Shown here one piece after another: positions 1 through 42,973 of a stretch of DNA of 42,973 nt. The stretch is taken from the sequence record OZ035812.1. One strand, 5' to 3'. A program made the translations under genes and the position numbers. How positions within the stretch are numbered: the first letter of the stretch is position 1; each line of letters starts with the position of its first letter. Below the pieces are notes generated by a model. That model was not told the origin of the DNA. It saw nothing but the letters and a program-made list of their open reading frames with translations, and did no database searches. Source of the stretch: Kagunavirus LM08P1.

Positions 1-29
1 GTAACAACGAACATGGGTGAGGTAGAGGA

Positions 30-1280
30 ATGAGTATTCAGCTATCCGCACCACAGGCACTGTTCCTGAATTGCGATAACAAATACAAGGCCTATGTCGG
101 AGGCTTCGGTAGCGGCAAGACATTTGTCGGCTGTCTCGACCTGCTTACGTTCATGCTCCGGAACCCGGGTACCCGCCTGGGCTACTTCGGCCCCACCTAC
201 CCGGCTATCCGCGACATCTTCTACCCGACATTCGAGGAAGCGGCTAACCTCCTCGGCCTCGATGTGCTGGTTAAATCTGGCGACAAAGAAGTCGTGGTCA
301 CTCGCGGTAAGACGGTGCTCGGAACTGTTATCTGCCGCTCGATGGATAACCCCGGCTCGATAGTCGGCTTCAAAATCGCGGCTGCGGTCGTGGATGAGCT
401 GGACGTATTGAGCCGTGAGAAAGCCGAGCTGGCGTGGAACAAAATCGTAGCCCGCATGCGTCTGGTTATCCCGGGGGTAATTAACCACATCTCCGTCACC
501 ACGACTCCGGAAGGGTTCAAGTTCGTTTACGCCAAGTTCAAGGAGAACCCGACGCCGAGTTACTCAATGGTGCAGGCGTCCACTCACGAGAACGCCAGAT
601 TCCTGCCGCCGGATTACATTAGCTCGCTGACTGAGACTTACCCGGCGCAACTGATTAACGCGTATCTGAACGGTGAGTTTGTCAACCTGACATCCGGAAG
701 CGTGTATTACGCATACGACCGACGCAAGCACCGCAGCAAAGAGACAATTCAACCGGGCGACACGCTGTACATCGGGCAGGACTTCAACGTTACGAAGAAC
801 GCCAGCGCCGTGTATGTGCAGCGTAAAGATGGATGGCACGCGGTTGCAGAACTGAAGGGCCTGTTCGATACGCCGGACACCGTGCGCGTAATTACCGAGA
901 AGTGGAAGTCACAAGGCCACCGCATCGTCGTTTACCCCGACGCTAGCGGCAAGAACCGTAAGACAAACTCGGCGTCAATCTCTGATATTGCATTACTCCA
1001 GCAGGCGGGTTTCGATGTTCGCGCTAAATCAGCCAACCCACCGGTTAAAGACCGCGTTTTAGCCGTGAACACCGCGCTGGAAAAAGGTAAGCTGTGGGTT
1101 AATGACCACTTATGTCCTGAGATAGCCAAGACGCTGGAACAGCAGGCATACGACGATAACGGAGAGCCGGCTAAAGACGGCGTCATTGACCATATGGCTG
1201 ATGCTCTCGGCTATCCTGTAGTTTATGAGATGCCGGTGGTTAAACCAGTAATCAACATCCCGGTGACTTTCGCACTTTAA
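30..1280 (+). CDS. terminase large subunit (ATPase/nuclease)
   Basis: 416 aa ORF; Walker A-like GGFGSGKT near N-terminus; ATG at 30 overlaps stop of upstream small-terminase frame (ATGA); followed by portal gene. Family assignment from memory (PBSX-like size class). Confidence 0.85.
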   Translation: MSIQLSAPQALFLNCDNKYKAYVGGFGSGKTFVGCLDLLTFMLRNPGTRLGYFGPTYPAIRDIFYPTFEEAANLLGLDVLVKSGDKEVVVTRGKTVLGTVICRSMDNPGSIVGFKIAAAVVDELDVLSREKAELAWNKIVARMRLVIPGVINHISVTTTPEGFKFVYAKFKENPTPSYSMVQASTHENARFLPPDYISSLTETYPAQLINAYLNGEFVNLTSGSVYYAYDRRKHRSKETIQPGDTLYIGQDFNVTKNASAVYVQRKDGWHAVAELKGLFDTPDTVRVITEKWKSQGHRIVVYPDASGKNRKTNSASISDIALLQQAGFDVRAKSANPPVKDRVLAVNTALEKGKLWVNDHLCPEIAKTLEQQAYDDNGEPAKDGVIDHMADALGYPVVYEMPVVKPVINIPVTFAL

Positions 1281-1292
1281 GAGGATTATTAA

Positions 1293-2768
1293 ATGTTAAC
1301 TATGAACGGTCAGAATCAGGGTGTTAAGACAAAACACCGGGAATGGCTGCATCACTTCGATAAATGGCAGAAGGTACGCCACGCGCTGGAAGGCGACCTT
1401 ATTCGCTATCTGCGCAACGTCGGGAAGAACGAACCTGACCCGACCTACGCAGCCCAGCGCCAGGAAGAATACGAGAACGGTGCTATCTGTTACAACTTCA
1501 CTAAACGTACCCTGGCGGGGATGACGGGGTCAGTGATGCGCAAAGACCCTGAGCAGATTATCCCGCCTGAACTTGAGTACCTGTTGCACAACGCTGACGG
1601 TTCGGGTGTAGGGCTGTGGCAGCACGCGCAGGATACGTTAATGGAGATTGACTCGATAGGACGCGGTGGGTTGCTGGTGGATGCCCCGGAAACAGCCGCA
1701 GCAACGGCGGCAGAGCAGAACGCGGGATTATTAAACCCGGTAATCGCATTCTATACCGCGGAGAACATTATCAACTGGAGACTCACCCGCATCGGTTCAG
1801 TGAACCGCGTGACGATGGTTGTATTGCGTGAGGCATGGGAATACTCGGAACCAGGCGCTGAGTTTGAAACAAAATTCGGCGAGCAATACCGCGTCCTTGA
1901 CCTGATTGACGGTCGCTACCGCCAGCGCATCTACCGCTTCGATGCCGAAGGTGGCGCACAGGATGAAGTAATCGAAATCTTCCCGGAACTCGGCGAACAG
2001 TTGCGCGGTAAAATCCCGTTCACGTTCATTGGCGCAAGCAACAACGACGCCACTATAGACGATGCGCCTTTACTGCCGTTAGCTGAGCTAAATATAGGAC
2101 ACTTCAGAAATTCGGCCGATGTGGAAGAGGCCAGCTTTATAGTAGGTCAACCGACACTGTTCATTGCCCCCGGCGAGAACATGAGCATGGAGCAGTGGAA
2201 AGAAGCCAACCCACACGGCATACGCATGGGGTCGCGTTCAGGCCACAACATCGGCTCCGGCGGAAATGCGTTTCTGGTTCAGGCGGCGGAAACTAACCTC
2301 GCCAAACAGAATATGCTGGATAAAGAGAATCAGGCCATCCAGATTGGCGCGCAGCTTATCACCCCGACGCAGCAAATCACCGCGGAATCGGCCCGCCTGC
2401 AACGCGGCGCCGACACGTCAGTCATGGCAACAATCGCACGTAACGTAAGCATGGCGTATACCGATGCGTTGCGCTGGGTGGCCGCGATGCTAGGGCTGCG
2501 TGAGGATACTGAAATTGAGTTCAAGCTGAATATGGAGTTCTTCCTGCAACCTATGACCGCTCAGGACCGTGCACAGTGGATGGCTGACATTAACGCAGGC
2601 CTGTTACCGGCTACTGCTTACTATGCTGCGTTGCGTAAGGCTGGCGTAACTGACTGGACCGACGAAGACATTCAGAACGCTATTGAAGACGCGCCGCTGC
2701 CGTTAGGCGCTGTTACTCAGGTGGCGGGAGAGATTCCGCAGTCGGCGCAGCAACAACAATCGGAGTAG
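1293..2768 (+). CDS. portal protein
   Basis: 491 aa ORF immediately after terminase large subunit; RBS GAGGA upstream; position and size typical of portal; no motif-level proof. Confidence 0.7.
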   Translation: MLTMNGQNQGVKTKHREWLHHFDKWQKVRHALEGDLIRYLRNVGKNEPDPTYAAQRQEEYENGAICYNFTKRTLAGMTGSVMRKDPEQIIPPELEYLLHNADGSGVGLWQHAQDTLMEIDSIGRGGLLVDAPETAAATAAEQNAGLLNPVIAFYTAENIINWRLTRIGSVNRVTMVVLREAWEYSEPGAEFETKFGEQYRVLDLIDGRYRQRIYRFDAEGGAQDEVIEIFPELGEQLRGKIPFTFIGASNNDATIDDAPLLPLAELNIGHFRNSADVEEASFIVGQPTLFIAPGENMSMEQWKEANPHGIRMGSRSGHNIGSGGNAFLVQAAETNLAKQNMLDKENQAIQIGAQLITPTQQITAESARLQRGADTSVMATIARNVSMAYTDALRWVAAMLGLREDTEIEFKLNMEFFLQPMTAQDRAQWMADINAGLLPATAYYAALRKAGVTDWTDEDIQNAIEDAPLPLGAVTQVAGEIPQSAQQQQSE

Positions 2769-2773
2769 AGAAA

Positions 2774-2804
2774 AAGGCCCCGTTATGGGGCCTTATTTTT
2801 ATTT
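2774..2804. terminator. intrinsic terminator hairpin (bidirectional)
   Basis: GGCCCCG-TTAT-GGGGCC hairpin flanked by A-run upstream and T-run downstream, between convergent portal (+) and 2799..3083 (-). Confidence 0.6.
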
Positions 2805-3083
2805 CTTTCCTAATGCTTTCTTGATTGCTCTGTTGGCCCGATTTAATGGATGGTCTTCATGGCAATCATCAGAAGATACTGCACAAACATCCTCGACGTA
2901 ATCGCGAAGCTGGCGAAGTGCTTCAAGTAACTCGGGTGCCGAGGTGATAAGTTTTGCGTTAGCTAATTTTACGGAGTCCTTTTCCCGCATACTCATTACC
3001 TCGGCCACATAAACGTCCCCCGCCCAGATAGCTGTTCCGTGATTAACCCATGCGCCGTCTGTACCTTTAAATTTGTGTGTCAT
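2799..3083 (-). CDS. hypothetical protein (opposite-strand gene in head module; possibly Ead/Ea22-like, motif APELLEAL recalled from memory)
   Basis: 94 aa ORF on minus strand with RBS AGGAGG upstream of ATG at 3083; own promoter element at 3107..3139; terminator at its 3' end. Confidence 0.55.
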   Translation of the reverse strand: MTHKFKGTDGAWVNHGTAIWAGDVYVAEVMSMREKDSVKLANAKLITSAPELLEALRQLRDYVEDVCAVSSDDCHEDHPLNRANRAIKKALGKK

Positions 3084-3106
3084 TTTTAACCTCCTGTTTA
3101 AGTTAA

Positions 3107-3139
3107 CTGAATAGTACCCTATTATATTGGTGTCTGCAA
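3107..3139 (-). promoter_or_regulatory. sigma70-like promoter with palindromic operator-like core (family 1), minus-directed
   Basis: Minus strand reads TTGCAG-N17-TACTAT with TATAATAGGG inside spacer; core TGAATAG-N4-CTATT inverted repeat; sits 24 nt upstream of minus gene start 3083. Confidence 0.55.
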
Positions 3140-3183
3140 ATATTATTTTTATGCGTTACACTGGCGATACTACAGGAGGGCAC

Positions 3184-4227
3184 ATGAGCTTACTTACATC
3201 CCTAATCAGCCACCAGATATGGCTGCAACGCACCGCATCCGGTGAAGTGAAAGACCTTGCGCCGTTTCTTCAGGAAATGCGGGACGAAATCAAACGGCAG
3301 GTCCTGTTATTCGGTGACGACGGGCGAAGCACTGCGCGACTGAATAAACTGTTGCGCGACCTCGAAGAAGCACTAACCGGACTTACCGGTGACTGGCAAA
3401 CAAAGCTGACAGAAGACCTTAAGGAGCTGGCAGCGTATGAGGCTGAGTGGAACACAAAGACACTGGCCGCCAACGTAAATGCGGAATTTGTTACGCCTAC
3501 TGCCGAGCAAGTGTGGGCCGCCGCCGAGTTTCAACCCTTATCATTAAGCGACAAACCTGTCGATTTCACTAAGCTGATGGATGGCTGGGGTGAAACCGAA
3601 GTCGCGCGCCTGGTAACTGGCGTTAAGATGGGCTTTGTCCAAGGCCAGACGACACGGCAGATTGTTAAGAATGTTGTTGGCGCTGGTGGACTAGCCGACA
3701 TCTCAGAACGTAACGCGACTACGGTAATCCGCACCGCGCTGTCCCACGTATCCAACGAGGCCCGTAACGAGACGTACCGCCAGAACGACAACATCATCGA
3801 GAAGTACGAGTGGGTGTCAACGCTTGACAGCCGCACCAGTACGATTTGCAGGGTCAGAGACGGGATGACGTGGGAAATTGGTAAGGGGCCGATGCCCCCA
3901 GCCCATCCGAACTGCCGGTCGTGCACGGCTCCGGTAATCAGTTCCGAGTTCGACTTCCTCGATAAAGGCGCAAAACGCGCGGCTAAAGGAGCGGACGGCG
4001 GTACTCAGGTAAGCACGGACACCACCTATTACGAGTTCCTTAAACAACAACCGGCGTGGTTTCAGGACCAGGCGCTCGGCCCGGTGCGAGGTAAGATTTT
4101 CCGTAACAGCGGTATATCGCCGGAAGAGTTTCGCGTAATATCTGTAGATGGTTTCGGGAATCCGCTCACGCTTAAGCAGATGGCGGAACTCGATAAACGT
4201 GTTGCTGATTATCTGAAAGGGGAATAA
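3184..4227 (+). CDS. head morphogenesis / minor head protein (Mu F / SPP1 gp7-like)
   Basis: ORF frame 3127..4227; most likely start ATG 3184 preceded by AGGAGGG; C-terminal region with conserved Cys/His pattern (STICRVRDG...PPAHPNCRSC) recalled as Mu F-like; position after portal. Confidence 0.65.
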   Translation: MSLLTSLISHQIWLQRTASGEVKDLAPFLQEMRDEIKRQVLLFGDDGRSTARLNKLLRDLEEALTGLTGDWQTKLTEDLKELAAYEAEWNTKTLAANVNAEFVTPTAEQVWAAAEFQPLSLSDKPVDFTKLMDGWGETEVARLVTGVKMGFVQGQTTRQIVKNVVGAGGLADISERNATTVIRTALSHVSNEARNETYRQNDNIIEKYEWVSTLDSRTSTICRVRDGMTWEIGKGPMPPAHPNCRSCTAPVISSEFDFLDKGAKRAAKGADGGTQVSTDTTYYEFLKQQPAWFQDQALGPVRGKIFRNSGISPEEFRVISVDGFGNPLTLKQMAELDKRVADYLKGE

Positions 4228-4688
4228 TGATGGGCTTTTTCAAAGTAACTGATGTACCTTCACGTCGCGTAGTCCAGTACGCCCGCGTGTCTGGCTCTGG
4301 CGAGAACGTGACCTACGTTGAGGATGAAAGTGTACTGGGTGAACCCGTAGACGAGATGCCATATGCGGATAAAACCGGTATCGCGCTGACGGCGGCAGGT
4401 ATGCTCTATGAGATTCCGTATCTGGCAGATGCTGGCGACGTGTATTTCTCGGTACAACCGCGGGACACGGAACTGGCTGACGGCAGCGCAGCTATCACTG
4501 TCGAAGTTAAAGCGGGTAAAGCGCCATATACGCTGACCTGGTACAAAGACGGGAAGGAAGTGGTAAACGCCCCGGAAGAGGCTTTGTCCCTGACGGTTAA
4601 CGCGACCGGCGAATACTTCGTTAAAGTTACTGATGCCGATGGTGTAGAGGCGGTGAGTAAAGCGGCGAAGGTTACTAAGCCAGAATGA
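4227..4688 (+). CDS. Ig-like domain protein (possible capsid-associated)
   Basis: 153 aa; C-terminal segment with alternating beta-strand pattern PYTLTWYKDGKEV...GEYFVKVTDADG resembling Ig-like (I-set) domains; start overlaps previous stop (TAATG). Confidence 0.5.
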   Translation: MMGFFKVTDVPSRRVVQYARVSGSGENVTYVEDESVLGEPVDEMPYADKTGIALTAAGMLYEIPYLADAGDVYFSVQPRDTELADGSAAITVEVKAGKAPYTLTWYKDGKEVVNAPEEALSLTVNATGEYFVKVTDADGVEAVSKAAKVTKPE

Positions 4689-4691
4689 TAA

Positions 4692-4720
4692 GAGGCCCCA
4701 TAATGGGGCCTTAGATTTTT
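4692..4720 (+). terminator. intrinsic terminator hairpin
   Basis: GGCCCCA-TAA-TGGGGCC hairpin followed by T-rich run TTAGATTTTT. Confidence 0.55.
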
Positions 4721-5025
4721 CCTATTAGATTTTTAATTCTGTCGCGTTCTATTCTTTTCCCTTCTTCTACTCCCTCATTGAAGTATCTTTCTACATCATC
4801 CTTATTGACCTTACGAACTGCTGCGCCCTCTTTATATAGCTCTTGATTGTCGCGCAATACCTTAATCTTAGCGATTATTTCATTAAAAGGTGCGTCAGCA
4901 CGTATTTTGAGCATAGACCTTACCTGTTCTACGAACCATGCAAAATTAGGCTTTTTTGATAATTTCTCTCTTAAAACAGCGTTCTCTTGTTCCGCTTTTG
5001 TGGCGCGAGCACGATAATCAATCAT
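4711..5025 (-). CDS. hypothetical protein (opposite-strand, AT-rich gene in head module)
   Basis: 104 aa ORF on minus strand, lysine/glutamate rich; ATG at 5025; promoter element at 5063..5095; visibly more AT-rich than flanking structural genes. Confidence 0.55.
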   Translation of the reverse strand: MIDYRARATKAEQENAVLREKLSKKPNFAWFVEQVRSMLKIRADAPFNEIIAKIKVLRDNQELYKEGAAVRKVNKDDVERYFNEGVEEGKRIERDRIKNLIGKI

Positions 5026-5062
5026 TTTAGCAAACCTCTATCTTCATTAAACAGCACCAATA

Positions 5063-5095
5063 ACTGAATAGTACCCTATTATATCGGGGCATGTA
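5063..5095 (-). promoter_or_regulatory. sigma70-like promoter with palindromic operator-like core (family 1), minus-directed
   Basis: Minus strand reads TTACAT-N17-TACTAT with TATAATAGGG in spacer; nearly identical to elements at 3107, 14187, 36341, 37776. Confidence 0.55.
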
Positions 5096-5111
5096 AACTA
5101 TTTATTTACGT

Positions 5112-5162
5112 ATTCCAGTTATTCCACTCAATTGTAAATGTTGGAATAAACTATTCGAATAG
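5112..5162 (+). promoter_or_regulatory. cluster of GGAAT/ATTCC motifs and 12-bp palindrome CTATTCGAATAG immediately upstream of promoter
   Basis: ATTCC at 5112 and 5121, GGAAT at 5143, perfect palindrome CTATTCGAATAG 5151..5162 abutting the -35 hexamer at 5163. Confidence 0.35.
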
Positions 5163-5191
5163 TTGACTTTTCACTAAAAATGTGCTAAGCT
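5163..5191 (+). promoter_or_regulatory. sigma70-like promoter (TTGACT-N17-TAAGCT, extended -10 TG) driving structured RNA element A
   Basis: -35 TTGACT 5163..5168, 17-nt spacer, -10 TAAGCT 5186..5191 with TG two nt upstream; same hexamers and spacing at 36032..36060 while spacer sequence differs. Confidence 0.55.
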
Positions 5192-5197
5192 CCACCT

Positions 5198-5397
5198 GAG
5201 CTTGTGAAGTATGAACAAGCGACCGCGGCGCGGGCAGGTAACGGAGCGGGACGTAAGTCCTGAGTGTAGTTACGCTGACGCGTTCGGAAGGGCCATACTC
5301 TATTGCTTGTGTAAAAAGTAACTGGTTTACTGAGATTACGCCGTTTCTATGTTTAAATGATAAGGACTAGCGCCCCGCTTTATGGCGGGGCTTTACT
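5198..5397 (+). ncRNA. candidate structured noncoding RNA / leader element, copy A (unidentified family)
   Basis: About 200 nt between promoter and terminator hairpin (5371..5391 + T-run); shares conserved blocks with copy B (36067..36300) with hairpin-preserving substitutions; no reading frame conserved between copies. Confidence 0.5.
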
Positions 5398-5415
5398 TAT
5401 CGAGAAAGGAGAAAC

Positions 5416-5802
5416 ATGAATCTTAAAGCAACTGTCGTAGCAGGAGCATGTTTCATCATCCTGTTATACACGCACGGCTACTATCAATACCGCAGCGGCT
5501 GGAACGGAGGCAGGGCTAATCTAGTTTCGCAGCAACAGCAGAAAGCACAGGCTGAGTTAGCGAAGAAAACACAACGGCAGCAGCAGGACGAATCAAAGGC
5601 CGCCGCCGCTGACAACGAAGGCAAGACGAAATCAGAGGTGATTACCCGTGAAGTCGTTAAGTACATTAAAACGCCTGGCCGCAGCGTGTGCACTTTCGAC
5701 GATGCTCGCGTCCTGCTCAAGTCCCGCGCCGTCGCAAACGCCAATTCCATCCCCGGATACGACGATGATGCAGCCGCCGTGCAAACTGGCTCCGCCAAGT
5801 AG
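5416..5802 (+). CDS. putative inner-membrane spanin (Rz-like)
   Basis: 128 aa; N-terminal hydrophobic helix (VVAGACFIILLY), Q/K/A-rich predicted coiled region; contains overlapping out-of-frame lipoprotein ORF, the classic Rz/Rz1 architecture. Confidence 0.5.
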   Translation: MNLKATVVAGACFIILLYTHGYYQYRSGWNGGRANLVSQQQQKAQAELAKKTQRQQQDESKAAAADNEGKTKSEVITREVVKYIKTPGRSVCTFDDARVLLKSRAVANANSIPGYDDDAAAVQTGSAK

Positions 5803-5911
5803 CGACGCCGACGAGGATTTAGCTATCGACGTTCAGAACGCCGAATGCGTACGGCAACTGCGCCTGAAGGTGTTCATGTTGCAGGATTACGTGAGGAATA
5901 TTCTGGAATAG
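5648..5911 (+). CDS. putative outer-membrane lipoprotein spanin (Rz1-like), overlapping in +1 frame
   Basis: GTG start with RBS GAGGTGA; signal peptide ending in lipobox LASC; proline-rich mature region (SPAPSQTPIPSPD...QPPCKLAPP); starts inside 5416..5802 in a different frame and extends beyond it. Confidence 0.5.
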   Translation: MKSLSTLKRLAAACALSTMLASCSSPAPSQTPIPSPDTTMMQPPCKLAPPSSDADEDLAIDVQNAECVRQLRLKVFMLQDYVRNILE

Positions 5912-5993
5912 TTGCCTTGCATGTTGGAATAATTTATTCTTGACATGTAAATCCGGGTGGCCCGGATTCCAACGTCCAGGGGACATACTGACT

Positions 5994-6695
5994 ATGAATC
6001 GTTTTTTACGTTATCCGTTCCAGGAAGAAGCTGGAACAGAAGATAAATCCGGTGGCGGTGACGCGCCGAAAATGTTCACCGCTGAAGAAGTTCAGGCGCT
6101 GATTGAGAAAGAAGTTGCCGGGCTTAAGGCTAATCAGGAAGCATTGCTGGCAGAGAAGAAAGAAGCCGCCCGTAAAGCAAAAGAGGCTGAAGAAGAACGG
6201 CAGCGCGCGCACCAGGAGGCATTAAAAGCCGCCGGTAAGATGGACGAGTTCGAAAAAACGATTCGTAGCCAGTATGACCCGGTGTTAGCCGAGAAAGATG
6301 GCCGCATCTCCAGAATGGCGGAGCGCATCCTCGGCAGCGAACGTAAAGCGGTGTTAGGCTCTTTCGCAGGTGATTTCATCACACCGGAAGCAGTAGACAT
6401 TCTTGCTCCGTTCGTTAAGACTGAGTTCGAAGGCGATGACGTGGTTACTAAGTTTGTAGGCGCAGACGGCAATGTAATCACGACTGACCCGGAACAGTTC
6501 CGCAAATACCTGCGGGAACACAAAGCATTTTCGCATTTGATTAAAGCAAATGCAGCTTCCGGCGGCGGGGCTTCCGGTAGCAAAGGCGGCGGGGCCGCAC
6601 CAGCGTTTAAAGACATGAGTGAAGCGGAGCGTTTAGCTCTGTATAAATCGAACCCTGCCGAATTTGAACGGCAACTTAAAGCCCTGAGGAAATAA
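5994..6695 (+). CDS. scaffolding protein
   Basis: ORF frame opens at 5940 (TTG); first ATG at 5994; highly charged K/E/A-rich predicted coiled coil; directly precedes major capsid gene. Confidence 0.55.
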   Translation: MNRFLRYPFQEEAGTEDKSGGGDAPKMFTAEEVQALIEKEVAGLKANQEALLAEKKEAARKAKEAEEERQRAHQEALKAAGKMDEFEKTIRSQYDPVLAEKDGRISRMAERILGSERKAVLGSFAGDFITPEAVDILAPFVKTEFEGDDVVTKFVGADGNVITTDPEQFRKYLREHKAFSHLIKANAASGGGASGSKGGGAAPAFKDMSEAERLALYKSNPAEFERQLKALRK

Positions 6696-6697
6696 TA

Positions 6698-7747
6698 ATG
6701 GCAATTACCACTATCGGCGATATCGTAACTGGCAACATCCCGGTCCTGGCGTCTTATATGACCGAGGACCCGGTAGAAAAAACCGCGTTCTTCCAGTCTG
6801 GTATTCTGACCCCGACTCCATACGCTGCCGAGATTGCCCGCGGCCCGTCCAACGTCGCTAATATTCCTTTCTGGAAAGCGATTGATACTTCTATCGAGCC
6901 TAACTACTCGAACGACGTATACCAGGACATCGCCACCCCGCGTAACGTGCAGACCGGCGAGATGATGGCCCGCGTTGCATACCTGAACGAAGGCTTCGGA
7001 CAGGCGGACCTGACTGTCGAACTGACCAGCCAGAACCCGCTGCAATCCGTAGCGTCCCGTCTGGACAACTTCTGGCAGCGCCAGGCACAACGCCGTCTGA
7101 TTGCTACCGCGCTTGGTCTGTACAACGACAACGTAGCCGCTACCGACGCTTACCACGAGCAGAATGACATGGTAATCGACGTGTCTGCTACTCTGGGCTT
7201 CGATGCGGGCGCGTTCATCGACGCTACCCAGACTATGGGTGATGCGCTGATTGGCAACGGCGGTGAAGTGCTGGGTGCTATCGCGATGCACAGCTTCGTA
7301 TATGCGCAGGCCCGTAAGCAGCAGCTTATTGACTTCATCCGTGACGCTGACAACAACACCATGTTTGCCACCTACCAGGGCTACCGCGTGATTGTTGATG
7401 ACAGCATGACTGTAGTTGGCACCGGCTCAAGCCGTAAGTTCATCTCCATCATCTTCGGTAACGGCGCTATCGGTTACGGTGAAGGTAACCCGTCCAACCC
7501 GCTGGAATACGAGCGCGAAGCGTCTCGCGGTAACGGTGGTGGTGTCGAAACCCTGTGGACCCGTAAGACCTGGTTGCTGCACCCACTGGGCTACAGCTTC
7601 ACCAGCGCGGTAATCACCGGTAACGGCACCGAGACTATCGCACGTTCTGCTTCCTGGCAGGACCTGGCGAACGCCTCCAACTGGAACCGTGTGGTTGAAC
7701 GTAAGCACGTACCGATTGCCTTCCTGGTAACTGGTGTAGGTGCTTAA
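6698..7747 (+). CDS. major capsid protein
   Basis: 349 aa ORF with RBS GAGGAA; follows scaffold; followed by strong terminator; codon usage typical of highly expressed structural gene. Fold not verifiable here. Confidence 0.7.
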   Translation: MAITTIGDIVTGNIPVLASYMTEDPVEKTAFFQSGILTPTPYAAEIARGPSNVANIPFWKAIDTSIEPNYSNDVYQDIATPRNVQTGEMMARVAYLNEGFGQADLTVELTSQNPLQSVASRLDNFWQRQAQRRLIATALGLYNDNVAATDAYHEQNDMVIDVSATLGFDAGAFIDATQTMGDALIGNGGEVLGAIAMHSFVYAQARKQQLIDFIRDADNNTMFATYQGYRVIVDDSMTVVGTGSSRKFISIIFGNGAIGYGEGNPSNPLEYEREASRGNGGGVETLWTRKTWLLHPLGYSFTSAVITGNGTETIARSASWQDLANASNWNRVVERKHVPIAFLVTGVGA

Positions 7748-7763
7748 GGTTAAGCTATAATCG

Positions 7764-7790
7764 AGAGGGACTTCGGTCCCTCTTTTCATT
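7764..7790 (+). terminator. intrinsic terminator
   Basis: GAGGGAC-TTCG-GTCCCTC hairpin followed by TTTTCATTT, 17 nt after capsid stop. Confidence 0.65.
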
Positions 7791-7806
7791 TACTAAGAGG
7801 TAAATT

Positions 7807-8106
7807 ATGGCCAAGACCGGAAAAGGCTTGCCGCGCAGCCTTCAGAATGTCGATTTCGGCGACTTTGATATCCCTGTCACACCTGCTACTACCAGCGTAG
7901 TTGGTGGGGTTAAAAAGTCAGCTACCGTAGCTGCACCCGCGGCCATTACCGCTGGTGCAGGGGTGCAGTCCGCCGCGGCTCCAACTAAGGAAGAGTTCGA
8001 CGCCCTTGTAGCGGAGTACAACAAACTCCGAACTGATGTTACCGCGCTGCGCACTACCGTAGCAAATCTGTTGACTGCGCTTAAAAACGCAGGAACCGTA
8101 AGCTAA
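7807..8106 (+). CDS. hypothetical head-associated protein
   Basis: 99 aa, Ala-rich, RBS AGAGG; located between capsid and Ig-like decoration-type protein. Confidence 0.5.
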   Translation: MAKTGKGLPRSLQNVDFGDFDIPVTPATTSVVGGVKKSATVAAPAAITAGAGVQSAAAPTKEEFDALVAEYNKLRTDVTALRTTVANLLTALKNAGTVS

Positions 8107-8118
8107 AGGAGCTTAAAA

Positions 8119-8472
8119 ATGGTTGATGTAATCAAACGTCGCATTACCGGTGTTTCTGACGACTCCCCGGCTGATGGTCAGGTAGAAATCGATATGGCAA
8201 ATATTGCCCCTGCATCTTTTTCCACACCACTCGGGGCGACTACCGCTGTTAGTGCGCCCGCCGCATTGACTCTTACCGTTGAGGCAACCGGCGGGATGAC
8301 ACCTTACTCCTACCAGTGGTACAAGAACAACAACGCTATTGCGGGCGCTACTGCAGCCACATACACCAAAGCCACCACTGTCGCGTCTGTCGATTCTGGC
8401 ACGTATAAAGTGGTTGTTCACGATGCCTATGGTAATATTATTTCTAGCAGCACCGTAGCAACTGTGTCTTAA
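8119..8472 (+). CDS. Ig-like domain protein (candidate capsid decoration)
   Basis: 117 aa; segment LTLTVEATGGMTPYSYQWYKNNNAIAG...SGTYKVVVHDAYGN resembles Ig-like/Big-type domain; RBS AAGGAG. Confidence 0.5.
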   Translation: MVDVIKRRITGVSDDSPADGQVEIDMANIAPASFSTPLGATTAVSAPAALTLTVEATGGMTPYSYQWYKNNNAIAGATAATYTKATTVASVDSGTYKVVVHDAYGNIISSSTVATVS

Positions 8473-8508
8473 TACAACGGCCCTTCGGGGCCGTAATAAG
8501 GAAAGGTC

Positions 8509-8688
8509 ATGGCAGATAATTATGTAATCCGCGAAAAGTACACCCACGTTGATGTTGTTGACGGTCAGGTGATGCCCGTTCGCGGTGTTGTAGAACCGGA
8601 TGAGCTTGTGGCAACGCAACCAGATAACGAAGAAGCGCACAACAACGGCGGTGGTACTAAACGTCGTCGCCGTAAGTCAGAGGAATAA
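8509..8688 (+). CDS. small hypothetical protein (59 aa, basic C-terminus)
   Basis: ATG 8509 preceded by AAGGAAAGG; ends KRRRRKSEE; below the 60 aa cutoff of the ORF track, found by manual reading. Confidence 0.4.
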   Translation: MADNYVIREKYTHVDVVDGQVMPVRGVVEPDELVATQPDNEEAHNNGGGTKRRRRKSEE

Positions 8689-8691
8689 TTT

Positions 8692-9204
8692 ATGCCTCTA
8701 ATCGTGGAAACGGGTGAAATCGTCCCTAATGCTGACAGTTACGTTAGTCTGGCTGACGCCCGCGCGTTAGCGGCTAATTATGGCCTGGAGTTGCCCGCGG
8801 ATGATACCGCCGCAGAGGTGGCCTTGCGTAATGGTGCAACGTATGTTGGGTTAGCAGAACCCCAGATGTGCGGTCGTCGTGTATCTGCCGAACAGTCACT
8901 GGCATATCCTCGCACTGGTGTAACGTTGAATGGTTTCCCAGTAGCTAACAATGTCATTCCGAAACAGGTAATTCTTGCGCAGGTAATCTCTGCCGTTACG
9001 TATGGTGAGGGTACTGAGGTGCGGGCCAACTCCGATGGGCGTTTGGTACAGACCGAGCGCGTAGAGGCCACAGTAACCGTCACCTACTTCAACAACGGCA
9101 ACAGCGGTGCCACGACCGCGATTACCGCTGCGGATGACGCCTTACGCCCGTTACTGTGCGGCGGTCTTAACAATGGCTTCTCGTTTAATGTGCGCCGGGG
9201 GTAA
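8692..9204 (+). CDS. head-tail adaptor / connector protein (putative)
   Basis: 170 aa; position after head genes; N-terminal motif SYVSLADARA recalled from head-tail joining proteins; RBS GAGGAA. Confidence 0.45.
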   Translation: MPLIVETGEIVPNADSYVSLADARALAANYGLELPADDTAAEVALRNGATYVGLAEPQMCGRRVSAEQSLAYPRTGVTLNGFPVANNVIPKQVILAQVISAVTYGEGTEVRANSDGRLVQTERVEATVTVTYFNNGNSGATTAITAADDALRPLLCGGLNNGFSFNVRRG

Positions 9205-9206
9205 AA

Positions 9207-9821
9207 ATGGCGAAGACTAAAACAGAGATGTTTACTCTTATCGGTGCAAATCTCCCCGATAATACCACTGGACTTATTACCCCCGCAGCGTTGCGCGAGG
9301 TAATGACACAGATGGCTGACTCGCCTATCTATGCCACTCCGGGGGTTAAAGAGGTTGAAGTTCTCCGTGCCGCGTCGACAGTAGCACAAGCACCATCCGC
9401 AGTGGACACAGCATTGCAAATAACTTTCGGTGCTGCCCAGGGAAGCGCGTCTAACCCGGTAATGATTAATGCTGCAGGGCTGGTTACATTCAACGCCGCG
9501 GGTAACTACGCCGTTCGCATCAAGTTACAGGCGGGGCGTACGGGTGCTAGTGGGACATCAATCCTTTTATCACGCATTCTTCTTAACGGCGCTCAGTACG
9601 GCTCACCCGCGGCCACGAAACTGGTAAGCGCGGATATTACAATCCCGATTGAATCCCGCGTCGTTATTAACCCCACCGCAGGCCAGACGTTTGCCGTTCA
9701 GATTATGCGGGATAGCGCCGGAAGCAACTACGGTGGCGTATACCCGCAAGCGGCTACTGTAACCGCATGGGGTACAGCACCATCCGCATTACTGGTTATC
9801 TCGAGACTGGAGGCAGCGTAA
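9207..9821 (+). CDS. neck/structural protein (putative)
   Basis: 204 aa ORF tightly packed in structural operon. Confidence 0.45.
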   Translation: MAKTKTEMFTLIGANLPDNTTGLITPAALREVMTQMADSPIYATPGVKEVEVLRAASTVAQAPSAVDTALQITFGAAQGSASNPVMINAAGLVTFNAAGNYAVRIKLQAGRTGASGTSILLSRILLNGAQYGSPAATKLVSADITIPIESRVVINPTAGQTFAVQIMRDSAGSNYGGVYPQAATVTAWGTAPSALLVISRLEAA

Positions 9822-10180
9822 TGAGCACCGCTTTCAGTAAACGTATGCAAGGCGTTGGTACACGCCTTCTAACCAAATTCGGTAGCACGGTATCTCTGAT
9901 TCGCGCCGGCTCGAAAGTGTGGGATGAAGTTCTCGGCGAGTACGTCTGGTCCGACGATGAAGTGTTGCCGTTGAAAGCTGTTCCGGTTCCGGTAAACGCG
10001 GGCCTGGTGAACGGTACGACGATTCAGGCTGGCGACATGATTGTTAAAGCCGATTACAGCGTCGTTCCTAAGATGGAAGACAAGGTACAATTCGGCGGCG
10101 AGCAATGGTCGGTTGTGGCTATCGAGAAGAAGATGGTTAACGATGATGTCGTGGCATACTTTATTCAGGTGAGAAAATGA
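9821..10180 (+). CDS. head closure / tail completion protein (putative)
   Basis: ORF frame 9767..10180; likely start ATG 9821 after GGAGG, overlapping previous stop (TAATG). Confidence 0.45.
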   Translation: MSTAFSKRMQGVGTRLLTKFGSTVSLIRAGSKVWDEVLGEYVWSDDEVLPLKAVPVPVNAGLVNGTTIQAGDMIVKADYSVVPKMEDKVQFGGEQWSVVAIEKKMVNDDVVAYFIQVRK

Positions 10181-10572
10181 GTTTCGCGCTTGATGTCTCT
10201 AAGTTCGTGGAAAAAGCGAAGAAGAACCCCGAGAAGGTGATGCGTCAGGTGTCTATCAAGCTGTTTTCCGCTATTATAAAGGCGACGCCAGTTGATACCG
10301 GTCGTGCGAGAAATAATTGGTTTGCGTCTGGCAGTACTCCGTCACAGGAAACTACCACCTACGGTGCACCGCAAGGAACGGCTACCATACAGCGTGTTAC
10401 TGCGGTTATAAACACCGCTACAGACTGGAGTGAGTTCACGCTGACAAATAACCTGCCGTATATACAGCGGCTGGAGTATGGCTGGTCACAACAGGCGCCA
10501 GCTGGGGTTGTCAGGACTAATGTGTCTCGCTTCCAGCAACTCATTAACGAAGAAGCCAACAAGGTGAAATGA
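10177..10572 (+). CDS. neck protein (putative, HK97 gp10-like by position)
   Basis: 131 aa; overlapping start/stop with neighbours; positional inference. Confidence 0.45.
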   Translation: MSFALDVSKFVEKAKKNPEKVMRQVSIKLFSAIIKATPVDTGRARNNWFASGSTPSQETTTYGAPQGTATIQRVTAVINTATDWSEFTLTNNLPYIQRLEYGWSQQAPAGVVRTNVSRFQQLINEEANKVK

Positions 10573-10985
10573 TGGGCTACTTTGAGGACTTAACCAAAGC
10601 GTTCGATGTGCCGCTGGTAGCCTTCGGAACCGCCAACGGCATCAAGGTTGCGCTTGAAAACATCGACGCGCCGACATCAACCGATACGCCGTATCTGGCG
10701 AGTTACATGTTGCTGGCGGATACGGAACAGGCTGATTTGTTCTTCACGGAACAACGCGCCGGTGTTTATCAGGTCGACATTAACTACGCATCGGTGAAAG
10801 GTAGCGCGCCAATCAATAAAATGGCAGACTTACTTAACACGGCGTTTAAAGCAGGTAAGTCATTTTCACGTAACGACATCTGCGCCGAGGTTCAATCGGT
10901 AAGCCTGGGGCCGCTGATTGTAGAAAACGGATGGGCCAAAAGACCATTGTCAATTAACTTTATTGCATTCACCAAGAGGCTGTGA
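10569..10985 (+). CDS. tail terminator / completion protein (putative)
   Basis: 138 aa immediately upstream of major tail protein; positional inference. Confidence 0.45.
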   Translation: MMGYFEDLTKAFDVPLVAFGTANGIKVALENIDAPTSTDTPYLASYMLLADTEQADLFFTEQRAGVYQVDINYASVKGSAPINKMADLLNTAFKAGKSFSRNDICAEVQSVSLGPLIVENGWAKRPLSINFIAFTKRL

Positions 10986-10987
10986 AT

Positions 10988-12154
10988 ATGGCTACAACTC
11001 CTTTTAAGGGCGCGAATACCGCGCAATTCTATGTGGCGGAAGTCACCCCGGGCGTAACACCGACTAACCCGGTATGGTCGCCGTTGCGTAACACAGGTGG
11101 CGTTCCCGCTATCACCCGCGACACGCTGACATCCAACGAACTGGACGGCAGCCGTGAAACTACATCCATCCGCACCGGTAACAAACAGGTTAGCGGTGAA
11201 TACGCGATCGAGCTTAGCTCTAAAAGCCAGGACGACTGGCTGGCGGGCGCTTTAGGTTCCACGTGGCAATCAGGTGTCTCTCTGTCAGGGCTGTCGATTA
11301 CCGTCGCGCCTGCAGGTAAGACATTTACACGCTCCACCGGTAGCTTTATTTCTGACGGCGTTGAAGTAGGCGACCTGATTGCGTTTACCGACTTAACCGG
11401 CGACAACGCAAAACCATTTATCGTCACTGCGGTAGAGGCACTGGTAGTGACCGGTGCGGGCATCCAGCACACTCTCACCACAGAGACCGCTACTACTGCT
11501 GCTAAGACAGGCGACAAACTGGAAACCGGTAGCCAGTGCAAGACGTTCTCTATTCTCACCTGGTACAAAGGCCAGTGCGGCGGGACTGACGCATACACGT
11601 TAACCAAAGGCGTGGAAGTTTCTGGTTTTACCGTTGAGCAGGCCGTTAACGCGATGGTAACGGGCAGCTTCCCGTTCATCGGGCGCAGCCAGGAGATTCT
11701 CACTACGCCACCGTCTGGTTCTGACTTCTCCTCTGTTACGTTTGGTGACGAGCCGTTCTCCTCGGTCGACGTTTCCGTGTTCGATGGCTCTACGCCGTTG
11801 CGTTGCGACAGCCTGACCATCACCAACGATAACAGCGCGTCCGCACAGTTCGAACTCGGCAACTCTAACGTTGCGTTTGTGGAGCGTAGCCGCGCGGCTA
11901 ACACCTTCTCCATCTCAGGCAAGCTGTATGACATGGCTATGATTCAGAAGTTTATCAACGAGCAGCAGGTAGAGATTAACTCTATTCTGGCGGGGGTAAA
12001 CGGAGCTATGTCTTTCAGCCTGAAACGCGCAGAGCTCACGGCGGTTACACCAGAAATATCCGGCCCGGAATCAATTACCCAAAGTATAGAAGGGCAGTCC
12101 ACAGGCAACCAATACCAGTCGTCTATCGTAATTCAACGTATTAGTTACGCATAA
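10988..12154 (+). CDS. major tail protein
   Basis: ORF frame from 10982 (GTG); ATG at 10988 with RBS AAGAGG; about 389 aa, T/S/G-rich; sits between neck genes and chaperone/tape-measure pair. Confidence 0.6.
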   Translation: MATTPFKGANTAQFYVAEVTPGVTPTNPVWSPLRNTGGVPAITRDTLTSNELDGSRETTSIRTGNKQVSGEYAIELSSKSQDDWLAGALGSTWQSGVSLSGLSITVAPAGKTFTRSTGSFISDGVEVGDLIAFTDLTGDNAKPFIVTAVEALVVTGAGIQHTLTTETATTAAKTGDKLETGSQCKTFSILTWYKGQCGGTDAYTLTKGVEVSGFTVEQAVNAMVTGSFPFIGRSQEILTTPPSGSDFSSVTFGDEPFSSVDVSVFDGSTPLRCDSLTITNDNSASAQFELGNSNVAFVERSRAANTFSISGKLYDMAMIQKFINEQQVEINSILAGVNGAMSFSLKRAELTAVTPEISGPESITQSIEGQSTGNQYQSSIVIQRISYA

Positions 12155-12156
12155 AA

Positions 12157-12184
12157 CTAAGGCCCCTTTCGGGGCCTTTTTCTT
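12157..12184. terminator. bidirectional intrinsic terminator
   Basis: AAGGCCCC-TTTC-GGGGCCTT hairpin with A-run upstream and T-run downstream; separates + major tail gene from - island; almost identical to terminator at 24206. Confidence 0.65.
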
Positions 12185-12413
12185 ACTCATCAATATTGCT
12201 TCGGTATTCCCGTAACTTCTCCAGACTTTCAATTGCTTCCGCTAAGTCGGTTCCGGTGTCCTTGTGTCCGCGCAAGCCCATGCACAATAGCTTCTTCAAT
12301 GCGTGCTGTAGCGCCGGGTCGCGTATATCGAAGGCGCGGAGCACATCATAAACGTCTACTGTCATAGTGCTGCCGTGAGTGTTTGTCATTGTGCGGTTGT
12401 ATTTTGAAGTCAT
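12183..12413 (-). CDS. hypothetical protein (island gene 4)
   Basis: 76 aa; start ATG 12413 overlaps stop of upstream gene (ATGA coupling). Confidence 0.5.
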   Translation of the reverse strand: MTSKYNRTMTNTHGSTMTVDVYDVLRAFDIRDPALQHALKKLLCMGLRGHKDTGTDLAEAIESLEKLREYRSNIDE

Positions 12414-12643
12414 AAATGGCTCTCATCTATAAGAACGATAACTGCCGAAATCGAAACGGCACCTACATATAAAAGACGCATCTCGGTCGGCGCTATAGCG
12501 GTAACAGCTTCGTACAGGCCCGAGAACACGGACAAATCCATAGAGATAAATGTTAAGACCGCCGCCATTCCTAGTACCGCGGTGGATAAAACCAGTAAAA
12601 CCACAACAGGCATTATGGCGAAAATCCACAAGGCTTTAATCAT
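12410..12643 (-). CDS. small membrane protein (two predicted TM helices)
   Basis: 77 aa, two long hydrophobic stretches; start ATG 12643 overlaps stop of metallophosphoesterase gene (ATGA). Confidence 0.5.
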   Translation of the reverse strand: MIKALWIFAIMPVVVLLVLSTAVLGMAAVLTFISMDLSVFSGLYEAVTAIAPTEMRLLYVGAVSISAVIVLIDESHL

Positions 12644-13770
12644 CCCAGCATCTCCGGTGAAATAGTTAAACGTGCGACCTCGCCATATTCGGCGCTATAA
12701 GTAATTACATTTGCGCTACGACCCGACATCCAGCCGCCTCTGGAGGCGTAGGCATCTTTAGCCGCCAGGGTGCGGTGTTGCTCAACAATCATGTTACGGC
12801 TTTCTACAATCTTCTGATGGTGCAGGTGGCCTACGTGGGCGTAACTGTAAACACTCTCGCCGAACGCTTTGCGGAACTTGGCAATCATAACCGGTTCGAT
12901 AGCGTCGAAGCGTGCTTTATGCCCGTGATGGAAGAACAGCGTCGTTTTGCCGTGTTGCACCATCTTGTAAACATCCGGCGACGTATCGACGAACACACGA
13001 GGCTCGTTGTCGTATAGCGTACTGAACATCTCAGCCAACCAAATCATTCCGCTTTCGTCATGATTCCCTTGCACGATAAGCAAGCGAACATTTTTATGCT
13101 TAACAAGGGCCATATCGACAACACGGCGCACCATACGAATCATGTAGCGGACGAGTTTCTGATAGCGGGTGTCAGCGTCAAGAACATGACCGCTTGCCGG
13201 TGTAACGGCGTCCAGACTATCGAAGTGCGCAAGGTCCCCCAGCAGACTAATAACTCCTGTTCCTGCGTCCGGCGCTTTCTGAAACGCCGCGTCGAACCAG
13301 CGTGAGAACAGGTCTTCCGCAATCTTCATATCCCAGTCGTCGCCGCTCTCGTCGGCCCAGGCCAGCATACCGAGATGGAAATCAGATACCGTGTAAAGAT
13401 TGAGTAGCTTGTCGTCACGTTTGGCGCGAACGGCTTTAACAGGTGCAACTGGCGTAATCTCTGACTTCATGCCTTCGATCACGGCTTTCATCAATTCAAC
13501 CTGACGTTCAGCGTCAGTGTCAGTCTTAACCCATTGCAGTTTAGTGTTGCCAAACTCATCGACAAGGGATGACGTTCCTTTAATCTTGTAGCCATCTGGC
13601 ACAAGGTGGCTAACGTCGCGCCCGTGGCCTACACCTTTCTTTGCCAGCTTCGCTTTGCGGATGCGAATAACGCGGTCTGAGATGCCATATTTACGAGCTA
13701 TATCGATAGTTTTAACTCCGGCGTTCAATTCTTCCTGTAACTGTTCGTCGGTTATTTTCTTCCGGGCCAT
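12640..13770 (-). CDS. HTH domain fused to calcineurin-like metallophosphoesterase
   Basis: 376 aa; N-terminal HTH-like segment (TIDIARKYGISDRVIRIRKAKL); metallophosphoesterase signature motifs in order: DFH, GDLAHFD, GNHDE, HHGH, GHLHH; RBS GAGGAAG. Confidence 0.75.
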   Translation of the reverse strand: MARKKITDEQLQEELNAGVKTIDIARKYGISDRVIRIRKAKLAKKGVGHGRDVSHLVPDGYKIKGTSSLVDEFGNTKLQWVKTDTDAERQVELMKAVIEGMKSEITPVAPVKAVRAKRDDKLLNLYTVSDFHLGMLAWADESGDDWDMKIAEDLFSRWFDAAFQKAPDAGTGVISLLGDLAHFDSLDAVTPASGHVLDADTRYQKLVRYMIRMVRRVVDMALVKHKNVRLLIVQGNHDESGMIWLAEMFSTLYDNEPRVFVDTSPDVYKMVQHGKTTLFFHHGHKARFDAIEPVMIAKFRKAFGESVYSYAHVGHLHHQKIVESRNMIVEQHRTLAAKDAYASRGGWMSGRSANVITYSAEYGEVARLTISPEMLG

Positions 13771-13835
13771 GCTTACTTCCTCGTGTTTAGGATTTGTCCT
13801 ATTTAACCACAGTGGATTCCTTTAAATAAAGGCAA

Positions 13836-14162
13836 CTATTTACTTTCTGCGCCTATCGCCCACCCTGTCATTACCATTTGCAGACGGGTGGCTGTCAGCA
13901 GGCTATAGAAAGCATCTCCGTTTTTCTCTACAGAACGTATTACCGTGTATGTTACGGCTTGCGGAGGCAGGCCCGATTTACCAACCTCTACGGCTGCCTC
14001 ACACTCGCGAACGGTAGAGTCCTTAAATGCCTTTACAATAGTAGGGTCGGCTCTATCAAGCACACCAGAAGTCATAAGAACGGATTCACTAAACACCTGT
14101 TCACACGGAGACCCAAAAGTAGCAAAAGACATAAAACCAAGAGCTAACACTAATTTACGCAT
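13836..14162 (-). CDS. secreted/periplasmic hypothetical protein
   Basis: 108 aa with N-terminal signal-peptide-like segment MRKLVLALGFMSFATFG; RBS GAGGAAA; first gene downstream of promoter 14187..14220. Confidence 0.5.
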   Translation of the reverse strand: MRKLVLALGFMSFATFGSPCEQVFSESVLMTSGVLDRADPTIVKAFKDSTVRECEAAVEVGKSGLPPQAVTYTVIRSVEKNGDAFYSLLTATRLQMVMTGWAIGAESK

Positions 14163-14186
14163 AATTATTTCCTCAGTAAGTTACAG

Positions 14187-14220
14187 GTGAATAGTACCCT
14201 ATTATATTGGGGTGTGCAAG
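14187..14220 (-). promoter_or_regulatory. sigma70-like promoter with palindromic operator-like core (family 1), minus-directed
   Basis: Minus strand reads TTGCAC-N17-TACTAT with TATAATAGGG in spacer; 31 of 33 positions identical to plus-strand element at 36341..36373. Confidence 0.55.
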
Positions 14221-14326
14221 TAGTGTGCTAGAATAAGTTTGCGCCTAGTGTCGCACACGAAAAGCGGGTGGTTCCCGTCTGGCGCGTCAACCTTAACCTG
14301 TAACCTCTTAACCAAAGGACTAAAGA

Positions 14327-14743
14327 ATGAAACTTTCTGATTTCTATTTTGCCGACCGCCACGCCGCCGGTACTAAAATGCCTATCCTTCTGCCCAGTGG
14401 TAAAGATTCCGGTGAATGGTTGCAGGTCATCGGCCCCGATTGTGACGCTGGTGTTCGTGCGGGCCGTGCCTACACAACGGCAATTCGACGCCTTACGGAA
14501 GAACTTGCGCCATTAGATAAAGAGTGCGAGGCGCTGAATAACTGGGCGCGCTATAATGATGAGAAGGGCTGGCGGGTGATGGACCTGAACAAGCAGCTTG
14601 CCGTGGAAATCGTCACCGGTTGGTCATTCGACGAACCATTCAGCAAAGAGGCGCTTGCTAACCTGTTCGACCAGTACAGTGGGTTGGCAGAGGCCGTAGT
14701 TAAGCATCACACCGATAGCCGTGAGAAACTCTCGGAAAAGTAA
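14327..14743 (+). CDS. tail assembly chaperone (G-like)
   Basis: 138 aa ORF immediately upstream of tape measure gene; overlapping downstream ORF in -1 frame. Confidence 0.6.
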   Translation: MKLSDFYFADRHAAGTKMPILLPSGKDSGEWLQVIGPDCDAGVRAGRAYTTAIRRLTEELAPLDKECEALNNWARYNDEKGWRVMDLNKQLAVEIVTGWSFDEPFSKEALANLFDQYSGLAEAVVKHHTDSREKLSEK

Positions 14744-15105
14744 AAGCGCTGTATGAATTTGCGCAATGGTGCTTTGTCGACCGCCACAAACGTAAGCAAT
14801 TCGACGACATCGCGGCGGGCCACCAGGCGGCTTTGATTGCAATGGGCGTGATTAAAGAACCGCAGATGAAAGAAGCGACGGGGCCGGAATGCCCCGTTTC
14901 TCTTATCGACGTGTTCGAGAAATACCGTGCCATTAAATTCCTACAGCGCGAAACAGATGATACTATCGTTATAATCCCGCGCGATGCGCTCAAATGGCAA
15001 GATTTGGTAGCGTTTCGTGATGTCGCCGGTTACGGCATAAGTTTGTTCGAAGCCGAGGTTATCATGGGCTTAGACGGAATATTTGAGGGCAGAGAAGATG
15101 GCTGA
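14725..15105 (+). CDS. tail assembly chaperone frameshift extension (T-like segment, -1 frame)
   Basis: Open frame from 14725 to stop at 15103..15105 in the -1 frame relative to 14327..14743; overlap contains GGAAAAG (14734..14740), resembling known slippery heptamers; ends overlapping tape measure start. Confidence 0.4.
   Translation, partial: ETLGKVKALYEFAQWCFVDRHKRKQFDDIAAGHQAALIAMGVIKEPQMKEATGPECPVSLIDVFEKYRAIKFLQRETDDTIVIIPRDALKWQDLVAFRDVAGYGISLFEAEVIMGLDGIFEGREDG
14734..14740 (+). other. candidate -1 programmed ribosomal frameshift slippery site (G GAA AAG)
   Basis: Located in last codons of chaperone ORF where the -1 frame is open; not a canonical X XXY YYZ heptamer, so tentative. 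Confidence 0.3.
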
Positions 15106-17407
15106 TACGGCTTCCCTAATTGCCAGAGTAAAAACAGAAGGCGCTGATGTAGCCGCTAAACAGCTTGACGCTATGGCGGCATCCGCAGACCGTGCGGACA
15201 CATCCGTAAACAAACTAACGCCGGATGTTAATAAAGTAAACTCCGCTACGTCTAAAGCGGCTTCTGACGGTTTCGCTAAATTCCGTAACGCCGCCGGGCA
15301 GGTAGGCTTCCAGGTGCAGGACATGGTCGTCCAGTTGCAGTCCGGCACGTCTGCATTCGTAGCAATCGGGCAACAAGGCTCTCAGCTTGCGGGTGCTTTC
15401 GGCCCTGGTGGCGCGGTGCTTGGGGCTGTAATTGCTCTCGCATCAGCAATTGGCGGTGTCCTGTATAAATCACTAACGGAGGCCGAAGGTAGCTCAAAAG
15501 ACCTCGAGGCCGCGCAAAAGCAGTTAAAAGACACCTTCCAACAAACGGCATCCGGCTCTCTCGAACTGACAGACGGCCTTATCCAGCTTACCCAAATAAG
15601 CCGAGAAGCGGCGGAGACTCAACTTGCTTTGGCTAAGGCTAACGCAGACCTTATCGCGCAGCAAACAGCTAAAGCCGTTCGTGAGGACGCAGAGTCGTGG
15701 GAGACGTGGAAAGCCTCCACGGCATCAGCTATCAGCCAGTACGATGCATTGGTCTCTAAAGGTGCGGATGTAGGCGACACGTTAGAAAAACTCGGTGGCA
15801 CTTACGAGGGTAACATCGTAGGCGTCAACATGCTGGCGCAGAATATCGCAGAGCTTAGCAGTAAGTTTGGGGTTAACCGTGACCAGGCGCTGGAGATGAT
15901 AGCGGCGCAGAGTGCGTTTAACAAAGAGCCAACCGCCGAGAATGCCCGTCGCATCGCCGATGTGTTTACCGACTGGCTCGGTAATACAAAACAGTTGAAC
16001 CCGGAACTTATCCGCCTGACCGACAATGCCAACAAGAACGCCACGGCACTGGAGAACGCGGAGAAGTCCGCAAACGCGGCGGCGGAGGCCCAAAAGAATC
16101 TTGGTCGTAACGTCAACTCAACAACGCAGAGATTCCAGGAACAGAACGAAGCTATCGTCAAAAACCAGCAAATCGCTATCTTAAGTGACCGCGAGCGTAT
16201 CCGTGCGCAAGCTGAACTGGATAAGCAGGCGTTCGCTAAACGTGAAGCTGTCACCAAAGAACAGATCGCCGCGTATAATGCTGCGCGTGACACGGAAGCA
16301 CAACAAGACATCGCTCGCATCGACGCTACCGAAAAAGCGAAGGCCGACCGCGAGGCCAAATCGAACGAGAAACGGCTGGCGGCACAAGCCAAACGCGAAG
16401 AAACGGCGGCTGAACGACAGAAAAAAGCGGCGGAAGATTTCCTGGCTACTGTCGACCGCACAACCGGAGATGAGATTTCGCGCATTACCGCTGCGGAAGA
16501 GCAGAAACTGGCAAAACTGGAAGAGTTTAACAGAGCTGGGACTATAAGCCAGCAGCAATACGAAAACGCCAGGACGCAGATTATGCTCTCGGCCGAACAG
16601 GCCCGCCAGGAAGAACTCGCCAAGCGAGAGAAAGAACGACAGGAGAAGAACCAGAAAGGCGAAGACTTCATGGCTCAGATTATGGGCCAAAACGCCGCTG
16701 AGCTTGAGCTTCTGGAGATTCAGGAGCAACAAAAACTGGACGTTGCTGACAGGTATCGCGAACAGAATCTGATTAACGAAGAACAGTACCAGGCCGCGGT
16801 TAATGCTATAAATGACCAGTACGCGTTAAAACGTGCTAACGCAACGGGTAACGCTTTTGGCATGATGGCGGATAATATTAAATCGTCGCTTGGCGAAGCG
16901 TCTACTGCGTACAAAGCTTTCGCTATTGCGCAGGCCACTATTGCCACATACACCTCCGCTATAGAGGCTTATAAATCTGCATCGGCTATCCCTATTGTTG
17001 GATGGGTGCTCGGGCCTGTAGCCGCCGCCGCCGCCGTAGCCGCGGGGCTCGCAAACATTGGCAAAATTCGTTCGGCCCGTGAGCAGGGCGGTAACTTAGC
17101 TGCAGGTCAGTTATCTACTATCGCGGAACGTAACAAGCCAGAAGTTATTATGCCTGCAGGGGCGTCACGCGTCCGTACCGCAGAACAGATGCGCCAGATT
17201 ATGGGCGAGAACGGCAACAAGTCAGGCGGTGACAGCGTTACAATCGTCAACAACACCACCGGACGTGTTGATTCCGCCGTTACAGAGCGTGACGACGAAG
17301 GGCGGTTACGTGTTATCATCAGCGAAACAGTATCGGCGGCGTTACAAGACAGCAACAGTGCAATCTCTAAGTCACGCCGTGCTACACGAAACCAGCCGGG
17401 GTATTAA
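15098..17407 (+). CDS. tail tape measure protein
   Basis: ORF frame opens 15083 (TTG); ATG 15098 after GAGGG; about 769 aa, Ala/Gln/Glu-rich with long predicted helical regions; follows chaperone pair. Confidence 0.8.
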   Translation: MADTASLIARVKTEGADVAAKQLDAMAASADRADTSVNKLTPDVNKVNSATSKAASDGFAKFRNAAGQVGFQVQDMVVQLQSGTSAFVAIGQQGSQLAGAFGPGGAVLGAVIALASAIGGVLYKSLTEAEGSSKDLEAAQKQLKDTFQQTASGSLELTDGLIQLTQISREAAETQLALAKANADLIAQQTAKAVREDAESWETWKASTASAISQYDALVSKGADVGDTLEKLGGTYEGNIVGVNMLAQNIAELSSKFGVNRDQALEMIAAQSAFNKEPTAENARRIADVFTDWLGNTKQLNPELIRLTDNANKNATALENAEKSANAAAEAQKNLGRNVNSTTQRFQEQNEAIVKNQQIAILSDRERIRAQAELDKQAFAKREAVTKEQIAAYNAARDTEAQQDIARIDATEKAKADREAKSNEKRLAAQAKREETAAERQKKAAEDFLATVDRTTGDEISRITAAEEQKLAKLEEFNRAGTISQQQYENARTQIMLSAEQARQEELAKREKERQEKNQKGEDFMAQIMGQNAAELELLEIQEQQKLDVADRYREQNLINEEQYQAAVNAINDQYALKRANATGNAFGMMADNIKSSLGEASTAYKAFAIAQATIATYTSAIEAYKSASAIPIVGWVLGPVAAAAAVAAGLANIGKIRSAREQGGNLAAGQLSTIAERNKPEVIMPAGASRVRTAEQMRQIMGENGNKSGGDSVTIVNNTTGRVDSAVTERDDEGRLRVIISETVSAALQDSNSAISKSRRATRNQPGY

Positions 17408-17410
17408 CCA

Positions 17411-18802
17411 ATGAGTGATTTGAGATTCCCTATGTCCCTTCGACCTATAGTGTCGAAGGGGTACTCCCAGACCAGGGGGAGTAATATCTGGCGCACCGAG
17501 GTTCAGGGTGGCTTACCCCGCCAGGGGCGAGACACGTACTTCGAACCGGTGCCGATTAGCGTGACGCTCGTCGTATCGTCTCTCGGTCGTCAGGCGTTTT
17601 ATAGCTTCCTGAACAACATCGACGGCGGGGCGTCCTCGTTTATCATGCCCCATGATACGGGTATGGGCATCGAGGACCACCAGGTGCTCATCACCTCTAC
17701 GATTAGTGACAGCACCGACGACGGTAAGAACTGGGTAATCTCGTTCACAGCAACAGCAGAACGCACAGCAATTCAGGAAGACACTTGCCTTACTAAGAAT
17801 CTGCCAGATTTGTATGGTTGTTTTGGGGATTGTCTGGGTAGTTTCCTGAAAATATACGCGAACTATCAGACGACGTTCCCGCGCATCTGGAGCAATGAAG
17901 GACCTGCAGGTTACCCACCGATTAACCTTCTGGCGTCGACTCTTGATAGCCGCATTGTTTACGATGGTCCGCAGGTTTATTACATCAACCGAAACGGCAA
18001 TCTTGTGCAGTCCGCCACCAATGAATGGCCTCTTACGTTTATCGATGGGGTTGCTGTTGGGCGTGTGCCGCCGGAGTTGATGGGGGTGAATAGGGTTCTC
18101 TATTCGAGCGATATCATATCTTCTCCTTGGGTAAAAGTACGGACCGACGTAACGCTTGCTCCGGGTTATCTGACGTCTGACAATACCTTCAAATTAACAC
18201 CAACCATCGTAAATGGGGCACATTACATACAACAAAGTATAGAGGGAGAGTTTGGTGAAGATGAATTTTACACGTTCAGTTGTTTTGCCAAATCTGACGG
18301 TTACAAATACGCAAGACTACGTGCGGCTGATGGCGCCGGTTTCATATCTGACGTCGTAGTTAATTTGGAAACTGGAGACATCTATTCCGGGCAACAGAAT
18401 AGCCTAGTAACATATATCGGTGGTGGGTGGTTCAGATTTACGGAACTGATTGTCGTGCGTGGAAACGGGGCAAATAAGCTAGATATCACCATTGGGGTTA
18501 ATGATAATTCAACCCAACTAACGTATCCCGGCGACGGTTCAAGTGGGATACTCGTATCATCACCTCAAATAGAAAAATCAGAATTTGCCACTTCGCCAAT
18601 AGTAACCGATGCGTCACCGGTAACCCGACACTCGGCATCGGCAAAAGTAACCATGAACGGCGCGACAAGCATCGACATTACCTATTCCGACGGCACTGTG
18701 GTAAACGTTCCATCTGTAGATGATTACGCGACTATCCCCCAAGCGGATTCTGCGTGGGGTAGTAAATATATCACCCGTATTGATTTTAATGTGGACGGTT
18801 AA
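17411..18802 (+). CDS. minor tail / distal tail protein (putative)
   Basis: 463 aa directly after tape measure; positional inference. Confidence 0.5.
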   Translation: MSDLRFPMSLRPIVSKGYSQTRGSNIWRTEVQGGLPRQGRDTYFEPVPISVTLVVSSLGRQAFYSFLNNIDGGASSFIMPHDTGMGIEDHQVLITSTISDSTDDGKNWVISFTATAERTAIQEDTCLTKNLPDLYGCFGDCLGSFLKIYANYQTTFPRIWSNEGPAGYPPINLLASTLDSRIVYDGPQVYYINRNGNLVQSATNEWPLTFIDGVAVGRVPPELMGVNRVLYSSDIISSPWVKVRTDVTLAPGYLTSDNTFKLTPTIVNGAHYIQQSIEGEFGEDEFYTFSCFAKSDGYKYARLRAADGAGFISDVVVNLETGDIYSGQQNSLVTYIGGGWFRFTELIVVRGNGANKLDITIGVNDNSTQLTYPGDGSSGILVSSPQIEKSEFATSPIVTDASPVTRHSASAKVTMNGATSIDITYSDGTVVNVPSVDDYATIPQADSAWGSKYITRIDFNVDG

Positions 18803-18805
18803 CTT

Positions 18806-19321
18806 ATGAGCCAGGAATCAGTAGAAGCAGCCTATCGCCGTAAACTGGCCTCCAACCCGGACGGCGAAATTGACTACACGACGCTGGAGATAGTGCATCC
18901 GCTTCTTTCGAAGCGGTATTTACTTGTGCGCGGAACTTCTGACCTGACGGCAACGTTAGAGACCGGAGAAGTAGTTACGTTTGAGGCCACACCAATGGAG
19001 GCTAAAGGGGCCGCCAACAATAATGATATGGACCAGCGGGCATCATTCGCACTACCCGACATCGGCAACCAGTTAGACGATGAGATGGATAGGATACCCC
19101 CCGATAATACCGTGTTGCCTAAGTTTATATTCCGCCGTTTTGTTAGTACCGATTTGTCTTATCCGGCGGATGGGCCAGTTGTATACGAGTTGCAGTCGAT
19201 AAACCAGGAAAAGGGGGTATTCACAGCTGACGTCGGCGTCCCTATGTTGAACCAAAGAGCCACCGGTGAACTAATGACCCCTTCGGTAATCCCATTGTTG
19301 CGTGGTGTTTTGTCTACATGA
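18806..19321 (+). CDS. minor tail protein (putative)
   Basis: 171 aa; tail-tip module position. Confidence 0.45.
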   Translation: MSQESVEAAYRRKLASNPDGEIDYTTLEIVHPLLSKRYLLVRGTSDLTATLETGEVVTFEATPMEAKGAANNNDMDQRASFALPDIGNQLDDEMDRIPPDNTVLPKFIFRRFVSTDLSYPADGPVVYELQSINQEKGVFTADVGVPMLNQRATGELMTPSVIPLLRGVLST

Positions 19322-19683
19322 ATATTAATTCTTATACTGGGTTGCCGTACGATTTTCGCCGTCGTAATTGCTGGCACCACGTGCGTAACGTTCGTACCGA
19401 CGCTGGTCTTTTTACGCCAGAGTTTAACGTCGCTTCACCAACACAGATTAACGACGCCTTCGAAGAAGGCCATAAAGACACTAAAGGCCTCGTACGCGTA
19501 GAAACTCCGCAAAACTTCGATGCCGTGTTGATGGCGACACGGCACAGAAACCGTGTAATCTGGCACGCTGGAGTATACTATGACGGTATGGTAAGCCATT
19601 GCGAGCTGGCGAGTCGCCAGGTACGGTTAGACCGACTGGAAGACTTGCGCGAAACTTATGCGGAGATAGAATTTTGGCGCTGA
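19318..19683 (+). CDS. tail assembly protein with NlpC/P60-like cysteine peptidase motif (lambda K-like, putative)
   Basis: 121 aa; candidate Cys-His pair (NCWHHV ... VIWHAGVYY) and position before J-like protein; from memory. Confidence 0.45.
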   Translation: MNINSYTGLPYDFRRRNCWHHVRNVRTDAGLFTPEFNVASPTQINDAFEEGHKDTKGLVRVETPQNFDAVLMATRHRNRVIWHAGVYYDGMVSHCELASRQVRLDRLEDLRETYAEIEFWR

Positions 19684-22226
19684 TATTACATTACACCCGT
19701 AACGAAGACGGTACTTTTGACCGCAAACGGTATAACGTACCTCCGATGGAATACGTCGTTGCTAACATCCCAGACGGGGTACCTGTGCGTATTTACCGCG
19801 GCGAGATTGGTGATGATACAGACGTAACGGAAAACTTCGAAGCGCTGAAAGAAGATGACGTTTTCCATATCATAGAGGGTGCTGGCGGCGGTGGTGGTTT
19901 TCTTGGTAAACTCCTGGACCCTTTGGGTGTGCTTAAATTTGTTACCAAGTTGATTTCTCCGTCGCAGAAAACGCCTAAAACGAGTTTAGCGAACCAGCAG
20001 GCGGAGTCTCCCAACAACAGCCTGACGGACCGAAACAATAAACCGCGTCCGTATGAACGGTCGTATGATATTTGCGGCAGGGTCCAGACTATCCCTAATG
20101 ACCTCATGACTACGTATAAGGTCTTCAATGACGCAGGTGTGGTAGTTGAATACGGTTACTATGACGCCGGTCGCGGGTATCTTGATATTAAGGCGGAGGA
20201 CATCACAGACGGCGATACTAAAGTGCAGGAGATTACAGGAACTTCTGTAGCGGTATACGCCCCATTCACATCCCCTAACAATACAAATACGCCTCAGCTT
20301 CTGGTGGGGGACCCTATCAATCAGAATCTGTACATAACTATCGCCTCAAACGAGGTAGACGGCGCTGTTCTGAAAGCGCAGAACGGCATCAGGGTTAATC
20401 CCAGTGATACCGGTGAGATTTCATTGCAGGGGGCAACGGGTGTCGTCCGCGATAACACTGGCGACTCTGCTTTCTCTGAGATTTTATCAGTTGGGGACAT
20501 AGCTGTTTTTAACCTTATTCTGGTAAAAGACGTAGCTAACGTCAGTGGTAGCTATACCGTTACATACGTAGATGACTTTGAGGTAAGAGTAGCCGCCGGA
20601 GGGATGTTGTCAGAATGGCAAAAATTGCCATCGGGATTCACTCCTTTAACGCAAGGTACCGAAGCATGGATTTCACCGTCGAACACTTACGATAAGTCGT
20701 TAACGGACTGGACTACTTTAAACCGCCTGGAAGTTGAACGCGTAGTAGCCAACATCGCGGCCGCGAACGGTATGTATAAAGACAACGGCAGTAAATTGCG
20801 TACATCTGTAACTGTGGAGCTTCAGTATCAACTCCTTGATGAAACTGGCGTGCCGTACGGTGATGTTTACTCAAAACAGTCCGTTATATCAGGTCGTTCT
20901 GCAGATTACACAGGTGTTACTATTTACGCCGACTTGCCCATGCGGTCGAAAGTTAGGGTACGGGCCCGCCGCGTCACTGACCTGGACCTCAGTTTTGAGG
21001 GAACCGTGGTAGATGAGGTTTCCTACATCAATCTTTATGGGCAGGTACGCGACACTACGCCGCATTACGGCAACCGTACTACCGTGCACTCCGCACGTAA
21101 GCAGACGCCGCGGGCCGCGGAGATTAAGCAGCCGCAACTACGTATGGTTGCCACAGAGATGGTGTACAAATACCTCGGCAACGGCGTATTCGACACGGTT
21201 ATGACACCGAATACTCAGGCGATTCAGTCCTTAATCCGTCTTGCCCGCGACCCGGTAGTAGGTAATCTCAACCTAACCACATCCAATATGGACAAGTTGT
21301 TAGCGACTCAGAACGAGATAGAAAACTATTTCGGTAACGCAGAGGCTGGTCAATTCTGCTACACTTTTGACGATTATAAAATGACTATGCAGGACATAAT
21401 CAGCACAATAGCCGACGCTATTTTCTGCACACCATATCGTAAAGGGCAGGACATATTACTGGATTTCGAGCGCCCGCGTATTGGCCCGGAGATGGTGTTC
21501 ACCCACCGCAGTAAGACAACGGCTTCGGAAAAGTGGACGCGCACATTCAACGACGCTCAGGTATACGATAGTCTTAAGTTCTCCTATATTGACCCCGACA
21601 CCAACGTAAAAGAGACTATTAGCATCCCGGCAGAAGGAGGTGTTAATACTGAAACGTATGACTCCAAAGGTATACGTAATTATCGTCAGGCGTACTGGGC
21701 GGCGTACCGTCGGTACCAGAAGAACCTGTTGAAGAAAGTCACGGTGTCCTTTACGGCGACAGAAGAAGGAGTTTTTGTGCTGCCGGGTCGCGCAATAAGC
21801 GTCGTTAAAGGTTCACGCGTAGCGCCTCAAGACGGCTATGTTGTTGCCGTTAATGGTCTTACTCTGACTTTATCACAGCCTGTCACATTTACTCCGGGTG
21901 ACGACCACTCTTTAATCCTTAAGAAGCGCGACGGTGGTGTCCAGAGCGTCGCTGTAGTTCCTGGAAGCCACGACCGTGAAGTGGTTATGCTCTCTGCGCC
22001 TCAGGAGGCGATATACACAGGGAATAGCGCACTAAAAACTGAGTTTTCATTCGGCAACGAAGCAAGGCATAATGCTCAGATGATTCTTGTTTCTACAGTT
22101 GACCCCGGAGATGACAGAACAGTTAAGATTACCGGGATTAACTATGAAGCAGATTTCTATAAATACGACGGCGTCGCGCCTTTCGGCAGCGGTTTCTCCG
22201 GCGGATTCAGCAACGGTTTTAGTTAA
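19674..22226 (+). CDS. central tail fibre / host-specificity protein (J-like)
   Basis: Long ORF frame 19599..22226; proposed TTG start at 19674 with GGAG 8 nt upstream (alternative ATG at 19746 lacks RBS); Gly-rich C-terminal tail FGSGFSGGFSNGFS. Confidence 0.55.
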   Translation: MALILHYTRNEDGTFDRKRYNVPPMEYVVANIPDGVPVRIYRGEIGDDTDVTENFEALKEDDVFHIIEGAGGGGGFLGKLLDPLGVLKFVTKLISPSQKTPKTSLANQQAESPNNSLTDRNNKPRPYERSYDICGRVQTIPNDLMTTYKVFNDAGVVVEYGYYDAGRGYLDIKAEDITDGDTKVQEITGTSVAVYAPFTSPNNTNTPQLLVGDPINQNLYITIASNEVDGAVLKAQNGIRVNPSDTGEISLQGATGVVRDNTGDSAFSEILSVGDIAVFNLILVKDVANVSGSYTVTYVDDFEVRVAAGGMLSEWQKLPSGFTPLTQGTEAWISPSNTYDKSLTDWTTLNRLEVERVVANIAAANGMYKDNGSKLRTSVTVELQYQLLDETGVPYGDVYSKQSVISGRSADYTGVTIYADLPMRSKVRVRARRVTDLDLSFEGTVVDEVSYINLYGQVRDTTPHYGNRTTVHSARKQTPRAAEIKQPQLRMVATEMVYKYLGNGVFDTVMTPNTQAIQSLIRLARDPVVGNLNLTTSNMDKLLATQNEIENYFGNAEAGQFCYTFDDYKMTMQDIISTIADAIFCTPYRKGQDILLDFERPRIGPEMVFTHRSKTTASEKWTRTFNDAQVYDSLKFSYIDPDTNVKETISIPAEGGVNTETYDSKGIRNYRQAYWAAYRRYQKNLLKKVTVSFTATEEGVFVLPGRAISVVKGSRVAPQDGYVVAVNGLTLTLSQPVTFTPGDDHSLILKKRDGGVQSVAVVPGSHDREVVMLSAPQEAIYTGNSALKTEFSFGNEARHNAQMILVSTVDPGDDRTVKITGINYEADFYKYDGVAPFGSGFSGGFSNGFS

Positions 22227-22238
22227 AGAGGACTCTAT

Positions 22239-24203
22239 ATGTCAAGCGGATGCGGTGACGTTTTAAGCCTGGCGGATTTACAAACCGCCAAGAAACACCA
22301 GATTTTTGAGGCTGAAGTAATTACCGGCAAATCCGGCGGAGTTGCTGGCGGCACTAATATCGACTACGCAACTAACCCGGTTACGCTGCAAACGCAGAAG
22401 ACAATGCCTGCTATTCTGCGCGACATCGGCTTTCAGCCAGCATCATTCGACTTCACTTCTGGGGGGACACTCACCACAGACGACCGAAACAAGGCTGTGT
22501 TGTGGCCTTTGGCCGATGGTGGTGATGGGGATTGGTATTACTGGGAGGGCGCGCTGCCGAAGGTTATCCCAGCGGCATCAACTCCGGCGTCTACTGGTGG
22601 TGTTGCCGAAGGTGCCTGGAGGCCTGTGGGGGATATTACGTTACGCAGAGAACTAGCTAGTACTAACGGAGCCCAGGCTATTGGTACCTTATCGGGCGGT
22701 AGCGTACAAGATGAATTAACTAAGCTACCCTTAACGTATATCGCCCAGCAAAAATCACCTATTACCATCACAGTAGGGCCTTCTGGTGATTTTTCAACTA
22801 TCAATGACGCGATAACTAGCGTGGCGAAGTATCAGTATGTCCTCGCTTCGGGTAATACTGGTATCCGTATCACCCTGTTAAGCGGTTTTTTGATGGAAGA
22901 ACAGGTCATTGTCGACTTTTTAAATCTTTCGTTTATAGAAATATACTCAACGTCGGTTGTGCATATATCTCGCGCGGCGCTTACAACCGCGGTTGAGGGG
23001 TACTACCCTGCCTTTTGCGCAAAAAATTCAGCGGTCCTACCAAAGATAAACGCCTCTTTTGATATGGGTTGGACCTCCGGGGCTCAAGACCAATCTGTGG
23101 CATTTCTGGCCTACGGAGCTGGGTCCGCAATATCTATTGCAAGCGGTAAAGGATGTATTAGGAGTTACGGGTTCGGCATTCTAGCGTCTAATGGCGCTAT
23201 GTTCAGCGCCGACGGTACTGTGTGGGACGATTGCGCCGGTGATGGGGTTTCTGTGTACGCAGGAGGCTCAGGCTCCGCTAAAAACGCAACGGCAAACCGT
23301 TGCTACAATGGGTTCGTTGCGAATGGTGGCGTACTTGATGCCACAAGCTCTGTTGCGAAAGGAACCAGAAGTGCTGGCTTTGCGGCCAGAAAATCTGGGG
23401 TGCTGAACGCTGAATTTGCGGATGCGCAAAACGGGGTAACGTACGGCTTCTATTCCGCGGTAAGTTCGATGCTAAACGCTACCCGTGGTAACTGTAGCGG
23501 TTGCCGGTTTGGCATATCTGCGCAGAGAAGCTCAAAAGTCGCAGCGGAAGAGGTTACAGCTGATAATTGCCTGGAAACGAATATATCAGCCCGCAGGTAC
23601 TCAGAGATTGAGGCACAAAGCTGTCATGCCGTAAACACCACTACGACTCCGCTCTACTGTATTCGCGCCAACTATTCAGGGTCGGTTGTTGTTGAGTCCG
23701 GAACTATAGGCGGGGCTTGCACACATAATATTTGCCGGGCGACCACCAACGCAGAGATACAAGCTACCGATACTAAGATGTCAGGGGCGATAGGTACATC
23801 GATTGCGGTCTTCGTTGACGAGTCGTCAAACTTTAACGGACGCAGGATGAACCTGAACCATTCAACCTCGGAGGGGACCGCAGTTCATGTTCTCCGGGGG
23901 AGCACTGCGGACATTAGCGATAGTACTATAGTTGCGGGTAATAACTATGGGGTGGTGTCCCAGTATTGCGCTAACGTAGCTGCGGATAACGCGAAAGTGA
24001 ACGGCTCTTCGGATTATAGTGTATACGCTACCGACGGCGGGAAAATATCAGTAACTAACAGTAATGTCAGGCGCGACAACTCGACAGACCAAAATACGGA
24101 CATTGTAATATCTCGTGGTGGTATTATTTCGGCATTTGGTGCATTAGGCGGCGTAAACACAACAGTTAACGCTGTATCTGAAAAAGGCATAATCTTCAAA
24201 TAA
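22239..24203 (+). CDS. tailspike / receptor-binding protein with probable beta-helix (possible depolymerase)
   Basis: 654 aa, last gene of tail module; G/S/N/A-rich repetitive segments typical of right-handed beta-helix proteins; function inferred. Confidence 0.5.
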   Translation: MSSGCGDVLSLADLQTAKKHQIFEAEVITGKSGGVAGGTNIDYATNPVTLQTQKTMPAILRDIGFQPASFDFTSGGTLTTDDRNKAVLWPLADGGDGDWYYWEGALPKVIPAASTPASTGGVAEGAWRPVGDITLRRELASTNGAQAIGTLSGGSVQDELTKLPLTYIAQQKSPITITVGPSGDFSTINDAITSVAKYQYVLASGNTGIRITLLSGFLMEEQVIVDFLNLSFIEIYSTSVVHISRAALTTAVEGYYPAFCAKNSAVLPKINASFDMGWTSGAQDQSVAFLAYGAGSAISIASGKGCIRSYGFGILASNGAMFSADGTVWDDCAGDGVSVYAGGSGSAKNATANRCYNGFVANGGVLDATSSVAKGTRSAGFAARKSGVLNAEFADAQNGVTYGFYSAVSSMLNATRGNCSGCRFGISAQRSSKVAAEEVTADNCLETNISARRYSEIEAQSCHAVNTTTTPLYCIRANYSGSVVVESGTIGGACTHNICRATTNAEIQATDTKMSGAIGTSIAVFVDESSNFNGRRMNLNHSTSEGTAVHVLRGSTADISDSTIVAGNNYGVVSQYCANVAADNAKVNGSSDYSVYATDGGKISVTNSNVRRDNSTDQNTDIVISRGGIISAFGALGGVNTTVNAVSEKGIIFK

Positions 24204-24205
24204 AA

Positions 24206-24232
24206 CTAAGGCCCCATTTGGGGCCTTTTCTC
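24206..24232. terminator. bidirectional intrinsic terminator
   Basis: AAGGCCCC-ATTT-GGGGCCTT hairpin with T-run; lies between convergent tail (+) and replication (-) blocks. Confidence 0.65.
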
Positions 24233-24369
24233 TACTCTTCTGATAACTTCTCAAGTACAAACGCCAGTTGTGCGTTAGCGGCATCTCTTTGCTGCCGTAG
24301 GCGTAGAACCTCCTCCTCAAGTTCCTTGATACGTTTTTGCAATGCCGGAATCGGGGCTATGATGTTCAT
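24232..24369 (-). CDS. small hypothetical protein (45 aa, predicted helical)
   Basis: Found manually; ATG 24369 overlaps helicase stop (ATGA) with AGGAG upstream; sequence MNIIAPIPALQKRIKELEEEVLRLRQQ... Confidence 0.3.
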   Translation of the reverse strand: MNIIAPIPALQKRIKELEEEVLRLRQQRDAANAQLAFVLEKLSEE

Positions 24370-25790
24370 TTCTTACTCCTTCTCTTCATATAATTAAGTA
24401 GTTCATCCTGTACAGACCTTTTCTCGTCTGTACGCGCGGCGACAACTTCATCAAGAGTATCTCTGGCTATTATTTGATAAATGAATACAGACCGTTTGTA
24501 CCCAGACTGCATCTGCCTTACTGGGCCTATACGCTCGATAACCTGCAAATAATGTTCCAGGTTCCATCCCTGACTCATAAATGCCATGTGATGCCCGCCG
24601 TGTTGTAGCGACAGCCCGTGACCCGCGGAGGCTGGGTGTATCAGGAGCATAGGTATCTCCCCTCGGTTCCACGCTTCCATCTGCTTATTACCCTTCGCAC
24701 CTTTGGCAAACGCCTGTGCCTGCGGGAATCGCTTAAGGATGCGCTCCAGTTCGTGCTTGAACTGATAGGCTACCAGCAACGGTGCGCCCTGTAATTCCTC
24801 AACAATCGACTCCAGCGCATCCAGTTTCGTGTCGTGCACTTTCTCCCAGTCTTTCGTTGCCTCACCGTCTGGCCCCGACACATATACGGCACCGGAGGCA
24901 ATCTGCAAACACTTTGACGTCTTTGCCGCCGCGTTAGCCGCTTCAACTTCTCCGCTCTCCAGTTCCGCGAATAACTTCTCCTCCATATCGATGTACGCCT
25001 GACGCGCCTTCTTCGGCAGGTCGATTTCAACCGGAACAATAATCGGCGCTTCACAACCAAACCACTCGGCGGGGTCGATAGTCAGGCTGATGTCTTTCAT
25101 CTTCTGATGAATCTCATTATCAGCGCCAGGGCGCGCATGATACTCCCGCGCCATCGCCGACTTACCTTTCTGTACCGAGTTAAACCAGCGGTCGGTGAAT
25201 GCGGTGTATGATGAGCCAAGGCGCTCGCCTGCGTCGATAAACCAGTTCTGGCCCCACAAGTCTTTGAGGCCGTTTGGCGACGGTGTACCAGTCAGGTTGA
25301 TAAAACGCTTAACCTTTCCGAACGCCACTTTACTTAGCGCCTTCGCCCTCTTGCTACCGCCAGACCGGCTACGGAATGATTTAAGCTTCGTGCTTTCATC
25401 GGCAACAATAACAGTAAAAGGCCAGTCGTCTTTGCCATAGTAGTCAATCAGCCACTCGATAACTTCGTAGTTTGTACACACCACGTTAGCGTCAGACTCC
25501 AGCGCCGCGATGCGGCGCTTCTCTGAACCTGTCGCATCGACGACGCGCAGACAAGGGAATTGCCATTTCTCTTGCTCTGCGGGCCACGTACCTGATGCAA
25601 CGCGCAACGGGGCGAGGATTAACACGCGGTCCCCTTCGGCAAGCTGCCCATTACGGAACAGGCGGTTTAAAACCCACATAGTAGAGGAGGTTTTACCCCC
25701 TCCCATGCCGCACCAGATATTACAGCGCGGATGCTGTAGCATGAACGAAGTCATGAGCTTCTGGTATTCGCGCCTTTGAAACTTACTCAT
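24366..25790 (-). CDS. ATP-dependent helicase (SF2, DEAD/SNF2-like)
   Basis: 474 aa; Walker A-like CGMGGGKTSS, DExx-like VIVADEST; C-terminal helicase-like region. Confidence 0.7.
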   Translation of the reverse strand: MSKFQRREYQKLMTSFMLQHPRCNIWCGMGGGKTSSTMWVLNRLFRNGQLAEGDRVLILAPLRVASGTWPAEQEKWQFPCLRVVDATGSEKRRIAALESDANVVCTNYEVIEWLIDYYGKDDWPFTVIVADESTKLKSFRSRSGGSKRAKALSKVAFGKVKRFINLTGTPSPNGLKDLWGQNWFIDAGERLGSSYTAFTDRWFNSVQKGKSAMAREYHARPGADNEIHQKMKDISLTIDPAEWFGCEAPIIVPVEIDLPKKARQAYIDMEEKLFAELESGEVEAANAAAKTSKCLQIASGAVYVSGPDGEATKDWEKVHDTKLDALESIVEELQGAPLLVAYQFKHELERILKRFPQAQAFAKGAKGNKQMEAWNRGEIPMLLIHPASAGHGLSLQHGGHHMAFMSQGWNLEHYLQVIERIGPVRQMQSGYKRSVFIYQIIARDTLDEVVAARTDEKRSVQDELLNYMKRRSKK

Positions 25791-25978
25791 TTCGCCACCA
25801 GAACTAACTCTTTACGCCCGAACGCCGTAACGTTACCAGTTACATCTTCGATAACCAGTTTACCGTTCGACTCTACGTACACCGTATCAACGGCAACAGG
25901 GCGACGGGTCTTAACATTGAAAATCATGTCGCCCGGTACGATGTCACGTGCTGGTTTGCGGTCGTATTCGTGTTTCAT
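25787..25978 (-). CDS. hypothetical protein
   Basis: 63 aa; RBS AAGGAA; stop overlaps helicase start (ATGA). Confidence 0.45.
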   Translation of the reverse strand: MKHEYDRKPARDIVPGDMIFNVKTRRPVAVDTVYVESNGKLVIEDVTGNVTAFGRKELVLVAK

Positions 25979-26017
25979 TTCTCAATTCCTTATAGTTAAG
26001 GCCCCGAAGGGCCTGTA

Positions 26018-26272
26018 TTAGTTAGATAATTCGGCTTGAACTTGCTTAATAAGTTCTCCAGCCGTTGTGAAGTCTACGGACAGCCGTTTAGCTACGTCTT
26101 CCGCAAGCACTTTGCGGCCAACCGACCCGAAACCCAGGATACGGTTTACTTCCGAAACCTTCATATACCATGAGTAATTAACTGATGCCCCTGTGTACTT
26201 ACAGATTCGAACAGATGAATCGATTGAACCCATAATCATGGTATTTACTGACAGTTGAAGTTCGATAGCCAT
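26018..26272 (-). CDS. hypothetical protein
   Basis: 84 aa; RBS AAGGAA; preceded by strong minus-strand promoter 26307..26335. Confidence 0.5.
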   Translation of the reverse strand: MAIELQLSVNTMIMGSIDSSVRICKYTGASVNYSWYMKVSEVNRILGFGSVGRKVLAEDVAKRLSVDFTTAGELIKQVQAELSN

Positions 26273-26273
26273 T

Positions 26274-26588
26274 TTATAATTCCTTATATTGTTGGGGTAT
26301 GTGCTTACTATAATAGTCTGCTATTAGGGTGTCAATCTGTTTTATCGAACCAACGACAAAAACATTCGCGCCACGTTTACGCATCCGCTCGTGCTCGCGT
26401 AACTGGTGTGGGTCTGGCTTCGTGCTTTCATCTTTCTTAACCTCAACGAACCAGATGATGCCGCCGGGGAGGATTACCAACAGGTCGGGCGCTCCGTTTC
26501 GGCCCTCATACACCATCTTACGAACGAGGCCCCCCAGGGCCTCGAATCGGTCTTTCGCGTATTTCTGTACGCGGCCCTCTTTAGTCAT
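26274..26588 (-). CDS. VRR-NUC domain nuclease
   Basis: ORF frame to 26603 (TTG); ATG 26588 in ATGA overlap with upstream small ORF; PD-(D/E)xK-type motif ...PDLLVIL...VEVKK... recalled as VRR-NUC. Confidence 0.6.
   Translation of the reverse strand: MTKEGRVQKYAKDRFEALGGLVRKMVYEGRNGAPDLLVILPGGIIWFVEVKKDESTKPDPHQLREHERMRKRGANVFVVGSIKQIDTLIADYYSKHIPQQYKEL
26307..26335 (-). promoter_or_regulatory. sigma70 promoter (TTGACA-N17-TATAGT) with palindromic core (family 2), minus-directed
   Basis: Minus strand reads TTGACA ccctaatagcagactat TATAGT; lies inside 3' end of VRR-NUC coding sequence, about 28 nt upstream of start of 26018..26272. Confidence 0.55.
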
Positions 26589-26737
26589 GGGCGTAGAACC
26601 CAAGTAAGGAAAGCCCCTCCTAGAACGGCAACACCGACAAACTTAAAGAACAGGCCATAACAGAACATCGTGGCTATTCCCGCCCCGAGTAACAGTGCAA
26701 GCATGGTTACTATTGTCCAAAATACAAACATTGTCAT
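26585..26737 (-). CDS. small hydrophobic protein (50 aa)
   Basis: Manual ORF; ATG 26737 with RBS GAGGGGTG; stop overlaps VRR-NUC ATG (ATGA); two hydrophobic stretches. Confidence 0.35.
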   Translation of the reverse strand: MTMFVFWTIVTMLALLLGAGIATMFCYGLFFKFVGVAVLGGAFLTWVLRP

Positions 26738-26819
26738 AATACGCACCCCTCACGTTTCGTGTGCTCAATCCCGCAGCGCGGACAGATTCGACAGTCTTCT
26801 TCATAGAACCAGTAGATTT

Positions 26820-26951
26820 TCATTCCAGCACCCACAGATAAATTGCGATGAACATACCTAATACGGCTACAATCATGCCGTATTGGCCCTCGTGACAGTA
26901 GACACCGGCGGCAAATCCCGCCAGTACTGCGATAATCAGTTTACTTAGCAT
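26820..26951 (-). CDS. small hydrophobic protein (43 aa)
   Basis: Manual ORF; ATG 26951 overlapping polymerase stop; sequence MLSKLIIAVLAGFAAGVYCHEGQYGMIVAVLGMFIAIYLWVLE. Confidence 0.3.
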   Translation of the reverse strand: MLSKLIIAVLAGFAAGVYCHEGQYGMIVAVLGMFIAIYLWVLE

Positions 26952-29214
26952 AACGGTACACCTCTTCCCCAGCCCATGTTAACGGGAACCCTTCGGCCCA
27001 CTCAGGTAATGAGCATAGCAGGTCACCCATCTCTTTAACCGTGTACTCTGGCGTGTCTGGCGTTTCGGCAACACATTCGTCATGTACGTGGAGTACAATT
27101 GGGTAGCCCGCCGCCTCGACCGTCAGGAGTCCGTTAACCAGTAAATCACGGCACAACGCCTGGATGATGTTTTCACACAATTTTCCGCCGTGGGTGTACA
27201 AAGTTGTCCACTGGCGGGTGGTCTGATTTTCACCCTGATACTTAATGCGGACGTTAGTAGTAACGCGCCCATCCTCGTCAGTCTCTTTAGTGACGCTTAA
27301 GCCTATGCCAGGGTAGGACATGATGCGCCCAGACGGCAGTTCCACGCACAACCACCAACCCGGAACCGGATTACCGTGGTTGTCTTTTTCTTTGGTACGC
27401 CAGATGCGGATGGCTCTGTCGCCGTTAAGGCGTACTCGGGCCCCTGCCCAAAACTCTCGTCCCGGATTTCTGATGGCGGCTATCACCGAATCCTTAAGGT
27501 CATTCCAGAATTTCACTGTTTCCGGATGGGCTTCCCGCCACATGCGCTTAATGGCGTCACAGGTGCGCCAGACTTCTTTAGGCAGCACATAAGAGGCCCG
27601 TTCATCTTTTTTACCAGGCTTTGGCGGGCGTTTAGCCTCCTGAATTCTGGCCCATTCGTAGCCACGGGCGGTAGCCGCCCAAATGTGGTCGGGGAACGTG
27701 CCCCGCATTGTCTCTGTCATTTTAAAGAGGTCCAGCCCGTAAGTTTTAGCCATAGTCATAAAAGCCCCTACGCCCCCCTCGTAGCCGAGGCCGAGTTCGC
27801 AACATTTCCCGACCTGACGTAGGTCCTTACGGGTGGCTTTTAGTTCTACGGGATCCATGCCAAACATCTTGCCCGCGGTGGCGCAATAAATATCAATCCC
27901 TGCGCGGAAGGTCTCAAGCGCGGATGTCTCCCCCGCGGTCCAGGCCAACCCGCGCCCTTCTACGTTTGAGTAGTCGGCAACGAGCAACTTATTACCTTTT
28001 TCCGGGATGATGCAACTGCGAACAGTCGAGGCTGTCAGCTTGGACACATCGAAACGGCGATGCGCCCGGCCCTTTAAAAGCAAATTGATGCCAAATGATA
28101 GCGGGTTAAGCCTGCGGTTCCAGTCTTCGTCGGACTCCCACGGCTGGCGCACAAGTTTCTTTTCCTCGTTAGTCGGGTCGTCGTGGTAGTACCCGCGCGA
28201 CAGGTTCTGCGGTTGGAACCCTTTACCCGCAAATCGTAAAGTGCGCTTTGCCCCACCGTACTGGATGCAACCGCGGCGGCGGCCGTCTTTGGACCGTCCT
28301 AGCAGGAGCGGTTTGTATTTTGTCGACGCCGTGGAGGCCGCGCCGAGGCGCATCTCAATGATTGTGCGCGCATCGTCAGGTAAGTCGTCGTCCTCTAGCA
28401 AACCTTCGAGCGTTGCTTTCTGTGCATTATAGATATTGTAGGCCGGTGCCAGCTCCCGAAGGATTGGCAGGAAGTCTTTACCCGTTAGCTTGCCGCCAAA
28501 TTTAGCCCTGGCCTCGTTTTTTAGCTCTTGCTTGTGGCGTTCAACTGCTGCTACCGCCGCCTCAGCAAGAGCCGCATCAACAAAGAAGCCTCGGTCGTTG
28601 ATTAACTGGTCAAGTTCAAGTACACGGTCCTCGAAATCGGAGTTACCCCAACGTGGCAGCTTATGGAAGACTTCACGCATCGCTGTGATGTCGCTCACGG
28701 CATACTTGATGAACAGGGCCCACTCGTCAGGGTGAGTTTCTGCGGTGTAGCGGCGGATTTTGTAGTTCTTCGGCGTCGGTTTAGAGAAACGCTTAATCAG
28801 CGCCTTGCCGCGTTTATCTTTTGCATTGTCGGCGGATACGCCCAGCACTTCGCACAATGCGTCAAGTGACCCCGGCAGCGCGTGACGAAACGCCCAAATC
28901 ATCGTATCAATGGTGTTGCTTACCGGAATATCAAAGTCCCAGCAGTGCTTCATGACGAGCCTGTCGAACATTGAGCCGTTGTGCCACACCATCTTAATAC
29001 GACTGTTTGGCTTAACCAGGCGGCGCAAGGCGCGGTGCAAATCGCCCGGCATGTCGCTGCCGTCGGTGCAGTCCCATACCTGCACAGGCTCGTCGTCAAA
29101 AGCATATGCGCAGATGAGCACTTCGGTAGTTGGGTGTTCTGCGTAAGCGTAGGAACCGACTTTCTTCAAATCGGCTTCGGAGAAGGTTTCAAAGTCTAAG
29201 AACAGATAACTCAT
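26941..29214 (-). CDS. DNA polymerase I-type (family A) with N-terminal 3'-5' exonuclease domain
   Basis: 757 aa; N-terminal DnaQ-like Exo I motif FLDFETFS; polymerase motif A-like DYSNVEGR and motif C-like VLHVHDE. Confidence 0.9.
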   Translation of the reverse strand: MSYLFLDFETFSEADLKKVGSYAYAEHPTTEVLICAYAFDDEPVQVWDCTDGSDMPGDLHRALRRLVKPNSRIKMVWHNGSMFDRLVMKHCWDFDIPVSNTIDTMIWAFRHALPGSLDALCEVLGVSADNAKDKRGKALIKRFSKPTPKNYKIRRYTAETHPDEWALFIKYAVSDITAMREVFHKLPRWGNSDFEDRVLELDQLINDRGFFVDAALAEAAVAAVERHKQELKNEARAKFGGKLTGKDFLPILRELAPAYNIYNAQKATLEGLLEDDDLPDDARTIIEMRLGAASTASTKYKPLLLGRSKDGRRRGCIQYGGAKRTLRFAGKGFQPQNLSRGYYHDDPTNEEKKLVRQPWESDEDWNRRLNPLSFGINLLLKGRAHRRFDVSKLTASTVRSCIIPEKGNKLLVADYSNVEGRGLAWTAGETSALETFRAGIDIYCATAGKMFGMDPVELKATRKDLRQVGKCCELGLGYEGGVGAFMTMAKTYGLDLFKMTETMRGTFPDHIWAATARGYEWARIQEAKRPPKPGKKDERASYVLPKEVWRTCDAIKRMWREAHPETVKFWNDLKDSVIAAIRNPGREFWAGARVRLNGDRAIRIWRTKEKDNHGNPVPGWWLCVELPSGRIMSYPGIGLSVTKETDEDGRVTTNVRIKYQGENQTTRQWTTLYTHGGKLCENIIQALCRDLLVNGLLTVEAAGYPIVLHVHDECVAETPDTPEYTVKEMGDLLCSLPEWAEGFPLTWAGEEVYRYAK

Positions 29215-29228
29215 TATTTTGACCCTTA

Positions 29229-29252
29229 GTAAAAAGGCCCAATAAAGGGCCT
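29229..29252 (-). terminator. intrinsic terminator / attenuator hairpin between DUF2815-like gene and polymerase
   Basis: On minus strand AGGCCC-TTTATT-GGGCCT followed by TTTTT, upstream of polymerase RBS. Confidence 0.4.
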
Positions 29253-29272
29253 TAATTAAACAGATTCAGATA

Positions 29273-29905
29273 TTAACCACGGCGACGACGTTCGCGGCGC
29301 GGTGCTTCATCTTCTTCGTCGTCTTCCAGGTCGTCGGTGCTCGCTACTACACTGGAGCCGCCGAAGCGTTTACCTTCGCCCATATACTTGATGCCGAGGA
29401 TGGTAGCGCACAGGTTTTTCCAATCTTTGTGCCACCATAATTCTACAGATACGTTTGCGATACATCCGCTATATACCTGCTCGCCTTCTATTTCTTTCCC
29501 GTCGATGTTGAAATCAGGCTCGGTTTGTTTTTCACCTTTAGCCGATGTCATAATCACCGGTTGGCGGTTGTTTGTAGCGCGGAAATACAGACCTTCTTCA
29601 AAATCCTCAATCGGATTATCTCGCATTGCCAGGTCACGGACGCAGCATTTGTCTGCGTGGTGGTCTACACCGTAGTTGGCCTTCATCCATTTCTCGGCAG
29701 CAGCGGCCCCGATTGCATCTGTTACAACTTCCAACGCGGTGTCGTAAAGCGCATCAATTTGAGGATGGTCAGGCTGCATAAGAACAGTAACCTGATACTT
29801 ACCCTTAATCAGTTTACCGGTTTTCTTGTCCTCAGAGTCGGCGGCACGTTCAAATACGTTAACCCAGGCGGTGTTTACTTTACGCAGATTCAGTTTAATA
29901 CCCAT
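29273..29905 (-). CDS. DUF2815-like protein (putative ssDNA-binding protein)
   Basis: 210 aa; acidic then basic C-terminal tail; synteny with DUF2800-like nuclease and family A polymerase, which is recalled as a common phage replication module. Confidence 0.5.
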   Translation of the reverse strand: MGIKLNLRKVNTAWVNVFERAADSEDKKTGKLIKGKYQVTVLMQPDHPQIDALYDTALEVVTDAIGAAAAEKWMKANYGVDHHADKCCVRDLAMRDNPIEDFEEGLYFRATNNRQPVIMTSAKGEKQTEPDFNIDGKEIEGEQVYSGCIANVSVELWWHKDWKNLCATILGIKYMGEGKRFGGSSVVASTDDLEDDEEDEAPRRERRRRG

Positions 29906-29958
29906 CTTGATTTCTCGCTTTTAAGTTTACTCCGGGAACTGCCCGGCCAGTGATTAGA

Positions 29959-29988
29959 AATATAATAGCTAACTATTCAGGTGTCAAC
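29959..29988 (-). promoter_or_regulatory. sigma70 promoter (TTGACA-N17-TATATT) with palindromic core (family 2), minus-directed
   Basis: Minus strand reads TTGACA cctgaatagttagctat TATATT; core TGAATAG-N4-CTATT; upstream of start 29905. Confidence 0.55.
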
Positions 29989-30235
29989 CCTTCCAGCCAG
30001 TTATTTTCTCAACTATCTCAATATACTTGTTGGGCCATTTCATGTTGTTTATGAATCGAAGCGCCTGTGTCTTCCACGATTTATCGCTCAGGATAGCTTC
30101 GATGTCGCGAGTTTGTGTTATACATACCGTAATACACATTAAGATAAATGTTGGTAGCGTTAGTGGCATCATAAGAACCCAGAAAACAATACACGCTATA
30201 AGCCCACCAAAAATCCTGAACGTTTTACGAATCAT
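29984..30235 (-). CDS. small membrane protein (two predicted TM helices)
   Basis: ORF frame to 30265 (GTG); ATG 30235 with AGGAGG 7 nt upstream and ATGA overlap with upstream nuclease gene. Confidence 0.5.
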   Translation of the reverse strand: MIRKTFRIFGGLIACIVFWVLMMPLTLPTFILMCITVCITQTRDIEAILSDKSWKTQALRFINNMKWPNKYIEIVEKITGWKG

Positions 30236-31473
30236 TCCAAATCCTCCTCTGTTACCTGATTCCACTCAGGACGTTTGTCGTCTGCCGTTGCGACGCATGG
30301 CGTGCCAGGCTTACGGGTAATAAAGTCTTTCAGTTCATCTTCCGACACAACTTTAACCGCTTCGGTCGGCGTCATGAGCACTTCTTTAGTCAGCTTGTCG
30401 CCGTAGAGTTCTGCCACTTTCTCCGCGTCTTTCCACGCGCGATTACCCGGGCGACCCTCAACCAGCTTGTACCCCGGAACTTTCTTACCGGAATGCAACG
30501 CGGCGGCCATAGCTTTCTCAACCTTGTCGATGTGCTGGCGCAATAACGGCAACTTCTCATACTCAGCTACGAGTTGCTCAGGGGTCAGTTCCAGTGCAAA
30601 GTCGTCTTCCAGTTCTTCCGCCAGTGCAGAGTTAACGGTTTTTGTACGCGCGGCGCACTGTTCAGAGAACCGGCACCACTGACACCCATCTACCGACGGT
30701 CTGAAGTCCGACGCTTTCAGGTTCTTCTTTCCACGGAAATAGGCGTCAAGCGCTAACAATGCACGTTTCTGCGCGAACTTAGCGAACAGTTCCAGACCTT
30801 CAACCGAGATGTCCCACTCGGACGCACCGCCAGCATACGGCTGGAAGATAACAAGACGAACAACTGTGATGTTATAACGTCTCCTGAGTCGGCGGTAAAC
30901 ACCGAGAGCGTAAAGCATTAGCTGCTTGTTTTCTTTCGCTTCGACACGATGCCGTCCCGTTTTAAGGTCGCCAATAATGAGCATGTGCTCGTCAGTGTTT
31001 GCCAGTTCCTGAACGGCAACAAGGTCGGCGGTGCCGAACGTCTCAATGCCTTCGTAGCCCGGATGCAATACCTCAGTAAGATTGACGCGCCTTTCCAGCT
31101 TGGCGTAAGTCGCTACATCGATAATCGCTTTGCAGTAATCGGTGTACTTGCGCACCTGCTCAATCATATCCGTCGTAATCAGTACCGCACCTTTCATCGG
31201 GCTTATTAGCGCCTTAATCTGGCCTTTACCTTCATCCAGCACGTAAGCACCGACTTCACGCTCTAATGGCAACGCAGTACCGCGTATATAGGCGTTGAGA
31301 TGTACCTCAGCTATGGTGTGACACGCGGTCCCTATAACGGCGGATTTACCCGAAGTGTTAGGAATATCTTTTTCACAGGCCAGTGACGCCGCGCATGACA
31401 GCCACTTTTTAGCGCCTGACGGTGACAGTAAGGCGTGTACATCATTATTGCCGCCTCGTTCTTTTAGTTTCAT
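30232..31473 (-). CDS. PD-(D/E)XK Cas4-like exonuclease (DUF2800-like) with C-terminal Cys cluster
   Basis: ORF frame to 31494; ATG 31473 with RBS GGGTGGGAG; C-terminal CQWCRFSEQC cysteine cluster typical of Cas4/AddB-type Fe-S nucleases; synteny with DUF2815-like gene and polymerase. Confidence 0.6.
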   Translation of the reverse strand: MKLKERGGNNDVHALLSPSGAKKWLSCAASLACEKDIPNTSGKSAVIGTACHTIAEVHLNAYIRGTALPLEREVGAYVLDEGKGQIKALISPMKGAVLITTDMIEQVRKYTDYCKAIIDVATYAKLERRVNLTEVLHPGYEGIETFGTADLVAVQELANTDEHMLIIGDLKTGRHRVEAKENKQLMLYALGVYRRLRRRYNITVVRLVIFQPYAGGASEWDISVEGLELFAKFAQKRALLALDAYFRGKKNLKASDFRPSVDGCQWCRFSEQCAARTKTVNSALAEELEDDFALELTPEQLVAEYEKLPLLRQHIDKVEKAMAAALHSGKKVPGYKLVEGRPGNRAWKDAEKVAELYGDKLTKEVLMTPTEAVKVVSEDELKDFITRKPGTPCVATADDKRPEWNQVTEEDLE

Positions 31474-31767
31474 GCTCTTAAACTCCCACCCCATTTAACT
31501 TTACGCGTTTTGCGCTTGTAGGCGCACGTGTCACCGCTACGGTTGAATATAATCAGCCAAGTCGAGTTGCTTACTCGAAAAGGCTGGTGACGTTTAATAA
31601 AGATAAGTCGCGCTTTACGGTTCGTCATTCTTCTACCCTCTCCACCCAAGCATCGTCAAAAGTATCAAAATCAAGATTATCGTATGCTGCGTATGCGTCA
31701 TCTACATCCAGGTATCGGCTGTGCTCTGTAGCCACGCCGTTAGTGTAAGTAAATATCGCCCAGTAAA

Positions 31768-32040
31768 TCATGCTCTGCTCTCCCACTGGTCAATTAAATG
31801 TCTTGTCTTATAGTCACAGTGCATGGCCCAGCTGTACATCGACTCAAAGACATAAAAGTCAGGTTTGGCGAATGTCGTGCGCTTAATCTGTGACACGTGT
31901 CGGCCTATATCTTTAGGCCGAGGTACTTTGCCTAAGTACGCCATCTCTTCCATCTGGTGCGCACCGGACGGCGCACGTAACAGCCATAACACCTCTGTGT
32001 TGTCCCGCCTGTCTACGGCTCGGTAGAGTTGGTAAATCAT
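31768..32040 (-). CDS. hypothetical protein
   Basis: ORF frame to 32067 (GTG); ATG 32040 with RBS GAGGGTAAA, ATGA overlap with upstream gene. Confidence 0.45.
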   Translation of the reverse strand: MIYQLYRAVDRRDNTEVLWLLRAPSGAHQMEEMAYLGKVPRPKDIGRHVSQIKRTTFAKPDFYVFESMYSWAMHCDYKTRHLIDQWESRA

Positions 32041-32240
32041 TTCTTTACCCTCACAGAATCCATCCACGCGAAAACGTCATCCATAGAAAAATCACCGTCG
32101 AAAACTTTTTGTGTTTTATCCGACTTTTGTACATACGTAGGGCGTTTATTATCTACCGCGTGGAAGCATACGAAGTTATCCGTTTCTTCTATAACCCGCC
32201 CTGAAATCATAAGACCACTTTTCTTAGCTAAAATAGCCAT
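32037..32240 (-). CDS. hypothetical protein
   Basis: 67 aa; RBS GAGGGTCGG. Confidence 0.45.
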   Translation of the reverse strand: MAILAKKSGLMISGRVIEETDNFVCFHAVDNKRPTYVQKSDKTQKVFDGDFSMDDVFAWMDSVRVKK

Positions 32241-32295
32241 ATTTCCGACCCTCAGTATGGTGCCCTCACGTATGAGGGCACCATAAGTTAAGTAG

Positions 32296-32784
32296 TTATT
32301 CTTCTTCGAAATACTTGTTCTTGATTGCCGTCAGGCGTTCCAGGTATTCGGCCAGGTCTTCGTCTTTAATCGCGGCAATCTTCATCTTCTTACCGGTGAA
32401 CTCTTCCAGCAGTTCATCGGAATCATCGCACGCGGCATCGCTCGGACCTTCATTAATCGCATCGTCGATAGCCTGAATCTGATCACGAAGAGACTGGTAA
32501 TCGACTTCTTCTTTCTCTTCTTGCGGCTCTGGCGTTGGCTCCTCTACTTTAGGTTTACGCGGCTTGCGTTTCGGCTTCTCTTCTTCTGCCGGTTTAGTGT
32601 CGACGAGGTCTTCACCTTCTACCGTGATTTCTTTTGTCGCTTCTTTCGCAACAACATCACGAACACTATCTGCGATGTTTGCATCTGCCTTAAGTTCATA
32701 CACAGGTTTTTTCGCGCTATTCGCAGCAATCAGTTCATGCGCAACTACGAAACGTTCCAGTAATTTTAAGAATTGGTCTAACAT
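32296..32784 (-). CDS. highly acidic hypothetical protein (first gene of minus-strand early operon)
   Basis: 162 aa, very high Asp/Glu content with a central KPKRKPRKPK basic patch; RBS GAGGAGAG; immediately downstream of promoter 32816..32845. Confidence 0.55.
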   Translation of the reverse strand: MLDQFLKLLERFVVAHELIAANSAKKPVYELKADANIADSVRDVVAKEATKEITVEGEDLVDTKPAEEEKPKRKPRKPKVEEPTPEPQEEKEEVDYQSLRDQIQAIDDAINEGPSDAACDDSDELLEEFTGKKMKIAAIKDEDLAEYLERLTAIKNKYFEEE

Positions 32785-32815
32785 TTGTTTCTCTCCTCTC
32801 GTTTGGTATGGGCTA

Positions 32816-32845
32816 ACTATAATAGCGAACTATTCATGTTGTCAA
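32816..32845 (-). promoter_or_regulatory. sigma70 promoter (TTGACA-N18-TATAGT) with palindromic core (family 2), minus-directed
   Basis: Minus strand reads TTGACA acatgaatagttcgctat TATAGT; core TGAATAG-N4-CTATT; divergent from HTH regulator gene. Confidence 0.55.
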
Positions 32846-32861
32846 TGGGCTTTCCTAAAAT

Positions 32862-32890
32862 AATTAATATGGTACTATTCACATATAAAC
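32862..32890 (+). promoter_or_regulatory. candidate plus-directed promoter/operator upstream of HTH regulator gene
   Basis: TAATATGG-TACTATTCA resembles family-1 core (TACTAT -10) but -35 is weak; 20 nt upstream of RBS AAGGAG of 32910..33125. Confidence 0.35.
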
Positions 32891-32909
32891 TAACTAAGGA
32901 GTAACTGAC

Positions 32910-33125
32910 ATGCAACCATCTGAACTAGGCATCCGCGTAGAACAACGCCGCAAAGAACTAGGCATCTCTCAGCGCCGTCTGGCGGTTTTGGCTGGCGTTT
33001 CCCAGGGCGCGATTAACCAGCTGGCACTCGGCGTAACTCAGGACGTCCGCCCGGCGACGCTGTTTAAACTGGCGGAAGTGCTGGAAGTAGACGCCAAGTG
33101 GCTGGCGTTCGGTGAAGGGGCTTAA
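32910..33125 (+). CDS. XRE-family helix-turn-helix transcriptional regulator (Cro/CI-like)
   Basis: 71 aa; classic HTH segment ISQRRLAVLAGVSQGAINQLALG; lone plus-strand gene between two minus-strand operons. Confidence 0.8.
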   Translation: MQPSELGIRVEQRRKELGISQRRLAVLAGVSQGAINQLALGVTQDVRPATLFKLAEVLEVDAKWLAFGEGA

Positions 33126-33140
33126 CGCCCCTTTCTTTTT
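33117..33140 (+). terminator. intrinsic terminator
   Basis: GGGGC-TTAAC-GCCCC hairpin followed by TTTCTTTTT between convergent genes. Confidence 0.5.
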
Positions 33141-33142
33141 AC

Positions 33143-35410
33143 CTATTCCAAATCCTCCGCTGTCACCACCAGCATTTCATTCGGTTCGTATATTGTCTTC
33201 GGAATCTTGTTATCCGTTATCCTGGTGTTAAGCCGGTAGCGGCCAGGTATTATCTGATTGTTTTCGTCAGTCCCCGGAACAAGATACCCGGCCTCAACCA
33301 TTTTCTTAATCTTCCCGCGTTCTATGGCTTCTTTGGAGTTAAACGCCTTTGCGTTGGGGTCTGACTGAGCGAGCTTATTCGCTGCGGCCACCGTGATACC
33401 TTCATTGCCGTTGTAGGTTCCTTCTGCCAGTTCAAACGCTGCCAGTATCGTGGCTTCCGAACTGTTGACGGCGTTCTCTACGGTTTTACGTACGTTTTCT
33501 TTACCTTCCTTTGTCAGCCCTTCTTCCCGCTCTTTCTCCTCGTCAGTTTTGAACGGCTCGAAGCCCCACGGCATCAGTACAAGCGCCTTGTGCGGTTCAG
33601 GCAGGTCGAGGTTTACGATTGTGCCGTATTCCTCTGTGCTACCCAGGAACTCAACCGCGCGATACTCTTTCGGCGGCGGGGCTTCACGGAACTGTACTGA
33701 CTCCAACACCATACCAACCGTCTTCTGTTGAGGCCCGTGCTTAAATTTAGAGTGGTATACGTTTATCTGGCGGTCGGTAGCGCGTTCGATTGTCAGCTCC
33801 ACGTCGACGCCCGCATACAGCGCCCCACTGCCACGGGCCTTCTTTCCACCCTTCGGCGTATGGTGGACAACGCCTACCGCAGCTTTAGTCGCATCACGTA
33901 CTTCTTTCAGGATGGCAATGACTTTACCCATGCCGATTGCCGTCGATGAACTGTTCTCGTCGAACTTATCAATCGTCAGGGCCAGCGTCTGGTTAAGGGT
34001 GTCGAATGCGACCATGCCAATTGGCTCGTCACCCGCAGTTTCACGCATTAACTTAATCAGGTTTTTCAGTTTTCCGACTTCGCCCATGTCGATAACATGT
34101 ACATAATCTTTACCTTCCTCGCCATATTTAGCCGCGAGTGCATCTATACGTGTGCGTGTAGCTGCGCCTCCCTCACCGTCGATATAGAAATGGTGGCAAC
34201 GCTGGGTATCCGCCCCGGCAAACCGGTATCCGGCGGCGCTCAGGTACATCATCCCCAGCGTATAGAACGATTTGTACGTGCCGGATTCCCCAACAATATC
34301 CCAGATACAATCTGACGGCATGTACCCCTCAACGACGAAATCAGCCTTTACCGGTTCCAGTAACTCGTCCTCCTCTGAGCCATCATCGTCTTCCAGGTCG
34401 TCGAGGCTGCATGAGACAGATTCACGCGCGCCCCAGCCGATAGCCTCGGCCACTTCACTGAACGGCAACCCGGTCGCATCACACGCGTATTTCCACACCT
34501 CTTTCGGTGACATGCCTTCGGTTGCCGTAATGTCGGTGTCGTGAATCATGGTTACGTTCGGCGCTTCGTAGCCCTCGCGCGGGAAGCACAGCAGGAAGTC
34601 ATCCGGGCGCGGCGTCGGGTCACTGTAGTTCTCCGCGTGTTCTGGTGTGGCGGGCATCTTAAGGCCGCGCGGCGTCATGATGCCACCGTACTCAAACGCC
34701 AGTGCTTCAAACGCATCCGTAAACGCGGTGCGTAGTTCTTCCGGTATCTGGTAACCCGATGCACTGCTAACGTCAACGGCTGGTACACCTTCCAGTAACT
34801 CTTCCGGGTCAATCAGGTCGTTACGGCGCGACCAGATAACGGTGGAGCCAACCGGCGGCAGGTACATCGGTTGCGACAGAGTGAACCCGCTGCGGTCAGC
34901 GCCCATACCTTTGAAGAAGTGCTCCAGCAATCCGTGACGAACGCGGATGATGTCACCACCTTCAACCGGACGCCCCAGCGGCATGACGACGCGAAAGCGC
35001 GGGGACTCATCGGCATGTGATGCTGTGGTGTAGAGGCACATCGCCTGGCGGCTGCGTTTAACCAGTTGCACCGCTTCCTGATACTCTTCCGTCGTTGCGC
35101 TGTCGAAGTCCAGATACGCCAGTGACGATTTGCTTACAGACGCGTCACAGCGATAGAAGAAGCCTTTACGCGCTTGCTTAAAGTCACCGGTTTCCGGGTC
35201 TTTTACGGTGCTGTGCGTCGAGTCGCACGCGGCAGTGATATAGCCCGGTGCGGTCTTCGGATTAATTCCGTCTCGAACGGCATCGAGCGGCTGGAGTAGC
35301 TCTTTCAGGTCGCCCAGTGTCGCCGTGTGTGTTGTTCTGACGTTTATATCCTTTTTCTCCGCCCGCGCGTTGCGACGTGACCACGAGTAGGATAAAATTA
35401 CATCGGACAT
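33143..35410 (-). CDS. primase / replicative helicase-type protein (N-terminal primase-like region plus RecA-like ATPase domain)
   Basis: 755 aa; Walker A-like GESGTYKS within RecA/DnaB-like region; large N-terminal domain of primase-polymerase size; RBS AAGGAAA. Domain identities from memory. Confidence 0.6.
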   Translation of the reverse strand: MSDVILSYSWSRRNARAEKKDINVRTTHTATLGDLKELLQPLDAVRDGINPKTAPGYITAACDSTHSTVKDPETGDFKQARKGFFYRCDASVSKSSLAYLDFDSATTEEYQEAVQLVKRSRQAMCLYTTASHADESPRFRVVMPLGRPVEGGDIIRVRHGLLEHFFKGMGADRSGFTLSQPMYLPPVGSTVIWSRRNDLIDPEELLEGVPAVDVSSASGYQIPEELRTAFTDAFEALAFEYGGIMTPRGLKMPATPEHAENYSDPTPRPDDFLLCFPREGYEAPNVTMIHDTDITATEGMSPKEVWKYACDATGLPFSEVAEAIGWGARESVSCSLDDLEDDDGSEEDELLEPVKADFVVEGYMPSDCIWDIVGESGTYKSFYTLGMMYLSAAGYRFAGADTQRCHHFYIDGEGGAATRTRIDALAAKYGEEGKDYVHVIDMGEVGKLKNLIKLMRETAGDEPIGMVAFDTLNQTLALTIDKFDENSSSTAIGMGKVIAILKEVRDATKAAVGVVHHTPKGGKKARGSGALYAGVDVELTIERATDRQINVYHSKFKHGPQQKTVGMVLESVQFREAPPPKEYRAVEFLGSTEEYGTIVNLDLPEPHKALVLMPWGFEPFKTDEEKEREEGLTKEGKENVRKTVENAVNSSEATILAAFELAEGTYNGNEGITVAAANKLAQSDPNAKAFNSKEAIERGKIKKMVEAGYLVPGTDENNQIIPGRYRLNTRITDNKIPKTIYEPNEMLVVTAEDLE

Positions 35411-35468
35411 GTTGTATTTCCTTCAGCAAGTAATTTGGCCTCGGCGTTCACCGCGTCGGGGCTTTCTT

Positions 35469-35759
35469 TTATCTATTAGCCAGACATTCCATCAAATGCG
35501 CGTACTTACGATAATAATCTACGACAATCTCATCACCGAAATACTGATAAACGTACGCTAAGTGGTCAGAGACATCGATGGAAGCCGACATTGTGCTGAG
35601 TCTTCGGAGACTAATCAACTGTAATTCTTCTGTAACGCAAAACGGTGAATAAGAGTCCAGCTTACAAGAAACGTTAAAGCACAACGCATATTCGCCTTGC
35701 ACTAAATAAACCATATAAGCACTGTCATTTTCTTTATCGTGGAAAATTACACCTTTCAT
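35469..35759 (-). CDS. hypothetical protein
   Basis: 96 aa; ATGA overlap with upstream HTH gene. Confidence 0.45.
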   Translation of the reverse strand: MKGVIFHDKENDSAYMVYLVQGEYALCFNVSCKLDSYSPFCVTEELQLISLRRLSTMSASIDVSDHLAYVYQYFGDEIVVDYYRKYAHLMECLANR

Positions 35760-35926
35760 TTCACGTTCTCCTTAATCCACGCCTCAACTTTATTACGGTC
35801 AAATGTACCAGGTAAACGGCGACCCATTACTTTAACGCTGCAATCAGGAAACTTTCCACTCTTAATCCAGTTATTGATTGTCTGGCGGGTGACTCCGATT
35901 AATTCTGCAACTTCATTGATAGTCAT
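35756..35926 (-). CDS. small HTH DNA-binding protein (AlpA/excisionase-like fold, putative transcription regulator)
   Basis: ORF frame to 36016; ATG 35926 with RBS AGGAGA; HTH segment INEVAELIGVTRQTINNWIKSG. Confidence 0.6.
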   Translation of the reverse strand: MTINEVAELIGVTRQTINNWIKSGKFPDCSVKVMGRRLPGTFDRNKVEAWIKENVK

Positions 35927-35955
35927 TTCGCGCTCTCCTGTGTAAGATGTATCGA

Positions 35956-35984
35956 AGTATAAGGCGGTAACTTTGTAAAAGCAA
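35956..35984 (-). promoter_or_regulatory. candidate sigma70 promoter (TTGCTT-N17-TATACT), minus-directed
   Basis: Read on minus strand upstream of HTH gene start 35926. Confidence 0.4.
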
Positions 35985-36031
35985 CCAAAACTGAACACAA
36001 AGTTACTAAGATACAAAAGATGCTACTGGTA

Positions 36032-36060
36032 TTGACTTTTACTTAAAAATATGCTAAGCT
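36032..36060 (+). promoter_or_regulatory. sigma70-like promoter (TTGACT-N17-TAAGCT, extended -10 TG) driving structured RNA element B
   Basis: Hexamers identical to 5163..5191 with same spacing but diverged spacer. Confidence 0.55.
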
Positions 36061-36066
36061 TCACTG

Positions 36067-36300
36067 AGCTTGTGAGATATCGCAAGCGACCGCGGAGCGG
36101 CAGGGAACGCAACGCGTGCCATTAGGCACTTGAGTGTAGTTCCGCTGGCGCTTTCGGAAGGGCCAAAGTCTATTGTTAATCCCGCCTAAATACCCAAGTC
36201 ACTGATAATTAAAAGTTTCTATAGTTGCCGTAAGCAAGGTGGAGAGTACTTCACTCCGCTGGGGTGGGCTAACGCCCACCCACTGCGTTGCGTACTCTTT
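36067..36300 (+). ncRNA. candidate structured noncoding RNA / leader element, copy B (unidentified family)
   Basis: Shares conserved sequence blocks with copy A; compensatory hairpin differences; ends in long hairpin (36242..36296) followed by CTTTT; no conserved ORF. Confidence 0.5.
36242..36300 (+). terminator. terminator-like long hairpin closing RNA element B
   Basis: GAGAGTAC...GTGGGC-TAAC-GCCCAC...GTACTCT followed by TTTTAAG. Confidence 0.45.
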
Positions 36301-36340
36301 TAAGAAACGAAAGAATCACAACGGCAACGTAACTTTTCTC

Positions 36341-36373
36341 TTGCACACCCCAACATAATAGGATACTATTCAC
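36341..36373 (+). promoter_or_regulatory. sigma70-like promoter with palindromic operator-like core (family 1), plus-directed
   Basis: TTGCAC-N17-TACTAT with CATAATAGG in spacer; 22 nt upstream of RBS GAGGAGTGAGGG of 36395. Confidence 0.55.
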
Positions 36374-36394
36374 TTATAGAAACGAGACAGAGGA

Positions 36395-36592
36395 GTGAGG
36401 GTTATGTTTAAACGTGGTCAGTTGGTTAAAGCTGTAAATAGCAATTATTTCATTGTTGAAAGCGAGTCTGCAGTTTTTCCGGGGGCTTATAGGGTAAGTT
36501 TTCTCGGGGAAAGATTAGGAGCAATAACCTGGTTCCGTGGAGATGAGCTAACACTCATCGGCAACAATTTTAAATTCAAAGGGGCGAAGTGA
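36395..36592 (+). CDS. hypothetical early protein
   Basis: 65 aa; strong RBS; first gene after promoter. Confidence 0.5.
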   Translation: MRVMFKRGQLVKAVNSNYFIVESESAVFPGAYRVSFLGERLGAITWFRGDELTLIGNNFKFKGAK

Positions 36593-36846
36593 TGGAAGAA
36601 TTAATTTGTATTGAATCCAGCCAGGATGTGCAGGATTGGTTTGTTAAAGGTAACAGATATTCGTCCGGAGTATATTCCGACGGCCGTCGATATGTTTTAG
36701 ATGAAGACGGTGATGAATGGGATTTAAATGACGATGTAAGAGAAACTTTAACCGTTAGCAGGGTCAATGCTGTTTCTGCCTCATTCACAACGGCATCGAA
36801 TCATGATGCTCGTGCCGACGACTCTGAGGGAGGTTGCCGTGAATAA
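36589..36846 (+). CDS. hypothetical early protein (acidic)
   Basis: 85 aa; start overlaps previous stop. Confidence 0.5.
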   Translation: MMEELICIESSQDVQDWFVKGNRYSSGVYSDGRRYVLDEDGDEWDLNDDVRETLTVSRVNAVSASFTTASNHDARADDSEGGCRE

Positions 36847-36894
36847 TTACCCGTTTATTTTAATAGTCAGCGCCGTTTATGTGGTGCATGCGTT

Positions 36895-37128
36895 ATGGGG
36901 GCTGGTATGAGAAAACACATAATAAAGGTAGACCATCTGGACGGAGTTAAATTGCCGACGAATAAAGTAGAAACGTGGTGTGGGGCCACCCCATCGTACG
37001 GTGAATGGTTGTTCCAGGATGCTCAACACGCCTTAATTGCTGTAGAAAACGGATTCAGGCAAGAGCCTTGCGCACAGTGTTTATCCGCTATCGCCCAGAT
37101 CGCAACTCAGGCGTTAAGTGAGGACTAA
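36895..37128 (+). CDS. hypothetical early protein
   Basis: 77 aa; alternative ATG at 36907 after GGGGG. Confidence 0.45.
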   Translation: MGAGMRKHIIKVDHLDGVKLPTNKVETWCGATPSYGEWLFQDAQHALIAVENGFRQEPCAQCLSAIAQIATQALSED

Positions 37129-37131
37129 GTT

Positions 37132-37275
37132 ATGAGAGAAGCATTCGAACGGTGGGCCGTCGTCGAGGGTCTGCCGGTTAACAAGGGTTCGAAGAAAGAG
37201 TACCTGAACGTTAAGACGCGTCTCGCGTGGCGGGCGTGGAAAGCTGGTGTGTTGTTTATCGCGAATCGGAGGTGA
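37132..37275 (+). CDS. small hypothetical protein (47 aa)
   Basis: Manual ORF; RBS GAGGA; stop overlaps RBS/start of next gene. Confidence 0.4.
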   Translation: MREAFERWAVVEGLPVNKGSKKEYLNVKTRLAWRAWKAGVLFIANRR

Positions 37276-37278
37276 TTT

Positions 37279-37464
37279 ATGGGTGAGTGGATTAAGTGTA
37301 GTGAGCGGATGCCTGAGCCTTATGAATACGTTCTTGTAACTGATTGTTTTGTTGGCTGTGAGGTTATGCGTGTTAATTCAGATGGCTACTGGGGGCCTGC
37401 AAAGAGTTTATATCACGGTGATATAACGCACTGGATGCCGTTACCTGAGCCGCCGGAGGTGTGA
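37279..37464 (+). CDS. DUF551-like protein
   Basis: 61 aa ending ...HWMPLPEPPEV, a motif recalled as characteristic of DUF551 phage proteins; RBS GGAGGTGA. Confidence 0.55.
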   Translation: MGEWIKCSERMPEPYEYVLVTDCFVGCEVMRVNSDGYWGPAKSLYHGDITHWMPLPEPPEV

Positions 37465-37598
37465 TGTTCAATAGTTTGGTATTTTACTGAGTGACTTACG
37501 CTGCTACACAGCAGCGTACAACTTTAGATTAGTGTCGTCAAAAAGCGACACTTCCACCAAACGAAACAATAGGAGCGACTATTGCAGGAGACGCAACA

Positions 37599-37769
37599 AT
37601 GAAACTGAATGACATCGTAACCTGGACTGGTAGAAACGGAGAAAAGCGATTCGGGCTTATTGTTGCGTCAGACGGCAACAAGTACCGTGTTATGCGATGG
37701 CGTCAGTGGGCACGACGCCCGAGGTACTACTGGATTCGTGGCGAACGATTATCTTTAAAACACCAATAA
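37599..37769 (+). CDS. small hypothetical protein (56 aa, basic)
   Basis: Manual ORF; RBS CAGGAG 9 nt upstream of ATG 37599. Confidence 0.4.
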   Translation: MKLNDIVTWTGRNGEKRFGLIVASDGNKYRVMRWRQWARRPRYYWIRGERLSLKHQ

Positions 37770-37775
37770 AATTTA

Positions 37776-37808
37776 CTTGCACACACAGATATAATAGACT
37801 ACTATTCA
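37776..37808 (+). promoter_or_regulatory. sigma70-like promoter with palindromic operator-like core (family 1), plus-directed
   Basis: TTGCAC 37777..37782, 17-nt spacer containing TATAATAG, -10 TACTAT 37800..37805; upstream of ATG 37835. Confidence 0.55.
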
Positions 37809-37834
37809 GTTATCGAAACGAGAGGAGAGAGAAG

Positions 37835-37972
37835 ATGGGCTGGTACGGTAGCTGGGCATTAGGTGAACTGGTAGACGCTTACGAAATAATGGGTAGCACT
37901 TCGGTATGCGACGGTGACACTAAATCGCTGCTAGTCGGGGTCGATGAGAAAAGGGGTGAAGACGATGAATAA
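37835..37972 (+). CDS. small hypothetical protein (45 aa)
   Basis: ATG 37835 with RBS GAGAGGAGAGAGAAG; the longer track ORF 37697..37972 would start upstream of its own promoter. Confidence 0.4.
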   Translation: MGWYGSWALGELVDAYEIMGSTSVCDGDTKSLLVGVDEKRGEDDE

Positions 37973-38120
37973 TTTCGTGGTGCAAGCAATGTACGCTGAG
38001 GAAATGGCAAAAAGTATGTTAGAGCAAACATTACATTTCGCTAAGCTGCAAGGGTTCGACGTACAGACAGTAGGCGACGAAATAGTATTGACCGAGAAGT
38101 CGGAGAACGGCGATGAGTAA
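37965..38120 (+). CDS. small hypothetical protein (51 aa)
   Basis: Manual ORF; RBS AGGGGTGA; stop overlaps next start. Confidence 0.4.
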   Translation: MNNFVVQAMYAEEMAKSMLEQTLHFAKLQGFDVQTVGDEIVLTEKSENGDE

Positions 38121-38571
38121 CAATGACGAAGTATTCGAGTACCTGATTGACCAACTACGGCAGCAGGTAAACAACAAGTGCGAAGACCTGGCGCATGAGG
38201 TGCAGTCACTTAAGAATCAGTTACGTGATATGTCGGAGCTGGTGGACGAGCTACTCGGGACAATAACGCTAATGAACGGGGATGTAGAGGCGTACAAAGT
38301 TCTACGCAAAGGTGGGTACGTTAATGGGGGTCAGCGATACGTAGTAGGAGAACACGGACCTGAGCAATCTGGTTGCCGTAAGGAAGACGTTCAGGAATGC
38401 GTGCACGAGTGGGCGCTTGATGAAAAAGGTGACTACTTCGTTTGCACTAAATGCGGTAAGCAAGAGGCGGAATTGAACGATTGCCAACACACTAATACCG
38501 TTGGTTTGCGTAAGGGTTTTGCGCCGGGGTTTACTATAAAGTGCCTGGATTGCGGGGCTAAACTGAGATGA
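38113..38571 (+). CDS. hypothetical protein with Cys-rich (zinc-ribbon-like) C-terminal half
   Basis: 152 aa; paired CxxC-like motifs (CTKCGK ... CLDCGAK). Confidence 0.5.
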   Translation: MSNNDEVFEYLIDQLRQQVNNKCEDLAHEVQSLKNQLRDMSELVDELLGTITLMNGDVEAYKVLRKGGYVNGGQRYVVGEHGPEQSGCRKEDVQECVHEWALDEKGDYFVCTKCGKQEAELNDCQHTNTVGLRKGFAPGFTIKCLDCGAKLR

Positions 38572-38771
38572 CCAGCATCCTCTTTATCTGGGTATTGTCC
38601 GCAGGCCAGATGCACCTGGCGGCCTCAGAAACGTTTTACTCGATGGAGGCGTGCCAGTCAGCGGCACGCGCCGCAGAGAACGCGCACTTCCTGTTTCAGG
38701 GCGACAAGCCAAACGATTCGGAGGTACGTGCTATCTGCTCACCTAAGCGACTTGGTAAACAGGAGAAATAA
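38568..38771 (+). CDS. small secreted/membrane-anchored hypothetical protein
   Basis: 67 aa with N-terminal hydrophobic segment ILFIWVLSAGQMHLAA. Confidence 0.45.
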   Translation: MTSILFIWVLSAGQMHLAASETFYSMEACQSAARAAENAHFLFQGDKPNDSEVRAICSPKRLGKQEK

Positions 38772-39052
38772 TGTCTCTGGCAACTGACATCCTGAAACGA
38801 AGCGGCCTTGCGCCGCTGTCGCCTAAAGTTAAGACGCGAGCGCGTAACGCAACTTACAATGAACTGGCAGAACGGCGTAAAGCTGTCCGCGCCTGTGGAT
38901 TCCAGAACGGGAAGGCCGTGAATCTCGGTGAGTTTAAAACACAGGAACGCGCAGCTATCGCTAATCGGCTATTTAATTACTGGAAATCGCTAGGGTACGA
39001 TGATATTCCGACGAAACCGCAGAGACGGCAATACATCTGGAGACACAAATAA
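38771..39052 (+). CDS. hypothetical protein
   Basis: 93 aa, basic. Confidence 0.45.
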   Translation: MSLATDILKRSGLAPLSPKVKTRARNATYNELAERRKAVRACGFQNGKAVNLGEFKTQERAAIANRLFNYWKSLGYDDIPTKPQRRQYIWRHK

Positions 39053-39127
39053 ACCGTTATTAGGATAATTCCTACCCGTGGTATCCTCCAGTTACTGCAT
39101 ACTTAATACGCACCTGGAGGATTCATC

Positions 39128-39436
39128 TTGGATAAATTTACTGAAACAGTGACGGGCTGGCTTCTCGCTGCCGCACTCGCCGGAGGGGTCATCGGACTAC
39201 GACAACATAAGTCCGTTATTTCTGGCCCTATCGACGGCTTCTGCTTCATCGCTACTGGTTTCGCCTGCGCCGTATTTGGCGCCCCTCTTGCAGCTCAATG
39301 GTTCGGTATCACGGGCGACCGTGAAATCGCTGGCCTGGGCTTTATCATCGCTATTCTCTGGATGCCTATTTATTCCCGTCTCTCCGGTATTGTTGCCGGA
39401 GAATACATCTCACGTCGAGGAGGCCCGGATGAATGA
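39128..39436 (+). CDS. putative holin (multi-TM small membrane protein)
   Basis: 102 aa starting at TTG with GGAGG upstream; three hydrophobic segments; immediately upstream of endolysin. Confidence 0.45.
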   Translation: MDKFTETVTGWLLAAALAGGVIGLRQHKSVISGPIDGFCFIATGFACAVFGAPLAAQWFGITGDREIAGLGFIIAILWMPIYSRLSGIVAGEYISRRGGPDE

Positions 39437-39701
39437 GTTATTCTGGTTCGCCGTAATGTTGGCGATGGGCGCTTCGTCCCTGTTCAACGTGTATAATGAA
39501 TGTGTTGACGACGGGCTATTCGGTCGGGTGCTCTATATCCTGACTGCTATCGTCTGCGCCGCCGGATGTATCCACCTGTTACAGGGCAGCATGTCACCTA
39601 CGCTGCCAGAAACCTTAATCACATTAGTTGCGCTGCGCCAGATTCGTCAGGCGTGGCTGTCATACGGAGGACATAAGCGTGTCTCGAAATATTTCAGATA
39701 A
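39429..39701 (+). CDS. second small membrane protein of lysis cassette (holin/antiholin-like)
   Basis: ATG 39429 after GGAGG; 90 aa with two hydrophobic segments; overlaps endolysin start. Confidence 0.4.
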   Translation: MNELFWFAVMLAMGASSLFNVYNECVDDGLFGRVLYILTAIVCAAGCIHLLQGSMSPTLPETLITLVALRQIRQAWLSYGGHKRVSKYFR

Positions 39702-40164
39702 TGGATTGCATTTTACCGCTGCGTTTGAGGGATTCCGTGGAACCGCGTATCGTGCTACACCAAACGAGAAGTACTTAACCATAGGCTACGGGCACTACGG
39801 GCCAGACGTGACCCCCGGTAAAACCATCACCCCGGGCCAAGGCCTCCTGTTACTGAATCGCGATATGGCTAAAGCCGTAGCTGCGGTTGATGCAGCAGCA
39901 CGCCATTCATTGACACAGGCACAGTTCGATGCAGTGTGCGACCTGGTGTATAACGCTGGTGCTGGTGCCATTGCGGCTACTACAGGCACGGGTAAGGCCC
40001 TGCGTTCCGGTGATATTTCGACGCTGCGGGCTAAGCTGACGCTGTTCATCAACCAGAACGGCAAACCGTTACTCGGCCTGCGTCGCCGTACCGCAGGCCG
40101 CCTGGCGCTGTTCGATGGTAAGCCGTGGCAAGAGGCTGAGGCTATCGGGAGGGCTGTTAAATGA
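39679..40164 (+). CDS. endolysin (lysozyme-like muramidase, GH24-type)
   Basis: ORF frame 39628..40164; proposed GTG start 39679 with GGAGG upstream; motif FEGFRGTAYRATPNEKYLTIGYGHYG consistent with phage lysozyme catalytic region (from memory). Confidence 0.75.
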   Translation: MSRNISDNGLHFTAAFEGFRGTAYRATPNEKYLTIGYGHYGPDVTPGKTITPGQGLLLLNRDMAKAVAAVDAAARHSLTQAQFDAVCDLVYNAGAGAIAATTGTGKALRSGDISTLRAKLTLFINQNGKPLLGLRRRTAGRLALFDGKPWQEAEAIGRAVK

Positions 40165-40294
40165 TGGACGAATATGAAGGCGTTTAGTAAACTTATCCCT
40201 ACGCTGTTTGTGCTTGCATACTAAGCCCCGGTAAACCCGAAGCAGCAGCCCAAGCGGTGGAGACTGCGTAGGGTTCAGGGGCTTATGACCGAAA

Positions 40295-40322
40295 CCCGGA
40301 CCGCGAATCCGGGTTTTATTTT
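40295..40322 (+). terminator. intrinsic terminator
   Basis: CCCGGA-CCGCGAA-TCCGGG hairpin followed by TTTTATTTT. Confidence 0.65.
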
Positions 40323-40327
40323 ACCAA

Positions 40328-40356
40328 TTGACACCTAAGACTAATCCGACGATACT
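40328..40356 (+). promoter_or_regulatory. candidate sigma70 promoter (TTGACA-N17-GATACT)
   Basis: Perfect -35 and plausible -10, located between two terminators. Confidence 0.45.
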
Positions 40357-40362
40357 TAAATC

Positions 40363-40428
40363 ACCTCCTGTTCCATCCCTCTGCTCTCCAGTTTTATCCC
40401 GGCCCTGACCCAGCCGGGATTTTTTTTA
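40363..40428 (+). ncRNA. candidate short RNA (about 65 nt) with pyrimidine-rich CCUCC segment
   Basis: Bounded by promoter 40328..40356 and terminator hairpin CCCGGC...GCCGGG plus T8 (40398..40428); no ORF. Confidence 0.35.
40398..40428 (+). terminator. intrinsic terminator
   Basis: CCCGGC-CCTGACCCA-GCCGGG hairpin followed by ATTTTTTTT. Confidence 0.65.
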
Positions 40429-40449
40429 TCTGTTTTCCACAATGACTAG

Positions 40450-40478
40450 TTGACTATTACCATCGACCCTATTATATT
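40450..40478 (+). promoter_or_regulatory. candidate sigma70 promoter (TTGACT-N17-TATATT) containing CCCTATTATAT core
   Basis: Upstream of gene starting 40512; shares CCCTATTATATT with family-1 elements. Confidence 0.45.
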
Positions 40479-40511
40479 TACTCCATCGACAACGAGAACG
40501 GAGTATAGAAG

Positions 40512-40661
40512 ATGAAAATCACAGATATCGAAGCATTCAAAGACGCACAACTGATGGCACGTATCGCCGTTAGTAACCTTAGTAGCAGTATCCCCGCTGA
40601 CGCGTTCTGGTTCGCAGCGATGCAGACCCTGAAAGCAGCTTATGCAGGAGAGAAGAAATGA
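40512..40661 (+). CDS. small hypothetical protein (49 aa)
   Basis: Manual ORF; RBS ACGGAG; stop overlaps next ATG (ATGA). Confidence 0.4.
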   Translation: MKITDIEAFKDAQLMARIAVSNLSSSIPADAFWFAAMQTLKAAYAGEKK

Positions 40662-40816
40662 GCGAACAAGGTCAGGTAAGCCAACCGTTACGAGTAGGCC
40701 GTAAAGTCAGTCACACCCCGTTCCCTACACGCGAGGAACTGATGAAACGTAACAGTTTCCCTGGGCCGGACAAGAACAAGTATCTCAATCGCATGTGGGG
40801 AGAGCGTAAAGAATGA
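40658..40816 (+). CDS. small hypothetical protein (52 aa)
   Basis: Manual ORF translationally coupled to neighbours. Confidence 0.4.
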   Translation: MSEQGQVSQPLRVGRKVSHTPFPTREELMKRNSFPGPDKNKYLNRMWGERKE

Positions 40817-41049
40817 CTGACCGTGAATACGAAAAGATAATGGTAGAGGCCGTCAACGGCGGCGTAGACATCGGTCATGTGATGCGCGTCCTGAATACTA
40901 AAATCGCTGTAGCCGAGCAAATGGTAGAGTCGCTTTACGAGACACGACGTGAACTGATTAACCGCTTCAACCTGAACAAACCTGCTCCTACTAACGACGA
41001 TTTTGATGGCGATTACAGAAATGGTGATTTTTATGAGGGAGCAGAATAA
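40813..41049 (+). CDS. hypothetical protein
   Basis: 78 aa ORF from track; coupled to neighbours. Confidence 0.45.
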   Translation: MTDREYEKIMVEAVNGGVDIGHVMRVLNTKIAVAEQMVESLYETRRELINRFNLNKPAPTNDDFDGDYRNGDFYEGAE

Positions 41050-41288
41050 TGCCTAAAATCACAATCGCATCGCTGGAGCGCCGTATTCTGGTGCTTGAGT
41101 CAGAGAAACAGACGTTAGGAGGGCAATTGTCGATTAACGGTGAATTTCAACTGGAGGCGTTTAAGATGTTGCTTGATAAGTTGAAAGCGGACGAAAAGCC
41201 TTGCGAGCACGATTACTACCTACATGTGGTTGGTGGATTACATCGGGCCACGTGCATCAAATGCGGTAAAGCGTATGGAGTCGCCTAA
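41049..41288 (+). CDS. hypothetical protein with C-terminal Cys/His cluster
   Basis: 79 aa; CEHDYYLH...CIKCGK pattern. Confidence 0.45.
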   Translation: MPKITIASLERRILVLESEKQTLGGQLSINGEFQLEAFKMLLDKLKADEKPCEHDYYLHVVGGLHRATCIKCGKAYGVA

Positions 41289-41457
41289 GCCGGTAGTTAT
41301 TGAGGGCGTCCTGTGGAAACCTTACTCGGTTAACCACATCGACGCCGACGGGAAGAAGTTCAGCTTCTACATTTTTGCAATTAGCCGTGAGCACGCAGCT
41401 TGTGTGGTAGATGATATACGAGAAACGGCGTGGCTTGGCGATGAGATAGTGGGGTGA
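41275..41457 (+). CDS. hypothetical protein
   Basis: ORF frame 41224..41457; first ATG at 41275 overlapping previous gene end. Confidence 0.4.
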   Translation: MESPKPVVIEGVLWKPYSVNHIDADGKKFSFYIFAISREHAACVVDDIRETAWLGDEIVG

Positions 41458-41461
41458 GAGT

Positions 41462-41545
41462 ATGAGTCTTGAGGTTGTTATAAGTCTGGTCGGCCTTAGT
41501 TACTTCATAGGGTTGTTGGTTGGCGTTCTGTGGGGTAAATATTAA
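41462..41545 (+). CDS. very small hydrophobic peptide (27 aa)
   Basis: Manual ORF MSLEVVISLVGLSYFIGLLVGVLWGKY; stop overlaps next ATG. Confidence 0.3.
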   Translation: MSLEVVISLVGLSYFIGLLVGVLWGKY

Positions 41546-41715
41546 TGTTCAGTGACATTAACGCGGCAATCGAAGAGGCAATCTGGCGCCGCTACAATGG
41601 CGAGCAACAGCGGCACTTCTGCCTGGTGCAACGGGGTAACATGATTGCCGTAGTACAGGACCGCGATAACAAGTATACGAATGCGATGTGGACAACGAGG
41701 AATTTCTTAGGATGA
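41545..41715 (+). CDS. small hypothetical protein (56 aa)
   Basis: Manual ORF; ATGA overlap with next gene. Confidence 0.35.
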   Translation: MFSDINAAIEEAIWRRYNGEQQRHFCLVQRGNMIAVVQDRDNKYTNAMWTTRNFLG

Positions 41716-41948
41716 TTACCAGCATTCCGAATCTGATTAAAGAATTTGGCACGATGGCGGAGACATGCCGTCAAACAGGCATCAACGAAATGACGATTGC
41801 GAAGTACAGTAAAGACGTTAACTGTGAGCGCCATGTAATTTATAACAACCGGCTGATGACGCACGTTAAGACAAGCCCGGTGTTATTCACACGCCGGGGT
41901 ATCACTAAAACTGAGCAACGTATAGCTAAAGAGGAGAGTGGGGAATGA
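41712..41948 (+). CDS. hypothetical protein
   Basis: ORF frame 41688..41948; ATG at 41712. Confidence 0.45.
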   Translation: MITSIPNLIKEFGTMAETCRQTGINEMTIAKYSKDVNCERHVIYNNRLMTHVKTSPVLFTRRGITKTEQRIAKEESGE

Positions 41949-42241
41949 GTGAGATGAAACCTTGCAGATGTTGTGGCATTAAACAAAGCCCGGTTGATGA
42001 AAAGAACGCTGAATACGAAACACTCGTCAGCTTAGTGCTTCAATGTGGTGATGAGAAGCAATTATTGACTCTTATCGACATTATGCGGTCCAAGATAACA
42101 ACCTGTGTATCGTCGTCTGACCCTAACAAACTGCCGTACCCTGATAAAGAGTTGTGGCACGTACGAATCATGGCTGATGCTGTTATGATTTTGCAGGATA
42201 AGTTATTAACCCGTAGTATGCGAAAGGAGGGCGGGGAATGA
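41945..42241 (+). CDS. hypothetical protein
   Basis: 98 aa; RBS GAGGAGAGTGGGG; N-terminal CRCCG cysteine cluster. Confidence 0.5.
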   Translation: MSEMKPCRCCGIKQSPVDEKNAEYETLVSLVLQCGDEKQLLTLIDIMRSKITTCVSSSDPNKLPYPDKELWHVRIMADAVMILQDKLLTRSMRKEGGE

Positions 42242-42339
42242 GACTACTAATCATCCCCAACGCATGGGCTATCGCCGTAGCTAACGACCATTACGGCGGC
42301 GATGGTAAAAGAGCACCACGACACGGCCTATATAACTGA
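42238..42339 (+). CDS. very small hypothetical protein (33 aa)
   Basis: Manual ORF after GGAGGG; followed by terminator. Confidence 0.3.
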   Translation: MRLLIIPNAWAIAVANDHYGGDGKRAPRHGLYN

Positions 42340-42344
42340 TACAA

Positions 42345-42367
42345 GCCCTCTACGGAGGGCTTTTCTG
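42345..42367 (+). terminator. intrinsic terminator
   Basis: GCCCTC-TACG-GAGGGC hairpin followed by TTTTCTG. Confidence 0.6.
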
Positions 42368-42460
42368 TACATCCCGCCCAATCCCCTTATATAATCCCTT
42401 TAGACGCGTAGGGCGCGTCTGGTGCGCTCTGATGGTCAGACGCATATGCAAGGGGATTCT

Positions 42461-42973
42461 ATGAAGCTGAAACTCAAGCAGCCATCGCCAGAGGTGGTGC
42501 AAGCCGCGCATGAAGAGGCTGTTAGTGCCAACCGTCGCCGTAAACGGCCACGCGGCAAACAGAGCCTTTACCAGTCATCCCGTAATTCTGCGGCATTGTG
42601 GGACCCGGACTATTGTGACGAACTGATTCGTTTCTTTGACCGCAACTCGTGGGAACTTGTGCCCACGTCCAAGGGTGATGAACGTCCTCTTATTCAGGAT
42701 AAGCCCCCGTCACTGGCCCGCTTCGCCTTACACATCGGCGTCACTATCCCTATTATTAAGCTTTGGCTGCGTGAGATTCCCGCATTTGCAGAAGCCTGGG
42801 AGACAGCACAGGCGCTGGAAGAGGCATACTTCACTGAGACAGGGGCTGCGGGCATCTCGGCTACGTTTGCCGCGGCTAAACTGGGCCTCAGCAAAGAGAA
42901 ACCGGTTGCATCCACCGAAGAACCAGCACCGACTGAGATTGTTTTCAGTGTTGCGGAGCCTGTAGGTAAAATC
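42461..42973 (+). CDS. terminase small subunit (3' end runs off window; frame continues at 1..33)
   Basis: ATG 42461 with RBS AAGGGGA; 171 codons without stop to window end; HTH-like segment SLARFALHIGVTIPIIKLWLREIPAFAEAWE typical of small terminase DNA-binding domains; not in ORF track because no stop inside window. Confidence 0.7.
   Translation, partial: MKLKLKQPSPEVVQAAHEEAVSANRRRKRPRGKQSLYQSSRNSAALWDPDYCDELIRFFDRNSWELVPTSKGDERPLIQDKPPSLARFALHIGVTIPIIKLWLREIPAFAEAWETAQALEEAYFTETGAAGISATFAAAKLGLSKEKPVASTEEPAPTEIVFSVAEPVGKI

Follow-up and report, generated by a model that had tools for sequence, protein, structure and literature searches.

A probable moron-type accessory cassette in a variable slot of the head operon of Kagunavirus LM08P1

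Why does a small open reading frame lie on the opposite strand between the portal and head-morphogenesis genes of Kagunavirus LM08P1, and what might its product do? The DNA analysed here (OZ035812.1; 42,973 nucleotides of one strand, read 5' to 3' and called the window throughout) shares 88-96% identity over its first 6 kb with more than 100 Kagunavirus phages of Escherichia (Guernseyvirinae), with vB_Eco_K-02 as the top match. LM08P1 is taken to be a virulent E. coli siphophage; for fBC-Eco01, also a Kagunavirus, the authors of the genome report no integrase or lysogeny-associated genes (PMC9825357). The order of the genes around the ORF, together with its ribosome-binding site, is given below; the junction between the portal and head-morphogenesis genes is called slot 1.

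30-1280: large terminase gene
1293..2768, plus strand: portal gene (PF13264, E=1e-24; phrog_145 (portal), E=1.5e-147), the conserved left flank of slot 1
2799..3083, minus strand: the 94-aa ORF
3090-3095, minus strand: perfect Shine-Dalgarno sequence AGGAGG, read off the sequence, 6 nt from the ATG at 3083
3184..4227, plus strand: head-morphogenesis gene (Mu F / SPP1 gp7-like; PF04233 (Phage_Mu_F), E=1e-12; phrog_241, E=1e-152), the conserved right flank of slot 1
4227-4688: gene for a Hoc-like decoration protein
4711-5025, minus strand: second opposite-strand ORF
Beyond 5025: spanin genes and more head genes

The 94-aa ORF begins with ATG on the minus strand, exactly where an earlier note on this DNA had placed it, and takes up the one gap, 2769-3183, that separates the portal gene from the head-morphogenesis gene. 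The same note took it for the single opposite-strand gene, a description that has to be dropped, as more minus-strand units lie in the structural region at 4711-5025 and 12640-14162. Besides its Shine-Dalgarno sequence, the ORF encodes a protein that matches phrog_1273 (E=1e-16) and has 129 homologues at E<=1e-3 in a word-indexed search, and a profile search with its family recovers 20,212 cluster representatives at the same threshold. Across four Kagunavirus copies of the gene dN/dS is 0.08-0.27, a range that shows it to be, by this comparison, under apparent purifying selection within the genus. Taken together these observations establish the ORF as a real, selected protein-coding gene.

The gene is framed by a set of sequence elements that can be read as a self-contained transcription unit:

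2774..2794, both strands: GC-rich hairpin AAGGCCCCGTTATGGGGCCTT, a predicted two-way intrinsic terminator called on both strands
3111..3139, minus strand: predicted sigma-70-type promoter (-35 TTGCAG at 3139-3134, 17-nt spacer, -10 TACTAT at 3116-3111)
3140..3183, plus strand: leader specific to slot 1, carrying the head-morphogenesis Shine-Dalgarno sequence AGGAGG (3174-3179)
2772..3144, minus strand: mobile cassette made up of the hairpin, the 94-aa gene, its ribosome-binding site and the promoter, delimited by the end of the match with phage LM02P1

A generic promoter scan missed the element at 3139-3111 because its score of 8/12 falls below the threshold, and the same scan called a sister copy at 5097-5068. 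Within the promoter lies a 23-nt block, AACTGAATAGTACCCTATTATAT, of which the window has five copies, at 3105, 5062, 14185, 36353 and 37789 (0.00 expected), and all five promoter copies are rightly oriented and stand 20-30 nt upstream of a Shine-Dalgarno sequence and start codon. Those at 3139, 5097 and 14219 precede the three units that run on the minus strand within the structural region, and those at 36341 and 37777 precede runs of small plus-strand genes. The same motif was described in fBC-Eco01 as a seven-copy "phage promoter" and ascribed to a phage RNA polymerase (PMC9825357); the spacing of the -35 and -10 elements would fit the host sigma-70, and transcription probably starts near 3104. 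At the other end of the gene, about 315 bp from the promoter, the hairpin starts 4 nt past the stop codon. It has predicted free energies of -18.1 and -15.4 kcal/mol (the latter on the minus strand), a z of about -4 and, in silico, a U-rich tail on the minus strand. Hairpins of the same AGGCCCC...GGGGCCT type recur at 4693, 12160 and 24209, all of them at convergent junctions. The bidirectional terminator proposed in the earlier note is borne out in silico by a stable fold called on both strands; for the proposed promoter there is a well-placed candidate sequence, a member of a five-copy family with none expected.

The base composition sets the cassette apart from its surroundings, with a GC content of 43-46% (43.4% for 2772..3144) versus 54-55% in the flanks, and a GC3 of 42% versus 60-67%. 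The leader at 3140..3183 is near-identical across phages with different cargoes and is absent in K1ind1 and Bas73, in which the slot is empty. The possibility that the cassette, or the conserved 3' part of its gene, hides an RNA element was also considered and discarded: an Rfam search of both gave no match, either at E<=1 or at the gathering score, and no tRNAs were found.

To place this unit among its relatives we examined the portal/head-morphogenesis junction in an evenly spaced sample of the matching records, counting only those in which both flanks were aligned (n=27). Slot 1 is empty in 21 of these 27 Kagunaviruses. In K1ind1, Bas73 and LM02P1 the spacing from the portal to the head-morphogenesis gene is 36 nt, and the hairpin is there and the promoter motif absent; in fFiEco03 the two genes are adjacent with no gene annotated in between. 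Across the occupied relatives, the slot holds at least five unrelated cargoes:

K-02 and EF2-1: the 94-aa gene, with the same promoter block and hairpin
PDP21P8: the 94-aa gene and promoter block, placed in slot 1 by the coordinates of the record
CR01 (93 aa annotated) and 22664BS2 (129 aa annotated): a minus-strand ORF of no recognised family, the start regions of the two being identical
UTEC10: a 53-aa DUF7170 protein and a 114-aa protein
fBC-Eco01 and SHAK7693: a 173-aa clamp-like protein (phrog_3007)
Phage 26: an insert whose size matches the clamp-like cargo, annotated "DNA polymerase III"
EcoPhCCP1: a 217-aa KilA-N / "amidase" protein, with a different upstream region

Four cargo types (the 94-aa gene, the ORF of CR01 and 22664BS2, the UTEC10 pair and the clamp-like protein) have in common a near-identical promoter block, the 45-nt leader with the head-morphogenesis Shine-Dalgarno sequence and the GGCCCC...GGGGCC hairpin. 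Two pairs of cargoes from different slots proved unrelated on comparison, namely the UTEC10 slot-1 cargo and the fBC-Eco01 slot-2 cargo (both 114 aa), and the slot-2 cargo of the window and the slot-1 cargo of CR01. The public annotations of slot genes are in several cases misleading (e.g. "efflux RND transporter", "DNA polymerase III sliding clamp" and "RusA-like").

The unit can also be found at a second junction. In LM02P1, where slot 1 is empty, the same gene (94% amino acid identity) occupies the junction that follows the Hoc-like gene, here called slot 2. Window positions 2772-3144 match 4335-4710 of LM02P1 (92.3% identity over 376 bp); the matching stretch includes the promoter and the hairpin, the latter identical, and the homology ends there. 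Similarly, the 173-aa clamp-like cargo is found in slot 1 of fBC-Eco01 and in slot 2 of fFiEco03, with 93% identity; in the window both slots are occupied. Two cargoes, each seen in two slots with shared regulatory borders, fit an exchange of cargo by homologous recombination via promoter and hairpin arms. As the promoter block and the hairpin are common to cassettes with unrelated cargoes and to slot 2, recombination between co-infecting phages could swap the cargo or relocate the whole cassette.

The earlier note had regarded the gene as a moron-like acquisition and had proposed a comparison with related phages as a check of whether the insertion is variable. That comparison favours its reading, given a junction that is empty in most relatives and filled with unrelated cargoes in others, the lower GC and GC3 of the unit, and its presence at a second junction in LM02P1. 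In particular, the reading stands because the gene is not conserved at slot 1 in all relatives with a structural role. Hence, we consider it highly probable that the feature is an autonomous moron-type accessory cassette in a variable slot of the head operon of a virulent Kagunavirus.

The conservation of the frame around changing cargo raises the alternative that the ORF is a passenger, and that the function resides in the promoter-hairpin frame, which might, for example, insulate or attenuate the head operon or give rise to an antisense RNA. The cargo is indeed interchangeable, the hairpin after the portal gene is also present in relatives with an empty slot, and conservation between the window, K-02 and EF2-1 is far higher in the promoter block (98-100%) than in the ORF (about 90%). 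However, the dN/dS of the gene speaks for purifying selection on the coding sequence itself, its Shine-Dalgarno sequence is perfect, its family has more than 20,000 representative relatives, and most Kagunaviruses do well without a promoter at this junction. A mere passenger is therefore highly improbable.

We then turned to the identity of the protein encoded by the cassette. The earlier note had compared its APELLEAL motif with the Ead/Ea22-like prophage proteins, and in terms of family this guess is wrong: neither the 94-aa protein nor 63 other family members match the Pfam Ead_Ea22 model (PF13935) at E<=1 or E<=10, whereas lambda Ea22, used as a control, matches it at E=1e-28. Likewise, the profile of the family aligned with hhalign gives probabilities of 0.4% with lambda Ea22 and 0.5% with P22 EaD, and membership of Ead/Ea22 is rejected. 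What survives of the comparison is the broader notion of an early accessory protein of lambdoid prophages, and the motif instead marks the P22 orf78 family. PF27050 (named Phage_P22_Y8K6) is the sole Pfam domain in the precomputed column for all 120 of the 120 homologues listed, one of them 99% identical to the 94-aa protein. The founder of that family, P22 orf78, is a protein of 78 aa whose gene is flanked by ral and orf87/gene 17 within the pL operon; its sequence ends ...LASAAPELLEALL...ARAAIGKALGKE, and it aligns with the profile built around the window protein with an hhalign probability of 96% (E=2.9e-9). In the 94-aa protein the corresponding signature motifs are SAPELLEAL (residues 48-56) and AIKKALGKK (residues 86-94). 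On these profile matches the protein is a member of PF27050, founded on P22 orf78; the assignment draws on the precomputed domains of the homologues and the match to the founder profile, the Pfam set scanned having had no PF27050 model.

Other searches with the 94-aa protein returned little. Sequence and profile searches of PDB chains gave nothing meaningful, NCBIfam and PADLOC gave no match, including none to an anti-defence family, and there was no match to a catalytic or helix-turn-helix family in Pfam, NCBIfam or PADLOC. The source names of ten cluster representatives are all "hypothetical protein" or not given, and no paper on function was found in the literature on the motif, phrog_1273, PF27050, P22 orf78 or NP_059602.

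The members of the family are conserved at both ends and differ in between. The N-terminus (M.EFKGTPGPW) is followed by a middle region of variable length that is unalignable between homologues, then by a near-invariant ANAxLIAAAPELLEAL helix and a further helical part that ends in AIxKALG; W12, P50 and I87 are invariant in 38 distant members. An AlphaFold2 model of the 94-aa protein (pLDDT 84) has three short strands followed by three helices. A structure search with this model found no PDB neighbour, and matches in BFVD are to uncharacterised phage proteins only. The family is mostly acidic (median pI 5.4), and the 94-aa protein, of about 10 kDa, is near neutral (pI 6.9). The subfamily of the window protein is further characterized by a C-x6-CH-x2-H pattern (C67, C74, H75 and H78), seen in 15 of 64 members examined; this loop could bind a metal, which would point to a different chemistry.

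The contrast between the ends and the middle extends to the DNA. When the gene is compared with homologues from the siphovirus genera Caminolopintovirus, Swiduovirus, Skatevirus and Cedarrivervirus, the C-terminal 53 codons show a nucleotide identity of about 85% and a third-position identity of about 70%. The middle region shows 29-33% nucleotide identity (random level) in three of the four and 63% in swi2, with third-position identities of 22-35%; as protein, the middle of swi2 retains 69% identity. The high identity of the C-terminal part against the low identity of the middle indicates that the 3' half of the gene was exchanged recently between otherwise unrelated phages.

Contextual information from other phages provides further hints of function. 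In lambdoid prophages with pL-type early operons the homologue lies directly between KilR and Gam/GamL-RecT/Erf(-SSB); other positions are after N in mEp213 and before cIII. Further homologues stand among small early genes or genes of replication, close to those for Erf/SSB, a primase-polymerase or a DNA polymerase, and one prophage-like region carries three paralogues in a row. In four siphovirus genera the homologue belongs to a small operon, which makes up an opposite-strand island of 2-2.5 kb among the structural genes. This operon also encodes a KorB/ParB-like protein, the stop and start codons of adjoining genes overlapping, and a clamp-like protein that shares 31% identity with the alternative cargo of the Kagunaviruses. 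Thus, both Kagunavirus cargoes have relatives that stand side by side in these islands.

These neighbourhoods could be taken to mean that the 94-aa protein is an accessory factor of recombination or replication, like P22 Arf or lambda Gam/Orf, that modulates recombination and not defence. The positions between KilR and the Gam-RecT/Erf-SSB genes and near other replication genes agree with such a role, as does the operon shared with KorB/ParB-like and clamp-like proteins in the four siphovirus genera. On the other hand, P22 orf78 has ral and gene 17 as its neighbours and stands apart from erf, and the Kagunavirus cassette is a lone gene without a partner. Moreover, no similarity of the protein to any recombination family was found, and a hypervariable middle would be unusual for a protein that fits a conserved machine. 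We therefore hold a recombination factor to be rather unlikely. Some of the same contexts, namely the KorB/ParB-like neighbours with overlapping stop and start codons and the presence of sieB and gene 17 near P22 orf78, are also compatible with a small transcriptional or DNA-binding regulator, or with a superinfection-exclusion factor directed against incoming phages, as is a small helical protein under its own predicted promoter. This reading appears quite improbable; a role as an enzyme or DNA-binder is in general unlikely for the 94-aa protein, given the search results described above.

The 94-aa protein may instead bind a protein of the host or of a competing phage and so serve counter-defence or host takeover, a proposal that we put forward tentatively and at less than even probability. 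It is suggested by the small size of the protein, its lack of an enzymatic or DNA-binding signature, the acidic nature of the family, the hypervariable insert, the runs of paralogues and the Ral, Gam, Kil and gene 17 neighbours. In such a protein, the scaffold would consist of the N-terminal FKGTxGxW segment together with the ANAxLIxxAPELLEAL helix, and the hypervariable beta region would be the specificity surface. As most relatives are without the gene, the protein is probably dispensable and non-structural.

Combining these observations, the accessory cassette might operate as follows. The sigma-70-type promoter would fire leftward, against the structural operon, during lytic growth, yielding a transcript of about 330 nt with one gene and a strong ribosome-binding site. 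This transcript would end at the GC hairpin, which would also terminate or attenuate rightward transcription past the portal gene. Transcription is likely to be early and by the host RNA polymerase, to judge from the class of promoter (copies at 36.3 and 37.8 kb) and from the early-operon homes of the homologues. A time-course transcriptome of a Kagunavirus (PMC12645636) offers no usable per-gene timing for the slot gene, as it gives coarse classes for a phage without the gene and a supplement that is mostly host annotation.

A more far-reaching proposal, to which we give a low probability, joins two ideas: that the P22 orf78 family is a very large counter-defence or host-targeting family in which the conserved ends double as recombination arms for a target-binding insert, and that the promoter-hairpin frames represent a PeSL-like shuffling between fixed slots, perhaps via circular intermediates. 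The third-position identity (about 70% in the C-terminal 53 codons versus about 30% in the middle) fits the idea of recombination arms.

These findings have some practical implications. Kagunaviruses appear to hold fixed "expression sockets" in the head operon for swaps of accessory genes, which could be useful for the annotation of these phages and for the engineering of cargo in phage-therapy candidates, and their recognition corrects public annotations of the slot genes. Near-isogenic E. coli phages of the therapeutic type that differ in the presence, absence or position of the cassette constitute a natural experiment. As such phages differ by one cassette, the function of a common early protein family, including P22 orf78, becomes directly testable. 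The reading of the locus is firm, and we infer the mechanism of the protein.

The moron concept was developed from the lambdoid phages HK97 and HK022 by Hendrix and colleagues, and such genes are expressed from the repressed prophage to the benefit of the lysogen. Like the lambdoid morons, the Kagunavirus unit is a single extra gene, set within a late structural operon between two genes that are direct neighbours in relatives, with its own predicted promoter and terminator, a deviating base composition and a variable presence. Unlike them, it resides in a virulent phage and can have no prophage expression or lysogenic conversion; it is also oriented against the operon, and its promoter is not foreign, belonging to the phage's own repeated family. 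At the level of the protein, the 94-aa product resembles P22 orf78 (PF27050) in the xAPELLEAL helix, the C-terminal AIxKALGK, a similar size and the early-operon context of the family. It differs in its fuller N-terminal FKGTxGxW, its different middle and its C-x6-CH-x2-H loop, and also in being encoded by a stand-alone cassette in the structural operon, whereas P22 orf78 is a member of the pL operon. With Ead/Ea22 (PF13935), likewise early accessory proteins of lambdoid prophages, it has in common an A/L/E-rich helix but no detectable homology.

In its frame, the cassette recalls the PeSL cassettes of T4-type phages, in which non-essential ORFs are bounded by a strong, repeated promoter of the sigma-70-like type and by a stem-loop terminator (PMC2839356, PMC4122927). 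In the Kagunaviruses one frame surrounds unrelated cargoes, and the window has five copies of the promoter and four hairpins of a single type. As in PeSL, the comparative evidence indicates that cargo was replaced or moved between copies, as recombination would give. However, PeSL is one contiguous composite motif, whereas the Kagunavirus promoter and stem-loop flank a one-gene unit; and PeSL occurs in large hyperplastic regions, whereas the Kagunavirus units lie at isolated junctions of the structural operon of a 43-kb siphovirus. Set against these systems, a moron-like accessory cassette with a member of a known, uncharacterised family is of an already known, ordinary kind. Mildly new are the "socket" of shared promoter and hairpin that accepts interchangeable cargo, the move between two slots in Kagunaviruses and the mosaic nature of the protein family.

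Another cassette, built like the one that occupies slot 1 between the portal and head-morphogenesis genes, lies 3' of the Hoc-like gene (slot 2; 4692-5100), and a third minus-strand island is found in the structural region (12160-14219). The promoter family shared by these units has two more copies on the plus strand, each heading a run of very small plus-strand ORFs.

4693-4711: slot-2 hairpin
4711-5025, minus strand: slot-2 ORF of 104 aa, phrog_10768 / phrog_16432, function unknown
5097-5068, minus strand: slot-2 promoter (TTTACA, 18 nt, TACTAT), the same as in slot 1
12160-12177: third-island hairpin, of the same type as those of the other cassettes
12640-13770, minus strand: third-island ORF of 376 aa
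13836-14162, minus strand: third-island ORF of 108 aa, with the N-terminus MRKLVLALGFMSFATFG...
14219-14188, minus strand: third-island promoter of the same family, driving the 108-aa and 376-aa ORFs
36341-36372, plus strand: promoter-family copy
37777-37808, plus strand: promoter-family copy

The slot-2 ORF has a GC content of 37.8%, and the content of this slot differs between related phages: it is empty in K1ind1 and EF2-1, and in Bas73, SHAK7693 and fBC-Eco01 it is occupied by other small ORFs. The last but one of these, vB_EcoM_SHAK7693 (L005), is filed as Autographiviridae/Kayfunavirus; by sequence it is a Kagunavirus. In the third island, the N-terminus of the 108-aa protein looks like a signal peptide.

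The window was found to contain four junctions with convergent transcription, and a single hairpin family (AGGCCCC, 3-5 nt, GGGGCCT; at 2775, 4693, 12160 and 24209) is present at each of them, which suggests that these hairpins have a two-way terminator design in common. Within the core shared by the promoters is a short palindrome, AATAG-N4-CTATT, which overlaps the -10 element and could also serve as a binding site for a regulator. The very small ORFs behind the two plus-strand copies are probably early genes.

A unit of about 230 nt (5140-5400), which may be a very small gene or encode a small RNA, separates the slot-2 promoter from the spanin gene. It does not fold significantly better than shuffled sequences (z=-1.8), and it has no match in Rfam.

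5163-5191: weak promoter-like site (TTGACT 5163-5168, 17 nt, TAAGCT 5186-5191, the latter preceded by TG)
5211-5321: ORF of 36 aa
5372-5391: strong terminator

Within the 94-aa gene of slot 1, the C-terminal 53 codons (2799-2960) match homologues from four other siphovirus genera at about 85% nucleotide identity, with third codon positions at about 70%; for the middle of the gene, identity is at the random level in three of these four. Taken together, these comparisons indicate either a recent intragenic exchange or an additional constraint on the DNA itself at 2799-2960, for which Rfam gave no element. Escherichia phage EF2-1 has a homologue with 94% identity (L002, 3292-3576) that is mislabelled in its public annotation as 'Efflux RND transporter permease subunit'. 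Elsewhere, three successive PF27050 genes (248, 234 and 85 aa) occur on a bacterial contig of 2.7 Mb, in a prophage-like region (L026, 3996-6075) that adjoins a primase-polymerase gene; the protein of 234 aa contains the domain twice in tandem.

An alternative slot cargo, a protein of 173 aa, is encoded at three loci in other records:

L004, 2793-3314
L025, 4348-4869
L023, 4500-5036

Its public names vary ('DNA polymerase III sliding clamp', 'RusA-like resolvase', 'DNA polymerase') and look over-stated; the match to a beta-clamp domain is only sub-threshold (E=0.006). The protein probably consists of a single clamp-like domain. In Shigella phage Sf11, a gene located in the same island as the orf78 homologue shows 31% identity to it.

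Follow-up and report, generated by a model that had tools for sequence, protein, structure and literature searches.

The palindrome AATAG-N4-CTATT, carried by ten host-type promoters in the genome of Kagunavirus LM08P1 (Guernseyvirinae; sequence record OZ035812.1), is, on sequence evidence, most likely the binding site of a 434-Cro-like repressor. The window analysed is this whole genome of 42,973 nucleotides. The promoters are predicted to be of the host sigma-70 type, and the protein that binds and represses them is probably a dimer of the phage's own XRE protein. The network is real and tidy, yet familiar in kind.

The exact palindrome occurs in 8 copies against 0.05 expected (at most 1 copy in any of 300 dinucleotide shuffles), and no other palindrome with 5-mer arms and a gap of 0-8 ranks above it in the whole genome. 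With up to one mismatch 13 matches were found against 1.15 expected, and the 18-mer ATAATAGGGTACTATTCA, when up to 3 mismatches were allowed, gave 8 matches against 0.02 expected, a number reached in 0/100 shuffles. Two imperfect, conserved copies beyond the 8 exact ones bring the number of sites to ten. A previous sequence-only reading had proposed an element at about ten loci and named enrichment over shuffled sequence as a check; the motif passed it, and all ten loci were recovered with coordinates exact or 1-2 bp off. With two further bases on each side the 14-bp core becomes an element of about 18 bp, T(G/A)AATAG-N4-CTATT(C/A)A; class A elements read ATAATAG-N4-CTATTCA and class B elements are the same palindrome flipped, TGAATAG-N4-CTATTAT. 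The variant AATAG-N6-CTATT, with 3 copies in the genome, was judged to be chance, being unconserved in relatives and placed in non-promoter contexts. An exact scan of viral contigs with ATAATAGNNNNCTATTCA returned mostly single, chance-level matches in unrelated contigs. An Rfam scan of the whole window gave zero matches, and an RNA-level role for the palindrome was rejected because of its position upstream of the predicted transcription starts.

All ten sites lie in predicted sigma-70-type promoters in promoter-like intergenic surroundings, each facing the adjacent gene (Table 1), and in 10/10 a Shine-Dalgarno sequence and a start codon follow on the same strand 27-53 nt past the -10, in line with the earlier statement that promoter and gene orientation agree. 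The spacers are all 16-18 bp. The related set with a TTGACA -35, here class B, was confirmed as TTGACA-N17/18-TATAGT or TATATT, and its three members head the sigma-70 matches (11/12) when positions 24000-42973 are scanned independently, a scan in which P40445 scored 10/12. Class A has the hexamers already described, TTGCA(C/G) and TACTAT at N17-18, and also TTTACA; the combinations TTGCAC/TTGCAG/TTTACA-N17-18-TACTAT score about 7-9/12. TTGCAC stands 17-18 bp upstream of TACTAT and is replaced by TTGACG at the -35 place in the SE2 orthologue of P36357. The TATAAT within the class A spacer was rejected as the true -10, having no conserved -35 17 bp upstream. The opposite-strand genes inside the structural region belong, as had been suggested, to the same promoter set. 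A literature search found no transcription start site or RNA-seq data for Guernseyvirinae. A possible weak eleventh copy at 5156-5173 is centred on the TTGACT -35 of a promoter-like sequence at the head of an ORF-free region, and is conserved in Bas73 and EC3-1.

Table 1. Predicted palindrome-bearing promoters and candidate regulator genes in the LM08P1 window (centres relative to the promoter).
Feature	Class	Coordinates	Strand	Hexamers	18-mer (position)	Centre	Target or description
P3110	A	3108..3139	-	TTGCAG-N17-TACTAT	ATAATAGGGTACTATTCA (3108-3125)	~-12.5	94-aa ORF 3083-2799, ending at bidirectional terminator 2774-2794
P5067	A	5065..5097	-	TTTACA-N18-TACTAT	identical to ATAATAGGGTACTATTCA (5065-5082)		104-aa ORF 5025-4711; terminator 4692-4712
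P14190	A	14188..14219	-	TTGCAC-N17-TACTAT	identical to ATAATAGGGTACTATTCA (14188-14205)		14162-12183 incl. Metallophos nuclease gene; terminator 12159-12178
P26312	B	26307..26335	-	TTGACA-N17-TATAGT	CTAATAGCAGACTATTAT (26310-26327)	~-18.5	26272-24366 incl. SNF2 helicase gene
P29964	B	29959..29987	-	TTGACA-N17-TATATT	TGAATAGTTAGCTATTAT (29962-29979)		Gp2.5-like SSB and DNA polymerase genes
P32821	B	32816..32845	-	TTGACA-N18-TATAGT	TGAATAGTTCGCTATTAT (32819-32836)		32784 leftward incl. exonuclease gene; divergent from XRE gene
P32866		32851..32881	+	TTTCCT-N16-TACTAT	TTAATATGGTACTATTCA, imperfect (32864-32881)	~-12.5	XRE gene (its own weak promoter)
P36357	A	36341..36372	+	TTGCAC-N17-TACTAT	ATAATAGGATACTATTCA		small-gene block from 36395/36404
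P37793	A	37777..37808	+	TTGCAC-N17-TACTAT	ATAATAGACTACTATTCA		37835 onward; block also holds holins (39128-39701) and endolysin (to 40164)
P40445	C	40443..40478	+	TTGACT-N17-TATATT	TGACTAGTTGACTATTAC, degenerate (40443-40460)	~-33.5, on -35	40512 onward, towards terminase and structural genes; preceded by terminator; conserved in Bas73, EC3-1 and SE2
Possible eleventh weak copy		5156..5173	+	TTGACT (-35)	CGAATAG-ttga-CTTTTCA	on -35	
XRE/HTH_3 gene		32910..33125	+				71 aa, 434-Cro-like; recognition helix VSQGAINQL
HTH_17 gene		35756..35926	-				56 aa, excisionase/MerR-like; rival candidate regulator

The palindrome is centred in three registers relative to the promoter (~-12.5, ~-18.5 and ~-33.5) and occurs in both orientations, and in the SE2 orthologue of P14190 it stands at still another offset. 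Such freedom of register and of orientation with respect to the hexamers shows that the element does not belong to the promoter as a fixed component. The sequence-only reading had placed the inverted repeat over the -10 region, which holds for class A but neither for class B, where it lies mostly in the spacer, nor for the 40445 site, where it is centred on the -35. Diversity across orthologues (26-35 distinct orthologues per site from about 30 related genomes) was lowest in the half-sites at 0.009, followed by the -35 hexamers at 0.027, and reached 0.117 in the N4, 0.164 in the spacer 5′ of the element and 0.10-0.20 in the flanks. The half-sites located in spacers are conserved without a sigma-70 reason, and as far as sequence comparison can tell the constraint is therefore the footprint of a dimeric DNA-binding protein and not of RNA polymerase. 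The shared repeat appears to behave like the operator of one regulator, as had been proposed, and probably of a dimeric one.

The screen for DNA-binding domains covered about 30 of the about 70 ORFs of the genome. The 71-aa XRE protein matches Pfam HTH_3 (E=2.3e-12), and its closest solved relative in phmmer searches is 434 Cro, which also has 71 aa (E=5.4e-7, residues 6-68), followed by the 434 repressor (E=1e-5) and P22 C2 (E=7e-3). The XRE gene is a single-gene unit with a terminator at 33114-33134, and its start is flanked by two palindrome sites 45 bp apart (32819-32836 and 32864-32881), the latter on its own promoter. Two candidate regulators had been named before; family homology, gene position and cross-genus comparison speak for the XRE protein, and the small HTH protein at 35756..35926 is the less likely of the two.

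The helix VSQGAINQL and the palindrome occur together in all 38-40 Kagunavirus loci, which count as one lineage, independent support coming from only about 8 lineages. Over three genera the palindrome takes three forms: AATAG in which G is the outer base of one arm, TAATAG in symmetric form, and TATTAG. Position 4 of the half-site is T in 14/18 Cornellvirus half-sites versus A in 78/80 of Kagunavirus, and no Cornellvirus site has A at this position in both arms. The Cornellvirus sites are less symmetric: both arms have G as the inner base, and 4/9 sites combine A and T at position 4. Jerseyvirus carries the XRE helix VSQSLITHL instead of VSQGAINQL and has the same AATAG-N4-CTATT core, so that the covariation of helix and operator is imperfect; as a simple rule it was rejected as ambiguous for this pair of genera. 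Five prophage-like loci contain canonical CI (HTH_3 + Peptidase_S24)/Cro switches with related helices and with tandem ATTAG-N4-CTAAT operators between the CI and Cro genes, and one of their Cro-like proteins has the helix VTQSAISH, essentially that of Cornellvirus. The divergent CI/cro layout with tandem operators is seen in the distant loci L176 and L192. Such a palindrome was not found near the gene in about 30 loci with unrelated helices. Among bacterial genomes XRE relatives were found at 8 loci. One is a fragment resembling Jerseyvirus; in the rest the helices are unrelated and the palindrome is missing, so that they serve as a weak negative control only.

The most serious competitor for the operator is the HTH_17 protein, which might bind it alone or with the XRE protein, although this is unlikely. 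It is a confirmed HTH protein (E=3e-10), its recognition helix is the same in Bas73 and SE2, and its distribution tracks the exact AATAG form: Kagunavirus and Jerseyvirus, with AATAG-N4-CTATT common to the two genera, have both, and Cornellvirus has neither. A Jerseyvirus paper guessed that it is the 'cI' (PMC8790156). Against this, the EC3-1 HTH_17 protein has 64% identity and the helix VSTMTLNRW versus VTRQTINNW, and the palindrome there is identical and present in 8 copies. The Cornellviruses are without HTH_17, yet an 18-bp palindrome of the same architecture is kept at the same promoters. The nearest families of the HTH_17 protein are excisionase-like and small-terminase-like, it has no significant match among solved structures, and the palindrome class stands beside CI/Cro-type genes in the prophage-like loci. 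HTH_17-type proteins usually bind, as monomers, to direct repeats and not to 5-N4-5 palindromes. A MerR-like reading was also rejected, the promoter spacers being 16-18 bp instead of the over-long 19-20 bp of MerR-type activator promoters and the 56-aa protein being too short for a MerR-type dimerisation helix. The start of the HTH_17 operon itself has an apparently operator-less promoter, TTGCTT-N17-TATACT, read by eye.

There is also a small chance, slightly below that of HTH_17 binding, that a dedicated regulator is absent and that the block is this group's preferred promoter sequence, read directly by a host RNA polymerase that a phage factor may have modified, or else a cassette spread by recombination. 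One arm of the palindrome always holds a -10-like sequence (TATAAT/TATTAT or TACTAT), and in papers based on PHIRE the repeat figures as a 'phage promoter' (PMC9825357, PMC7203180). Against this reading, the second arm is as invariant as the first although it lies in the spacer or past the -10, at positions for which sigma-70 requires no particular sequence. The element also stands in three registers and both ways round with respect to the hexamers, and the Cornellvirus change at position 4 hits both arms. Spread of a cassette is consistent with the identical 18-mer of the class A elements at 3108, 5065 and 14188, but the N4 and the flanks are free to diverge among paralogues and orthologues, and the similarity is therefore not due to recent duplication. 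Binding by a host transcription factor is very unlikely. Its one favourable point is a possible loose resemblance of the 40445 site ACTAGTTGACTATTAC to the E. coli trp operator, ACTAGTTAACTAGTAC. Jerseyvirus and Cornellvirus have Salmonella hosts in common and different half-sites, which argues against a host factor, and Kagunavirus (E. coli) and Jerseyvirus (Salmonella) have the core in common despite their hosts. The type of palindrome follows the lineage of the phage HTH protein, immunity regions of prophage-like loci included.

Least probable of all, with next to no weight given to it here, are promoters of a phage-encoded RNA polymerase, to which seven PHIRE repeats of fBC-Eco01 with the consensus tgAATAGTa-ccTATTat-T were assigned (PMC9825357). 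Read on the other strand, that consensus gives the class A 18-mer, and the repeat is thus the same; the palindrome, the sigma-70 hexamers, the registers and a regulator are not noted in the PHIRE papers on fBC-Eco01 and VB_EcoS-Golestan. An RNA polymerase domain is absent from every ORF of at least 416 aa and is annotated in no examined relative; with the help of the Bas73 annotation the large ORFs were assigned to DNA polymerase A, helicase-primase, SNF2 helicase, nuclease, terminase, portal and tail proteins. With no such polymerase gene recognised, the published label is wrong, and T7-like phage promoters are refuted for LM08P1 unless such a polymerase went unrecognised. Also the element, being a palindrome that occurs both ways round, is not an asymmetric block of about 20 bp in fixed orientation, and it is accompanied by good, correctly spaced sigma-70 hexamers.

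The putative XRE operator most resembles that of phage 434. The 434 operators are 14-bp ACAA(G/T)-N4-(A/C)TTGT sequences of 5-N4-5 geometry. LM08P1 has in common with 434 an HTH_3 protein of 71 aa whose homology to 434 Cro is detectable, an inverted repeat of 14 bp in which 4 variable bases separate two 5-bp arms, and operators that overlap core promoter elements, those of the regulator's own promoter included; by analogy with 434 and lambdoid Cro its expected role would be to lower early transcription in lytic growth. It differs in having three registers, the half-site AATAG in place of ACAA(G/T), and single sites over about ten promoters genome-wide in place of tandem triplets at two loci, and a CI partner, an integrase and a bistable switch are not evident in LM08P1. 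No Peptidase_S24 protein or integrase was found in the ORFs screened (about 30 of about 70) or in the annotations of the relatives examined, and the lambdoid immunity-region layout, S24 CI divergent from cro with tandem OR1-3, was not seen, the operators occurring singly. The P22 C2/Cro operators are 18-bp palindromes with 7-bp arms and a non-contacted, variable central 4 bp, and the LM08P1 element is likewise an 18-bp palindrome whose centre varies among sites. P22 C2 is among the solved relatives of the XRE protein, but in sequence it is more distant than 434 Cro, and its phage is temperate with operators in tandem. Control through many dispersed copies by one repressor is known from P1 C1, phiC31 c (conserved inverted repeats) and the 'stoperators' of mycobacteriophage L5 gp71, in which, as proposed here, a single short motif controls many transcription units. 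Unlike the XRE protein these are prophage-maintenance repressors of temperate phages, and the sites of P1 and L5 are asymmetric, the L5 stoperators acting inside transcribed regions. The families of all three differ from XRE and membership is not claimed.

In the circuit that we infer, an XRE dimer bound on the -10/discriminator (-12.5), on the spacer and upstream part of the -10 (-18.5) or on the -35 (-33.5) would exclude RNA polymerase, and accumulation of the protein would lower the expression of about ten transcription units in concert, comprising replication genes, small-gene blocks and the opposite-strand accessory genes in the structural module. An imperfect operator on the weak promoter of the XRE gene implies negative autoregulation, and the terminase/structural promoter P40445, with the most degenerate copy, may for that reason be repressed last or least. 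The 'early regulon' of the sequence-only reading is too simple, for lysis genes (holin and endolysin) sit behind P37793, with which an early shut-off fits poorly, and the promoter of the HTH_17/helicase-primase operon is apparently operator-less. A further step, that the XRE protein and its genome-wide operators constitute a working immunity circuit, is unlikely. If it were true, the Guernseyvirinae, treated as strictly virulent and used for therapy and biocontrol, could silence nearly all of their own promoters and persist in a carrier state or as a repressed episome, immune to superinfection, and operator cassettes before opposite-strand accessory genes would bring new acquisitions under global control. 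Turbid plaques and immune 'lysogens' have been claimed on phenomenological grounds for the Jerseyvirus SGP-C (PMC8790156).

A testable model in which a single Cro-like protein acts through one operator on about ten host-type promoters replaces the published annotation as 'phage-RNAP promoters' and provides a first, predicted transcription map for Kagunavirus and Jerseyvirus, including BASEL phages Bas70-76 and many candidates for therapy and biocontrol. Natural variation over the three genera makes this a compact system in which to follow the co-evolution of HTH specificity and operators, and a repressor that may shut off most phage promoters is relevant to the assumption, made for safety, that such phages are obligately lytic.

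All ten promoter-linked sites described in the sequence-only reading were found in the window, and the palindrome at their core, AATAG-N4-CTATT, is probably the operator of a dimeric HTH protein encoded by the phage. The exact palindrome occurs eight times in the window against 0.05 expected and a maximum of one in 300 dinucleotide shuffles, so the motif is enriched over shuffled sequence. With one mismatch allowed 13 matches were obtained (1.15 expected), and the 18-mer ATAATAGGGTACTATTCA with at most three mismatches gave eight (0.02 expected). When all 5-mer palindromes with gaps of 0-8 were enumerated without bias, AATAG-N4-CTATT came out top in the window and in the Kagunavirus-type genomes Bas73 (7 copies) and EC3-1 (8 copies). 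The 42-nt cassette of the class A promoters (TTGCA(C/G) or TTTACA, N17-18, TACTAT) was located at 323 places in 149 deposited phage genomes, typically two to three per genome, all Guernseyvirinae-type phages of Escherichia, Salmonella, Raoultella, Klebsiella and Shigella, and almost always without an annotated feature under the match.

By megablast the window belongs to the Kagunavirus group of the Guernseyvirinae, "Jersey-like" siphophages of E. coli, with 96% identity to the Kagunavirus LM08P2 across the first 20 kb. It is collinear with Bas73 and other annotated phages, and at 42,973 bases it amounts to an essentially complete phage genome (table). One and the same 18-mer is found at all three opposite-strand units of the structural module, sites 3108 and 14188 agree over about 30 bp of their promoters, and Bas73 lacks the first unit altogether; these units look like mobile promoter-plus-gene cassettes ("morons"), gained and lost together with their operator.

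Features of the window and positions of the palindrome relative to +1
Feature	Position	Strand	Remarks
Structural genes		+	
Replication block	~24.3-35.9 kb	-	
Small-gene blocks and lysis genes	36.4-43 kb	+	
Opposite-strand units in structural module	3083-2799, 5025-4711, 14162-12183	-	own promoter/operator each, terminator at end of each
Identical 18-mer of these units	3108-3125, 5065-5082, 14188-14205		
Palindrome centred at -12.5	3110, 5067, 14190, 32866, 36357, 37793		overlaps -10 and discriminator
Palindrome centred at -18.5	26312, 29964, 32821		overlaps spacer and upstream edge of -10
Palindrome centred at -33.5	40445		overlaps -35; TTGACT within N4 and right arm
Weak eleventh copy	5156-5173		arranged like 40445 site
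Putative HTH_17/helicase-primase promoter	35960-35992	-	TTGCTT-N17-TATACT, sigma-70-like, no palindrome, read by eye
Holins	39128-39701		behind P37793
Endolysin	ends 40164		behind P37793
GC-rich hairpins	2774-2794, 4692-4712, 12159-12178, 24208-24227		near-identical
ORF-free gaps	5162-5415, 36032-36340	+	paralogues
Terminator-like hairpin	40294-40322	+	3' of endolysin stop
Promoter TTGACA-N17-GATACT	40328-40356	+	10/12, after preceding hairpin
Strong terminator	40399-40430	+	ends ~65-nt unit after preceding promoter

The three sites previously read as TTGACA promoters are the three best matches (11/12 each) of an independent sigma-70 consensus scan of 24-43 kb, in which the 40450 site scored 10/12. 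The class A hexamers (TTGCAC-N17-TACTAT) score lower, most of them under the scan threshold; the orthologue of site P36357 in the Jerseyvirus SE2 has TTGACG at the position equivalent to the class A -35. Promoter orientation fits the adjacent gene as claimed, with a ribosome-binding site and a same-strand start codon 27-53 nt past the -10 at every site. Class A and class B (TTGACA-N17/18-TATAGT/TATATT) contain one element in opposite orientations, in the direction of transcription ATAATAG-N4-CTATTCA and TGAATAG-N4-CTATTAT respectively, of which the fully symmetric form would be TGAATAG-N4-CTATTCA. With +1 assumed 7 nt past the -10, the dyad centre occupies three registers, and the proposed overlap with the -10 applies to the sites centred at -12.5 and not generally. 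Three registers argue for an operator that is bound independently, since RNA polymerase would be expected to read its promoter elements in one fixed register, to which an operator need not keep.

Selective constraint was measured on orthologues of seven sites from 39 Kagunavirus genomes or contigs, with 26-35 distinct sequences per site in gapped alignment. Mean per-column diversity was 0.009 at the 10 half-site positions, 0.022 at the 2+2 outer positions and 0.027 in the -35 hexamers, and 0.117 in the central N4, 0.164 in the spacer 5' of the element and 0.10-0.20 in the flanks. No sigma-70 function attaches to the arm located in the spacer, but its invariance equals that of the arm doubling as -10. 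Judged from these alignments, invariant arms around a free centre read as the signature of a dimeric DNA-binding protein. Recent duplication fails to explain the similarity of the sites because flanks and N4 differ among paralogous sites.

The repeat is already in the literature: seven PHIRE repeats with consensus tgAATAGTa-ccTATTat-T in the Kagunavirus fBC-Eco01 were ascribed to a phage-encoded RNA polymerase (PMC9825357), and a similar repeat count was given for VB_EcoS-Golestan (PMC7203180). Reverse-complemented, the fBC-Eco01 consensus gives the class A element. The published interpretation does not hold, as no RNA polymerase domain is found among the window ORFs of at least 416 aa (DNA polymerase A, helicase-primase, SNF2 helicase, PD-(D/E)XK nuclease, terminase, portal and tail proteins) and the annotation of relatives agrees. 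Binding of the palindrome by a host factor was also considered. Jerseyviruses and Cornellviruses both infect Salmonella and differ in their half-sites, whereas the core is common to Kagunavirus of E. coli and Jerseyvirus of Salmonella; the palindrome thus follows phage lineage and not host.

A shared operator for one regulator, the core of the sequence-only reading, largely stands, and both candidates named are real HTH proteins: the 71-aa Cro-like XRE protein (32910-33125, +; HTH_3/XRE, E=2e-12) and the 56-aa HTH_17 protein (35756-35926, -; E=3e-10). Five arguments favour XRE, which is predicted with fair confidence to be the binder. Among solved structures its nearest relative is Cro of phage 434, which likewise has 71 aa (E=5e-7, residues 6-68), followed by 434 repressor and P22 C2. 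The 434 operators are 14-bp ACAA(G/T)-N4-(A/C)TTGT and the P22 operators 18 bp with the central 4 bp non-contacted, the same geometry as that of the window palindrome. XRE of all genera conserves the glutamine aligned with Gln28 of 434, the residue in contact with the outermost adenine. A search of solved structures gave no significant relative for HTH_17; the families closest to it are excisionase-like and small-terminase-like. The XRE gene forms a unit by itself, closed by a terminator of its own, and its start is flanked by two operators 45 bp apart, one on its own weak promoter, a typical autoregulatory layout. The gene is present at 96% identity in Bas73 (L001, PQ850603.1; 34027-34239, +), where the deposited record leaves it unannotated and lists small minus-strand 'hypothetical proteins' at that position instead. 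Every Kagunavirus locus has helix VSQGAINQL and the palindrome, even an outlier whose XRE identity is only 80%; that these loci are a single lineage is a weakness of the assignment. In EC3-1 the HTH_17 recognition helix is changed (VSTMTLNRW vs VTRQTINNW) while the palindrome is not, and the Cornellviruses (VSiP and four contigs), from which HTH_17 is absent, keep an 18-bp palindrome of the same architecture, (A)TATTAG-N4-(G)TAATAT, at the corresponding promoters. Counting against XRE, HTH_17 presence too tracks the AATAG form of the palindrome, and the Jerseyvirus XRE is only ~51% identical with helix VSQSLITHL, yet the AATAG-N4-CTATT core is kept, the palindrome differing mainly at outer positions (symmetric TAATAG vs TGAATAG in one Kagunavirus arm).

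Half-site position 4, scored with the neutral detector AWTAS-N4-STAWT, is A in 78/80 Kagunavirus and 27/30 Jerseyvirus half-sites (in both arms at 38/40 and 12/15 sites) and T in 14/18 Cornellvirus half-sites (A in both arms at 0/9 sites, T in both at 5/9, mixed at 4/9). The change in both arms fits the prediction of altered dimer specificity; the lesser symmetry of Cornellvirus sites weakens the XRE assignment. In five distant prophage-like contigs (L176, L182, L192, L193, L194) the XRE homologue is the HTH domain of a CI-type repressor of 229-230 aa (HTH_3 + Peptidase_S24), whose gene is oriented divergently from that of a Cro-like protein of 83-88 aa. At 45-92 bp upstream of the CI-like start there are tandem (A/T)ATTAG-N4-CTAAT palindromes, and another pair overlaps a TTGACA promoter 0.7-2.4 kb off, which is the canonical OR/OL picture. 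The L192 Cro-like helix GVTQSAISHV is in essence the Cornellvirus XRE helix GVTQSAISHL, and both accompany ATATTAG half-sites. Among all fetched loci, every lineage with helix V[ST]Q[GS]xI[NTSG][QH] has a palindrome at most 400 bp upstream of the gene, and ~30 loci with other helices have no such palindrome within that distance. One scaffold of a Bacteroidota assembly (L204, NZ_JACVEL010000022.1, Taishania pollutisoli) also has a Jerseyvirus-type XRE gene (VSQSLITHL, 51% identity to the XRE of the window) and operators of Jerseyvirus type, probably as phage contamination and not a prophage.

Terminator-like hairpins form a second repeated family, AAGGCCCC-loop-GGGGCCTT, which stands at each boundary between plus-strand structural genes and opposite-strand units, appears bidirectional and recurs in SE2, VSiP and EC3-1. 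The two ORF-free gaps are 77% identical over ~200 nt and both open with a TTGACT-N17-TAAGCT promoter-like sequence. RNA folding is unusually good at 36068-36300 (z=-3.6), and homologues in 19 Kagunavirus loci give a consensus structure of 20 pairs, four with compensatory changes and 6/400 cells non-canonical, with no Rfam match. The gaps could be phage small RNAs, or origin-like DNA elements beside the helicase-primase operon. Another small RNA may be the short unit within 40294-40430 (+), containing AAUCACCUCCU, which resembles the anti-Shine-Dalgarno 3' end of 16S rRNA.

Host RNA polymerase would initiate at all operator-bearing promoters upon infection, the near-consensus class B promoters ahead of the replication genes requiring no activator, and a protein centred at -12.5, -18.5 or -33.5 could only occlude polymerase. 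We infer a repression hierarchy and timing in which the Cro-like protein, made from a weak promoter, TTTCCT-N16-TACTAT, whose operator is imperfect (TTAATAT arm), would build up, limit its own synthesis and turn down the other units, least of all the promoter with the most degenerate operator. That operator, TGACTAG...CTATTAC, belongs to the promoter after the lysis-block terminator, towards the terminase and structural genes. The "early regulon" proposed earlier rightly includes the three opposite-strand units. Two observations disagree with it: the lysis genes lie behind P37793, no separate operator-bearing promoter having been seen for holins or endolysin, and the HTH_17/helicase-primase operon seems to start from an operator-less promoter. 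The regulon is therefore most phage promoters and not early genes specifically. The HTH_17/helicase-primase operon may be the sole replication-module unit beyond the operator network.

No transcript mapping or regulator biochemistry for Guernseyvirinae was found in the literature. Turbid plaques and immune "lysogens" were reported for Jerseyvirus SGP-C, with the XRE homologue named "Cro" and the HTH_17 protein "cI" on HHpred grounds alone and operators unidentified (PMC8790156); that the circuit supports a repressed carrier state is improbable. The system, probably a Cro-type HTH protein with a palindromic operator, is of a well-known kind, its motif previously seen and mis-assigned. It is unusual in having single operator copies at each of about ten promoters, in a phage considered virulent, and in using three registers; the instructive series of operator variants among the genera is likewise unusual.

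Follow-up and report, generated by a model that had tools for sequence, protein, structure and literature searches.

A small AT-rich antisense gene on a promoter- and hairpin-bounded cassette in a hypervariable slot of a Kagunavirus genome

What an AT-rich gene is doing on the opposite strand of a late structural operon, and how it came to be there, is the question raised by a short locus in Kagunavirus LM08P1 (OZ035812.1), an E. coli siphophage genome (Guernseyvirinae) that was analysed here as one stretch of 42,973 nucleotides (the window). Positions 3000-7000 were matched in 486 phage records, with Escherichia phage AV104 as the top match (96.3%), and the backbone genes followed the order terminase, portal, MuF-like head morphogenesis, Hoc-like decoration, spanins, scaffold, and major capsid. 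Genes for lysogeny are reported to be missing from kagunaviruses (PMC7203180; PMC9825357). The Ig-like head gene, labelled Hoc-like or fibritin in the annotation of relatives, is the gene behind which the initial annotation had placed a Lys/Glu-rich ORF of 104 aa on the minus strand, and such an ORF was indeed present, with an ATG start and a product beginning with MIDYRARATKAEQENAVLREKL (Table 1).

The initial annotation had also assigned to this ORF its own promoter (5063..5095) and a terminator at the other end, and both assignments agree with the signals predicted in the present study. The TTTACA-18-TACTAT element was the sole sigma70-like match within 4000-6000, and the leader behind it, which was kept in a related Kagunavirus contig (L063), was unlike the leader common to most other cassettes. 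At the other end, the TAA stop codon (4713-4711) abuts a hairpin with a terminator-like score on both strands, higher on the plus strand. The minus-strand side of this hairpin has a poor U-tract (CTTATCATTC), suggesting that it may stop the cassette transcript incompletely. The complete cassette spans approximately 420 bp (4692-5110), and to its right the ATTCCAGTTATTCCAC repeats of the backbone control region were retained even in the distant relative L050. Base composition likewise bore out the claim that the ORF is more AT-rich than its flanks, as GC in 300-nt windows was 0.39-0.41 over the ORF versus 0.52-0.57 in the flanking genes. Among the 69 non-overlapping ORFs of the window, its GC (0.378; mean 0.497, sd 0.046) and GC3 (0.324; mean 0.524, sd 0.078) were both the lowest, each lying about 2.6 sd below the mean.

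Table 1 Coordinates of the cassette, its neighbours, and related elements in the window
Feature	Position	Strand	Remarks
Hoc-like (Ig-like) head decoration gene, left backbone neighbour of the slot	4227..4688	+	PHROG 3945, E 3e-85; weak Pfam Ig match
Predicted bidirectional G+C-rich hairpin terminator, GAGGCCCC-ATAA-TGGGGCCTT	4692..4712	both	Left boundary of the cassette and left recombination point
Accessory gene, 104 aa, PHROG 10768/16432, predicted all-alpha	4711..5025	-	Homologs, model, selection
Cassette-specific 5' leader, ~36 nt	5026..5060	-	RBS AGAGG at 5039-5035, 9 nt 5' of the ATG
Predicted cassette promoter	5061..5110	-	-35 TTTACA 5097-5092, 18-nt spacer, -10 TACTAT 5073-5068
Repeated promoter core, ATATAATAGGGTACTATTCA	5084-5065	-	Inside the cassette promoter
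Backbone control region right of the slot	5111..5162		TATTCCA/TGGAATA repeats; 12-bp palindrome CTATTCGAATAG at 5151-5162
Conserved non-coding element immediately 5' of the spanin gene (ATG 5416)	5163..5400	+	Predicted promoter, ~190-nt structured RNA, terminator
Predicted promoter of the RNA element	TTGACT (5163-5168)-17-TGcTAAGCT (5186-5191)	+	Read from the sequence
Strong predicted intrinsic terminator of the RNA element	5372-5391	+	Just 5' of the spanin start codon
Paralogous second copy, predicted promoter and structured RNA	36029..36222	+	nhmmer E 4.8e-20; upstream of the small-ORF (early) block
Sister cassette, portal/MuF slot	2774..3139	-	Hairpin 2774-2794, ORF 2799-3083 (PHROG 1273), core 3108-3127, -35 3139-3134
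Third antisense unit	12159..14219	-	Hairpin 12159-12178, four ORFs within 12183-14162, core 14188-14207, -35 14219-14214

The distribution of the gene differed sharply from that of the DNA beside it. The ORF DNA (4690-5060) was found in a single one of 50,697 phage records (AV104, 99.5%), whereas the adjoining 5061-5420 was present in 180 records from Kagunavirus and Jerseyvirus, with identities of 95-99% in nearly all of them, and just one of the 486 deposited relatives carried the 104-aa gene. For a survey of the slot, taken as the interval from the Hoc terminator to the conserved right flank, 45 IMG/VR relatives were collected by their Hoc-like protein, and the 40 relatives with both anchors comprised 38 IMG/VR loci, AV104, and Bas76. 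Results revealed that the slot was empty in nine of these 40 loci, in which sequence equivalent to window position 5111 onward came 13-15 nt after the hairpin, showing that the promoter (5061-5110) is missing there too. Moreover, the hairpin of the empty slots was of a different form (AGCCCC-GAAA-GGGGCT), and chimeric hairpins were identified at three loci (L006, L017, and L036). Every occupied slot held a minus-strand gene behind the same promoter, and the cargos (37-246 aa) belonged to at least 14 unrelated families, that is, at least 13 besides the 104-aa gene, including an N6/N4 DNA methyltransferase, a 173-aa PHROG-3007/clamp-like protein, an endonuclease-VII-like protein, one lipoprotein, and one small membrane protein. 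All cassettes in this slot were AT-rich (GC 0.38-0.46 versus 0.50-0.53 for the loci); AT-richness is a general trait of the cassettes here and is not special to the 104-aa gene. The 104-aa gene is one allele of a hypervariable slot.

The motifs at the two ends of the cassette are repeated elsewhere in the window. The promoter core ATATAATAGGGTACTATTCA occurred in eight copies at three or fewer mismatches, five of which had full -35 and -10 elements (3116(-), 5073(-), 14196(-), 36364(+), and 37800(+)), with a -35 of TTGCAc or TTTACA lying 17-18 nt from TACTAT. A hairpin of the type GGCCCC-N3-6-GGGGCC was found four times (2776, 4694, 12161, and 24210), with none expected from 100 shuffles. The initial annotation had grouped the gene with 2799..3083 and the 12183..14162 island as three early-promoter cassettes embedded antisense to the late operon. 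In support of this grouping, all three units shared the hairpin type at the 3' end and the promoter at the 5' end, but the early timing is read from promoter sharing, since promoters of this type also stand in front of the small-ORF block (36.4-42 kb), a gene for an HTH regulator (71 aa, 32910-33125), and the island itself, whose ORFs include a DNA-repair exonuclease (PHROG 704). A tandem pair of core copies precedes the HTH gene, suggesting that the inverted repeat within the core (AATAG-N4/5-CTATT) is a candidate operator. A further core copy at 29960(+) was rejected as a fourth cassette, because it lacks a -35 element and its sequence overlaps the stop codon of a membrane-protein ORF on the minus strand. 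The core is the reverse complement of the PHIRE motif tgAATAGTa-ccTATTat-T, of which seven copies were described in Kagunavirus fBC-Eco01 and ascribed to a phage RNA polymerase (PMC9825357). This attribution was rejected in the present study, as no RNA polymerase was evident among the large ORFs of the window (DNA polymerase, helicase-primase, exonuclease, and helicase).

Comparison among relatives located the same cargos in different slots. In L063, a protein (P0002) with 90% identity to that of the window was encoded antisense between the portal and MuF genes, and the two loci aligned with approximately 92% DNA identity over a stretch that opens in the promoter core, takes in the gene-specific leader and the ORF, and closes at the first hairpin arm. 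Homology started within the promoter core and stopped in the hairpin loop; outside these limits, both toward the -35 element and beyond the hairpin loop, the DNA was specific to each slot, and the sequence upstream in L063 matched the promoter of the window's own portal/MuF slot; the RBS and start codon of the gene were retained in L063. A third slot was found in the more distant 45-46-kb relatives L050, L052, and L053, which harbored homologs with 63-65% identity; there the gene lies antisense, with the o-spanin and scaffold genes on either side, and has in each case its own putative TTGACA promoter and terminator; the stop codon of the homolog lay inside a bidirectional terminator hairpin in L050 and just before one in L053. 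The portal/MuF slot, itself empty in 27 relatives, gave the reciprocal picture, in that its gene in the window (2799-3083) was 90% identical in amino acid sequence to the occupant of the Hoc slot in L032 and L034, with the leader and promoter DNA also shared and with breakpoints within the promoter core and hairpin motifs. The presence of the same cargo in different slots, with homology bounded by core and hairpin, indicates that cargos move between slots, and crossovers in the ~20-bp core and the hairpin account for one gene in three slots and unrelated genes in one slot. The cassette is a self-contained, recombinationally mobile accessory unit, as these comparisons demonstrate.

In addition to its movement, the gene was examined at the protein level. 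The homology search that the initial annotation had proposed returned homologs with E values of 1e-33 to 1e-15, and matches to PHROG 10768 (E 6.9e-18, residues 3-61) and PHROG 16432 (E 5.1e-15, residues 2-66) were also obtained, in line with an ORF that is no chance frame. An exhaustive search of 1.84 billion representatives yielded 19 matches, and a profile search of 5.8 billion proteins yielded 54 clusters, all unnamed, all lacking Pfam domains, and none with an informative fusion partner. Relatives at 44-51% identity included RB43 ORF126c, RB16 D9ICH8, Fifi067_00078, KpV79 gp60, Geezett_064, and Merlin286. Homologs occurred in unrelated virulent phage families, within early small-gene arrays: upstream of the RNA polymerase genes in the N4-like Erwinia phage Fifi067, beside an N4_GP8 homolog in N4-like contigs, beside a Dcm methylase in the T4-like RB43, in first position behind a divergent promoter in Jedunavirus KpV79, and in the 60-kb Klebsiella siphovirus VLCpiS10a. 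No prophage or chromosomal copy was detected in the GTDB representative genomes (185,579 species, one genome per species), and complete E. coli genomes (5,426) and PLSDB plasmids (72,556) likewise contained no copy of the family. Taken with its phage homologs, this is a phage-only protein family.

Across 22 sequences, residues Y4, R5, R7, A8, A11, E12, Q13, L39, and L57 were invariant, which defines the N-terminal motif Y4-R5-x-R7-A8-x-x-A11-E12-Q13 (YRxRATxAEQ). AlphaFold predicted helices at 2-23, 29-38, 47-71, and 75-103 with a mean pLDDT of 83, but with a pTM of only 0.40-0.46. The relatives in PHROG 10768/16432 share a predicted N-terminal three-helix domain of ~60 aa containing YRxRATxAEQ. 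Most of them consist of this domain alone (63-76 aa) or carry other extensions, and a predicted long C-terminal helix (75-103) is present in addition in the window protein and its relatives in Guernseyvirinae, N4-like phages, and 60-kb siphoviruses. Neither the protein nor the longer members of its family matched any family in Pfam, NCBIfam, or PADLOC, described defence and anti-defence families included; profile-based searching of PDB sequences turned up nothing beyond chance helical matches (E >0.4), and Foldseek found nothing in the PDB and only the protein's own family in BFVD; overall, fold searches produced generic helical matches and no fold relative outside the family. Substitution patterns showed purifying selection on the gene, with dN/dS of 0.33 between the window and L063 and 0.14 between L050 and L053, and with pN of 0.26-0.30 at saturated pS (0.85-0.96) in distant pairs.

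These data were weighed against several other accounts of the locus. As would be expected of a spurious frame in an AT-rich spacer, the ORF is annotated merely as a hypothetical protein and has no Pfam domain; nevertheless, this account, which was given practically no credence, is refuted by conservation, given PHROG matches at 7e-18 and 5e-15, 54 homologous clusters, dN/dS well below 1, an RBS and start kept in L063, and confidently predicted helices (mean pLDDT 83). It is also highly improbable that the gene is ancestral to the backbone and was lost from most relatives, its AT-richness reflecting a bias of small early genes with no horizontal gain. Other small ORFs are AT-rich too (e.g., 35469-36016 and 36395-36592, GC 0.39-0.42), as are all the cassettes in the slot, but such an ancestry fits poorly with a gene found in only one of 486 deposited relatives, with a slot that is empty or filled by at least 13 other unrelated genes, with the occurrence of the gene in three slots with breakpoints in the flanking repeats, and with nearest homologs beyond Guernseyvirinae that belong to unrelated phage families. 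The horizontal acquisition suggested in the initial annotation gains support from the compositional outlier, the patchy slot occupancy, and the homologs in unrelated virulent phages.

Another account holds that the cassette matters as a transcription unit, insulating or attenuating the late operon by a convergent promoter and a bidirectional terminator, with the ORF being incidental. Retention of the hairpin in empty slots, the far better conservation of promoter and hairpin than of cargo, and cassette transcription that would converge on the Hoc gene are consistent with it, but the ORF is under purifying selection across saturated synonymous divergence, the protein is also conserved in phage families in which its gene runs in the same direction as the neighbouring genes, and nine relatives have no cassette here at all, making this account very unlikely. 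It is somewhat less improbable, although still doubtful, that the protein is a phage-internal regulator or a nucleoid-type DNA binder, for example, a small dimeric helical modulator of transcription or replication. A host-directed role is favoured over such a regulator because the gene is dispensable and spreads among phages with unrelated transcription programmes, and because the slot also hosts a DNA methylase and membrane proteins.

The best explanation, and a very probable one, is a real, dispensable accessory gene on a self-contained cassette that is exchanged by promoter-core/hairpin recombination in hypervariable slots. Under this explanation, the cassette consists, in order, of a sigma70-type promoter of a repeated family, a leader with RBS, the 104-codon ORF, and a stop codon abutting the bidirectional hairpin, and fills one of several intergenic slots in the Guernseyvirinae structural module, antisense to the late genes, having probably arrived by recombination through crossovers within the ~20-bp promoter core at its 5' end and within the hairpin at its 3' end. 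Host RNA polymerase would fire the promoter early, the transcript would end at the hairpin, and the small all-helical product may bind its target via the invariant N-terminal helix (Y-R-x-R-A-T-x-A-E-Q). Tentatively, and with somewhat less than even confidence, the protein may be an early host-directed factor (takeover or anti-defence) whose target is conserved in Enterobacterales. A nearly neutral passenger would likewise fit the rarity of the gene (1 of 486 deposited relatives). With regard to earlier work, the transcriptome of Kagunavirus K1B4 (57 genes) gives coarse classes only and comes from a phage with a different slot occupant and an unannotated record, so that it yields no timing for the 104-aa gene (PMC12645636), and the BASEL paper makes no mention of these slots.

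As to known systems, the locus can be compared with two kinds of gene gain in phages. Classical morons belong to temperate phages; as a rule they run in the same direction as the late operon, and their expression from the prophage leads to lysogenic conversion. The morons of lambdoid phages were reportedly described by Juhala et al. (2000, J Mol Biol 299:27) and by Hendrix et al. (2000). Like a moron, the present gene is an extra gene, precisely absent from close relatives, between two late structural genes, with its own promoter and terminator (here read from sequence) and a base composition unlike that of its neighbours. Unlike a moron, its cassette lies antisense in a virulent phage, uses a promoter that is repeated through the phage's own early region, and moves between defined slots via recombination in shared flanking repeats. 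Prophage expression and lysogenic conversion find no counterpart here, given that no lysogeny genes are reported and that the family is absent from the bacterial genomes and plasmids searched.

The second system is the PeSL of T4-type phages, in which sigma70-like early promoters and G/C-rich stem-loops flank ORFans (Arbiol et al. 2010, PMC2839356; Comeau et al. 2014, PMC4122927). Previous studies have reported that PeSLs mark indels and replacements between close relatives and have proposed them as recombination sites that move genes together with their expression signals; each PeSL is a compact composite whose stem-loop lies within or adjoins the promoter, and the hyperplastic regions of large myoviruses contain them as tandem arrays that all point the same way (PMC2839356; PMC4122927). 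The Kagunavirus motifs resemble PeSLs in their dispersed, repeated sigma70-like promoter (core in eight copies), in flanking ORFans that differ between close relatives, and in having breakpoints within the motifs (window versus L063, the portal/MuF slot versus L032 and L034, and the chimeric hairpins). They differ in that the cassettes are single, antisense, and located in the head/tail module of a 43-kb siphovirus, that the hairpins are bidirectional, and that empty sites keep only a variant hairpin; furthermore, there is no composite motif, since promoter and hairpin stand at opposite ends of the cargo. Judging from the sequence comparisons, the exchange is a moron-like and PeSL-like shuffling of cassettes.

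To the right of the slot, a conserved non-coding element lies directly before the spanin gene and was 95-99% identical in nearly all relatives, versus 85-92% for the end of the Hoc gene. Rfam gave no credible match for this element or for its paralogous second copy, which has the same predicted promoter. A 36-aa ORF annotated within the element in Bas76 had lost its ATG in L063, L040, and the second copy (copy B). In an alignment of only seven sequences, the predicted consensus fold comprised 39 pairs, five with double compensatory changes, and 93% of cells were paired versus 33-41% with slid partners; the MFE folds of distant relatives showed no obvious agreement. For comparison, the put RNAs of phage HK022 (putL and putR) are cis-acting antiterminators (PMC9378689). 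The likeness is one of architecture only, with two paralogous copies per genome that are promoter-proximal, upstream of predicted terminators, and at the head of long operons, and the element differs from put in its core length (~120 nt versus ~70 nt) and in having no sequence or Rfam similarity to it. By analogy, the element might hypothetically be a put-like antiterminator. No plus-strand promoter was found between the portal and MuF genes, and an antiterminator RNA, if that is what the element is, would explain how terminator-bounded cassettes are tolerated there.

Combining these lines, a joint and rather speculative reading, held as unlikely overall, would link a PeSL-like plug-in system, a put-like RNA, and the 104-aa protein as a new effector. 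In that case, AT-rich early genes would travel between unrelated virulent enterobacterial phages, and between fixed slots, on promoter- and hairpin-bounded cassettes, the two-copy RNA would render late transcription resistant to terminators so that strong bidirectional terminators are tolerated in structural operons, and the protein would be a new early anti-defence or takeover effector, binding a target conserved in Enterobacterales through its YRxRATxAEQ helix. As a lead, the conserved RNA next to the slot may be more consequential than the gene. The gene itself is an ordinary kind of phage accessory gene, and it is the traces of its movement that are unusually clear. The locus is a clean natural experiment on accessory-gene exchange in small virulent phages, in which one cargo in three slots, many cargos in one slot, and crossovers in a 20-bp core and a hairpin are all legible. 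It also carries the PeSL idea beyond T4-type myoviruses, to siphoviruses of 43 kb under development for therapy and as synthetic-biology chassis, for which the slots offer safe insertion sites with ready-made expression signals, and it provides a short list of dispensable early genes, the 104-aa family among them, for anti-defence and takeover screening.

Cargo was found to move between two slots that lie among the head genes. The gene in the Hoc slot, the gap to the right of the Hoc-like gene, of two related contigs (L032 and L034) was 90% identical to the PHROG 1273 gene that occupies the portal|MuF slot of the window, as were its leader and promoter DNA, and the portal|MuF slot of both contigs was empty. 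This slot was also empty in 27 relatives in all, filled with 234-1422 bp in 13 others, and filled with 370 bp in the window. At the cassette ends, the hairpins of L006, L017 and L036 (around 3460-3490) were chimeric, combining the GGCCCC arm of a cassette with the GGGGCT arm of an empty slot, and they look like footprints of crossovers within the hairpin. Moreover, the ORF homologous to that of the 104-aa protein reached or entered the bidirectional terminator of the backbone in the distant relatives L050 and L053, with the hairpin stem encoding the last residues K-A-P in L050, indicating that the cargo is fused flush to the terminator. A fourth GGCCCC hairpin separated the plus-strand tail genes (ending at 24203) from the minus-strand replication genes (from 24232).

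Features of the cassettes and of related loci in the window and in relatives
Feature	Location	Strand	Remarks
Other small cassette of the window	2774-3139	-	gene 2799-3083, PHROG 1273
Hoc-slot counterpart of gene 2799-3083	L032 and L034, 3486-3860		
TATTCCA/TGGAATA repeats	5111-5162		upstream of RNA-element promoter
Perfect palindrome CTATTCGAATAG	5151-5162		upstream of RNA-element promoter
ATTCCAGTTATTCCAC repeats, distant relative	L050 5180-5245 (-)		
Conserved non-coding element	5163-5400	+	promoter, structured RNA, terminator
Annotated 36-aa "hypothetical protein" (Bas76_0007 equivalent)	5211-5321		inside RNA element; annotation of BASEL phage Bas76
Third antisense unit	12183-14162	-	products include DNA-repair exonuclease and 76-aa ORF
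Fourth GGCCCC hairpin	24210-24225		convergent gene junction
Further promoter-core copy	29960-29979	+	no recognisable -35 element
Tandem promoter-core inverted repeats	32817-32882		two copies (AATAGCGAACTATT, AATATGGTACTATT), 5' of HTH gene
71-aa HTH (Cro/CI-like) regulator gene	32910-33125	+	preceded by both core repeats
Paralogous copy of non-coding element	36029-36222	+	upstream of early block
ORF/terminator overlap	L050 4300-4325		stop codon within hairpin loop
ORF/terminator junction	L053 1520-1545		ORF ends a few nt short of hairpin
gp8-adjacent homolog	L064 972-1178		
gp8-adjacent homolog	L070 3311-3499		

The 71-aa HTH protein is a candidate for regulating its own gene and for repressing all promoters of the family, including the cassette promoter. 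The core copy at 29960-29979 overlaps the end of a small membrane-protein ORF on the minus strand (~29984-30235), at its stop codon, and may be an operator-only site. In the third antisense unit, the exonuclease (376 aa) matched PHROG 704 (E 4e-166), and the 76-aa ORF matched only the C-terminal part of the 235-246-aa ATPase-type PHROGs 2452 and 17613, and may be a truncated or split gene.

Across almost all of some 180 Kagunavirus/Jerseyvirus records, the non-coding element at 5163-5400 showed 95-99% identity, more than the adjoining protein genes. It consisted of a promoter (TTGACT-17-TGcTAAGCT), a ~190-nt structured RNA with covarying stems, and a terminator. An Rfam search with the RNA of both copies returned no match; the element may act as an antiterminator in cis, in the manner of a put RNA, or as an sRNA. 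The 36-aa ORF annotated within it is probably not a gene, as neither L063 nor L040 nor the paralogous copy has its ATG, while all three retain the RNA stems. Upstream, the ATTCCAGTTATTCCAC repeats were kept even in distant relatives with weak promoter hexamers (TGGACT/TAACCT), which suggests activator binding at a regulated promoter that may be a late one.

In addition, homologs of the 104-aa protein directly adjoined a homolog of N4 gp8 (PF25713) in two N4-like contigs. N4 gp8, made early in infection, inhibits the clamp loader of the host, and this neighbourhood would place the 104-aa protein family among host-takeover genes.

Follow-up and report, generated by a model that had tools for sequence, protein, structure and literature searches.

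The put RNA of phage HK022 acts in cis and independently of phage proteins; it binds the zinc-binding domain of the RNA polymerase β′ subunit and suppresses pausing and termination (PMC9378689). Put-like RNAs are also present in phages HK639, HK75, and phiEt88. In phage lambda, the strong promoter pR′, a leader of ~200 nt (6S RNA), and the terminator tR′ are located directly before the late genes, and late (lysis and structural) expression requires readthrough; the determinant recognized by Q is a DNA element. The lambda N/nut system and boxA of the rrn operons use a cis-acting RNA signal near the operon start that loads a termination-resistant complex. Leaders of a different kind are those of ompA and T7 gene 10, in which a hairpin at the 5′ end stabilizes the mRNA.

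Here, we analyzed an RNA element that shares features with each of these phage systems. The window, i.e. the whole stretch of 42,973 nt that was analyzed (sequence record OZ035812.1), is the DNA of a virulent Kagunavirus of the subfamily Guernseyvirinae. Members of this subfamily (Kagunavirus, Jerseyvirus, and Cornellvirus) are among the most often isolated phages of Escherichia coli and Salmonella and have been widely proposed for therapy and biocontrol. Literature searches, including those with exact sequence strings, retrieved no description of the element, and the only transcriptome paper found for Kagunavirus is at the gene level (PMC12645636).

Results

Two copies of one module head two gene blocks

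A sequence-only reading of the window had proposed a structured, promoter-proximal RNA with a second copy at 36032–36300 and a series of shared, ordered sequence blocks. Alignment of the copies confirmed this proposal: both can be aligned from the −35 hexamer to the motif CTATTG, with the listed blocks in identical order. The following features were assigned.

5163–5400, plus strand: copy A, consisting of conserved promoter, ~110-nt core, linker, and GC-rich hairpin
5163–5191, plus strand: putative promoter P_A with −35 TTGACT (5163–5168), 17-nt spacer, TG (5183–5184), and −10 TAAGCT (5186–5191)
5200–5220, plus strand: predicted hairpin P1, GCUUGU (5200–5205) paired with ACAAGC (5215–5220), 9-nt loop
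5223–5287, plus strand: predicted long irregular hairpin P2
5288–5305, plus strand: tail, conserved single-stranded AAGGGCCAUACUCUAUUG
5306–5369, plus strand: linker, A/U-rich, with the block ACUGAGAUUACGCCGUUUCUAUG, partly common to copy B
5370–5400, plus strand: hairpin tA, GCCCCGC-UUUAU-GGCGGGGC (5372–5391), then UUUACUUAU
36032–36300, plus strand: copy B, with conserved promoter, ~110-nt core, linker, and GC-rich hairpin in the same order
36032–36060, plus strand: putative promoter P_B with TTGACT (36032–36037), 17-nt spacer, TG, and TAAGCT (36055–36060)
36064–36175, plus strand: copy B core
36068–36087, plus strand: copy B P1, GCUUGUGA-GAUA-UCGCAAGC
36090–36157, plus strand: copy B P2, with the apical hairpin GUGCC-AUUA-GGCAC at 36116–36129
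36158–36175, plus strand: copy B tail
36176–36301, plus strand: copy B linker and hairpin tB, a long imperfect hairpin (36242–36299), then UUAAG
2774–2794, 4692–4712, and 12159 (start): further intrinsic terminators

The copies are paralogous, and each heads one of two long rightward blocks of genes that contain intrinsic terminators. Copy A adjoins the spanin, scaffold, and capsid genes on their 5′ side (spanin ATG at 5416). Copy B is located in a divergent region beside the primase-helicase genes; downstream of its core come a hairpin and another promoter-like motif, ahead of the early genes, and the transcript at this locus is G-rich, followed by an A/T-rich stretch. The copy B core showed ~80% identity over 144 nt to copy A loci in other phages (E 1e-21 to 1e-25).

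The features of the promoter proposed earlier (TTGACT-N17-TAAGCT with extended −10 TG) were all found at 5163–5191. The 29-nt pattern TTGACT-17-TGnTAAGCT occurs exactly twice in the window, with 0.00 occurrences expected from shuffles, and Jerseyvirus has the same layout (T(T/A)GA(C/T)T-17-TGnTA(A/C)GCT). The −10 hexamer TAAGCT matches the consensus at three of six positions, with A−11 and T−7 kept, and a consensus promoter scanner flagged neither P_A nor P_B; no other promoter-like site was found by the scanner between P_A and the spanin ATG. The start sites are predicted at ~5198 (G5198) and ~36066 (G36066). In copy A, copy B, and Jerseyvirus alike, the conserved block begins at the predicted +1, in line with the promoter-proximal placement in the sequence-only reading. 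Promoter and RNA have been duplicated and swapped as a single unit. The sequence TGAGCT at 5197–5202 echoes the TAAGCT of the promoter but has a G at position 2; in Jerseyvirus, an exact −10-like repeat is present (TACGCT-AAC-TACGCT).

The core is a covarying RNA structure

In the predicted folds, the core is composed of the 5′-terminal hairpin P1, the long irregular hairpin P2, and the invariant tail UUCGGAAGGGCC. In every type, P1 begins within 0–2 nt of the predicted 5′ end. Its stem is two pairs longer in copy B, via changed bases, and an unrelated hairpin (ACGCU-UUC-AGCGU) occupies the P1 position in the Jerseyvirus type. The lower part of P2 in copy A comprises a CCG/CGG base with C5226 bulged, followed by GGCGCG/CGCGUU; the middle part comprises CAG/CUG with G5274 bulged, followed by GUAAC/GUUAC. 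An internal loop, in which GGAG (5243–5246) faces AGUGUA (5263–5268), and the apical hairpin CGGGAC-GUAA-GUCCUG (5247–5262) complete P2. On inspection, K-turn, sarcin-ricin, and UAA/GAN motifs gave no convincing fit to the internal loop. The two pairs of alternative hairpins noted from the sequence before, GGAC-GTAA-GTCC (5249–5260) versus GTGCC-ATTA-GGCAC (36116–36129) and CTTGT..ACAAG versus CTTGTGA-GATA-TCGCAAG, are present as described. Together with the 3′ strand of P2, the tail forms the near-invariant block GCnUUCGGAAGGGCC; the tail itself is invariant or nearly so in the Kagunavirus and Jerseyvirus types, with the variants GGCCC and GAGGCCC. The covariance model of the element (R1) identified the copy B core with 100.8 bits (E 2e-24), and the fold z-score of this core was −3.2.

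Covariation was evaluated with five sequence types (A, B, C, D, and Jerseyvirus J). Pairing is kept across the types by compensatory changes: 94.6% of the cells were paired versus 28–42% with slid partners, both sides had changed in 16 of 29 pairs, and the observed covariation score was matched or exceeded by none of 500 shuffles. A structure-blind MAFFT alignment gave 93.5% paired cells. The pair C5229–G5282 is C-G in 19, U-A in 15, and A-U in 3 distinct sequences, and the apical stem of P2 differs wholly in sequence between the types, with pairing always kept. Two invariant G-U pairs set the plus strand as the transcribed one. The element is a real RNA structure; its earlier assignment as structured RNA rather than protein agrees both with this covariation and with the absence of a conserved ORF. 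RNAalifold predictions on full-length MAFFT alignments were limited by misaligned P1 and apical regions. Between tail and terminator, or linker and core, only short GC-rich complementarities lacking covariation were detected.

The unpaired nucleotides of the core are invariant (ACCGCGGnGCG, GCnUUCGGAAGGGCC, and the loop GRAG/AGYGUAR) while the apical hairpin varies freely, a pattern that suggests a conserved macromolecular partner.

End hairpins differ between copies and genera

The hairpin tA contains 8 GC-rich bp (−17.9 kcal/mol), was flagged as terminator-like by the scanner, and ends 15 nt upstream of the spanin ribosome-binding site; its variants show a compensatory CCCTGC/GCAGGG change. 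For tB, a value of −32.2 kcal/mol was obtained, its U run lies mostly within the stem, and the terminator scanner did not flag it. The terminator label of the sequence-only reading for the end hairpins is therefore backed by the scanner for copy A and less secure for copy B. In Jerseyvirus, the hairpin before spanin is conserved with compensatory changes and the U tract is absent (UUAGCGUAU); the corresponding Cornellvirus-type hairpin also has no U tract, which among these genera occurs only in Kagunavirus. A simple picture of an element plus terminator is weakened by the missing U tract in these relatives and by the extra promoter-like motif that follows copy B. tA, tB, and the Jerseyvirus hairpin are mutually unrelated in sequence, with an invariant core, and are separated from this core by about 65–70 nt of linker. 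Further downstream of copy A, a strong terminator (7763–7784) separates the capsid gene from eleven downstream structural genes.

Distribution and conservation

Relatives of the element head the capsid-gene operon in the subfamily Guernseyvirinae (E. coli and Salmonella phages). In all Kagunavirus loci examined, copy A preceded the spanin, scaffold, and capsid genes, and the Jerseyviruses examined carry the J-type version in this place. The copy number differs between phages; most relatives have copy A only, and K1G lacks the copy B core yet retains tB. In 21 distinct Kagunavirus loci, the copy A leader had a mean identity of 98.9% versus 91.9% and 89.4% in the adjacent genes and is the best-conserved stretch of its region; in the same comparison, the linker was conserved as strongly as the core. 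Klebsiella phage vB_kpnM_D1 was discarded as uninformative, as its structural genes are different and an early-region protein is all that it has in common. A search of 5,426 E. coli genomes returned no host homologue. Of the matches in a scan of 100,044 species genomes, 12 were due to chance; the other 2 were true but lay on tiny contigs and probably represent phage contamination.

Comparison with known RNA families and antitermination systems

As stated in the sequence-only reading, the element could not be assigned to any known RNA family: the whole window gave no match in Rfam 15 at gathering thresholds, and with copy A, copy B, and the Jerseyvirus type at E ≤ 10, no listed match corresponded to the core. 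Weak matches touching the core were at chance level (a eukaryotic miRNA, wcaG, and OrzO-P on the opposite strand). ARAGORN identified no tRNA or tmRNA; a tRNA-like reading of UUCGGAAGGGCCA was rejected as the preceding bases pair with the 5′ strand of P2.

A covariance model built from six put RNAs (R2) recovered putL (93.3 bits) and putR (52.8 bits) of HK022 and putL of HK639 (92.5 bits); it gave no match in the window, Sciku, or SGPC, and ≤3.6 bits on either copy with filters off. R1 in turn had no match in HK022 at E ≤ 10. Because the covariance models failed in both directions, the element is considered unrelated to the put RNA family. A local likeness between CAGGAUGAACGG of put and CAGGUAACGG of the element was dismissed, as it forms a loop in put and a stem in the element. 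For boxA (GCUCUUUAACAA-like, ≤3 mismatches), 39 matches versus 37.2 expected were counted, none of them in either leader. With neither put homology nor boxA, the put analogy is one of layout. In this respect, the likeness to putL/putR drawn in the sequence-only reading stands for the arrangement (two promoter-proximal paralogues, terminator-bearing operons) and falls for family membership.

The arrangement shared with HK022 comprises the promoter-proximal position (putL from +3, the element from ~+1), two adjacent stem-loops (P1 and P2 starting from predicted +1 to +3), two paralogues before two terminator-bearing operons, and a genome without a recognizable dedicated antiterminator protein; among 30 small or regulatory proteins scanned with PHROGs, none belonged to a Q, N, or other antiterminator family, although a novel protein would escape such a scan. 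In contrast, the put core has ~70 nt versus ~110 nt in the element, and the put consensus CGAACGGCgCG ... stem II ... GgCAAU is not matched. HK022 is a lambdoid temperate phage with put in a repressor-controlled PL/PR setting, whereas the element occurs in a virulent Guernseyvirinae siphovirus without such a setting.

The order of P_A, a leader of ~175 nt, and tA resembles the lambda pR′-6S RNA-tR′ module, but exists only in Kagunavirus, as the relatives have no terminator U tract. In addition, the conserved determinant of the element is a covariation-supported RNA structure rather than a Q-binding element in the DNA. In the lambda module, a −10-like element in the initially transcribed region causes a σ-dependent pause; the −10-like repeat TGAGCT just downstream of P_A has no A at the critical position 2. 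With lambda N/nut and rrn boxA, the element would share the cis-acting RNA signal near the operon start that loads a termination-resistant complex. However, its apical hairpin differs between the copies of one phage and therefore cannot be a boxB-like protein site. The RfaH ops motif (GGCGGTAGCGTG) was also considered and dropped: TAGCGT was seen by eye in some relatives, but GAGTGTAG of the window is a poor match.

Function of the leader

The leading, though tentative, reading is that of a cis-acting leader that makes RNA polymerase read through the following hairpin or terminator and the internal terminators, alone or with an additional factor. The module would fuse a strong σ70-type host promoter to a ~110-nt leader that folds on exit from RNA polymerase. 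This RNA would act in cis on its own polymerase, unaided like HK022 put or together with a phage or host factor, and the modified polymerase would pass the GC-rich hairpin or terminator and then the intrinsic terminators within the operon. Through copy A, the spanin-scaffold-capsid-head/tail operon, whose sole visible promoter is P_A, would be licensed for transcription. Copy B would send a termination-resistant polymerase through the early region toward the lysis, terminase, and portal genes. We infer the action on the polymerase and the readthrough from what was observed of RNA structure, conservation, position, and terminators.

Readthrough is supported by the position of tA (−17.9 kcal/mol, UUUACUUAU) between P_A and the spanin ATG and by the terminators at 7763–7784, 2774–2794, and 4692–4712. 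The covarying structure, its start at the predicted +1, the invariant unpaired nucleotides, the higher conservation of the leader than of the adjacent genes, and the negative scans for Q- or N-like proteins also speak for it. Besides the missing put homology and boxA, several points argue against it. A 3′ terminator flanking the capsid gene is common in phages without an antitermination system, measured against the consensus, the −10 hexamer is weak and was not flagged by the scanner, and K1G manages without copy B. Furthermore, a linker as conserved as the core is unexplained by a pure polymerase-loading model, and readthrough of the pre-spanin hairpin cannot be the family-wide function since this hairpin has no U tract in Jerseyvirus and Cornellvirus.

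Less probable, yet the strongest of the alternatives, is a leader for mRNA stabilization, processing, or translation control. P1 and P2 could shield the abundant late mRNA from 5′-end-dependent decay or form an RNase III/RNase E site, and the final hairpin together with long-range pairing could tune spanin translation. The location of P1, 0–2 nt from the predicted 5′ end in all types, is the classic place for stabilizing hairpins; the entire leader including the linker is conserved, and the final hairpin is kept as a structure outside Kagunavirus even where the U tract is absent. Like the 5′ stabilizing stem-loops and RNase III sites of phage late mRNAs (T7 gene 10 leader, T7 R sites), the element has a hairpin at the very 5′ terminus of the major capsid-operon mRNA, a long irregular hairpin with internal loops, and several paralogues per genome. 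In contrast to such stabilizers, copy B heads no mRNA directly: a hairpin and a promoter-like motif part it from the early genes, so that most early mRNA would lack the element, and a plain stabilizing 5′ UTR makes little sense there. Moreover, the unpaired nucleotides, invariant across paralogues and genera, are far more strictly conserved than generic stabilizers need. With regard to translation control, the spanin Shine-Dalgarno sequence GGGGUUGGG is complementary to ACCUAACCACC at the 5′ end of Cornellvirus-type leaders, but the Kagunavirus-type RNAalifold helix between 5′ end and ribosome-binding site is weak and would form at the expense of the well-supported P1.

A trans-acting small RNA of ~195 nt (A) or ~230 nt (B), transcribed from its own promoter, ended at tA or tB, and binding or sequestering a host or phage component (host takeover, anti-defence decoy, or base-pairing regulator), is unlikely. 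The Kagunavirus copies are indeed built like a small-RNA gene (promoter, structured body, A/U-rich stretch, hairpin), copy B looks independent upstream of its separate promoter-like motif, and the copy number varies among phages as for accessory genes. However, no transcription route into essential late genes other than the element is visible at the A locus. A promoter combined with a Rho-independent terminator is present at copy A in Kagunavirus, doubtful at copy B, where tB is not a canonical terminator, and absent in Jerseyvirus and Cornellvirus, so no discrete small RNA would be released at their A locus. No E. coli match was obtained at E ≤ 10, a search in which a database that large cannot report short complementarity.

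A riboswitch-like attenuator, with the core as aptamer for a small molecule or tRNA-like ligand that decides on tA formation, is very improbable. Transcriptional riboswitches in general likewise combine a conserved 5′ domain with a variable 3′ portion and a terminator-like hairpin. Nevertheless, the core has two hairpins and no multi-helix junction, ~65 nt lie between core and hairpin, no Rfam aptamer matched even at E ≤ 10, and with unrelated end hairpins next to an invariant core, no conserved antiterminator pairing is possible.

Scarcely any weight is given to a replication-origin primer or R-loop transcript as at the ColE1 or T4/T7 origins. A strong promoter, a G-rich RNA, the following A/T-rich stretch, and the adjacent primase-helicase genes would fit copy B, but the universal copy precedes the capsid operon instead of replication genes, nothing else at the A locus is origin-like, and K1G has no copy B.

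With regard to coding potential, the frame-breaking indels reported between the copies were verified (1, 1, and 4 nt), only ORFs of 20–39 aa are present, none of them common to both copies, and no ORF is conserved in the homologues. The leader mini-ORFs (AUU/UUG starts after GGAAGGG, and the MNKRPRRG ORF) were rejected because frames and lengths are unconserved, although public records annotate leader ORFs as small hypothetical proteins. A small arginine-rich peptide (copy A, ATG ORF 5211–5321, 36 aa, MNKRPRRGQ...; copy B, ...RKRPRSGRER in the same frame) is hardly credible: the invariant AAGCGACCGCGG is read as KRPR in both copies with an in-frame start codon upstream, and such ORFs are annotated in public records, but the ORF length varies among 9, 19, 36, and 44 aa between variants, with unrelated sequence past KRPR, a start codon in this frame is absent from the Jerseyvirus type, no Shine-Dalgarno sequence precedes the start, and the stem substitutions are compensatory, not synonymous.

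Among the models considered, the readthrough leader is the only one that fits both loci without added assumptions.

Discussion

The element is a new covariation-supported RNA family, even if it should turn out to be a stability or translation leader. A more far-reaching version of the readthrough leader, i.e. a second class of RNA-only processive antiterminator that evolved independently, is unrelated to put, binds E. coli/Salmonella RNA polymerase in cis, and drives the late operon of Guernseyvirinae, is rather doubtful. If the RNA alone does modify RNA polymerase, it would be the second phage RNA-antiterminator family known, after the put RNA described in the 1990s. Autonomous antitermination, if true, would also provide a compact and portable element that insulates synthetic operons against terminators. 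For the phages themselves, which time and drive late-gene expression with the host polymerase alone, no entry point into the capsid operon other than the element is visible.

The element is a structured RNA family

The two modules, copy A (5163-5400) and copy B (36032-36300), can be aligned from the -35 hexamer through CTATTG. Indels of 1, 1 and 4 nt separate them and disrupt all reading frames, as stated in the sequence-only reading. Both copies are predicted to fold alike into a hairpin, P1, located 2 nt from the predicted 5' end, and a long irregular hairpin, P2. The closing stems of P2 are CCG/CGG and GGnGCG/CGCn'UU; a conserved asymmetric internal loop (GGAG opposite AGUGUA) lies beneath its variable apical hairpin, and an invariant tail, AAGGGCC..UCUAUUG, follows 3' of it.

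Two pattern scans of IMG/VR yielded 57 loci, comprising five sequence types (A, B, C, D and the Jerseyvirus type J) and chimeras. In a structure-blind MAFFT alignment of 17 Kagunavirus variants, 93.5% of cells were paired versus 30-42% with slid partners, and the n/n' pair of P2 occurred as C-G, U-A or A-U; double changes were found in only 5 pairs, a level matched in 190 of 500 shuffles. Alignment of all 66 matches (38 distinct, type J included) to R1, a covariance model of the element, gave 94.6% pairing (slid controls, 28-42%), changes on both sides in 16 of 29 pairs, and a covariation score of 0.321 versus 0.115 for shuffles, none of 500 reaching it; these strongest covariation values derive from an alignment that is model-fitted and biased in the model's favour, and from related sequences that are not independent. 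Directly visible in the type J sequence itself is the exchange of P1 (GCUUGU/ACAAGC) for an unrelated hairpin, ACGCU-UUC-AGCGU, at the same position, and of CAG-GUAAC/GUUAC-G-CUG for UCGCG/CGCGA. Since two G-U pairs are invariant, the folded molecule is the + strand transcript. The kept pairing upholds the earlier claim of a structured RNA, and the element is a real RNA family supported by covariation.

ORFs over the elements comprise only 20-39 aa and none is common to both copies, in line with the earlier statement that no ORF is conserved. Several public records annotate short hypothetical proteins there, on either strand.

Annotated short ORFs over the element (L-numbers, related phage loci)
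5211-5321, window
5621-5731 and 37531-37638, L043
2233-2352, L083
13851-14009, L045

These annotations are probably spurious, because a 1-nt deletion in some variants cuts the 36-aa ORF of the window (MNKRPRRGQ...) to 9 aa, and Jerseyvirus has no such ORF.

Genomic setting of the two copies

The annotated genomes of AV104 and Sciku are those of virulent siphoviruses of approximately 43 kb (subfamily Guernseyvirinae), with no annotated RNA polymerase gene. Copy B heads the first of two rightward gene blocks (early region) and copy A the second (spanin-capsid).

Gene blocks, terminators and repeated motif
36395 onward, to terminator 4692-4712, + strand: first block, early region, then holin and endolysin, then terminase, portal and head morphogenesis (from annotated relatives)
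5416-12154, + strand: second block, starting after a short gap; spanin, scaffold, major capsid, head and tail genes
2772-2800, 4690-4718, 12156-12184, 24200-24240, 29231-29259: near-identical bidirectional terminators AAGGCCCC-loop-GGGGCCTT at gene-block ends
7763-7784: strong intrinsic terminator GAGAGGGAC-UUCG-GUCCCUCUU, then UUCAUUU (-15.5 kcal/mol)
32865-32887, 36356-36378, 37792-37814, + strand, and 3104-3127, 5061-5084, 14184-14207, - strand: six copies of motif TGAATAGTACCCTATTATAT

The terminator at 7763-7784 lies directly 3' of the major capsid gene and 5' of eleven further structural genes, the sole promoter-like site in between being a weak 9/12 match at 10794. Another strong intrinsic terminator (2774-2794) is found on the 3' side of the portal gene. 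The single Kagunavirus transcriptome found, reported at gene level only, assigns the capsid gene to the 'middle' class (PMC12645636). Between the head-morphogenesis block and P_A, the promoter of copy A, lies a 104-aa gene (phrog_10768, 4711-5025, - strand) that has a copy of the six-fold motif to itself; the gene is missing from K1G and Sciku and so resembles an accessory gene acquired by insertion.

Each copy of the six-fold motif is located directly 5' of a gene start and contains an inverted repeat, AATAG-N4-CTATT, overlapping a TATAAT/TACTAT -10-like hexamer. The motif probably denotes early promoters of the host type that include an operator. It was termed a 'phage promoter' in the fBC-Eco01 study (PMC9825357), and no RNA polymerase gene was seen annotated in the phages bearing it.

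All features listed in the sequence-only reading were recovered in place. Exactly two occurrences of the 29-nt promoter pattern TTGACTTTTnnnTAAAAATnTGCTAAGCT were counted in the window, with zero expected. The -10 hexamer TAAGCT agrees with the consensus at just three of six positions and a promoter scanner flagged neither P_A nor P_B (the copy B promoter), so both promoters and the starts near 5198 and 36066 are predictions; they are based on the near-consensus -35 hexamer, the TG extension and the same layout in Jerseyvirus, T(T/A)GA(C/T)T-17-TGnTA(A/C)GCT.

At the 3' end of copy A stands an 8-bp GC hairpin, tA (-17.9 kcal/mol), followed by UUUACUUAU and called terminator-like by the scanner, in agreement with the terminator hairpin proposed earlier for this copy. 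A terminator is less secure for copy B, whose long imperfect hairpin tB (-32.2 kcal/mol) has its U run mostly within the stem and was not flagged. The complementary 8-mers GTTGCCGT (36224-36231) and ACGGCAAC (36321-36328) on either side of tB also occur in types C and D; in the AH01 and Cornellvirus leaders their order is reversed and they make up a simple hairpin. Their role may be in a larger closing helix or in binding a protein.

Distribution and recombination

Of 180 phage records with E. coli, Salmonella, Shigella and Raoultella as hosts, 178 carry copy A (95-99% identity) and only about 40 carry copy B types. Both copies are 99-100% identical to the Kagunavirus genomes AV104, LM08P2 and vB-Eco-KMB36. 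K1G has copy A alone: at its B locus (36680-36990), a different promoter (TTGACA-16-TAAAAT) and an unrelated leader that includes the tA hairpin in inverted form (GCCCCGCCATAAAGCGGGGC) replace the core, after which the sequence rejoins the shared distal block CACTGATAATTAAAAGTTTCTATAG...tB. Type J occupies the same place upstream of the spanin gene in the Jerseyviruses examined (SGPC, BPS11Q3, and eleven IMG/VR and other contigs). No similar sequence was present in 5,426 complete E. coli genomes, and among 100,044 species genomes scanned the only two true matches lay on tiny contigs resembling phage contamination.

Among 21 distinct Kagunavirus loci, mean identity to the window was 98.9% for core and linker and 96.9% for the tA/RBS segment, versus 91.9% for spanin and 89.4% for scaffold, indicating stronger constraint on the whole leader than on the adjoining genes. 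Two chimeric modules, a D-type P2 at an A locus (L034, 2218-2328) and an A-type promoter spacer on a B-locus module (L053, 1572-1860), point to gene conversion or recombination between the copies.

More distant Guernseyvirinae (Pantoea phage AH01, TS6, VSiP, Shemara, St162, PSDA-2) carry a different, highly structured leader of approximately 300 nt at the same position before the spanin gene, with a fold z of -4.3 in AH01. It shares GGGAC...GUCCCUG-AAGCGA and CGGGGAUAGUCUAUU with the element. In the Cornellvirus-type, TS6 and AH01 leaders, the 5' end ACCUAACCACC is complementary to the spanin Shine-Dalgarno sequence GGGGUUGGG. FSL SP-031 gave a weak R1 match (9.1 bits) and shows a further variant whose tail is CGGAAGGGUC. 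The loci of these leaders are L084, 2034-2330; L086-L090, about 150-450; and L091, 292-384. All of these may be remote relatives.

Comparison with known RNAs

No Rfam 15 family matched at gathering thresholds and none matched the core of three variants at E ≤ 10, in agreement with the earlier failure to assign a known family; ARAGORN found nothing. In the literature searched, exact sequence strings included, no description of the element was found. The family is absent from Rfam and from the literature searched.

The pair had been likened to putL/putR of phage HK022. A put model was built from HK022 putL (located by the residue numbering of PMC9378689), the annotated O276 putL and putR, the HK639 putL-like RNA and three BLAST put homologues. 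It recovers putL, putR and HK639 putL, and scored ≤3.6 bits on either window copy with filters off; R1 found no match in HK022. Identity with put RNA is therefore ruled out. boxA-like sequences occurred at chance level in the window and were absent from the leaders. PHROGs scans of 30 small or regulatory proteins identified helix-turn-helix regulators, and no Q-, N- or other antiterminator family.

Possible mode of action

No promoter-like site was seen between tA and the spanin ATG, and a bidirectional terminator closes the block upstream of P_A; transcripts of the late structural genes must therefore begin at P_A and traverse the tA hairpin. A leader serving stability, processing or translation control would agree with the 5'-terminal P1, the conserved linker and the Shine-Dalgarno complementarity of Cornellvirus-type leaders. 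At copy B, however, the core is followed by a hairpin and a copy of the six-fold motif directly 5' of the early genes, where a plain stabilising 5' UTR makes little sense, and we regard this explanation as rather unlikely. A trans-acting small RNA is more doubtful still: the anatomy in Kagunavirus is gene-like and copy B looks independent, but the pre-spanin hairpin of the Jerseyvirus and Cornellvirus type is kept as a structure without a U tract, so a discrete terminated RNA cannot be the common product. A riboswitch is highly improbable, a replication primer transcript even more so, and a small arginine-rich peptide hardly credible; each is contradicted by specific observations.

A leader RNA acting in cis, which would alter how the polymerase transcribing it elongates, agrees with all three constraints (start at P_A only, motif at the B locus, absent U tract) and is, tentatively, the most likely model, divided about evenly between autonomous put-like action and dependence on a further factor. 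Every step past the folding of the RNA is one that we infer. Such cis action would explain the joint movement and recombination of promoter and RNA, and the presence of invariant unpaired nucleotides beside a free apical hairpin; the strong intrinsic terminators within both blocks (7763-7784 and 2774-2794) would give it a task.

The kind of element is known, a promoter-proximal phage leader RNA, possibly an antiterminator; what is new is the sequence, the fold and the group of phages that carries it. Immediately next to the -35 hexamer of P_A is a perfect 12-bp palindrome, CTATTCGAATAG (5151-5162), which has the AATAG/CTATT half-sites of the six-fold motif and is kept at nearly all Kagunavirus copy A loci. 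It may be the binding site of a phage helix-turn-helix regulator, in which case P_A would be under temporal control.

Follow-up and report, generated by a model that had tools for sequence, protein, structure and literature searches.

The stretch of DNA analyzed here, hereafter called the window, comprises the 42,973 nucleotides of the Kagunavirus LM08P1 record OZ035812.1. Two overlapping open reading frames are located on its plus strand between positions 5416 and 5911. The upstream gene (5416..5802, 387 nt) begins with ATG behind the Shine-Dalgarno sequence AGGAG (5407-5411) and encodes a 128-aa protein that matches phrog_2536 (1.1e-55). The downstream gene (5648..5911, 264 nt) begins with GTG and encodes an 87-aa precursor that matches phrog_1267 (2e-18, covering residues 8-86) and phrog_5672 (4e-30, covering residues 41-87). 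All three PHROG families carry the name “Rz-like spanin” and are placed in the lysis category. An earlier sequence-only reading of this DNA had proposed that the two genes encode the i-spanin and o-spanin of a two-component spanin, and this proposal is supported by the sequence features of both products, by their family assignment, and by their conservation in related phages.

The sequence-only reading described the upstream protein as having an N-terminal transmembrane segment and a charged region, and both descriptions hold. Mean Kyte-Doolittle hydropathy peaks at residues 1-19 (1.63), and no second hydrophobic segment was evident from 19-residue hydropathy windows. Among the remaining 104 residues, 28% are charged and 10% are Gln. 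A single-sequence AF2 model of low confidence (mean pLDDT 60.6) includes helices at residues 3-64, 66-84, and 94-107, followed by a disordered C terminus. These helices agree in outline with the published prediction for Jersey-family i-spanins, which are reported to carry two helices and a variable, unstructured C terminus (PMC6139136). The i-spanin from the window is 90.6% identical to K1G gp06 and 62-76% identical to its counterparts in Salmonella Jersey-like phages. Its Cys residue at position 92 is retained in all 45 sequences of the same architecture that were compared (the window, the IMG/VR loci, and the reference phages).

The o-spanin gene lies in the +1 frame relative to the i-spanin gene, as had been proposed [(5648-5416) mod 3 = 1], and the two genes overlap by 155 nt. 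A Shine-Dalgarno sequence for the o-spanin (GAGGTGA, 5635..5641, plus strand) is present inside the i-spanin gene, and the GTG start codon follows 9 nt after GAGG. The product begins with MKSLSTLKRLAAACALSTMLASC and carries the expected lipobox LASC at residues 20-23, ending in Cys23, as part of a PROSITE PS51257-type match (ACALSTMLASC). The mature protein of 65 aa is also proline rich, with Pro accounting for 26% of its first 35 residues. The residue at position +2 after the lipobox Cys is Ser in the window and Ser, Gln, Ala, Arg, or Asn in relatives, and is never Asp. The mature part also has Cys residues at positions 45 and 67 (numbered on the precursor), both of which are present in 45 of the 45 sequences examined. 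Single-sequence AF2 modeling, again of low confidence (mean pLDDT 62.2), predicts a signal helix at residues 4-23, disorder across the Pro-rich linker (residues 24-54), and a second helix at residues 55-86. This C-terminal helix, for which pLDDT values are about 78-89, is amphipathic and charged, and it is the best-conserved segment of the protein (93% mean pairwise identity). The o-spanin does not have the properties of a unimolecular spanin of the T1 gp11 type, in which a single protein combines an N-terminal lipobox with a C-terminal transmembrane domain. It contains no 19-residue window with a hydropathy above 1.2, and its maximum of 1.16 occurs in the signal peptide.

Among lipobox ORFs genome-wide, the o-spanin is the only one preceded by a clear Shine-Dalgarno sequence (GAGG). 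Other lipobox-like ORFs, located at 26255, 30524, 39276/39321, 42675, and minus-strand 2330 and 15802, were considered and rejected. None of these has a clear Shine-Dalgarno sequence in front of it, and those that were located are situated inside or in frame with other ORFs.

Given these characteristics, the two ORFs very probably represent the two-component spanin of Kagunavirus and a member of the “Jersey” family of overlapped spanins. This family was defined by Kongari et al. (2018, PMC6139136), who list K1G, K1H, K1ind1-3, Jersey, and SETP3 among its members. The family is described as having a 155-bp overlap and an o-spanin with constant Cys45 and Cys67 residues and a conserved second helix (PMC6139136), and the pair in the window matches each of these features. 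For example, the K1G genes gp06 and gp07 likewise measure 387 and 264 nt, overlap by 155 nt, specify Cys45 and Cys67, and occupy the position between the Hoc-like and scaffold genes. The RefSeq annotation of K1G names gp06 and gp07 as Rz-like spanins and labels gp07 an “overlapping gene.” Only strain-level sequence differences distinguish the K1G pair from that of the window, and we regard the two as the same thing in another isolate.

The sequence-only reading had called the pair Rz/Rz1-like and had also referred to the o-spanin ORF as embedded. In this respect the description needs qualification, as the pair is of the “overlapped” type found in P2 and Jersey, and not of the embedded type of lambda Rz/Rz1. 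Pfam searches with both proteins returned nothing significant, the best match being DUF2514 (E 0.011; 16.2 bits versus a cut-off of 26). Because all Pfam matches are under the curated cut-offs, neither the lambda Rz nor the Rz1 family is detected.

The locus is common among related phages. The 901 bases surrounding it match 328 phage records. Identity is 98.6% with Kagunavirus LM08P2 and 95-98% with many Escherichia phages that belong to Kagunavirus, a genus of the Guernseyvirinae. The locus DNA of phage Schulenberg (MK931438; PMC6763661) is 95.9% identical to that of the window. For wider comparison, a sample of 48 related loci from IMG/VR was used, of which 47 include the full pair and one includes only the 3′ part of the i-spanin gene.

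These comparisons bear on whether the second frame is a gene at all. One possibility is that 5416..5802 is the sole real gene and that the +1-frame ORF is open by chance. Consistent with this, many GenBank records omit the o-spanin or call only a 48-aa piece of it from an internal ATG. Within the overlap, moreover, the i-frame is better conserved than the o-frame, in which substitutions are mostly non-synonymous (2883 synonymous versus 11701 non-synonymous). However, the +1 frame is open and the lipobox is present in all 47 full-pair IMG/VR loci, and likewise in Schulenburg. The start position is also constant: of the 45 same-architecture sequences, 43 carry GTG there and the other 2 carry ATG, and the GAGG core that precedes it is present in the six commonest upstream variants found among the 45 sequences. 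In the 106 nt that follow the i-spanin stop, most of the variable sites (28 of 48) are third positions of the o-frame, and codon differences in this frame are predominantly synonymous (7219 synonymous to 2253 non-synonymous). This pattern indicates that purifying selection acts on the o-frame beyond the i-spanin stop, and the likelihood that the frame is open merely by chance is negligible.

The lipobox itself varies among relatives, where the forms LASC, LSAC, LTSC, MSAC, LSGC, LNGC, and ITGC occur. One IMG/VR locus, L037, codes for a shorter i-spanin and for an o-spanin with an unrelated signal peptide (MNKLFLSAVIIGITGC), and its two genes overlap by only 8 nt, although the C-terminal half is the same. 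The same layout has been published for FSL SP-031 (Kongari et al. 2018, PMC6139136). By keeping a lipobox with a different signal peptide, L037 shows that selection is for the lipoprotein signal as such, and not for one particular sequence.

The correct start of the o-spanin is the conserved GTG/ATG codon at window position 5648. The Schulenberg o-spanin has been annotated from an internal ATG (48 aa), which leaves out the signal peptide and the lipobox, even though the full 87-aa frame is present there. Truncated o-spanins of this kind, which carry no lipoprotein signal, are present in many database records and in PHROG 5672 itself.

The position of the pair in the genome depends in part on how the genome is represented. 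The terS ORF runs from position 42404 across the window end to position 33, and matches Schulenburg TerS up to the stop. Because this ORF crosses the ends of the window, we conclude that the window is a complete, circularly permuted genome that has been opened inside terS. Headful packaging has been reported for relatives (Schulenberg announcement, PMC6763661), and the RefSeq record of K1G is circular.

The holin and endolysin genes are located at 39128..40164, as the sequence-only reading stated, and PHROG matches identify two holin-family proteins and an endolysin. The first holin/antiholin gene (39128..39436, plus strand) matches phrog_2359 (holin, 2.9e-29), and its Schulenburg counterpart is annotated as antiholin/holin class II. 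The second holin/antiholin gene (39429..39701, plus strand) matches phrog_2508 (holin, 4.9e-34). The lysozyme-type endolysin gene (39628..40164, plus strand), whose start codon is uncertain, matches phrog_33703 (7e-47) and phrog_7 (7e-41), both of which are endolysin families, and the annotation of the corresponding Schulenburg gene notes similarity to the P22 endolysin. No spanin-like gene was found 3′ of the endolysin gene.

A distance of about 34 kb between the spanins and this cassette had been given in the sequence-only reading. This is accurate in one direction around the genome, where the distance is 33.2 kb, but not in the other. Across the genome junction, only 8.2 kb separates the endolysin stop from the i-spanin start, and because the genome is circularly permuted, the larger figure depends on the opening point. 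The interval on the junction side carries small early-type ORFs followed by terS, terL, portal, MuF-like, and Hoc-like genes.

The assignment of the spanin pair to the head module is well founded, as the pair is flanked by head-morphogenesis/Hoc genes on one side and by scaffold/capsid genes on the other. Inspection of spanin locations in related phages, which had been suggested as a check, revealed the same head-module position in 48 of 48 IMG/VR loci. In each, the gene order is head-morphogenesis (MuF-like), Hoc-like, i-spanin, o-spanin, scaffold, and major capsid, and in none of the 48 is a holin or endolysin gene found within 3 kb of the spanins. On the complete Schulenburg record, the spanin genes map to 6.5-7.0 kb, and those for the holins and endolysin to 41.1-42.2 kb. 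This separation was stated in the Schulenberg genome announcement (PMC6763661) and likewise in the report on fBC-Eco01. Similarly, the Golestan spanins are ORF7/8 while its holins and endolysin are ORF66-68 (PMC7203180), and in Jerseyvirus SeF1 the spanins are Gp_009/010 versus Gp_063-065 for the lysis genes (PMC9409062). The separation of the spanins from the lysis cassette is a conserved, old, and previously published feature of these phages.

Because the pair occupies the site between MuF-like/Hoc-like and scaffold/capsid genes in every relative, it might be argued that its products are head-assembly or virion proteins that act with their neighbors, and that their hydrophobic N termini are incidental. 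However, the lipobox is canonical, has an invariant Cys, and is kept even where the signal peptide has been replaced, as in L037. The retained lipobox implies export and lipidation, which are incompatible with cytoplasmic head assembly, and the matching PHROG families are classed as lysis. Furthermore, a distant homologue of the pair in Dhillonvirus (GeorgBuechner Bas16; 37-39% identity), which is also overlapped and also in the head module, is found elsewhere in that module. There it lies between the minor and major capsid genes and directly follows the minor capsid gene, and a reverse-strand gene intervenes between the pair and a hypothetical gene that precedes the major capsid gene. The difference in site points to a cassette that can move, and not to a gene integral to assembly. 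A role in head assembly or in the virion is thus exceedingly improbable.

Another possibility is that the two proteins resemble spanins but have a non-lytic function in the envelope, such as superinfection exclusion or receptor masking by a phage lipoprotein (cf. T5 Llp and Cor). The separation of the pair from the holin and endolysin genes would be in keeping with such a function. The same is true of the lack of a significant Pfam match, and hence of a lambda Rz/Rz1 family assignment, and we found no published experimental test of Jersey-family spanins. However, a protein with a transmembrane domain whose gene is overlapped in the +1 frame by that of a lipoprotein is the hallmark specific to two-component spanins. 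Both partners have conserved Cys residues in their periplasmic parts, and the fact that the C-terminal helix is the best-conserved part of the lipoprotein fits with partner binding. The relative Schulenburg has a separate annotated Imm-like superinfection immunity protein, and the genome holds no other spanin candidate. A Gram-negative host normally requires a phage spanin. We consider it quite unlikely that the pair is a look-alike with a non-lytic function, and favor its assignment as a spanin whose lytic function is predicted from its architecture and annotation.

Based on homology of architecture and on established spanin biology, we infer the following mechanism. The i-spanin would use its N-terminal helix as an inner-membrane anchor, with its helical domain extending into the periplasm. 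The o-spanin would be translated from the internal GTG in the +1 frame, exported, lipidated on Cys23, and cut by signal peptidase II. Because its residue at position +2 is Ser and not Asp, the lipoprotein is predicted to be sorted to the outer membrane. The C-terminal regions of the two proteins would bind to each other and form a periplasm-spanning complex, in which disulfides involving Cys92 of the i-spanin and Cys45 and Cys67 of the o-spanin may have a stabilizing role. As long as the peptidoglycan mesh is intact, the complex would be inactive within it. Release of the endolysin (ending at 40164) by the holins (39128-39701) would lead to degradation of the wall, and disruption of the outer membrane by the complex would then complete lysis. 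With wall degradation, and not the timing of synthesis, acting as the gate for spanin activity, the spanin genes need not adjoin those for holin and endolysin.

Comparison with well-known spanins highlights both shared and distinct features. Lambda Rz/Rz1 consists of a type II inner-membrane protein and an outer-membrane lipoprotein read in the +1 frame, the same functional design as is predicted for the pair in the window, and the two systems also have periplasmic Cys residues and a Pro-rich o-spanin in common. In contrast, lambda Rz1 is fully embedded and the pair comes last in the lysis cassette, whereas in the window the o-spanin gene runs on for 109 nt beyond the end of the i-spanin gene and has no linkage to that cassette. 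The mature o-spanin of the window is also longer than lambda Rz1, and carries the C-terminal helix. In P2, the LysB/LysC pair is located within the lysis cassette. This pair is overlapped as well (Kongari et al.), but belongs to a different sequence family. The T4 spanins PseT.3/PseT.2 resemble those of the window in that their genes are not close to the holin (t) and endolysin (e) genes, a lack of linkage to the lysis genes that has been described previously (Kongari et al., PMC6139136). The T4 o-spanin is comparatively large and has a predicted C-terminal helix (Kongari Fig. 8 legend, PMC6139136). However, the genes of the T4 pair are of the “separated” and not the overlapped type, and they too represent a different sequence family.

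A 390-nt intergenic region upstream of the spanin pair holds a putative promoter, P1 (5163..5191, plus strand), composed of TTGACT (5163-5168), a 17-nt spacer, and the extended -10 element TGcTAAGCT (5183-5191). The alignment of Kagunavirus-type and Jersey-type loci reveals that the -35 element and the TGnTA(A/C)GCT element are both kept, and a palindrome (AACTATTCGAATAGTT) adjoins the -35 element. Farther upstream, a bidirectional terminator-like hairpin (4692-4712) is present 3′ of the Hoc-like gene and is followed by a reverse-strand gene (4711..5025). This gene has a counterpart in none of the 48 IMG/VR loci, and its slot is therefore considered variable.

A second promoter-like site, P2 (5912..5940, plus strand), is predicted to serve the scaffold and capsid genes. 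It is composed of TTGCCT (5912-5917), a 17-nt spacer, and TATTCT (5935-5940), and its -35 element immediately follows the stop codon of the o-spanin gene. Loci of the Kagunavirus type and of the Jersey type keep both hexamers. P1 and P2 have the direct repeats D3 and D4 in common (GAATAGTTGNCTT and ATGTTGGAATAAnnTATTC), and the 19-mer repeat occurs only twice in the genome, versus an expectation of 0.03. A consensus sigma-70 scan scored both P1 and P2 below threshold, and its sole match was a minus-strand site at 5097-5068. Because the scan missed both sites, they are proposed as promoters on the grounds of conservation and repeats. Downstream of P2, the 5′ UTR of the scaffold gene includes a conserved hairpin formed by the inverted repeat I2 (5950..5971, plus strand; AAATCCGGG-TGG-CCCGGATT). 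The stem is kept across loci while the loop and flanks vary, and Dhillonvirus GeorgBuechner has a similar hairpin in front of the hypothetical gene located ahead of its major capsid gene.

Between P1 and the spanin genes, fold, covariation, and conservation define a structured 5′ leader RNA of roughly 200 nt (5192..5415, plus strand). This corresponds to the “RNA element A” of the sequence-only reading, which correctly placed the spanin pair directly downstream of it, as the leader ends at the i-spanin start. The minimum free energy of the leader is -80.8 kcal/mol (z = -3.19 versus shuffles). Its consensus structure has 32 pairs, with 98.4% of cells paired and compensatory changes in 9 of the pairs, most of the double changes deriving from one split between clades. 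Slid controls yielded 34-54% paired cells and no more than 3 pairs with compensatory changes. Rfam returned no credible match for the leader or the locus, either with the whole window at gathering thresholds or with positions 5050-6050 at E values up to 10. The leader is 95-99% identical in 178 phage records, including those of Salmonella phages whose spanins are about 65-75% identical.

Two structural elements of the leader are close to the i-spanin start. The 5′ end of the leader (5201-5210) pairs with positions 5395-5404, immediately 5′ of the i-spanin Shine-Dalgarno sequence, and a GC-rich hairpin (5372-5391) is present near the 3′ end. We considered whether this hairpin is an efficient terminator that isolates the spanins. 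This idea is not supported, as Kagunavirus has only a weak U-tract (UUUACUUAUC) and the Jersey-type leader an even poorer one (UUAGCGUAUA). Because of the weak U-tract, substantial read-through is expected. A 36-aa ORF (5211..5321), listed as a hypothetical protein in Schulenburg and fBC-Eco01, lies inside the leader in a region that is deleted in Jersey-type loci, and is probably not coding.

From the arrangement of P1 and P2, it is a reasonable inference that the spanin pair forms the first coding unit of a late transcript, in which P1 would be followed by the structured leader, the spanins, and then the scaffold and capsid genes. P2 would add transcription for scaffold and capsid, such that the spanins would be made at a lower dose. 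The sequence-only reading had raised the prospect of separate control of spanin expression. It is plausible that the spanins have an expression level of their own, given the conserved promoter and structured leader that precede the pair and the promoter-like site that follows it.

Whether the leader itself takes part in this control is a more speculative matter. It might be a cis-regulatory RNA that sets the dosage or timing of spanin synthesis separately from the holin-endolysin cassette as well as from the head genes, although we consider this rather doubtful. Such an RNA could act by partial termination at 5372-5391, by occlusion of the ribosome-binding site, or by stabilization of the transcript. 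The Dhillonvirus pair has neither a promoter nor a leader RNA of its own, and the leader is therefore not an obligatory partner of this spanin family.

For the Kagunavirus/Jersey group, it is already known that the spanin pair exists, that its genes overlap, and that they are separate from the holin and endolysin genes. Because the position is conserved across the group and has been published, the finding made in the window is correct but ordinary. Nevertheless, this phage group provides a clean natural example of spanin genes that are unlinked from the lysis cassette, and Guernseyvirinae and Dhillonvirus demonstrate that one spanin family can occupy two different positions in the head module. 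The unannotated leader RNA is the only element of this locus that may be worth experimental work. If it does regulate the genes that follow it, this would represent dedicated RNA control of spanin expression.

The leader RNA upstream of the spanin pair (5192-5415), called RNA element A in the sequence-only reading, is a conserved, structured element preceded by a putative extended -10 promoter. Compensatory base changes occur within the leader, and a comparison with Rfam gave no match. Its sequence is 95-99% identical across 178 phage records, some of them from Salmonella phages in which the adjoining spanin genes have diverged far more than the leader itself. A 36-aa ORF (5211-5321), annotated as "hypothetical protein" in relatives, lies inside this structured leader. 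Because the corresponding region is deleted from the leader of Jersey-type loci, the ORF probably does not represent a gene.

A 104-aa gene (4711-5025, - strand; phrog_10768) separates the Hoc-like gene from the leader. Among 48 related IMG/VR loci, none has a counterpart, and the relatives Schulenburg and fBC-Eco01 carry different genes at this position. Thus, by comparison with relatives, we consider this position to be a variable slot.

The spanin genes are flanked by two promoter-like regions, one on each side (5138-5169 and 5906-5940). These regions have the repeats ATGTTGGAATAAnnTATTC and GAATAGTTGNCTT in common, with their order swapped, and within them are the palindromes AACTATTCGAATAGTT and GAATAATTTATTC, which could serve as regulator-binding sites. 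Farther downstream, ahead of the scaffold gene start, a GC-rich hairpin is followed by CCAGGGG(A/G) (5950-5971), and this arrangement is retained across Kagunavirus, Jerseyvirus, and Dhillonvirus. In Dhillonvirus (locus L052, 4680-4700), the hairpin precedes a hypothetical gene located upstream of the major capsid gene. This hairpin may be a 5′-UTR element that affects stability or translation for the head genes.

A 20-nt motif, TGAATAGTACCCTATTATAT, occurs eight times in the window, compared to zero copies expected, with three copies on the + strand (3108, 5065, and 14188) and five on the - strand (29960, 32817, 32862, 36353, and 37789). At the sites checked, the copies are intergenic. The motif is identical to the "phage promoter" consensus that PHIRE gave for fBC-Eco01, and TATAAT is present in the reverse complement of the motif. 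Given that these phages are not known to encode an RNA polymerase, TGAATAGTACCCTATTATAT may represent a promoter of the host type or a site bound by a regulator.

Several GenBank records (Schulenburg and fBC-Eco01) and PHROG 5672, a 47-aa profile, begin the o-spanin at an internal ATG. This short version (window 5765-5911; related loci L001, 3666-3812, and L051, 1835-1981) is a 48-aa protein with the N-terminus MMQPPCK... that lacks a signal peptide and lipobox. The conserved start lies at the GTG/ATG at 5648, matching the K1G annotation. One IMG/VR relative (L037, 3001-3589) has its spanins arranged as in FSL SP-031, wherein a 118-aa i-spanin overlaps the o-spanin gene by only 8 nt, and the o-spanin has an unrelated signal peptide with lipobox ITGC and a conserved C-terminal half.

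The second holin ORF can be extended in frame upstream to a GTG at 39321 (39321-39701), giving a lipobox-like start, MKSLAWALSSLFSGC. This candidate is probably spurious because the GTG has no Shine-Dalgarno sequence and the extension lies inside the first holin gene.

The terS ORF runs across the window ends (42404-42973 joined to 1-33), from which we conclude that the window comprises an entire genome, circularly permuted and opened within terS. Spacings between genes, if read along the window, can mislead.

Follow-up and report, generated by a model that had tools for sequence, protein, structure and literature searches.

The four antisense genes within the tail module of Kagunavirus LM08P1 form a conserved transcription unit of the Guernseyvirinae, the constant core of which encodes a fusion of an HTH domain and a metallophosphoesterase. 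The window, i.e. the whole stretch of 42,973 nucleotides that was analysed (OZ035812.1), is the genome of this Kagunavirus (Guernseyvirinae). We infer, with a probability of about 0.45, that the enzyme is a DNA nuclease which is made with the non-structural genes and serves the breakdown of host DNA and the salvage of nucleotides, in the manner of A1 of phage T5 and Gp48 of a mycobacteriophage.

A conserved antisense transcription unit in the tail module

Four genes were found on the minus strand between the gene for the tail tube (major tail) protein (10982-12154) and that for the tail assembly chaperone (14327-14743), both identified by the annotation in close relatives; the coordinates in a preliminary description of this DNA were confirmed exactly. 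The genes encode a predicted secreted (periplasmic) protein of 108 aa in a first variable slot (13836-14162), the HTH-metallophosphoesterase of 376 aa (12640-13770), a small membrane protein of 77 aa in a variable middle slot (12410-12643) and a 76 aa protein with a beta-hairpin and three helices, whose predicted structure appears DUF3310/SaV-like (12183-12413). The ATGA stop/start overlaps described earlier are both visible in the sequence (...GGATGATTAAA... and ...TTTATGACTTCA...), the 77 aa gene being coupled in this way at both ends, and GAGGA-type ribosome binding sites are located upstream of the 108 aa and 376 aa genes. Since each of the four proteins is kept as a protein in other phages, the ORFs represent true genes and not chance ORFs. 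An Rfam search of the window identified no RNA family.

The cassette is present at the same site in Bas75 (the genome of which is about 91% identical to the window), phage L, fFiEco02, NTEC3, fTaEco01, Jersey and wast, and Bas70-76 likewise hold it in this position. The locus had been described as an accessory island inserted into a late operon, a view that is at odds with its synteny: Kagunavirus and Jerseyvirus carry the cassette at one and the same site, and it is therefore not a recent insertion. The enzyme does not fit the description of cargo either. Proteins 97-99% identical to it occur in many Kagunavirus genomes and contigs, and at a cut-off of at least 60% identity it was found in 463 records, a frequency close to that of the subfamily's tail tube protein (493 records); homologs from several phage families add up to 2053 phage records, with contexts of DNA and nucleotide metabolism. 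The only unusual element in the window is the rare 77 aa membrane protein gene (seven records); there is no other essential difference from the cassettes of related phages with the same enzyme.

A sigma-70-type promoter, TTGCAC-17-TACTAT (14191-14219, minus strand), is predicted at the start of the cassette and belongs to a repeat family, for which three copies were found at no more than 3 mismatches against 0.00 expected. The same 29-nt block recurs at 3111-3139 and about 5068-5096 on the minus strand and at 36341-36369 and about 37777 on the plus strand, and five other Kagunavirus loci carry it without change. The -10 region of the cassette promoter overlaps a palindrome, (T/G)AATAG-N4-CTATT(A/C), with the operator-like core TAATAGGGTACTATT at 14190-14204. 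Around ten sites of this palindrome were identified (18 strand matches against 0.42 expected), which coincide with candidate promoters of replication-gene blocks and of clusters of small ORFs, all of them non-structural; Jersey carries a perfect version, TAATAGGCCACTATTA. Both the repeat family and the common palindrome bear out the proposal that the promoter is shared with non-structural units, and this sharing, from which the timing is read, suggests that the cassette is expressed with the non-structural rather than with the structural genes. A candidate plus strand promoter aimed at the tail chaperone gene (GTTACA-17-TATATT, 14180-14208), called from its consensus match alone (9 of 12 positions), overlaps the same palindrome.

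At its other end the cassette shares a bidirectional intrinsic terminator with the tail tube gene on the plus strand. The hairpin, AAGGCCCC-N4-GGGGCCTT (12159-12178), has an 8-bp GC stem and is strong and, as had been proposed, bidirectional: the plus strand folds at -15.4 kcal/mol (z -4.6) and continues with UUUUUCUU, the minus strand at -21.6 kcal/mol (z -5.7), followed by AGUUUUAU. Related hairpins are located at 2772-2800, 4690-4718, 24200-24240 and 29231-29259.

The HTH-metallophosphoesterase

The 376 aa protein can be divided into an HTH (residues 8-43), a small linker domain of a beta-hairpin with a helix (61-104) and the metallophosphoesterase core (119-376), which carries the motifs DFH, GDLAH, GNHDE, HHGH and GHLHH. 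Across 59 homologs of 31-50% identity the invariant residues are D130, H132, G178, D179, N236, H237, H282, G314 and H317, and at least 90% of these homologs retain H182 and H315; judged by its motif set the enzyme is probably catalytically complete. The structure model displays the beta-sandwich of the metallophosphoesterase fold. Invariant residues, model and Pfam HTH matches thus agree with the earlier identification of an HTH joined to a full set of motifs. The Pfam scores of the protein lie below the gathering cut-offs of both Metallophos (21.8 versus 27 bits) and Metallophos_2 (17.7 versus 21.5 bits), and only 12 and 11 of the 59 homologs, respectively, match these models at E <=0.01. The protein is a divergent branch of the metallophosphoesterases, with its membership of the superfamily established by motifs and fold.

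In the model the HTH is made up of helices 8-16, 21-28 and 32-43. The domain is kept throughout the family and was matched by Sigma70_r4_2 in eight members (best E 1.5e-9) and by GerE (2.4e-8), which points to an HTH of the sigma-70-region-4/LuxR type. Such matches would also suit a protein that is mainly a transcription regulator, the HTH of which acts on the shared operator or on RNA polymerase and switches off non-structural promoters, with the phosphoesterase as an auxiliary activity or as a protein phosphatase (cf. lambda PP). The operator palindrome, which overlaps both the promoter of the cassette itself and other non-structural promoters, agrees with this role, and for T5 A1 an association with RNA polymerase and a dampening effect on pre-early transcription have been reported (bioRxiv 10.64898/2026.04.02.716235). 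We consider a mainly regulatory protein very unlikely.

The enzyme family is already catalogued as PHROG 704, of which the window protein is a further member: the match is full-length (E 3.8e-166, residues 4-375 on positions 2-389 of the 390 in the profile). The enzyme occurs in 4638 clusters at 50% identity. Its label in PHROG, 'DNA repair exonuclease', is a computational annotation. By the terms of the preliminary description, its reading would fall if the protein were a standard conserved component with a known role; the first part is in line with the wide spread of PHROG 704, while for the second no experimentally established role and no biochemical or genetic data on the family were found in the literature, and the papers retrieved on Kagunavirus, Jerseyvirus, Drexlerviridae and T1 in connection with phosphoesterases or host DNA degradation were descriptive genome papers alone. 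Searches of NCBIfam, PADLOC and, with single sequences, PDB gave nothing useful for the cassette proteins; the PADLOC HMMs of anti-phage defence returned no family at E <=0.1 for any of the four.

The folds closest to the model belong to the nuclease branch (PolD DP1, Mre11 and SbcD), by a modest preference of about 2 Z units compared with small-molecule phosphodiesterases. The model also matches MJ0936 (13.6), YfcE (12.9), GpdQ (12.6), Rv0805 (12.1) and Ap4A hydrolase (11.7), and the superfamily includes phosphodiesterases of cyclic nucleotides and dinucleotides. These likenesses are compatible with the idea of the preliminary description that the enzyme takes part in counter-defence, by hydrolysing immune second messengers such as cyclic oligonucleotides, cNMPs, or ADPR-derived and other signals, as are the non-structural promoter and operator of the cassette and the exclusion-type genes in the adjoining slots. 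A conserved DNA-binding HTH is however hard to reconcile with an enzyme for small molecules, the top structural matches are nucleases, the contexts are those of DNA and nucleotide metabolism, and the gene is nearly universal in several phage families, whereas typical anti-defence genes are patchy. To our knowledge, the signal-degrading enzymes known from phages have folds other than that of the metallophosphoesterases: Acb1 belongs to the 2H phosphoesterases, and Apyc1 has the metallo-beta-lactamase fold. We therefore consider the destruction of signals unlikely.

The likeness to the cellular nucleases has its limits. Mre11, SbcD and PolD DP1 lack the N-terminal HTH and the beta-hairpin domain of the 376 aa protein, and a search of PDB sequences with the family profile gave SbcD/Mre11 at an insignificant E of 0.66-1.1. 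Since the model stops at the metallophosphoesterase core, the protein has no capping domain after it. A partner of the Rad50/SbcC type is not encoded beside the 376 aa gene and is not annotated in the Bas75 genome; neither does the protein have a polymerase partner, in contrast to DP1.

Small genes and variable slots

The 108 aa protein starts with MRK and 13 hydrophobic residues and contains two invariant cysteines (C20 and C54). In agreement with the earlier assignment of a signal peptide, it is predicted to be secreted to the periplasm with a cleavable-type signal peptide. A lipoprotein was considered and rejected: the residue in front of the invariant cysteine is always a proline (GSP/AHP/GTP/GAP-C), and a proline directly before the cysteine is unfit for a lipobox. 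The protein belongs to PHROG 14165, a family of unknown function, and occurs in only 98 phage records, all of them Guernseyvirinae-like. It has no Pfam family and no match to PF14373 (Imm). In fTaEco01 and wast the first slot is occupied by a T4 Imm-like gene (PF14373) instead. The two share the slot and a predicted location in the envelope, an equivalence that is positional alone: Imm is a small membrane protein, whereas the 108 aa protein is of a secreted, soluble type with two cysteines and has no sequence relation to it.

In the 77 aa protein, hydrophobic stretches are found at about residues 4-34 and 55-73, in line with the two transmembrane segments proposed before. No family was found for it in Pfam, PHROG, NCBIfam or PADLOC. 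The gene occurs in only seven phage records (38-93% identity) and is missing from Bas75; across the relatives the middle slot either lacks a gene or contains this one, a 66 aa ORF or a gene for an HNH endonuclease. The secreted and membrane proteins of the slots are most likely independent accessory genes that act at the envelope and are of the superinfection-exclusion type. Accessory cargo, which the preliminary description had assumed for the whole cassette, is thus plausible for the flanking slots, given the alternation with an Imm-like gene and the rarity of the 77 aa gene, but not for the enzyme.

Homologs of the 76 aa protein occur in 773 phage records, and the protein aligns with the C-terminal third of PHROG 2452, 17613 and others. 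The AF2 model (pLDDT 87.6) shows a beta-hairpin followed by three helices. A Foldseek search of BFVD returned models of DUF3310, SaV-like and nucleotide-kinase proteins (E 8e-3 to 3e-2, TMq 0.6-0.72), which rank below members of its own family. The fold search of PDB gave no match for this model, the fold being one without a solved reference structure. In the T7 nucleotide kinase gp1.7, residues 122-184 constitute DUF3310 (PF11753), and it is the fold of this domain that the 76 aa model appears to resemble; both are found either on their own or as the C-terminal part of longer phage proteins. An assignment to DUF3310 by sequence was rejected: 24 members gave no PF11753 hit at E <=10, the PHROG sets do not overlap, and the hhalign comparison with T7 gp1.7 was negative (probability 0.3%). 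What remains is an apparent similarity at the level of the fold.

In K1-type Kagunavirus genomes a PNKP-type HAD phosphatase and a T4-gp1-like dNMP kinase are encoded in place of the 76 aa protein, directly after the enzyme gene. We rejected the possibility that the 76 aa protein is a detached C-terminus of the K1-type 'ATPase'. The translation of the phage L gene L_10 proved to be an unrelated P-loop dNMP kinase, and the K1-type genes are thus substitutes for the 76 aa gene and not extensions of it. A universal partnership with the enzyme was likewise rejected, since in DSS3phi2 and F361 the small ORFs that follow the enzyme homologs have no relation to the 76 aa protein; in other phage families, the homologs of the 376 aa and the 76 aa genes were not adjacent.

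Genomic contexts and a possible attack on host DNA

The homologs of the enzyme are held by Guernseyvirinae, Drexlerviridae and Dhillonvirus as well as by Vibrio, Roseobacter and Campylobacter phages. In roseophage DSS3phi2 the gene comes after those for thymidylate synthase and dCMP deaminase, and in Campylobacter phage F361 after those for DNA ligase and a Holliday-junction resolvase. In the Drexlerviridae it comes after those for a helicase, VRR-NUC and Dam and closes the replication module. In Dhillonvirus B2 it is located directly upstream of terS/terL, and in Dhillonvirus and Drexlerviridae it adjoins lysis and terminase genes, which could mean a later role, for instance in the processing of DNA for packaging.

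Several of these contexts would agree with an enzyme that trims the phage DNA itself, acting as a partnerless SbcD/Mre11-like nuclease on ends, hairpins and branched intermediates in replication, in recombination or in the maturation of concatemers for headful packaging. Apart from the neighbouring ligase, resolvase and terminase genes and the replication module of the Drexlerviridae, this role is supported by DP1, Mre11 and SbcD as the nearest folds, and by a near-universal presence in the subfamily, as would be predicted for a core function in DNA metabolism. On the other hand, the missing Rad50/SbcC-like ATPase and capping domain do not favour such trimming, the gene lies apart from the replication module in the Guernseyvirinae, and the dNMP kinase and phosphatase genes that accompany it in K1-type phages better suit the salvage of nucleotides. 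Processing of phage DNA is possible, at rather less than even odds.

For the nuclease directed at the host that we prefer, the following course of events can be proposed. The metallophosphoesterase would act as a metal-dependent DNA nuclease that makes contact with DNA through its HTH, most likely with the host chromosome as its target. The attack would yield 5'-dNMPs for the synthesis of phage DNA and at the same time shut down host gene expression, that of defence genes included, and the products may be taken up by the nucleotide enzymes encoded downstream or by the DUF3310-like protein.

A precedent is T5 A1, a predicted metallophosphatase that is necessary and sufficient for the degradation of host DNA and is said to resemble nucleases of double-strand break repair and proofreading subunits of polymerases (bioRxiv 10.64898/2026.04.02.716235). 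Like the 376 aa protein, A1 is a nuclease-like phage metallophosphoesterase of an early-type unit, and the T5 region, with a separate DNA-binding protein (A2), the two-TM protein T5.005 and the dNMP phosphatase dmp, recalls the mix of genes in the cassette. A1 is a protein of 556 aa that matches phrog_1745 only, whereas the 376 aa protein matches phrog_704. Homology between the two was rejected, as the hhalign probability was 15.6% over just 21 columns around GNHD (motif III), and A2 was negative as a relative of the cassette HTH. The resemblance to A1 is at most a functional analogy.

In T4, the Mre11-like gp46/47 is required for the breakdown of host DNA into nucleotides. Gp48 of the Cluster A mycobacteriophage A10ZJ24 is an early metallophosphoesterase with five motifs and phosphodiesterase activity, which is toxic, disrupts the host genomic DNA and silences defence genes, and thereby acts in counter-defence (PMC12287305). 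Its likeness to the 376 aa protein is one of description; Gp48 belongs to another host and another phage lineage and has no described fusion to an HTH.

The annotation of Bas75 includes another exonuclease and a resolvase besides its enzyme of the 376 aa type, and the degradation of host DNA could be carried out by those instead.

More tentatively, the proposal may be extended to the family as a whole. The HTH-metallophosphoesterases could be the host-chromosome DNase of these virulent phages, a one-polypeptide analogue of T5 A1 and A2, in which the HTH targets either DNA or the TAATAG-N4-CTATTA operators, the DUF3310-like protein or the dNMP kinase and phosphatase channel the nucleotides, and inducible defences are disarmed. 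We regard this extended scheme as possible, though less likely than not in its entirety.

Among the phage proteins described from sequence, the enzyme is one of the most widespread, being encoded by more than 2000 sequenced phages; T1-like, Jersey-like and Webervirus phages, which are common in therapy and biocontrol, are among its carriers. The combination of a constant enzyme with hypervariable slots and a shared operator makes the cassette a handy site to seek genes for exclusion and counter-defence. Some defence systems are triggered by the degradation products of host DNA (bioRxiv 10.64898/2026.01.15.699771). If the enzyme is indeed a host-DNA nuclease, it would explain the host shut-off and the nucleotide supply of these phages, and would have a bearing on the risk of transduction and on the defence systems by which they are sensed.

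Conserved locus and variable slots

The window is an essentially complete Kagunavirus (Guernseyvirinae) genome. Its cassette region, four minus-strand genes within the tail module, shares 93.7% identity with Kagunavirus LM08P2 and about 91% with the BASEL phages Bas70-76, and has DNA matches in 449 phage records. In the annotated relative Bas75 the plus strand carries the structural genes, but also small-ORF clusters and the lysis genes; the minus strand carries a T7-like replication module (DNA polymerase, gp2.5-like SSB, exonuclease, helicase-primase and resolvase).

All elements listed in the preliminary description (ORFs, promoter and terminator) were recovered at their positions. On the minus strand, an ORF of 108 aa (13836-14162) is followed by the enzyme gene, which encodes a 376 aa HTH-metallophosphoesterase (12640-13770), a 77 aa membrane protein gene (12410-12643) and a 76 aa ORF (12183-12413). 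The last three are linked by ATGA stop/start overlaps, and the first two each have a GAGGA-type ribosome binding site in front. The promoter, TTGCAC-17 nt-TACTAT, lies upstream (14191-14219, minus strand). Downstream lies a terminator for both strands (12159-12178), an 8-bp GC hairpin flanked by U-runs on either side, whose energy (-15.4 kcal/mol on the plus strand, -21.6 kcal/mol on the minus strand) was matched by 0 shuffles. The flanking plus-strand genes encode the tail tube (10982-12154) and the tail assembly chaperone (14327-14743). Within region 14327-15105 the chaperone gene is followed by an ORF in a different frame (14833-15105); at the corresponding place relatives annotate a programmed-frameshift chaperone product (FE2_026 of fFiEco02, joined from 2 pieces).

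The idea of an accessory island inserted in a late operon was not borne out. The interval between the tail tube and chaperone genes houses the cassette in the Kagunavirus phages Bas75, L, fFiEco02, NTEC3 and fTaEco01, and likewise in the Jerseyvirus phages Jersey and wast; only the slots, the positions around the enzyme gene, vary. The enzyme gene is the conserved core, kept in every cassette compared, and a copy with at least 60% identity occurs in 463 records, versus 493 for the tail tube protein.

Slot 1 is taken either by the 108 aa protein, known from 98 records, or by a superinfection immunity protein resembling T4 Imm (PF14373). The 108 aa protein is restricted to Guernseyvirinae-like genomes; its N-terminus looks like a signal peptide, right behind which come an invariant P-C-E and, further on, a second invariant Cys. 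The slot behind the enzyme gene is empty in Bas75, contains a 66 aa ORF in fFiEco02 and an HNH or other endonuclease gene in NTEC3 and wast. In the window it is filled by the 77 aa protein, which has two hydrophobic segments, matches no Pfam or PHROG family and is known from only 7 records (38-93% identity). Most members carry the 76 aa gene (403 records with at least 60% identity), and additional DNA-binding or anti-repressor genes sometimes follow it. In the K1-type Kagunavirus phages the 76 aa gene is replaced by genes for a PNKP-type HAD phosphatase (PF25109) and a T4-gp1-like dNMP kinase (phrog_139).

The 76 aa protein belongs to no Pfam family, and aligns to the last 60-75 positions of several PHROG families of longer proteins. 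Its model (pLDDT 87.6) consists of a beta-hairpin and three helices, a fold found in no solved structure. Against BFVD the model retrieved first its own family, in which some copies are fused to proteins labelled DNA ligase or phosphodiesterase; after these came, consistently, entries named DUF3310, SaV-like or nucleotide kinase (TMq 0.6-0.72). DUF3310 corresponds to residues 122-184 of T7 gp1.7, with which a profile comparison was negative. We treat the 76 aa protein as a putative fold-level relative of DUF3310.

Homing-type HNH or other endonuclease genes sit at different points in or beside the cassette in different relatives (within each locus: NTEC3, 2328-2798; fFiEco02, 1375-2007; wast, 4171-4671), which marks the region as a hotspot for the insertion of mobile endonucleases.

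A common operator-like palindrome

The proposed sharing of a promoter/operator held: the cassette and the non-structural units have the palindrome (T/G)AATAG-N4-CTATT(A/C) in common. About 10 sites of some 15 nt occur in the window (3110, 5067, 14190, 26311, 29963, 32820, 32865, 36356 and 37792), with 18 strand matches against 0.42 expected. The palindrome is embedded in two sigma-70-type promoter layouts. In class A (TTGCAC/TTTACA-17-TACTAT), to which the cassette promoter belongs, it covers the spacer and the -10 element; copies at 3110(-), 5067(-), 14190(-), 36356(+) and 37792(+) all lie 25-35 nt upstream of a strong ribosome binding site and small genes. In class B (TTGACA-17/18-TATAGT or TATATT) it lies within the spacer, and the copies at 26311(-), 29963(-) and 32820(-) precede replication-gene blocks. 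The two classes together account for all non-structural transcription units, which suggests that one dimeric regulator controls them. The cassette thus has its operator in common with the replication units and the small-ORF units, and from this sharing we infer that it would be expressed early. Five other Kagunavirus loci have the cassette promoter unchanged, and the Jerseyvirus counterpart of the site is a perfect palindrome, TAATAGGCCACTATTA.

The design recurs in two antisense mini-cassettes within the plus-strand head module. One (2772-3139) contains a single 94 aa gene (2799-3083, phrog_1273), the other (4690-5096) a single 104 aa gene (4711-5025, phrog_10768), both of function-unassigned families. 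Each has a class A promoter at its right end and a bidirectional terminator, AAGGCCCC-N4-GGGGCCTT, at its left.

On the strand opposite the cassette promoter, the same palindrome lies in GTTACA-17-TATATT (14180-14208, plus strand), aimed at the chaperone gene. The site may thus drive transcription in both directions and start that of the tail genes anew past the terminator at 12159-12178. Near class A promoters, the plus strand has two intergenic copies of an element about 80 nt long (5225-5312 and 36095-36182; 45-nt core 89% identical). Both copies adopt the same nested stem-loop fold with weak energy z-scores (-0.1 and -1.9), and the apical hairpin stays paired despite sequence change (GGGAC-GUAA-GUCCU versus GUGCC-AUUA-GGCAC). 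An Rfam search with the element gave no match.

The metallophosphoesterase and its possible role

The 376 aa protein matches PHROG 704, 'DNA repair exonuclease', over its full length (E 3.8e-166), and scores under the cut-offs of the Pfam Metallophos models. The family forms 4638 clusters at 50% identity, and its 2053 phage records come from Guernseyvirinae, Drexlerviridae, Dhillonvirus, Vibrio phages, N4-like roseophages and Campylobacter myoviruses. Across 59 homologs (31-50% identity), none of the metal-binding residues in the five motifs varies. A confident AlphaFold2 model built from the alignment of these homologs (pLDDT 91.8) comprises an HTH of three helices (residues 8-43), a beta-hairpin and helix (61-104) and the phosphoesterase core (119-376); a capping domain at the C-terminus is absent. 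The enzyme is a metallophosphoesterase of the nuclease-like branch that carries an HTH and has its catalytic motifs intact. The HTH itself is genuine and of the sigma-region-4/LuxR/Fis kind, since homologs match Sigma70_r4_2 (1.5e-9), GerE (2.4e-8), HTH_8 and further HTH families. That the protein acts as a regulator or protein phosphatase is very improbable.

Elsewhere the gene is found behind those for dCMP deaminase and thymidylate synthase (roseophage DSS3phi2), or behind DNA ligase and Holliday-junction resolvase (Campylobacter phage F361, whose homolog is without HTH). In Drexlerviridae it follows helicase, VRR-NUC and Dam and precedes the lysis genes, in Dhillonvirus it comes after the lysis genes and directly before terS/terL, and in one Vibrio phage it stands amid endolysin, HNH and head genes. 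These contexts, like the neighbouring phosphatase and dNMP kinase genes of the K1-type phages, point to a role in DNA or nucleotide metabolism rather than in signalling. Degradation of immune second messengers is improbable. Processing of phage DNA in replication, recombination or packaging is unlikely, though the strongest of the alternatives.

Our preferred reading, to which we give a probability of roughly 45%, is that the enzyme is a metal-dependent DNase. It would act mainly on host DNA, whose breakdown would serve nucleotide salvage and the shut-off of host or defence functions, and the downstream nucleotide-handling genes would process its products. T4 gp46/47 are a precedent for such a host DNase. 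Another is Gp48, the metallophosphoesterase of mycobacteriophage A10ZJ24 (PMC12287305). The T5 pre-early protein A1, a predicted metallophosphatase likened to double-strand-break repair nucleases and polymerase proofreading subunits, is both required and sufficient for the breakdown of host DNA (bioRxiv 10.64898/2026.04.02.716235). In the T5 pre-early region (1706-4134 of the locus) A1 has two direct neighbours, the DNA-binding A2 and T5.005, a membrane protein of 65 aa with two TM segments; the dNMP phosphatase gene dmp lies close by. In its combination of functions the region resembles the cassette, although the proteins are non-homologous; homology of A1 or A2 to the 376 aa protein was rejected, the comparisons being negative apart from motif III of A1.

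The cassette is real and largely ordinary for its phage group, and is already contained, with computational annotation, in hundreds of deposited genomes. It raises the question of what this very widespread family of enzymes does, which can be tested directly.
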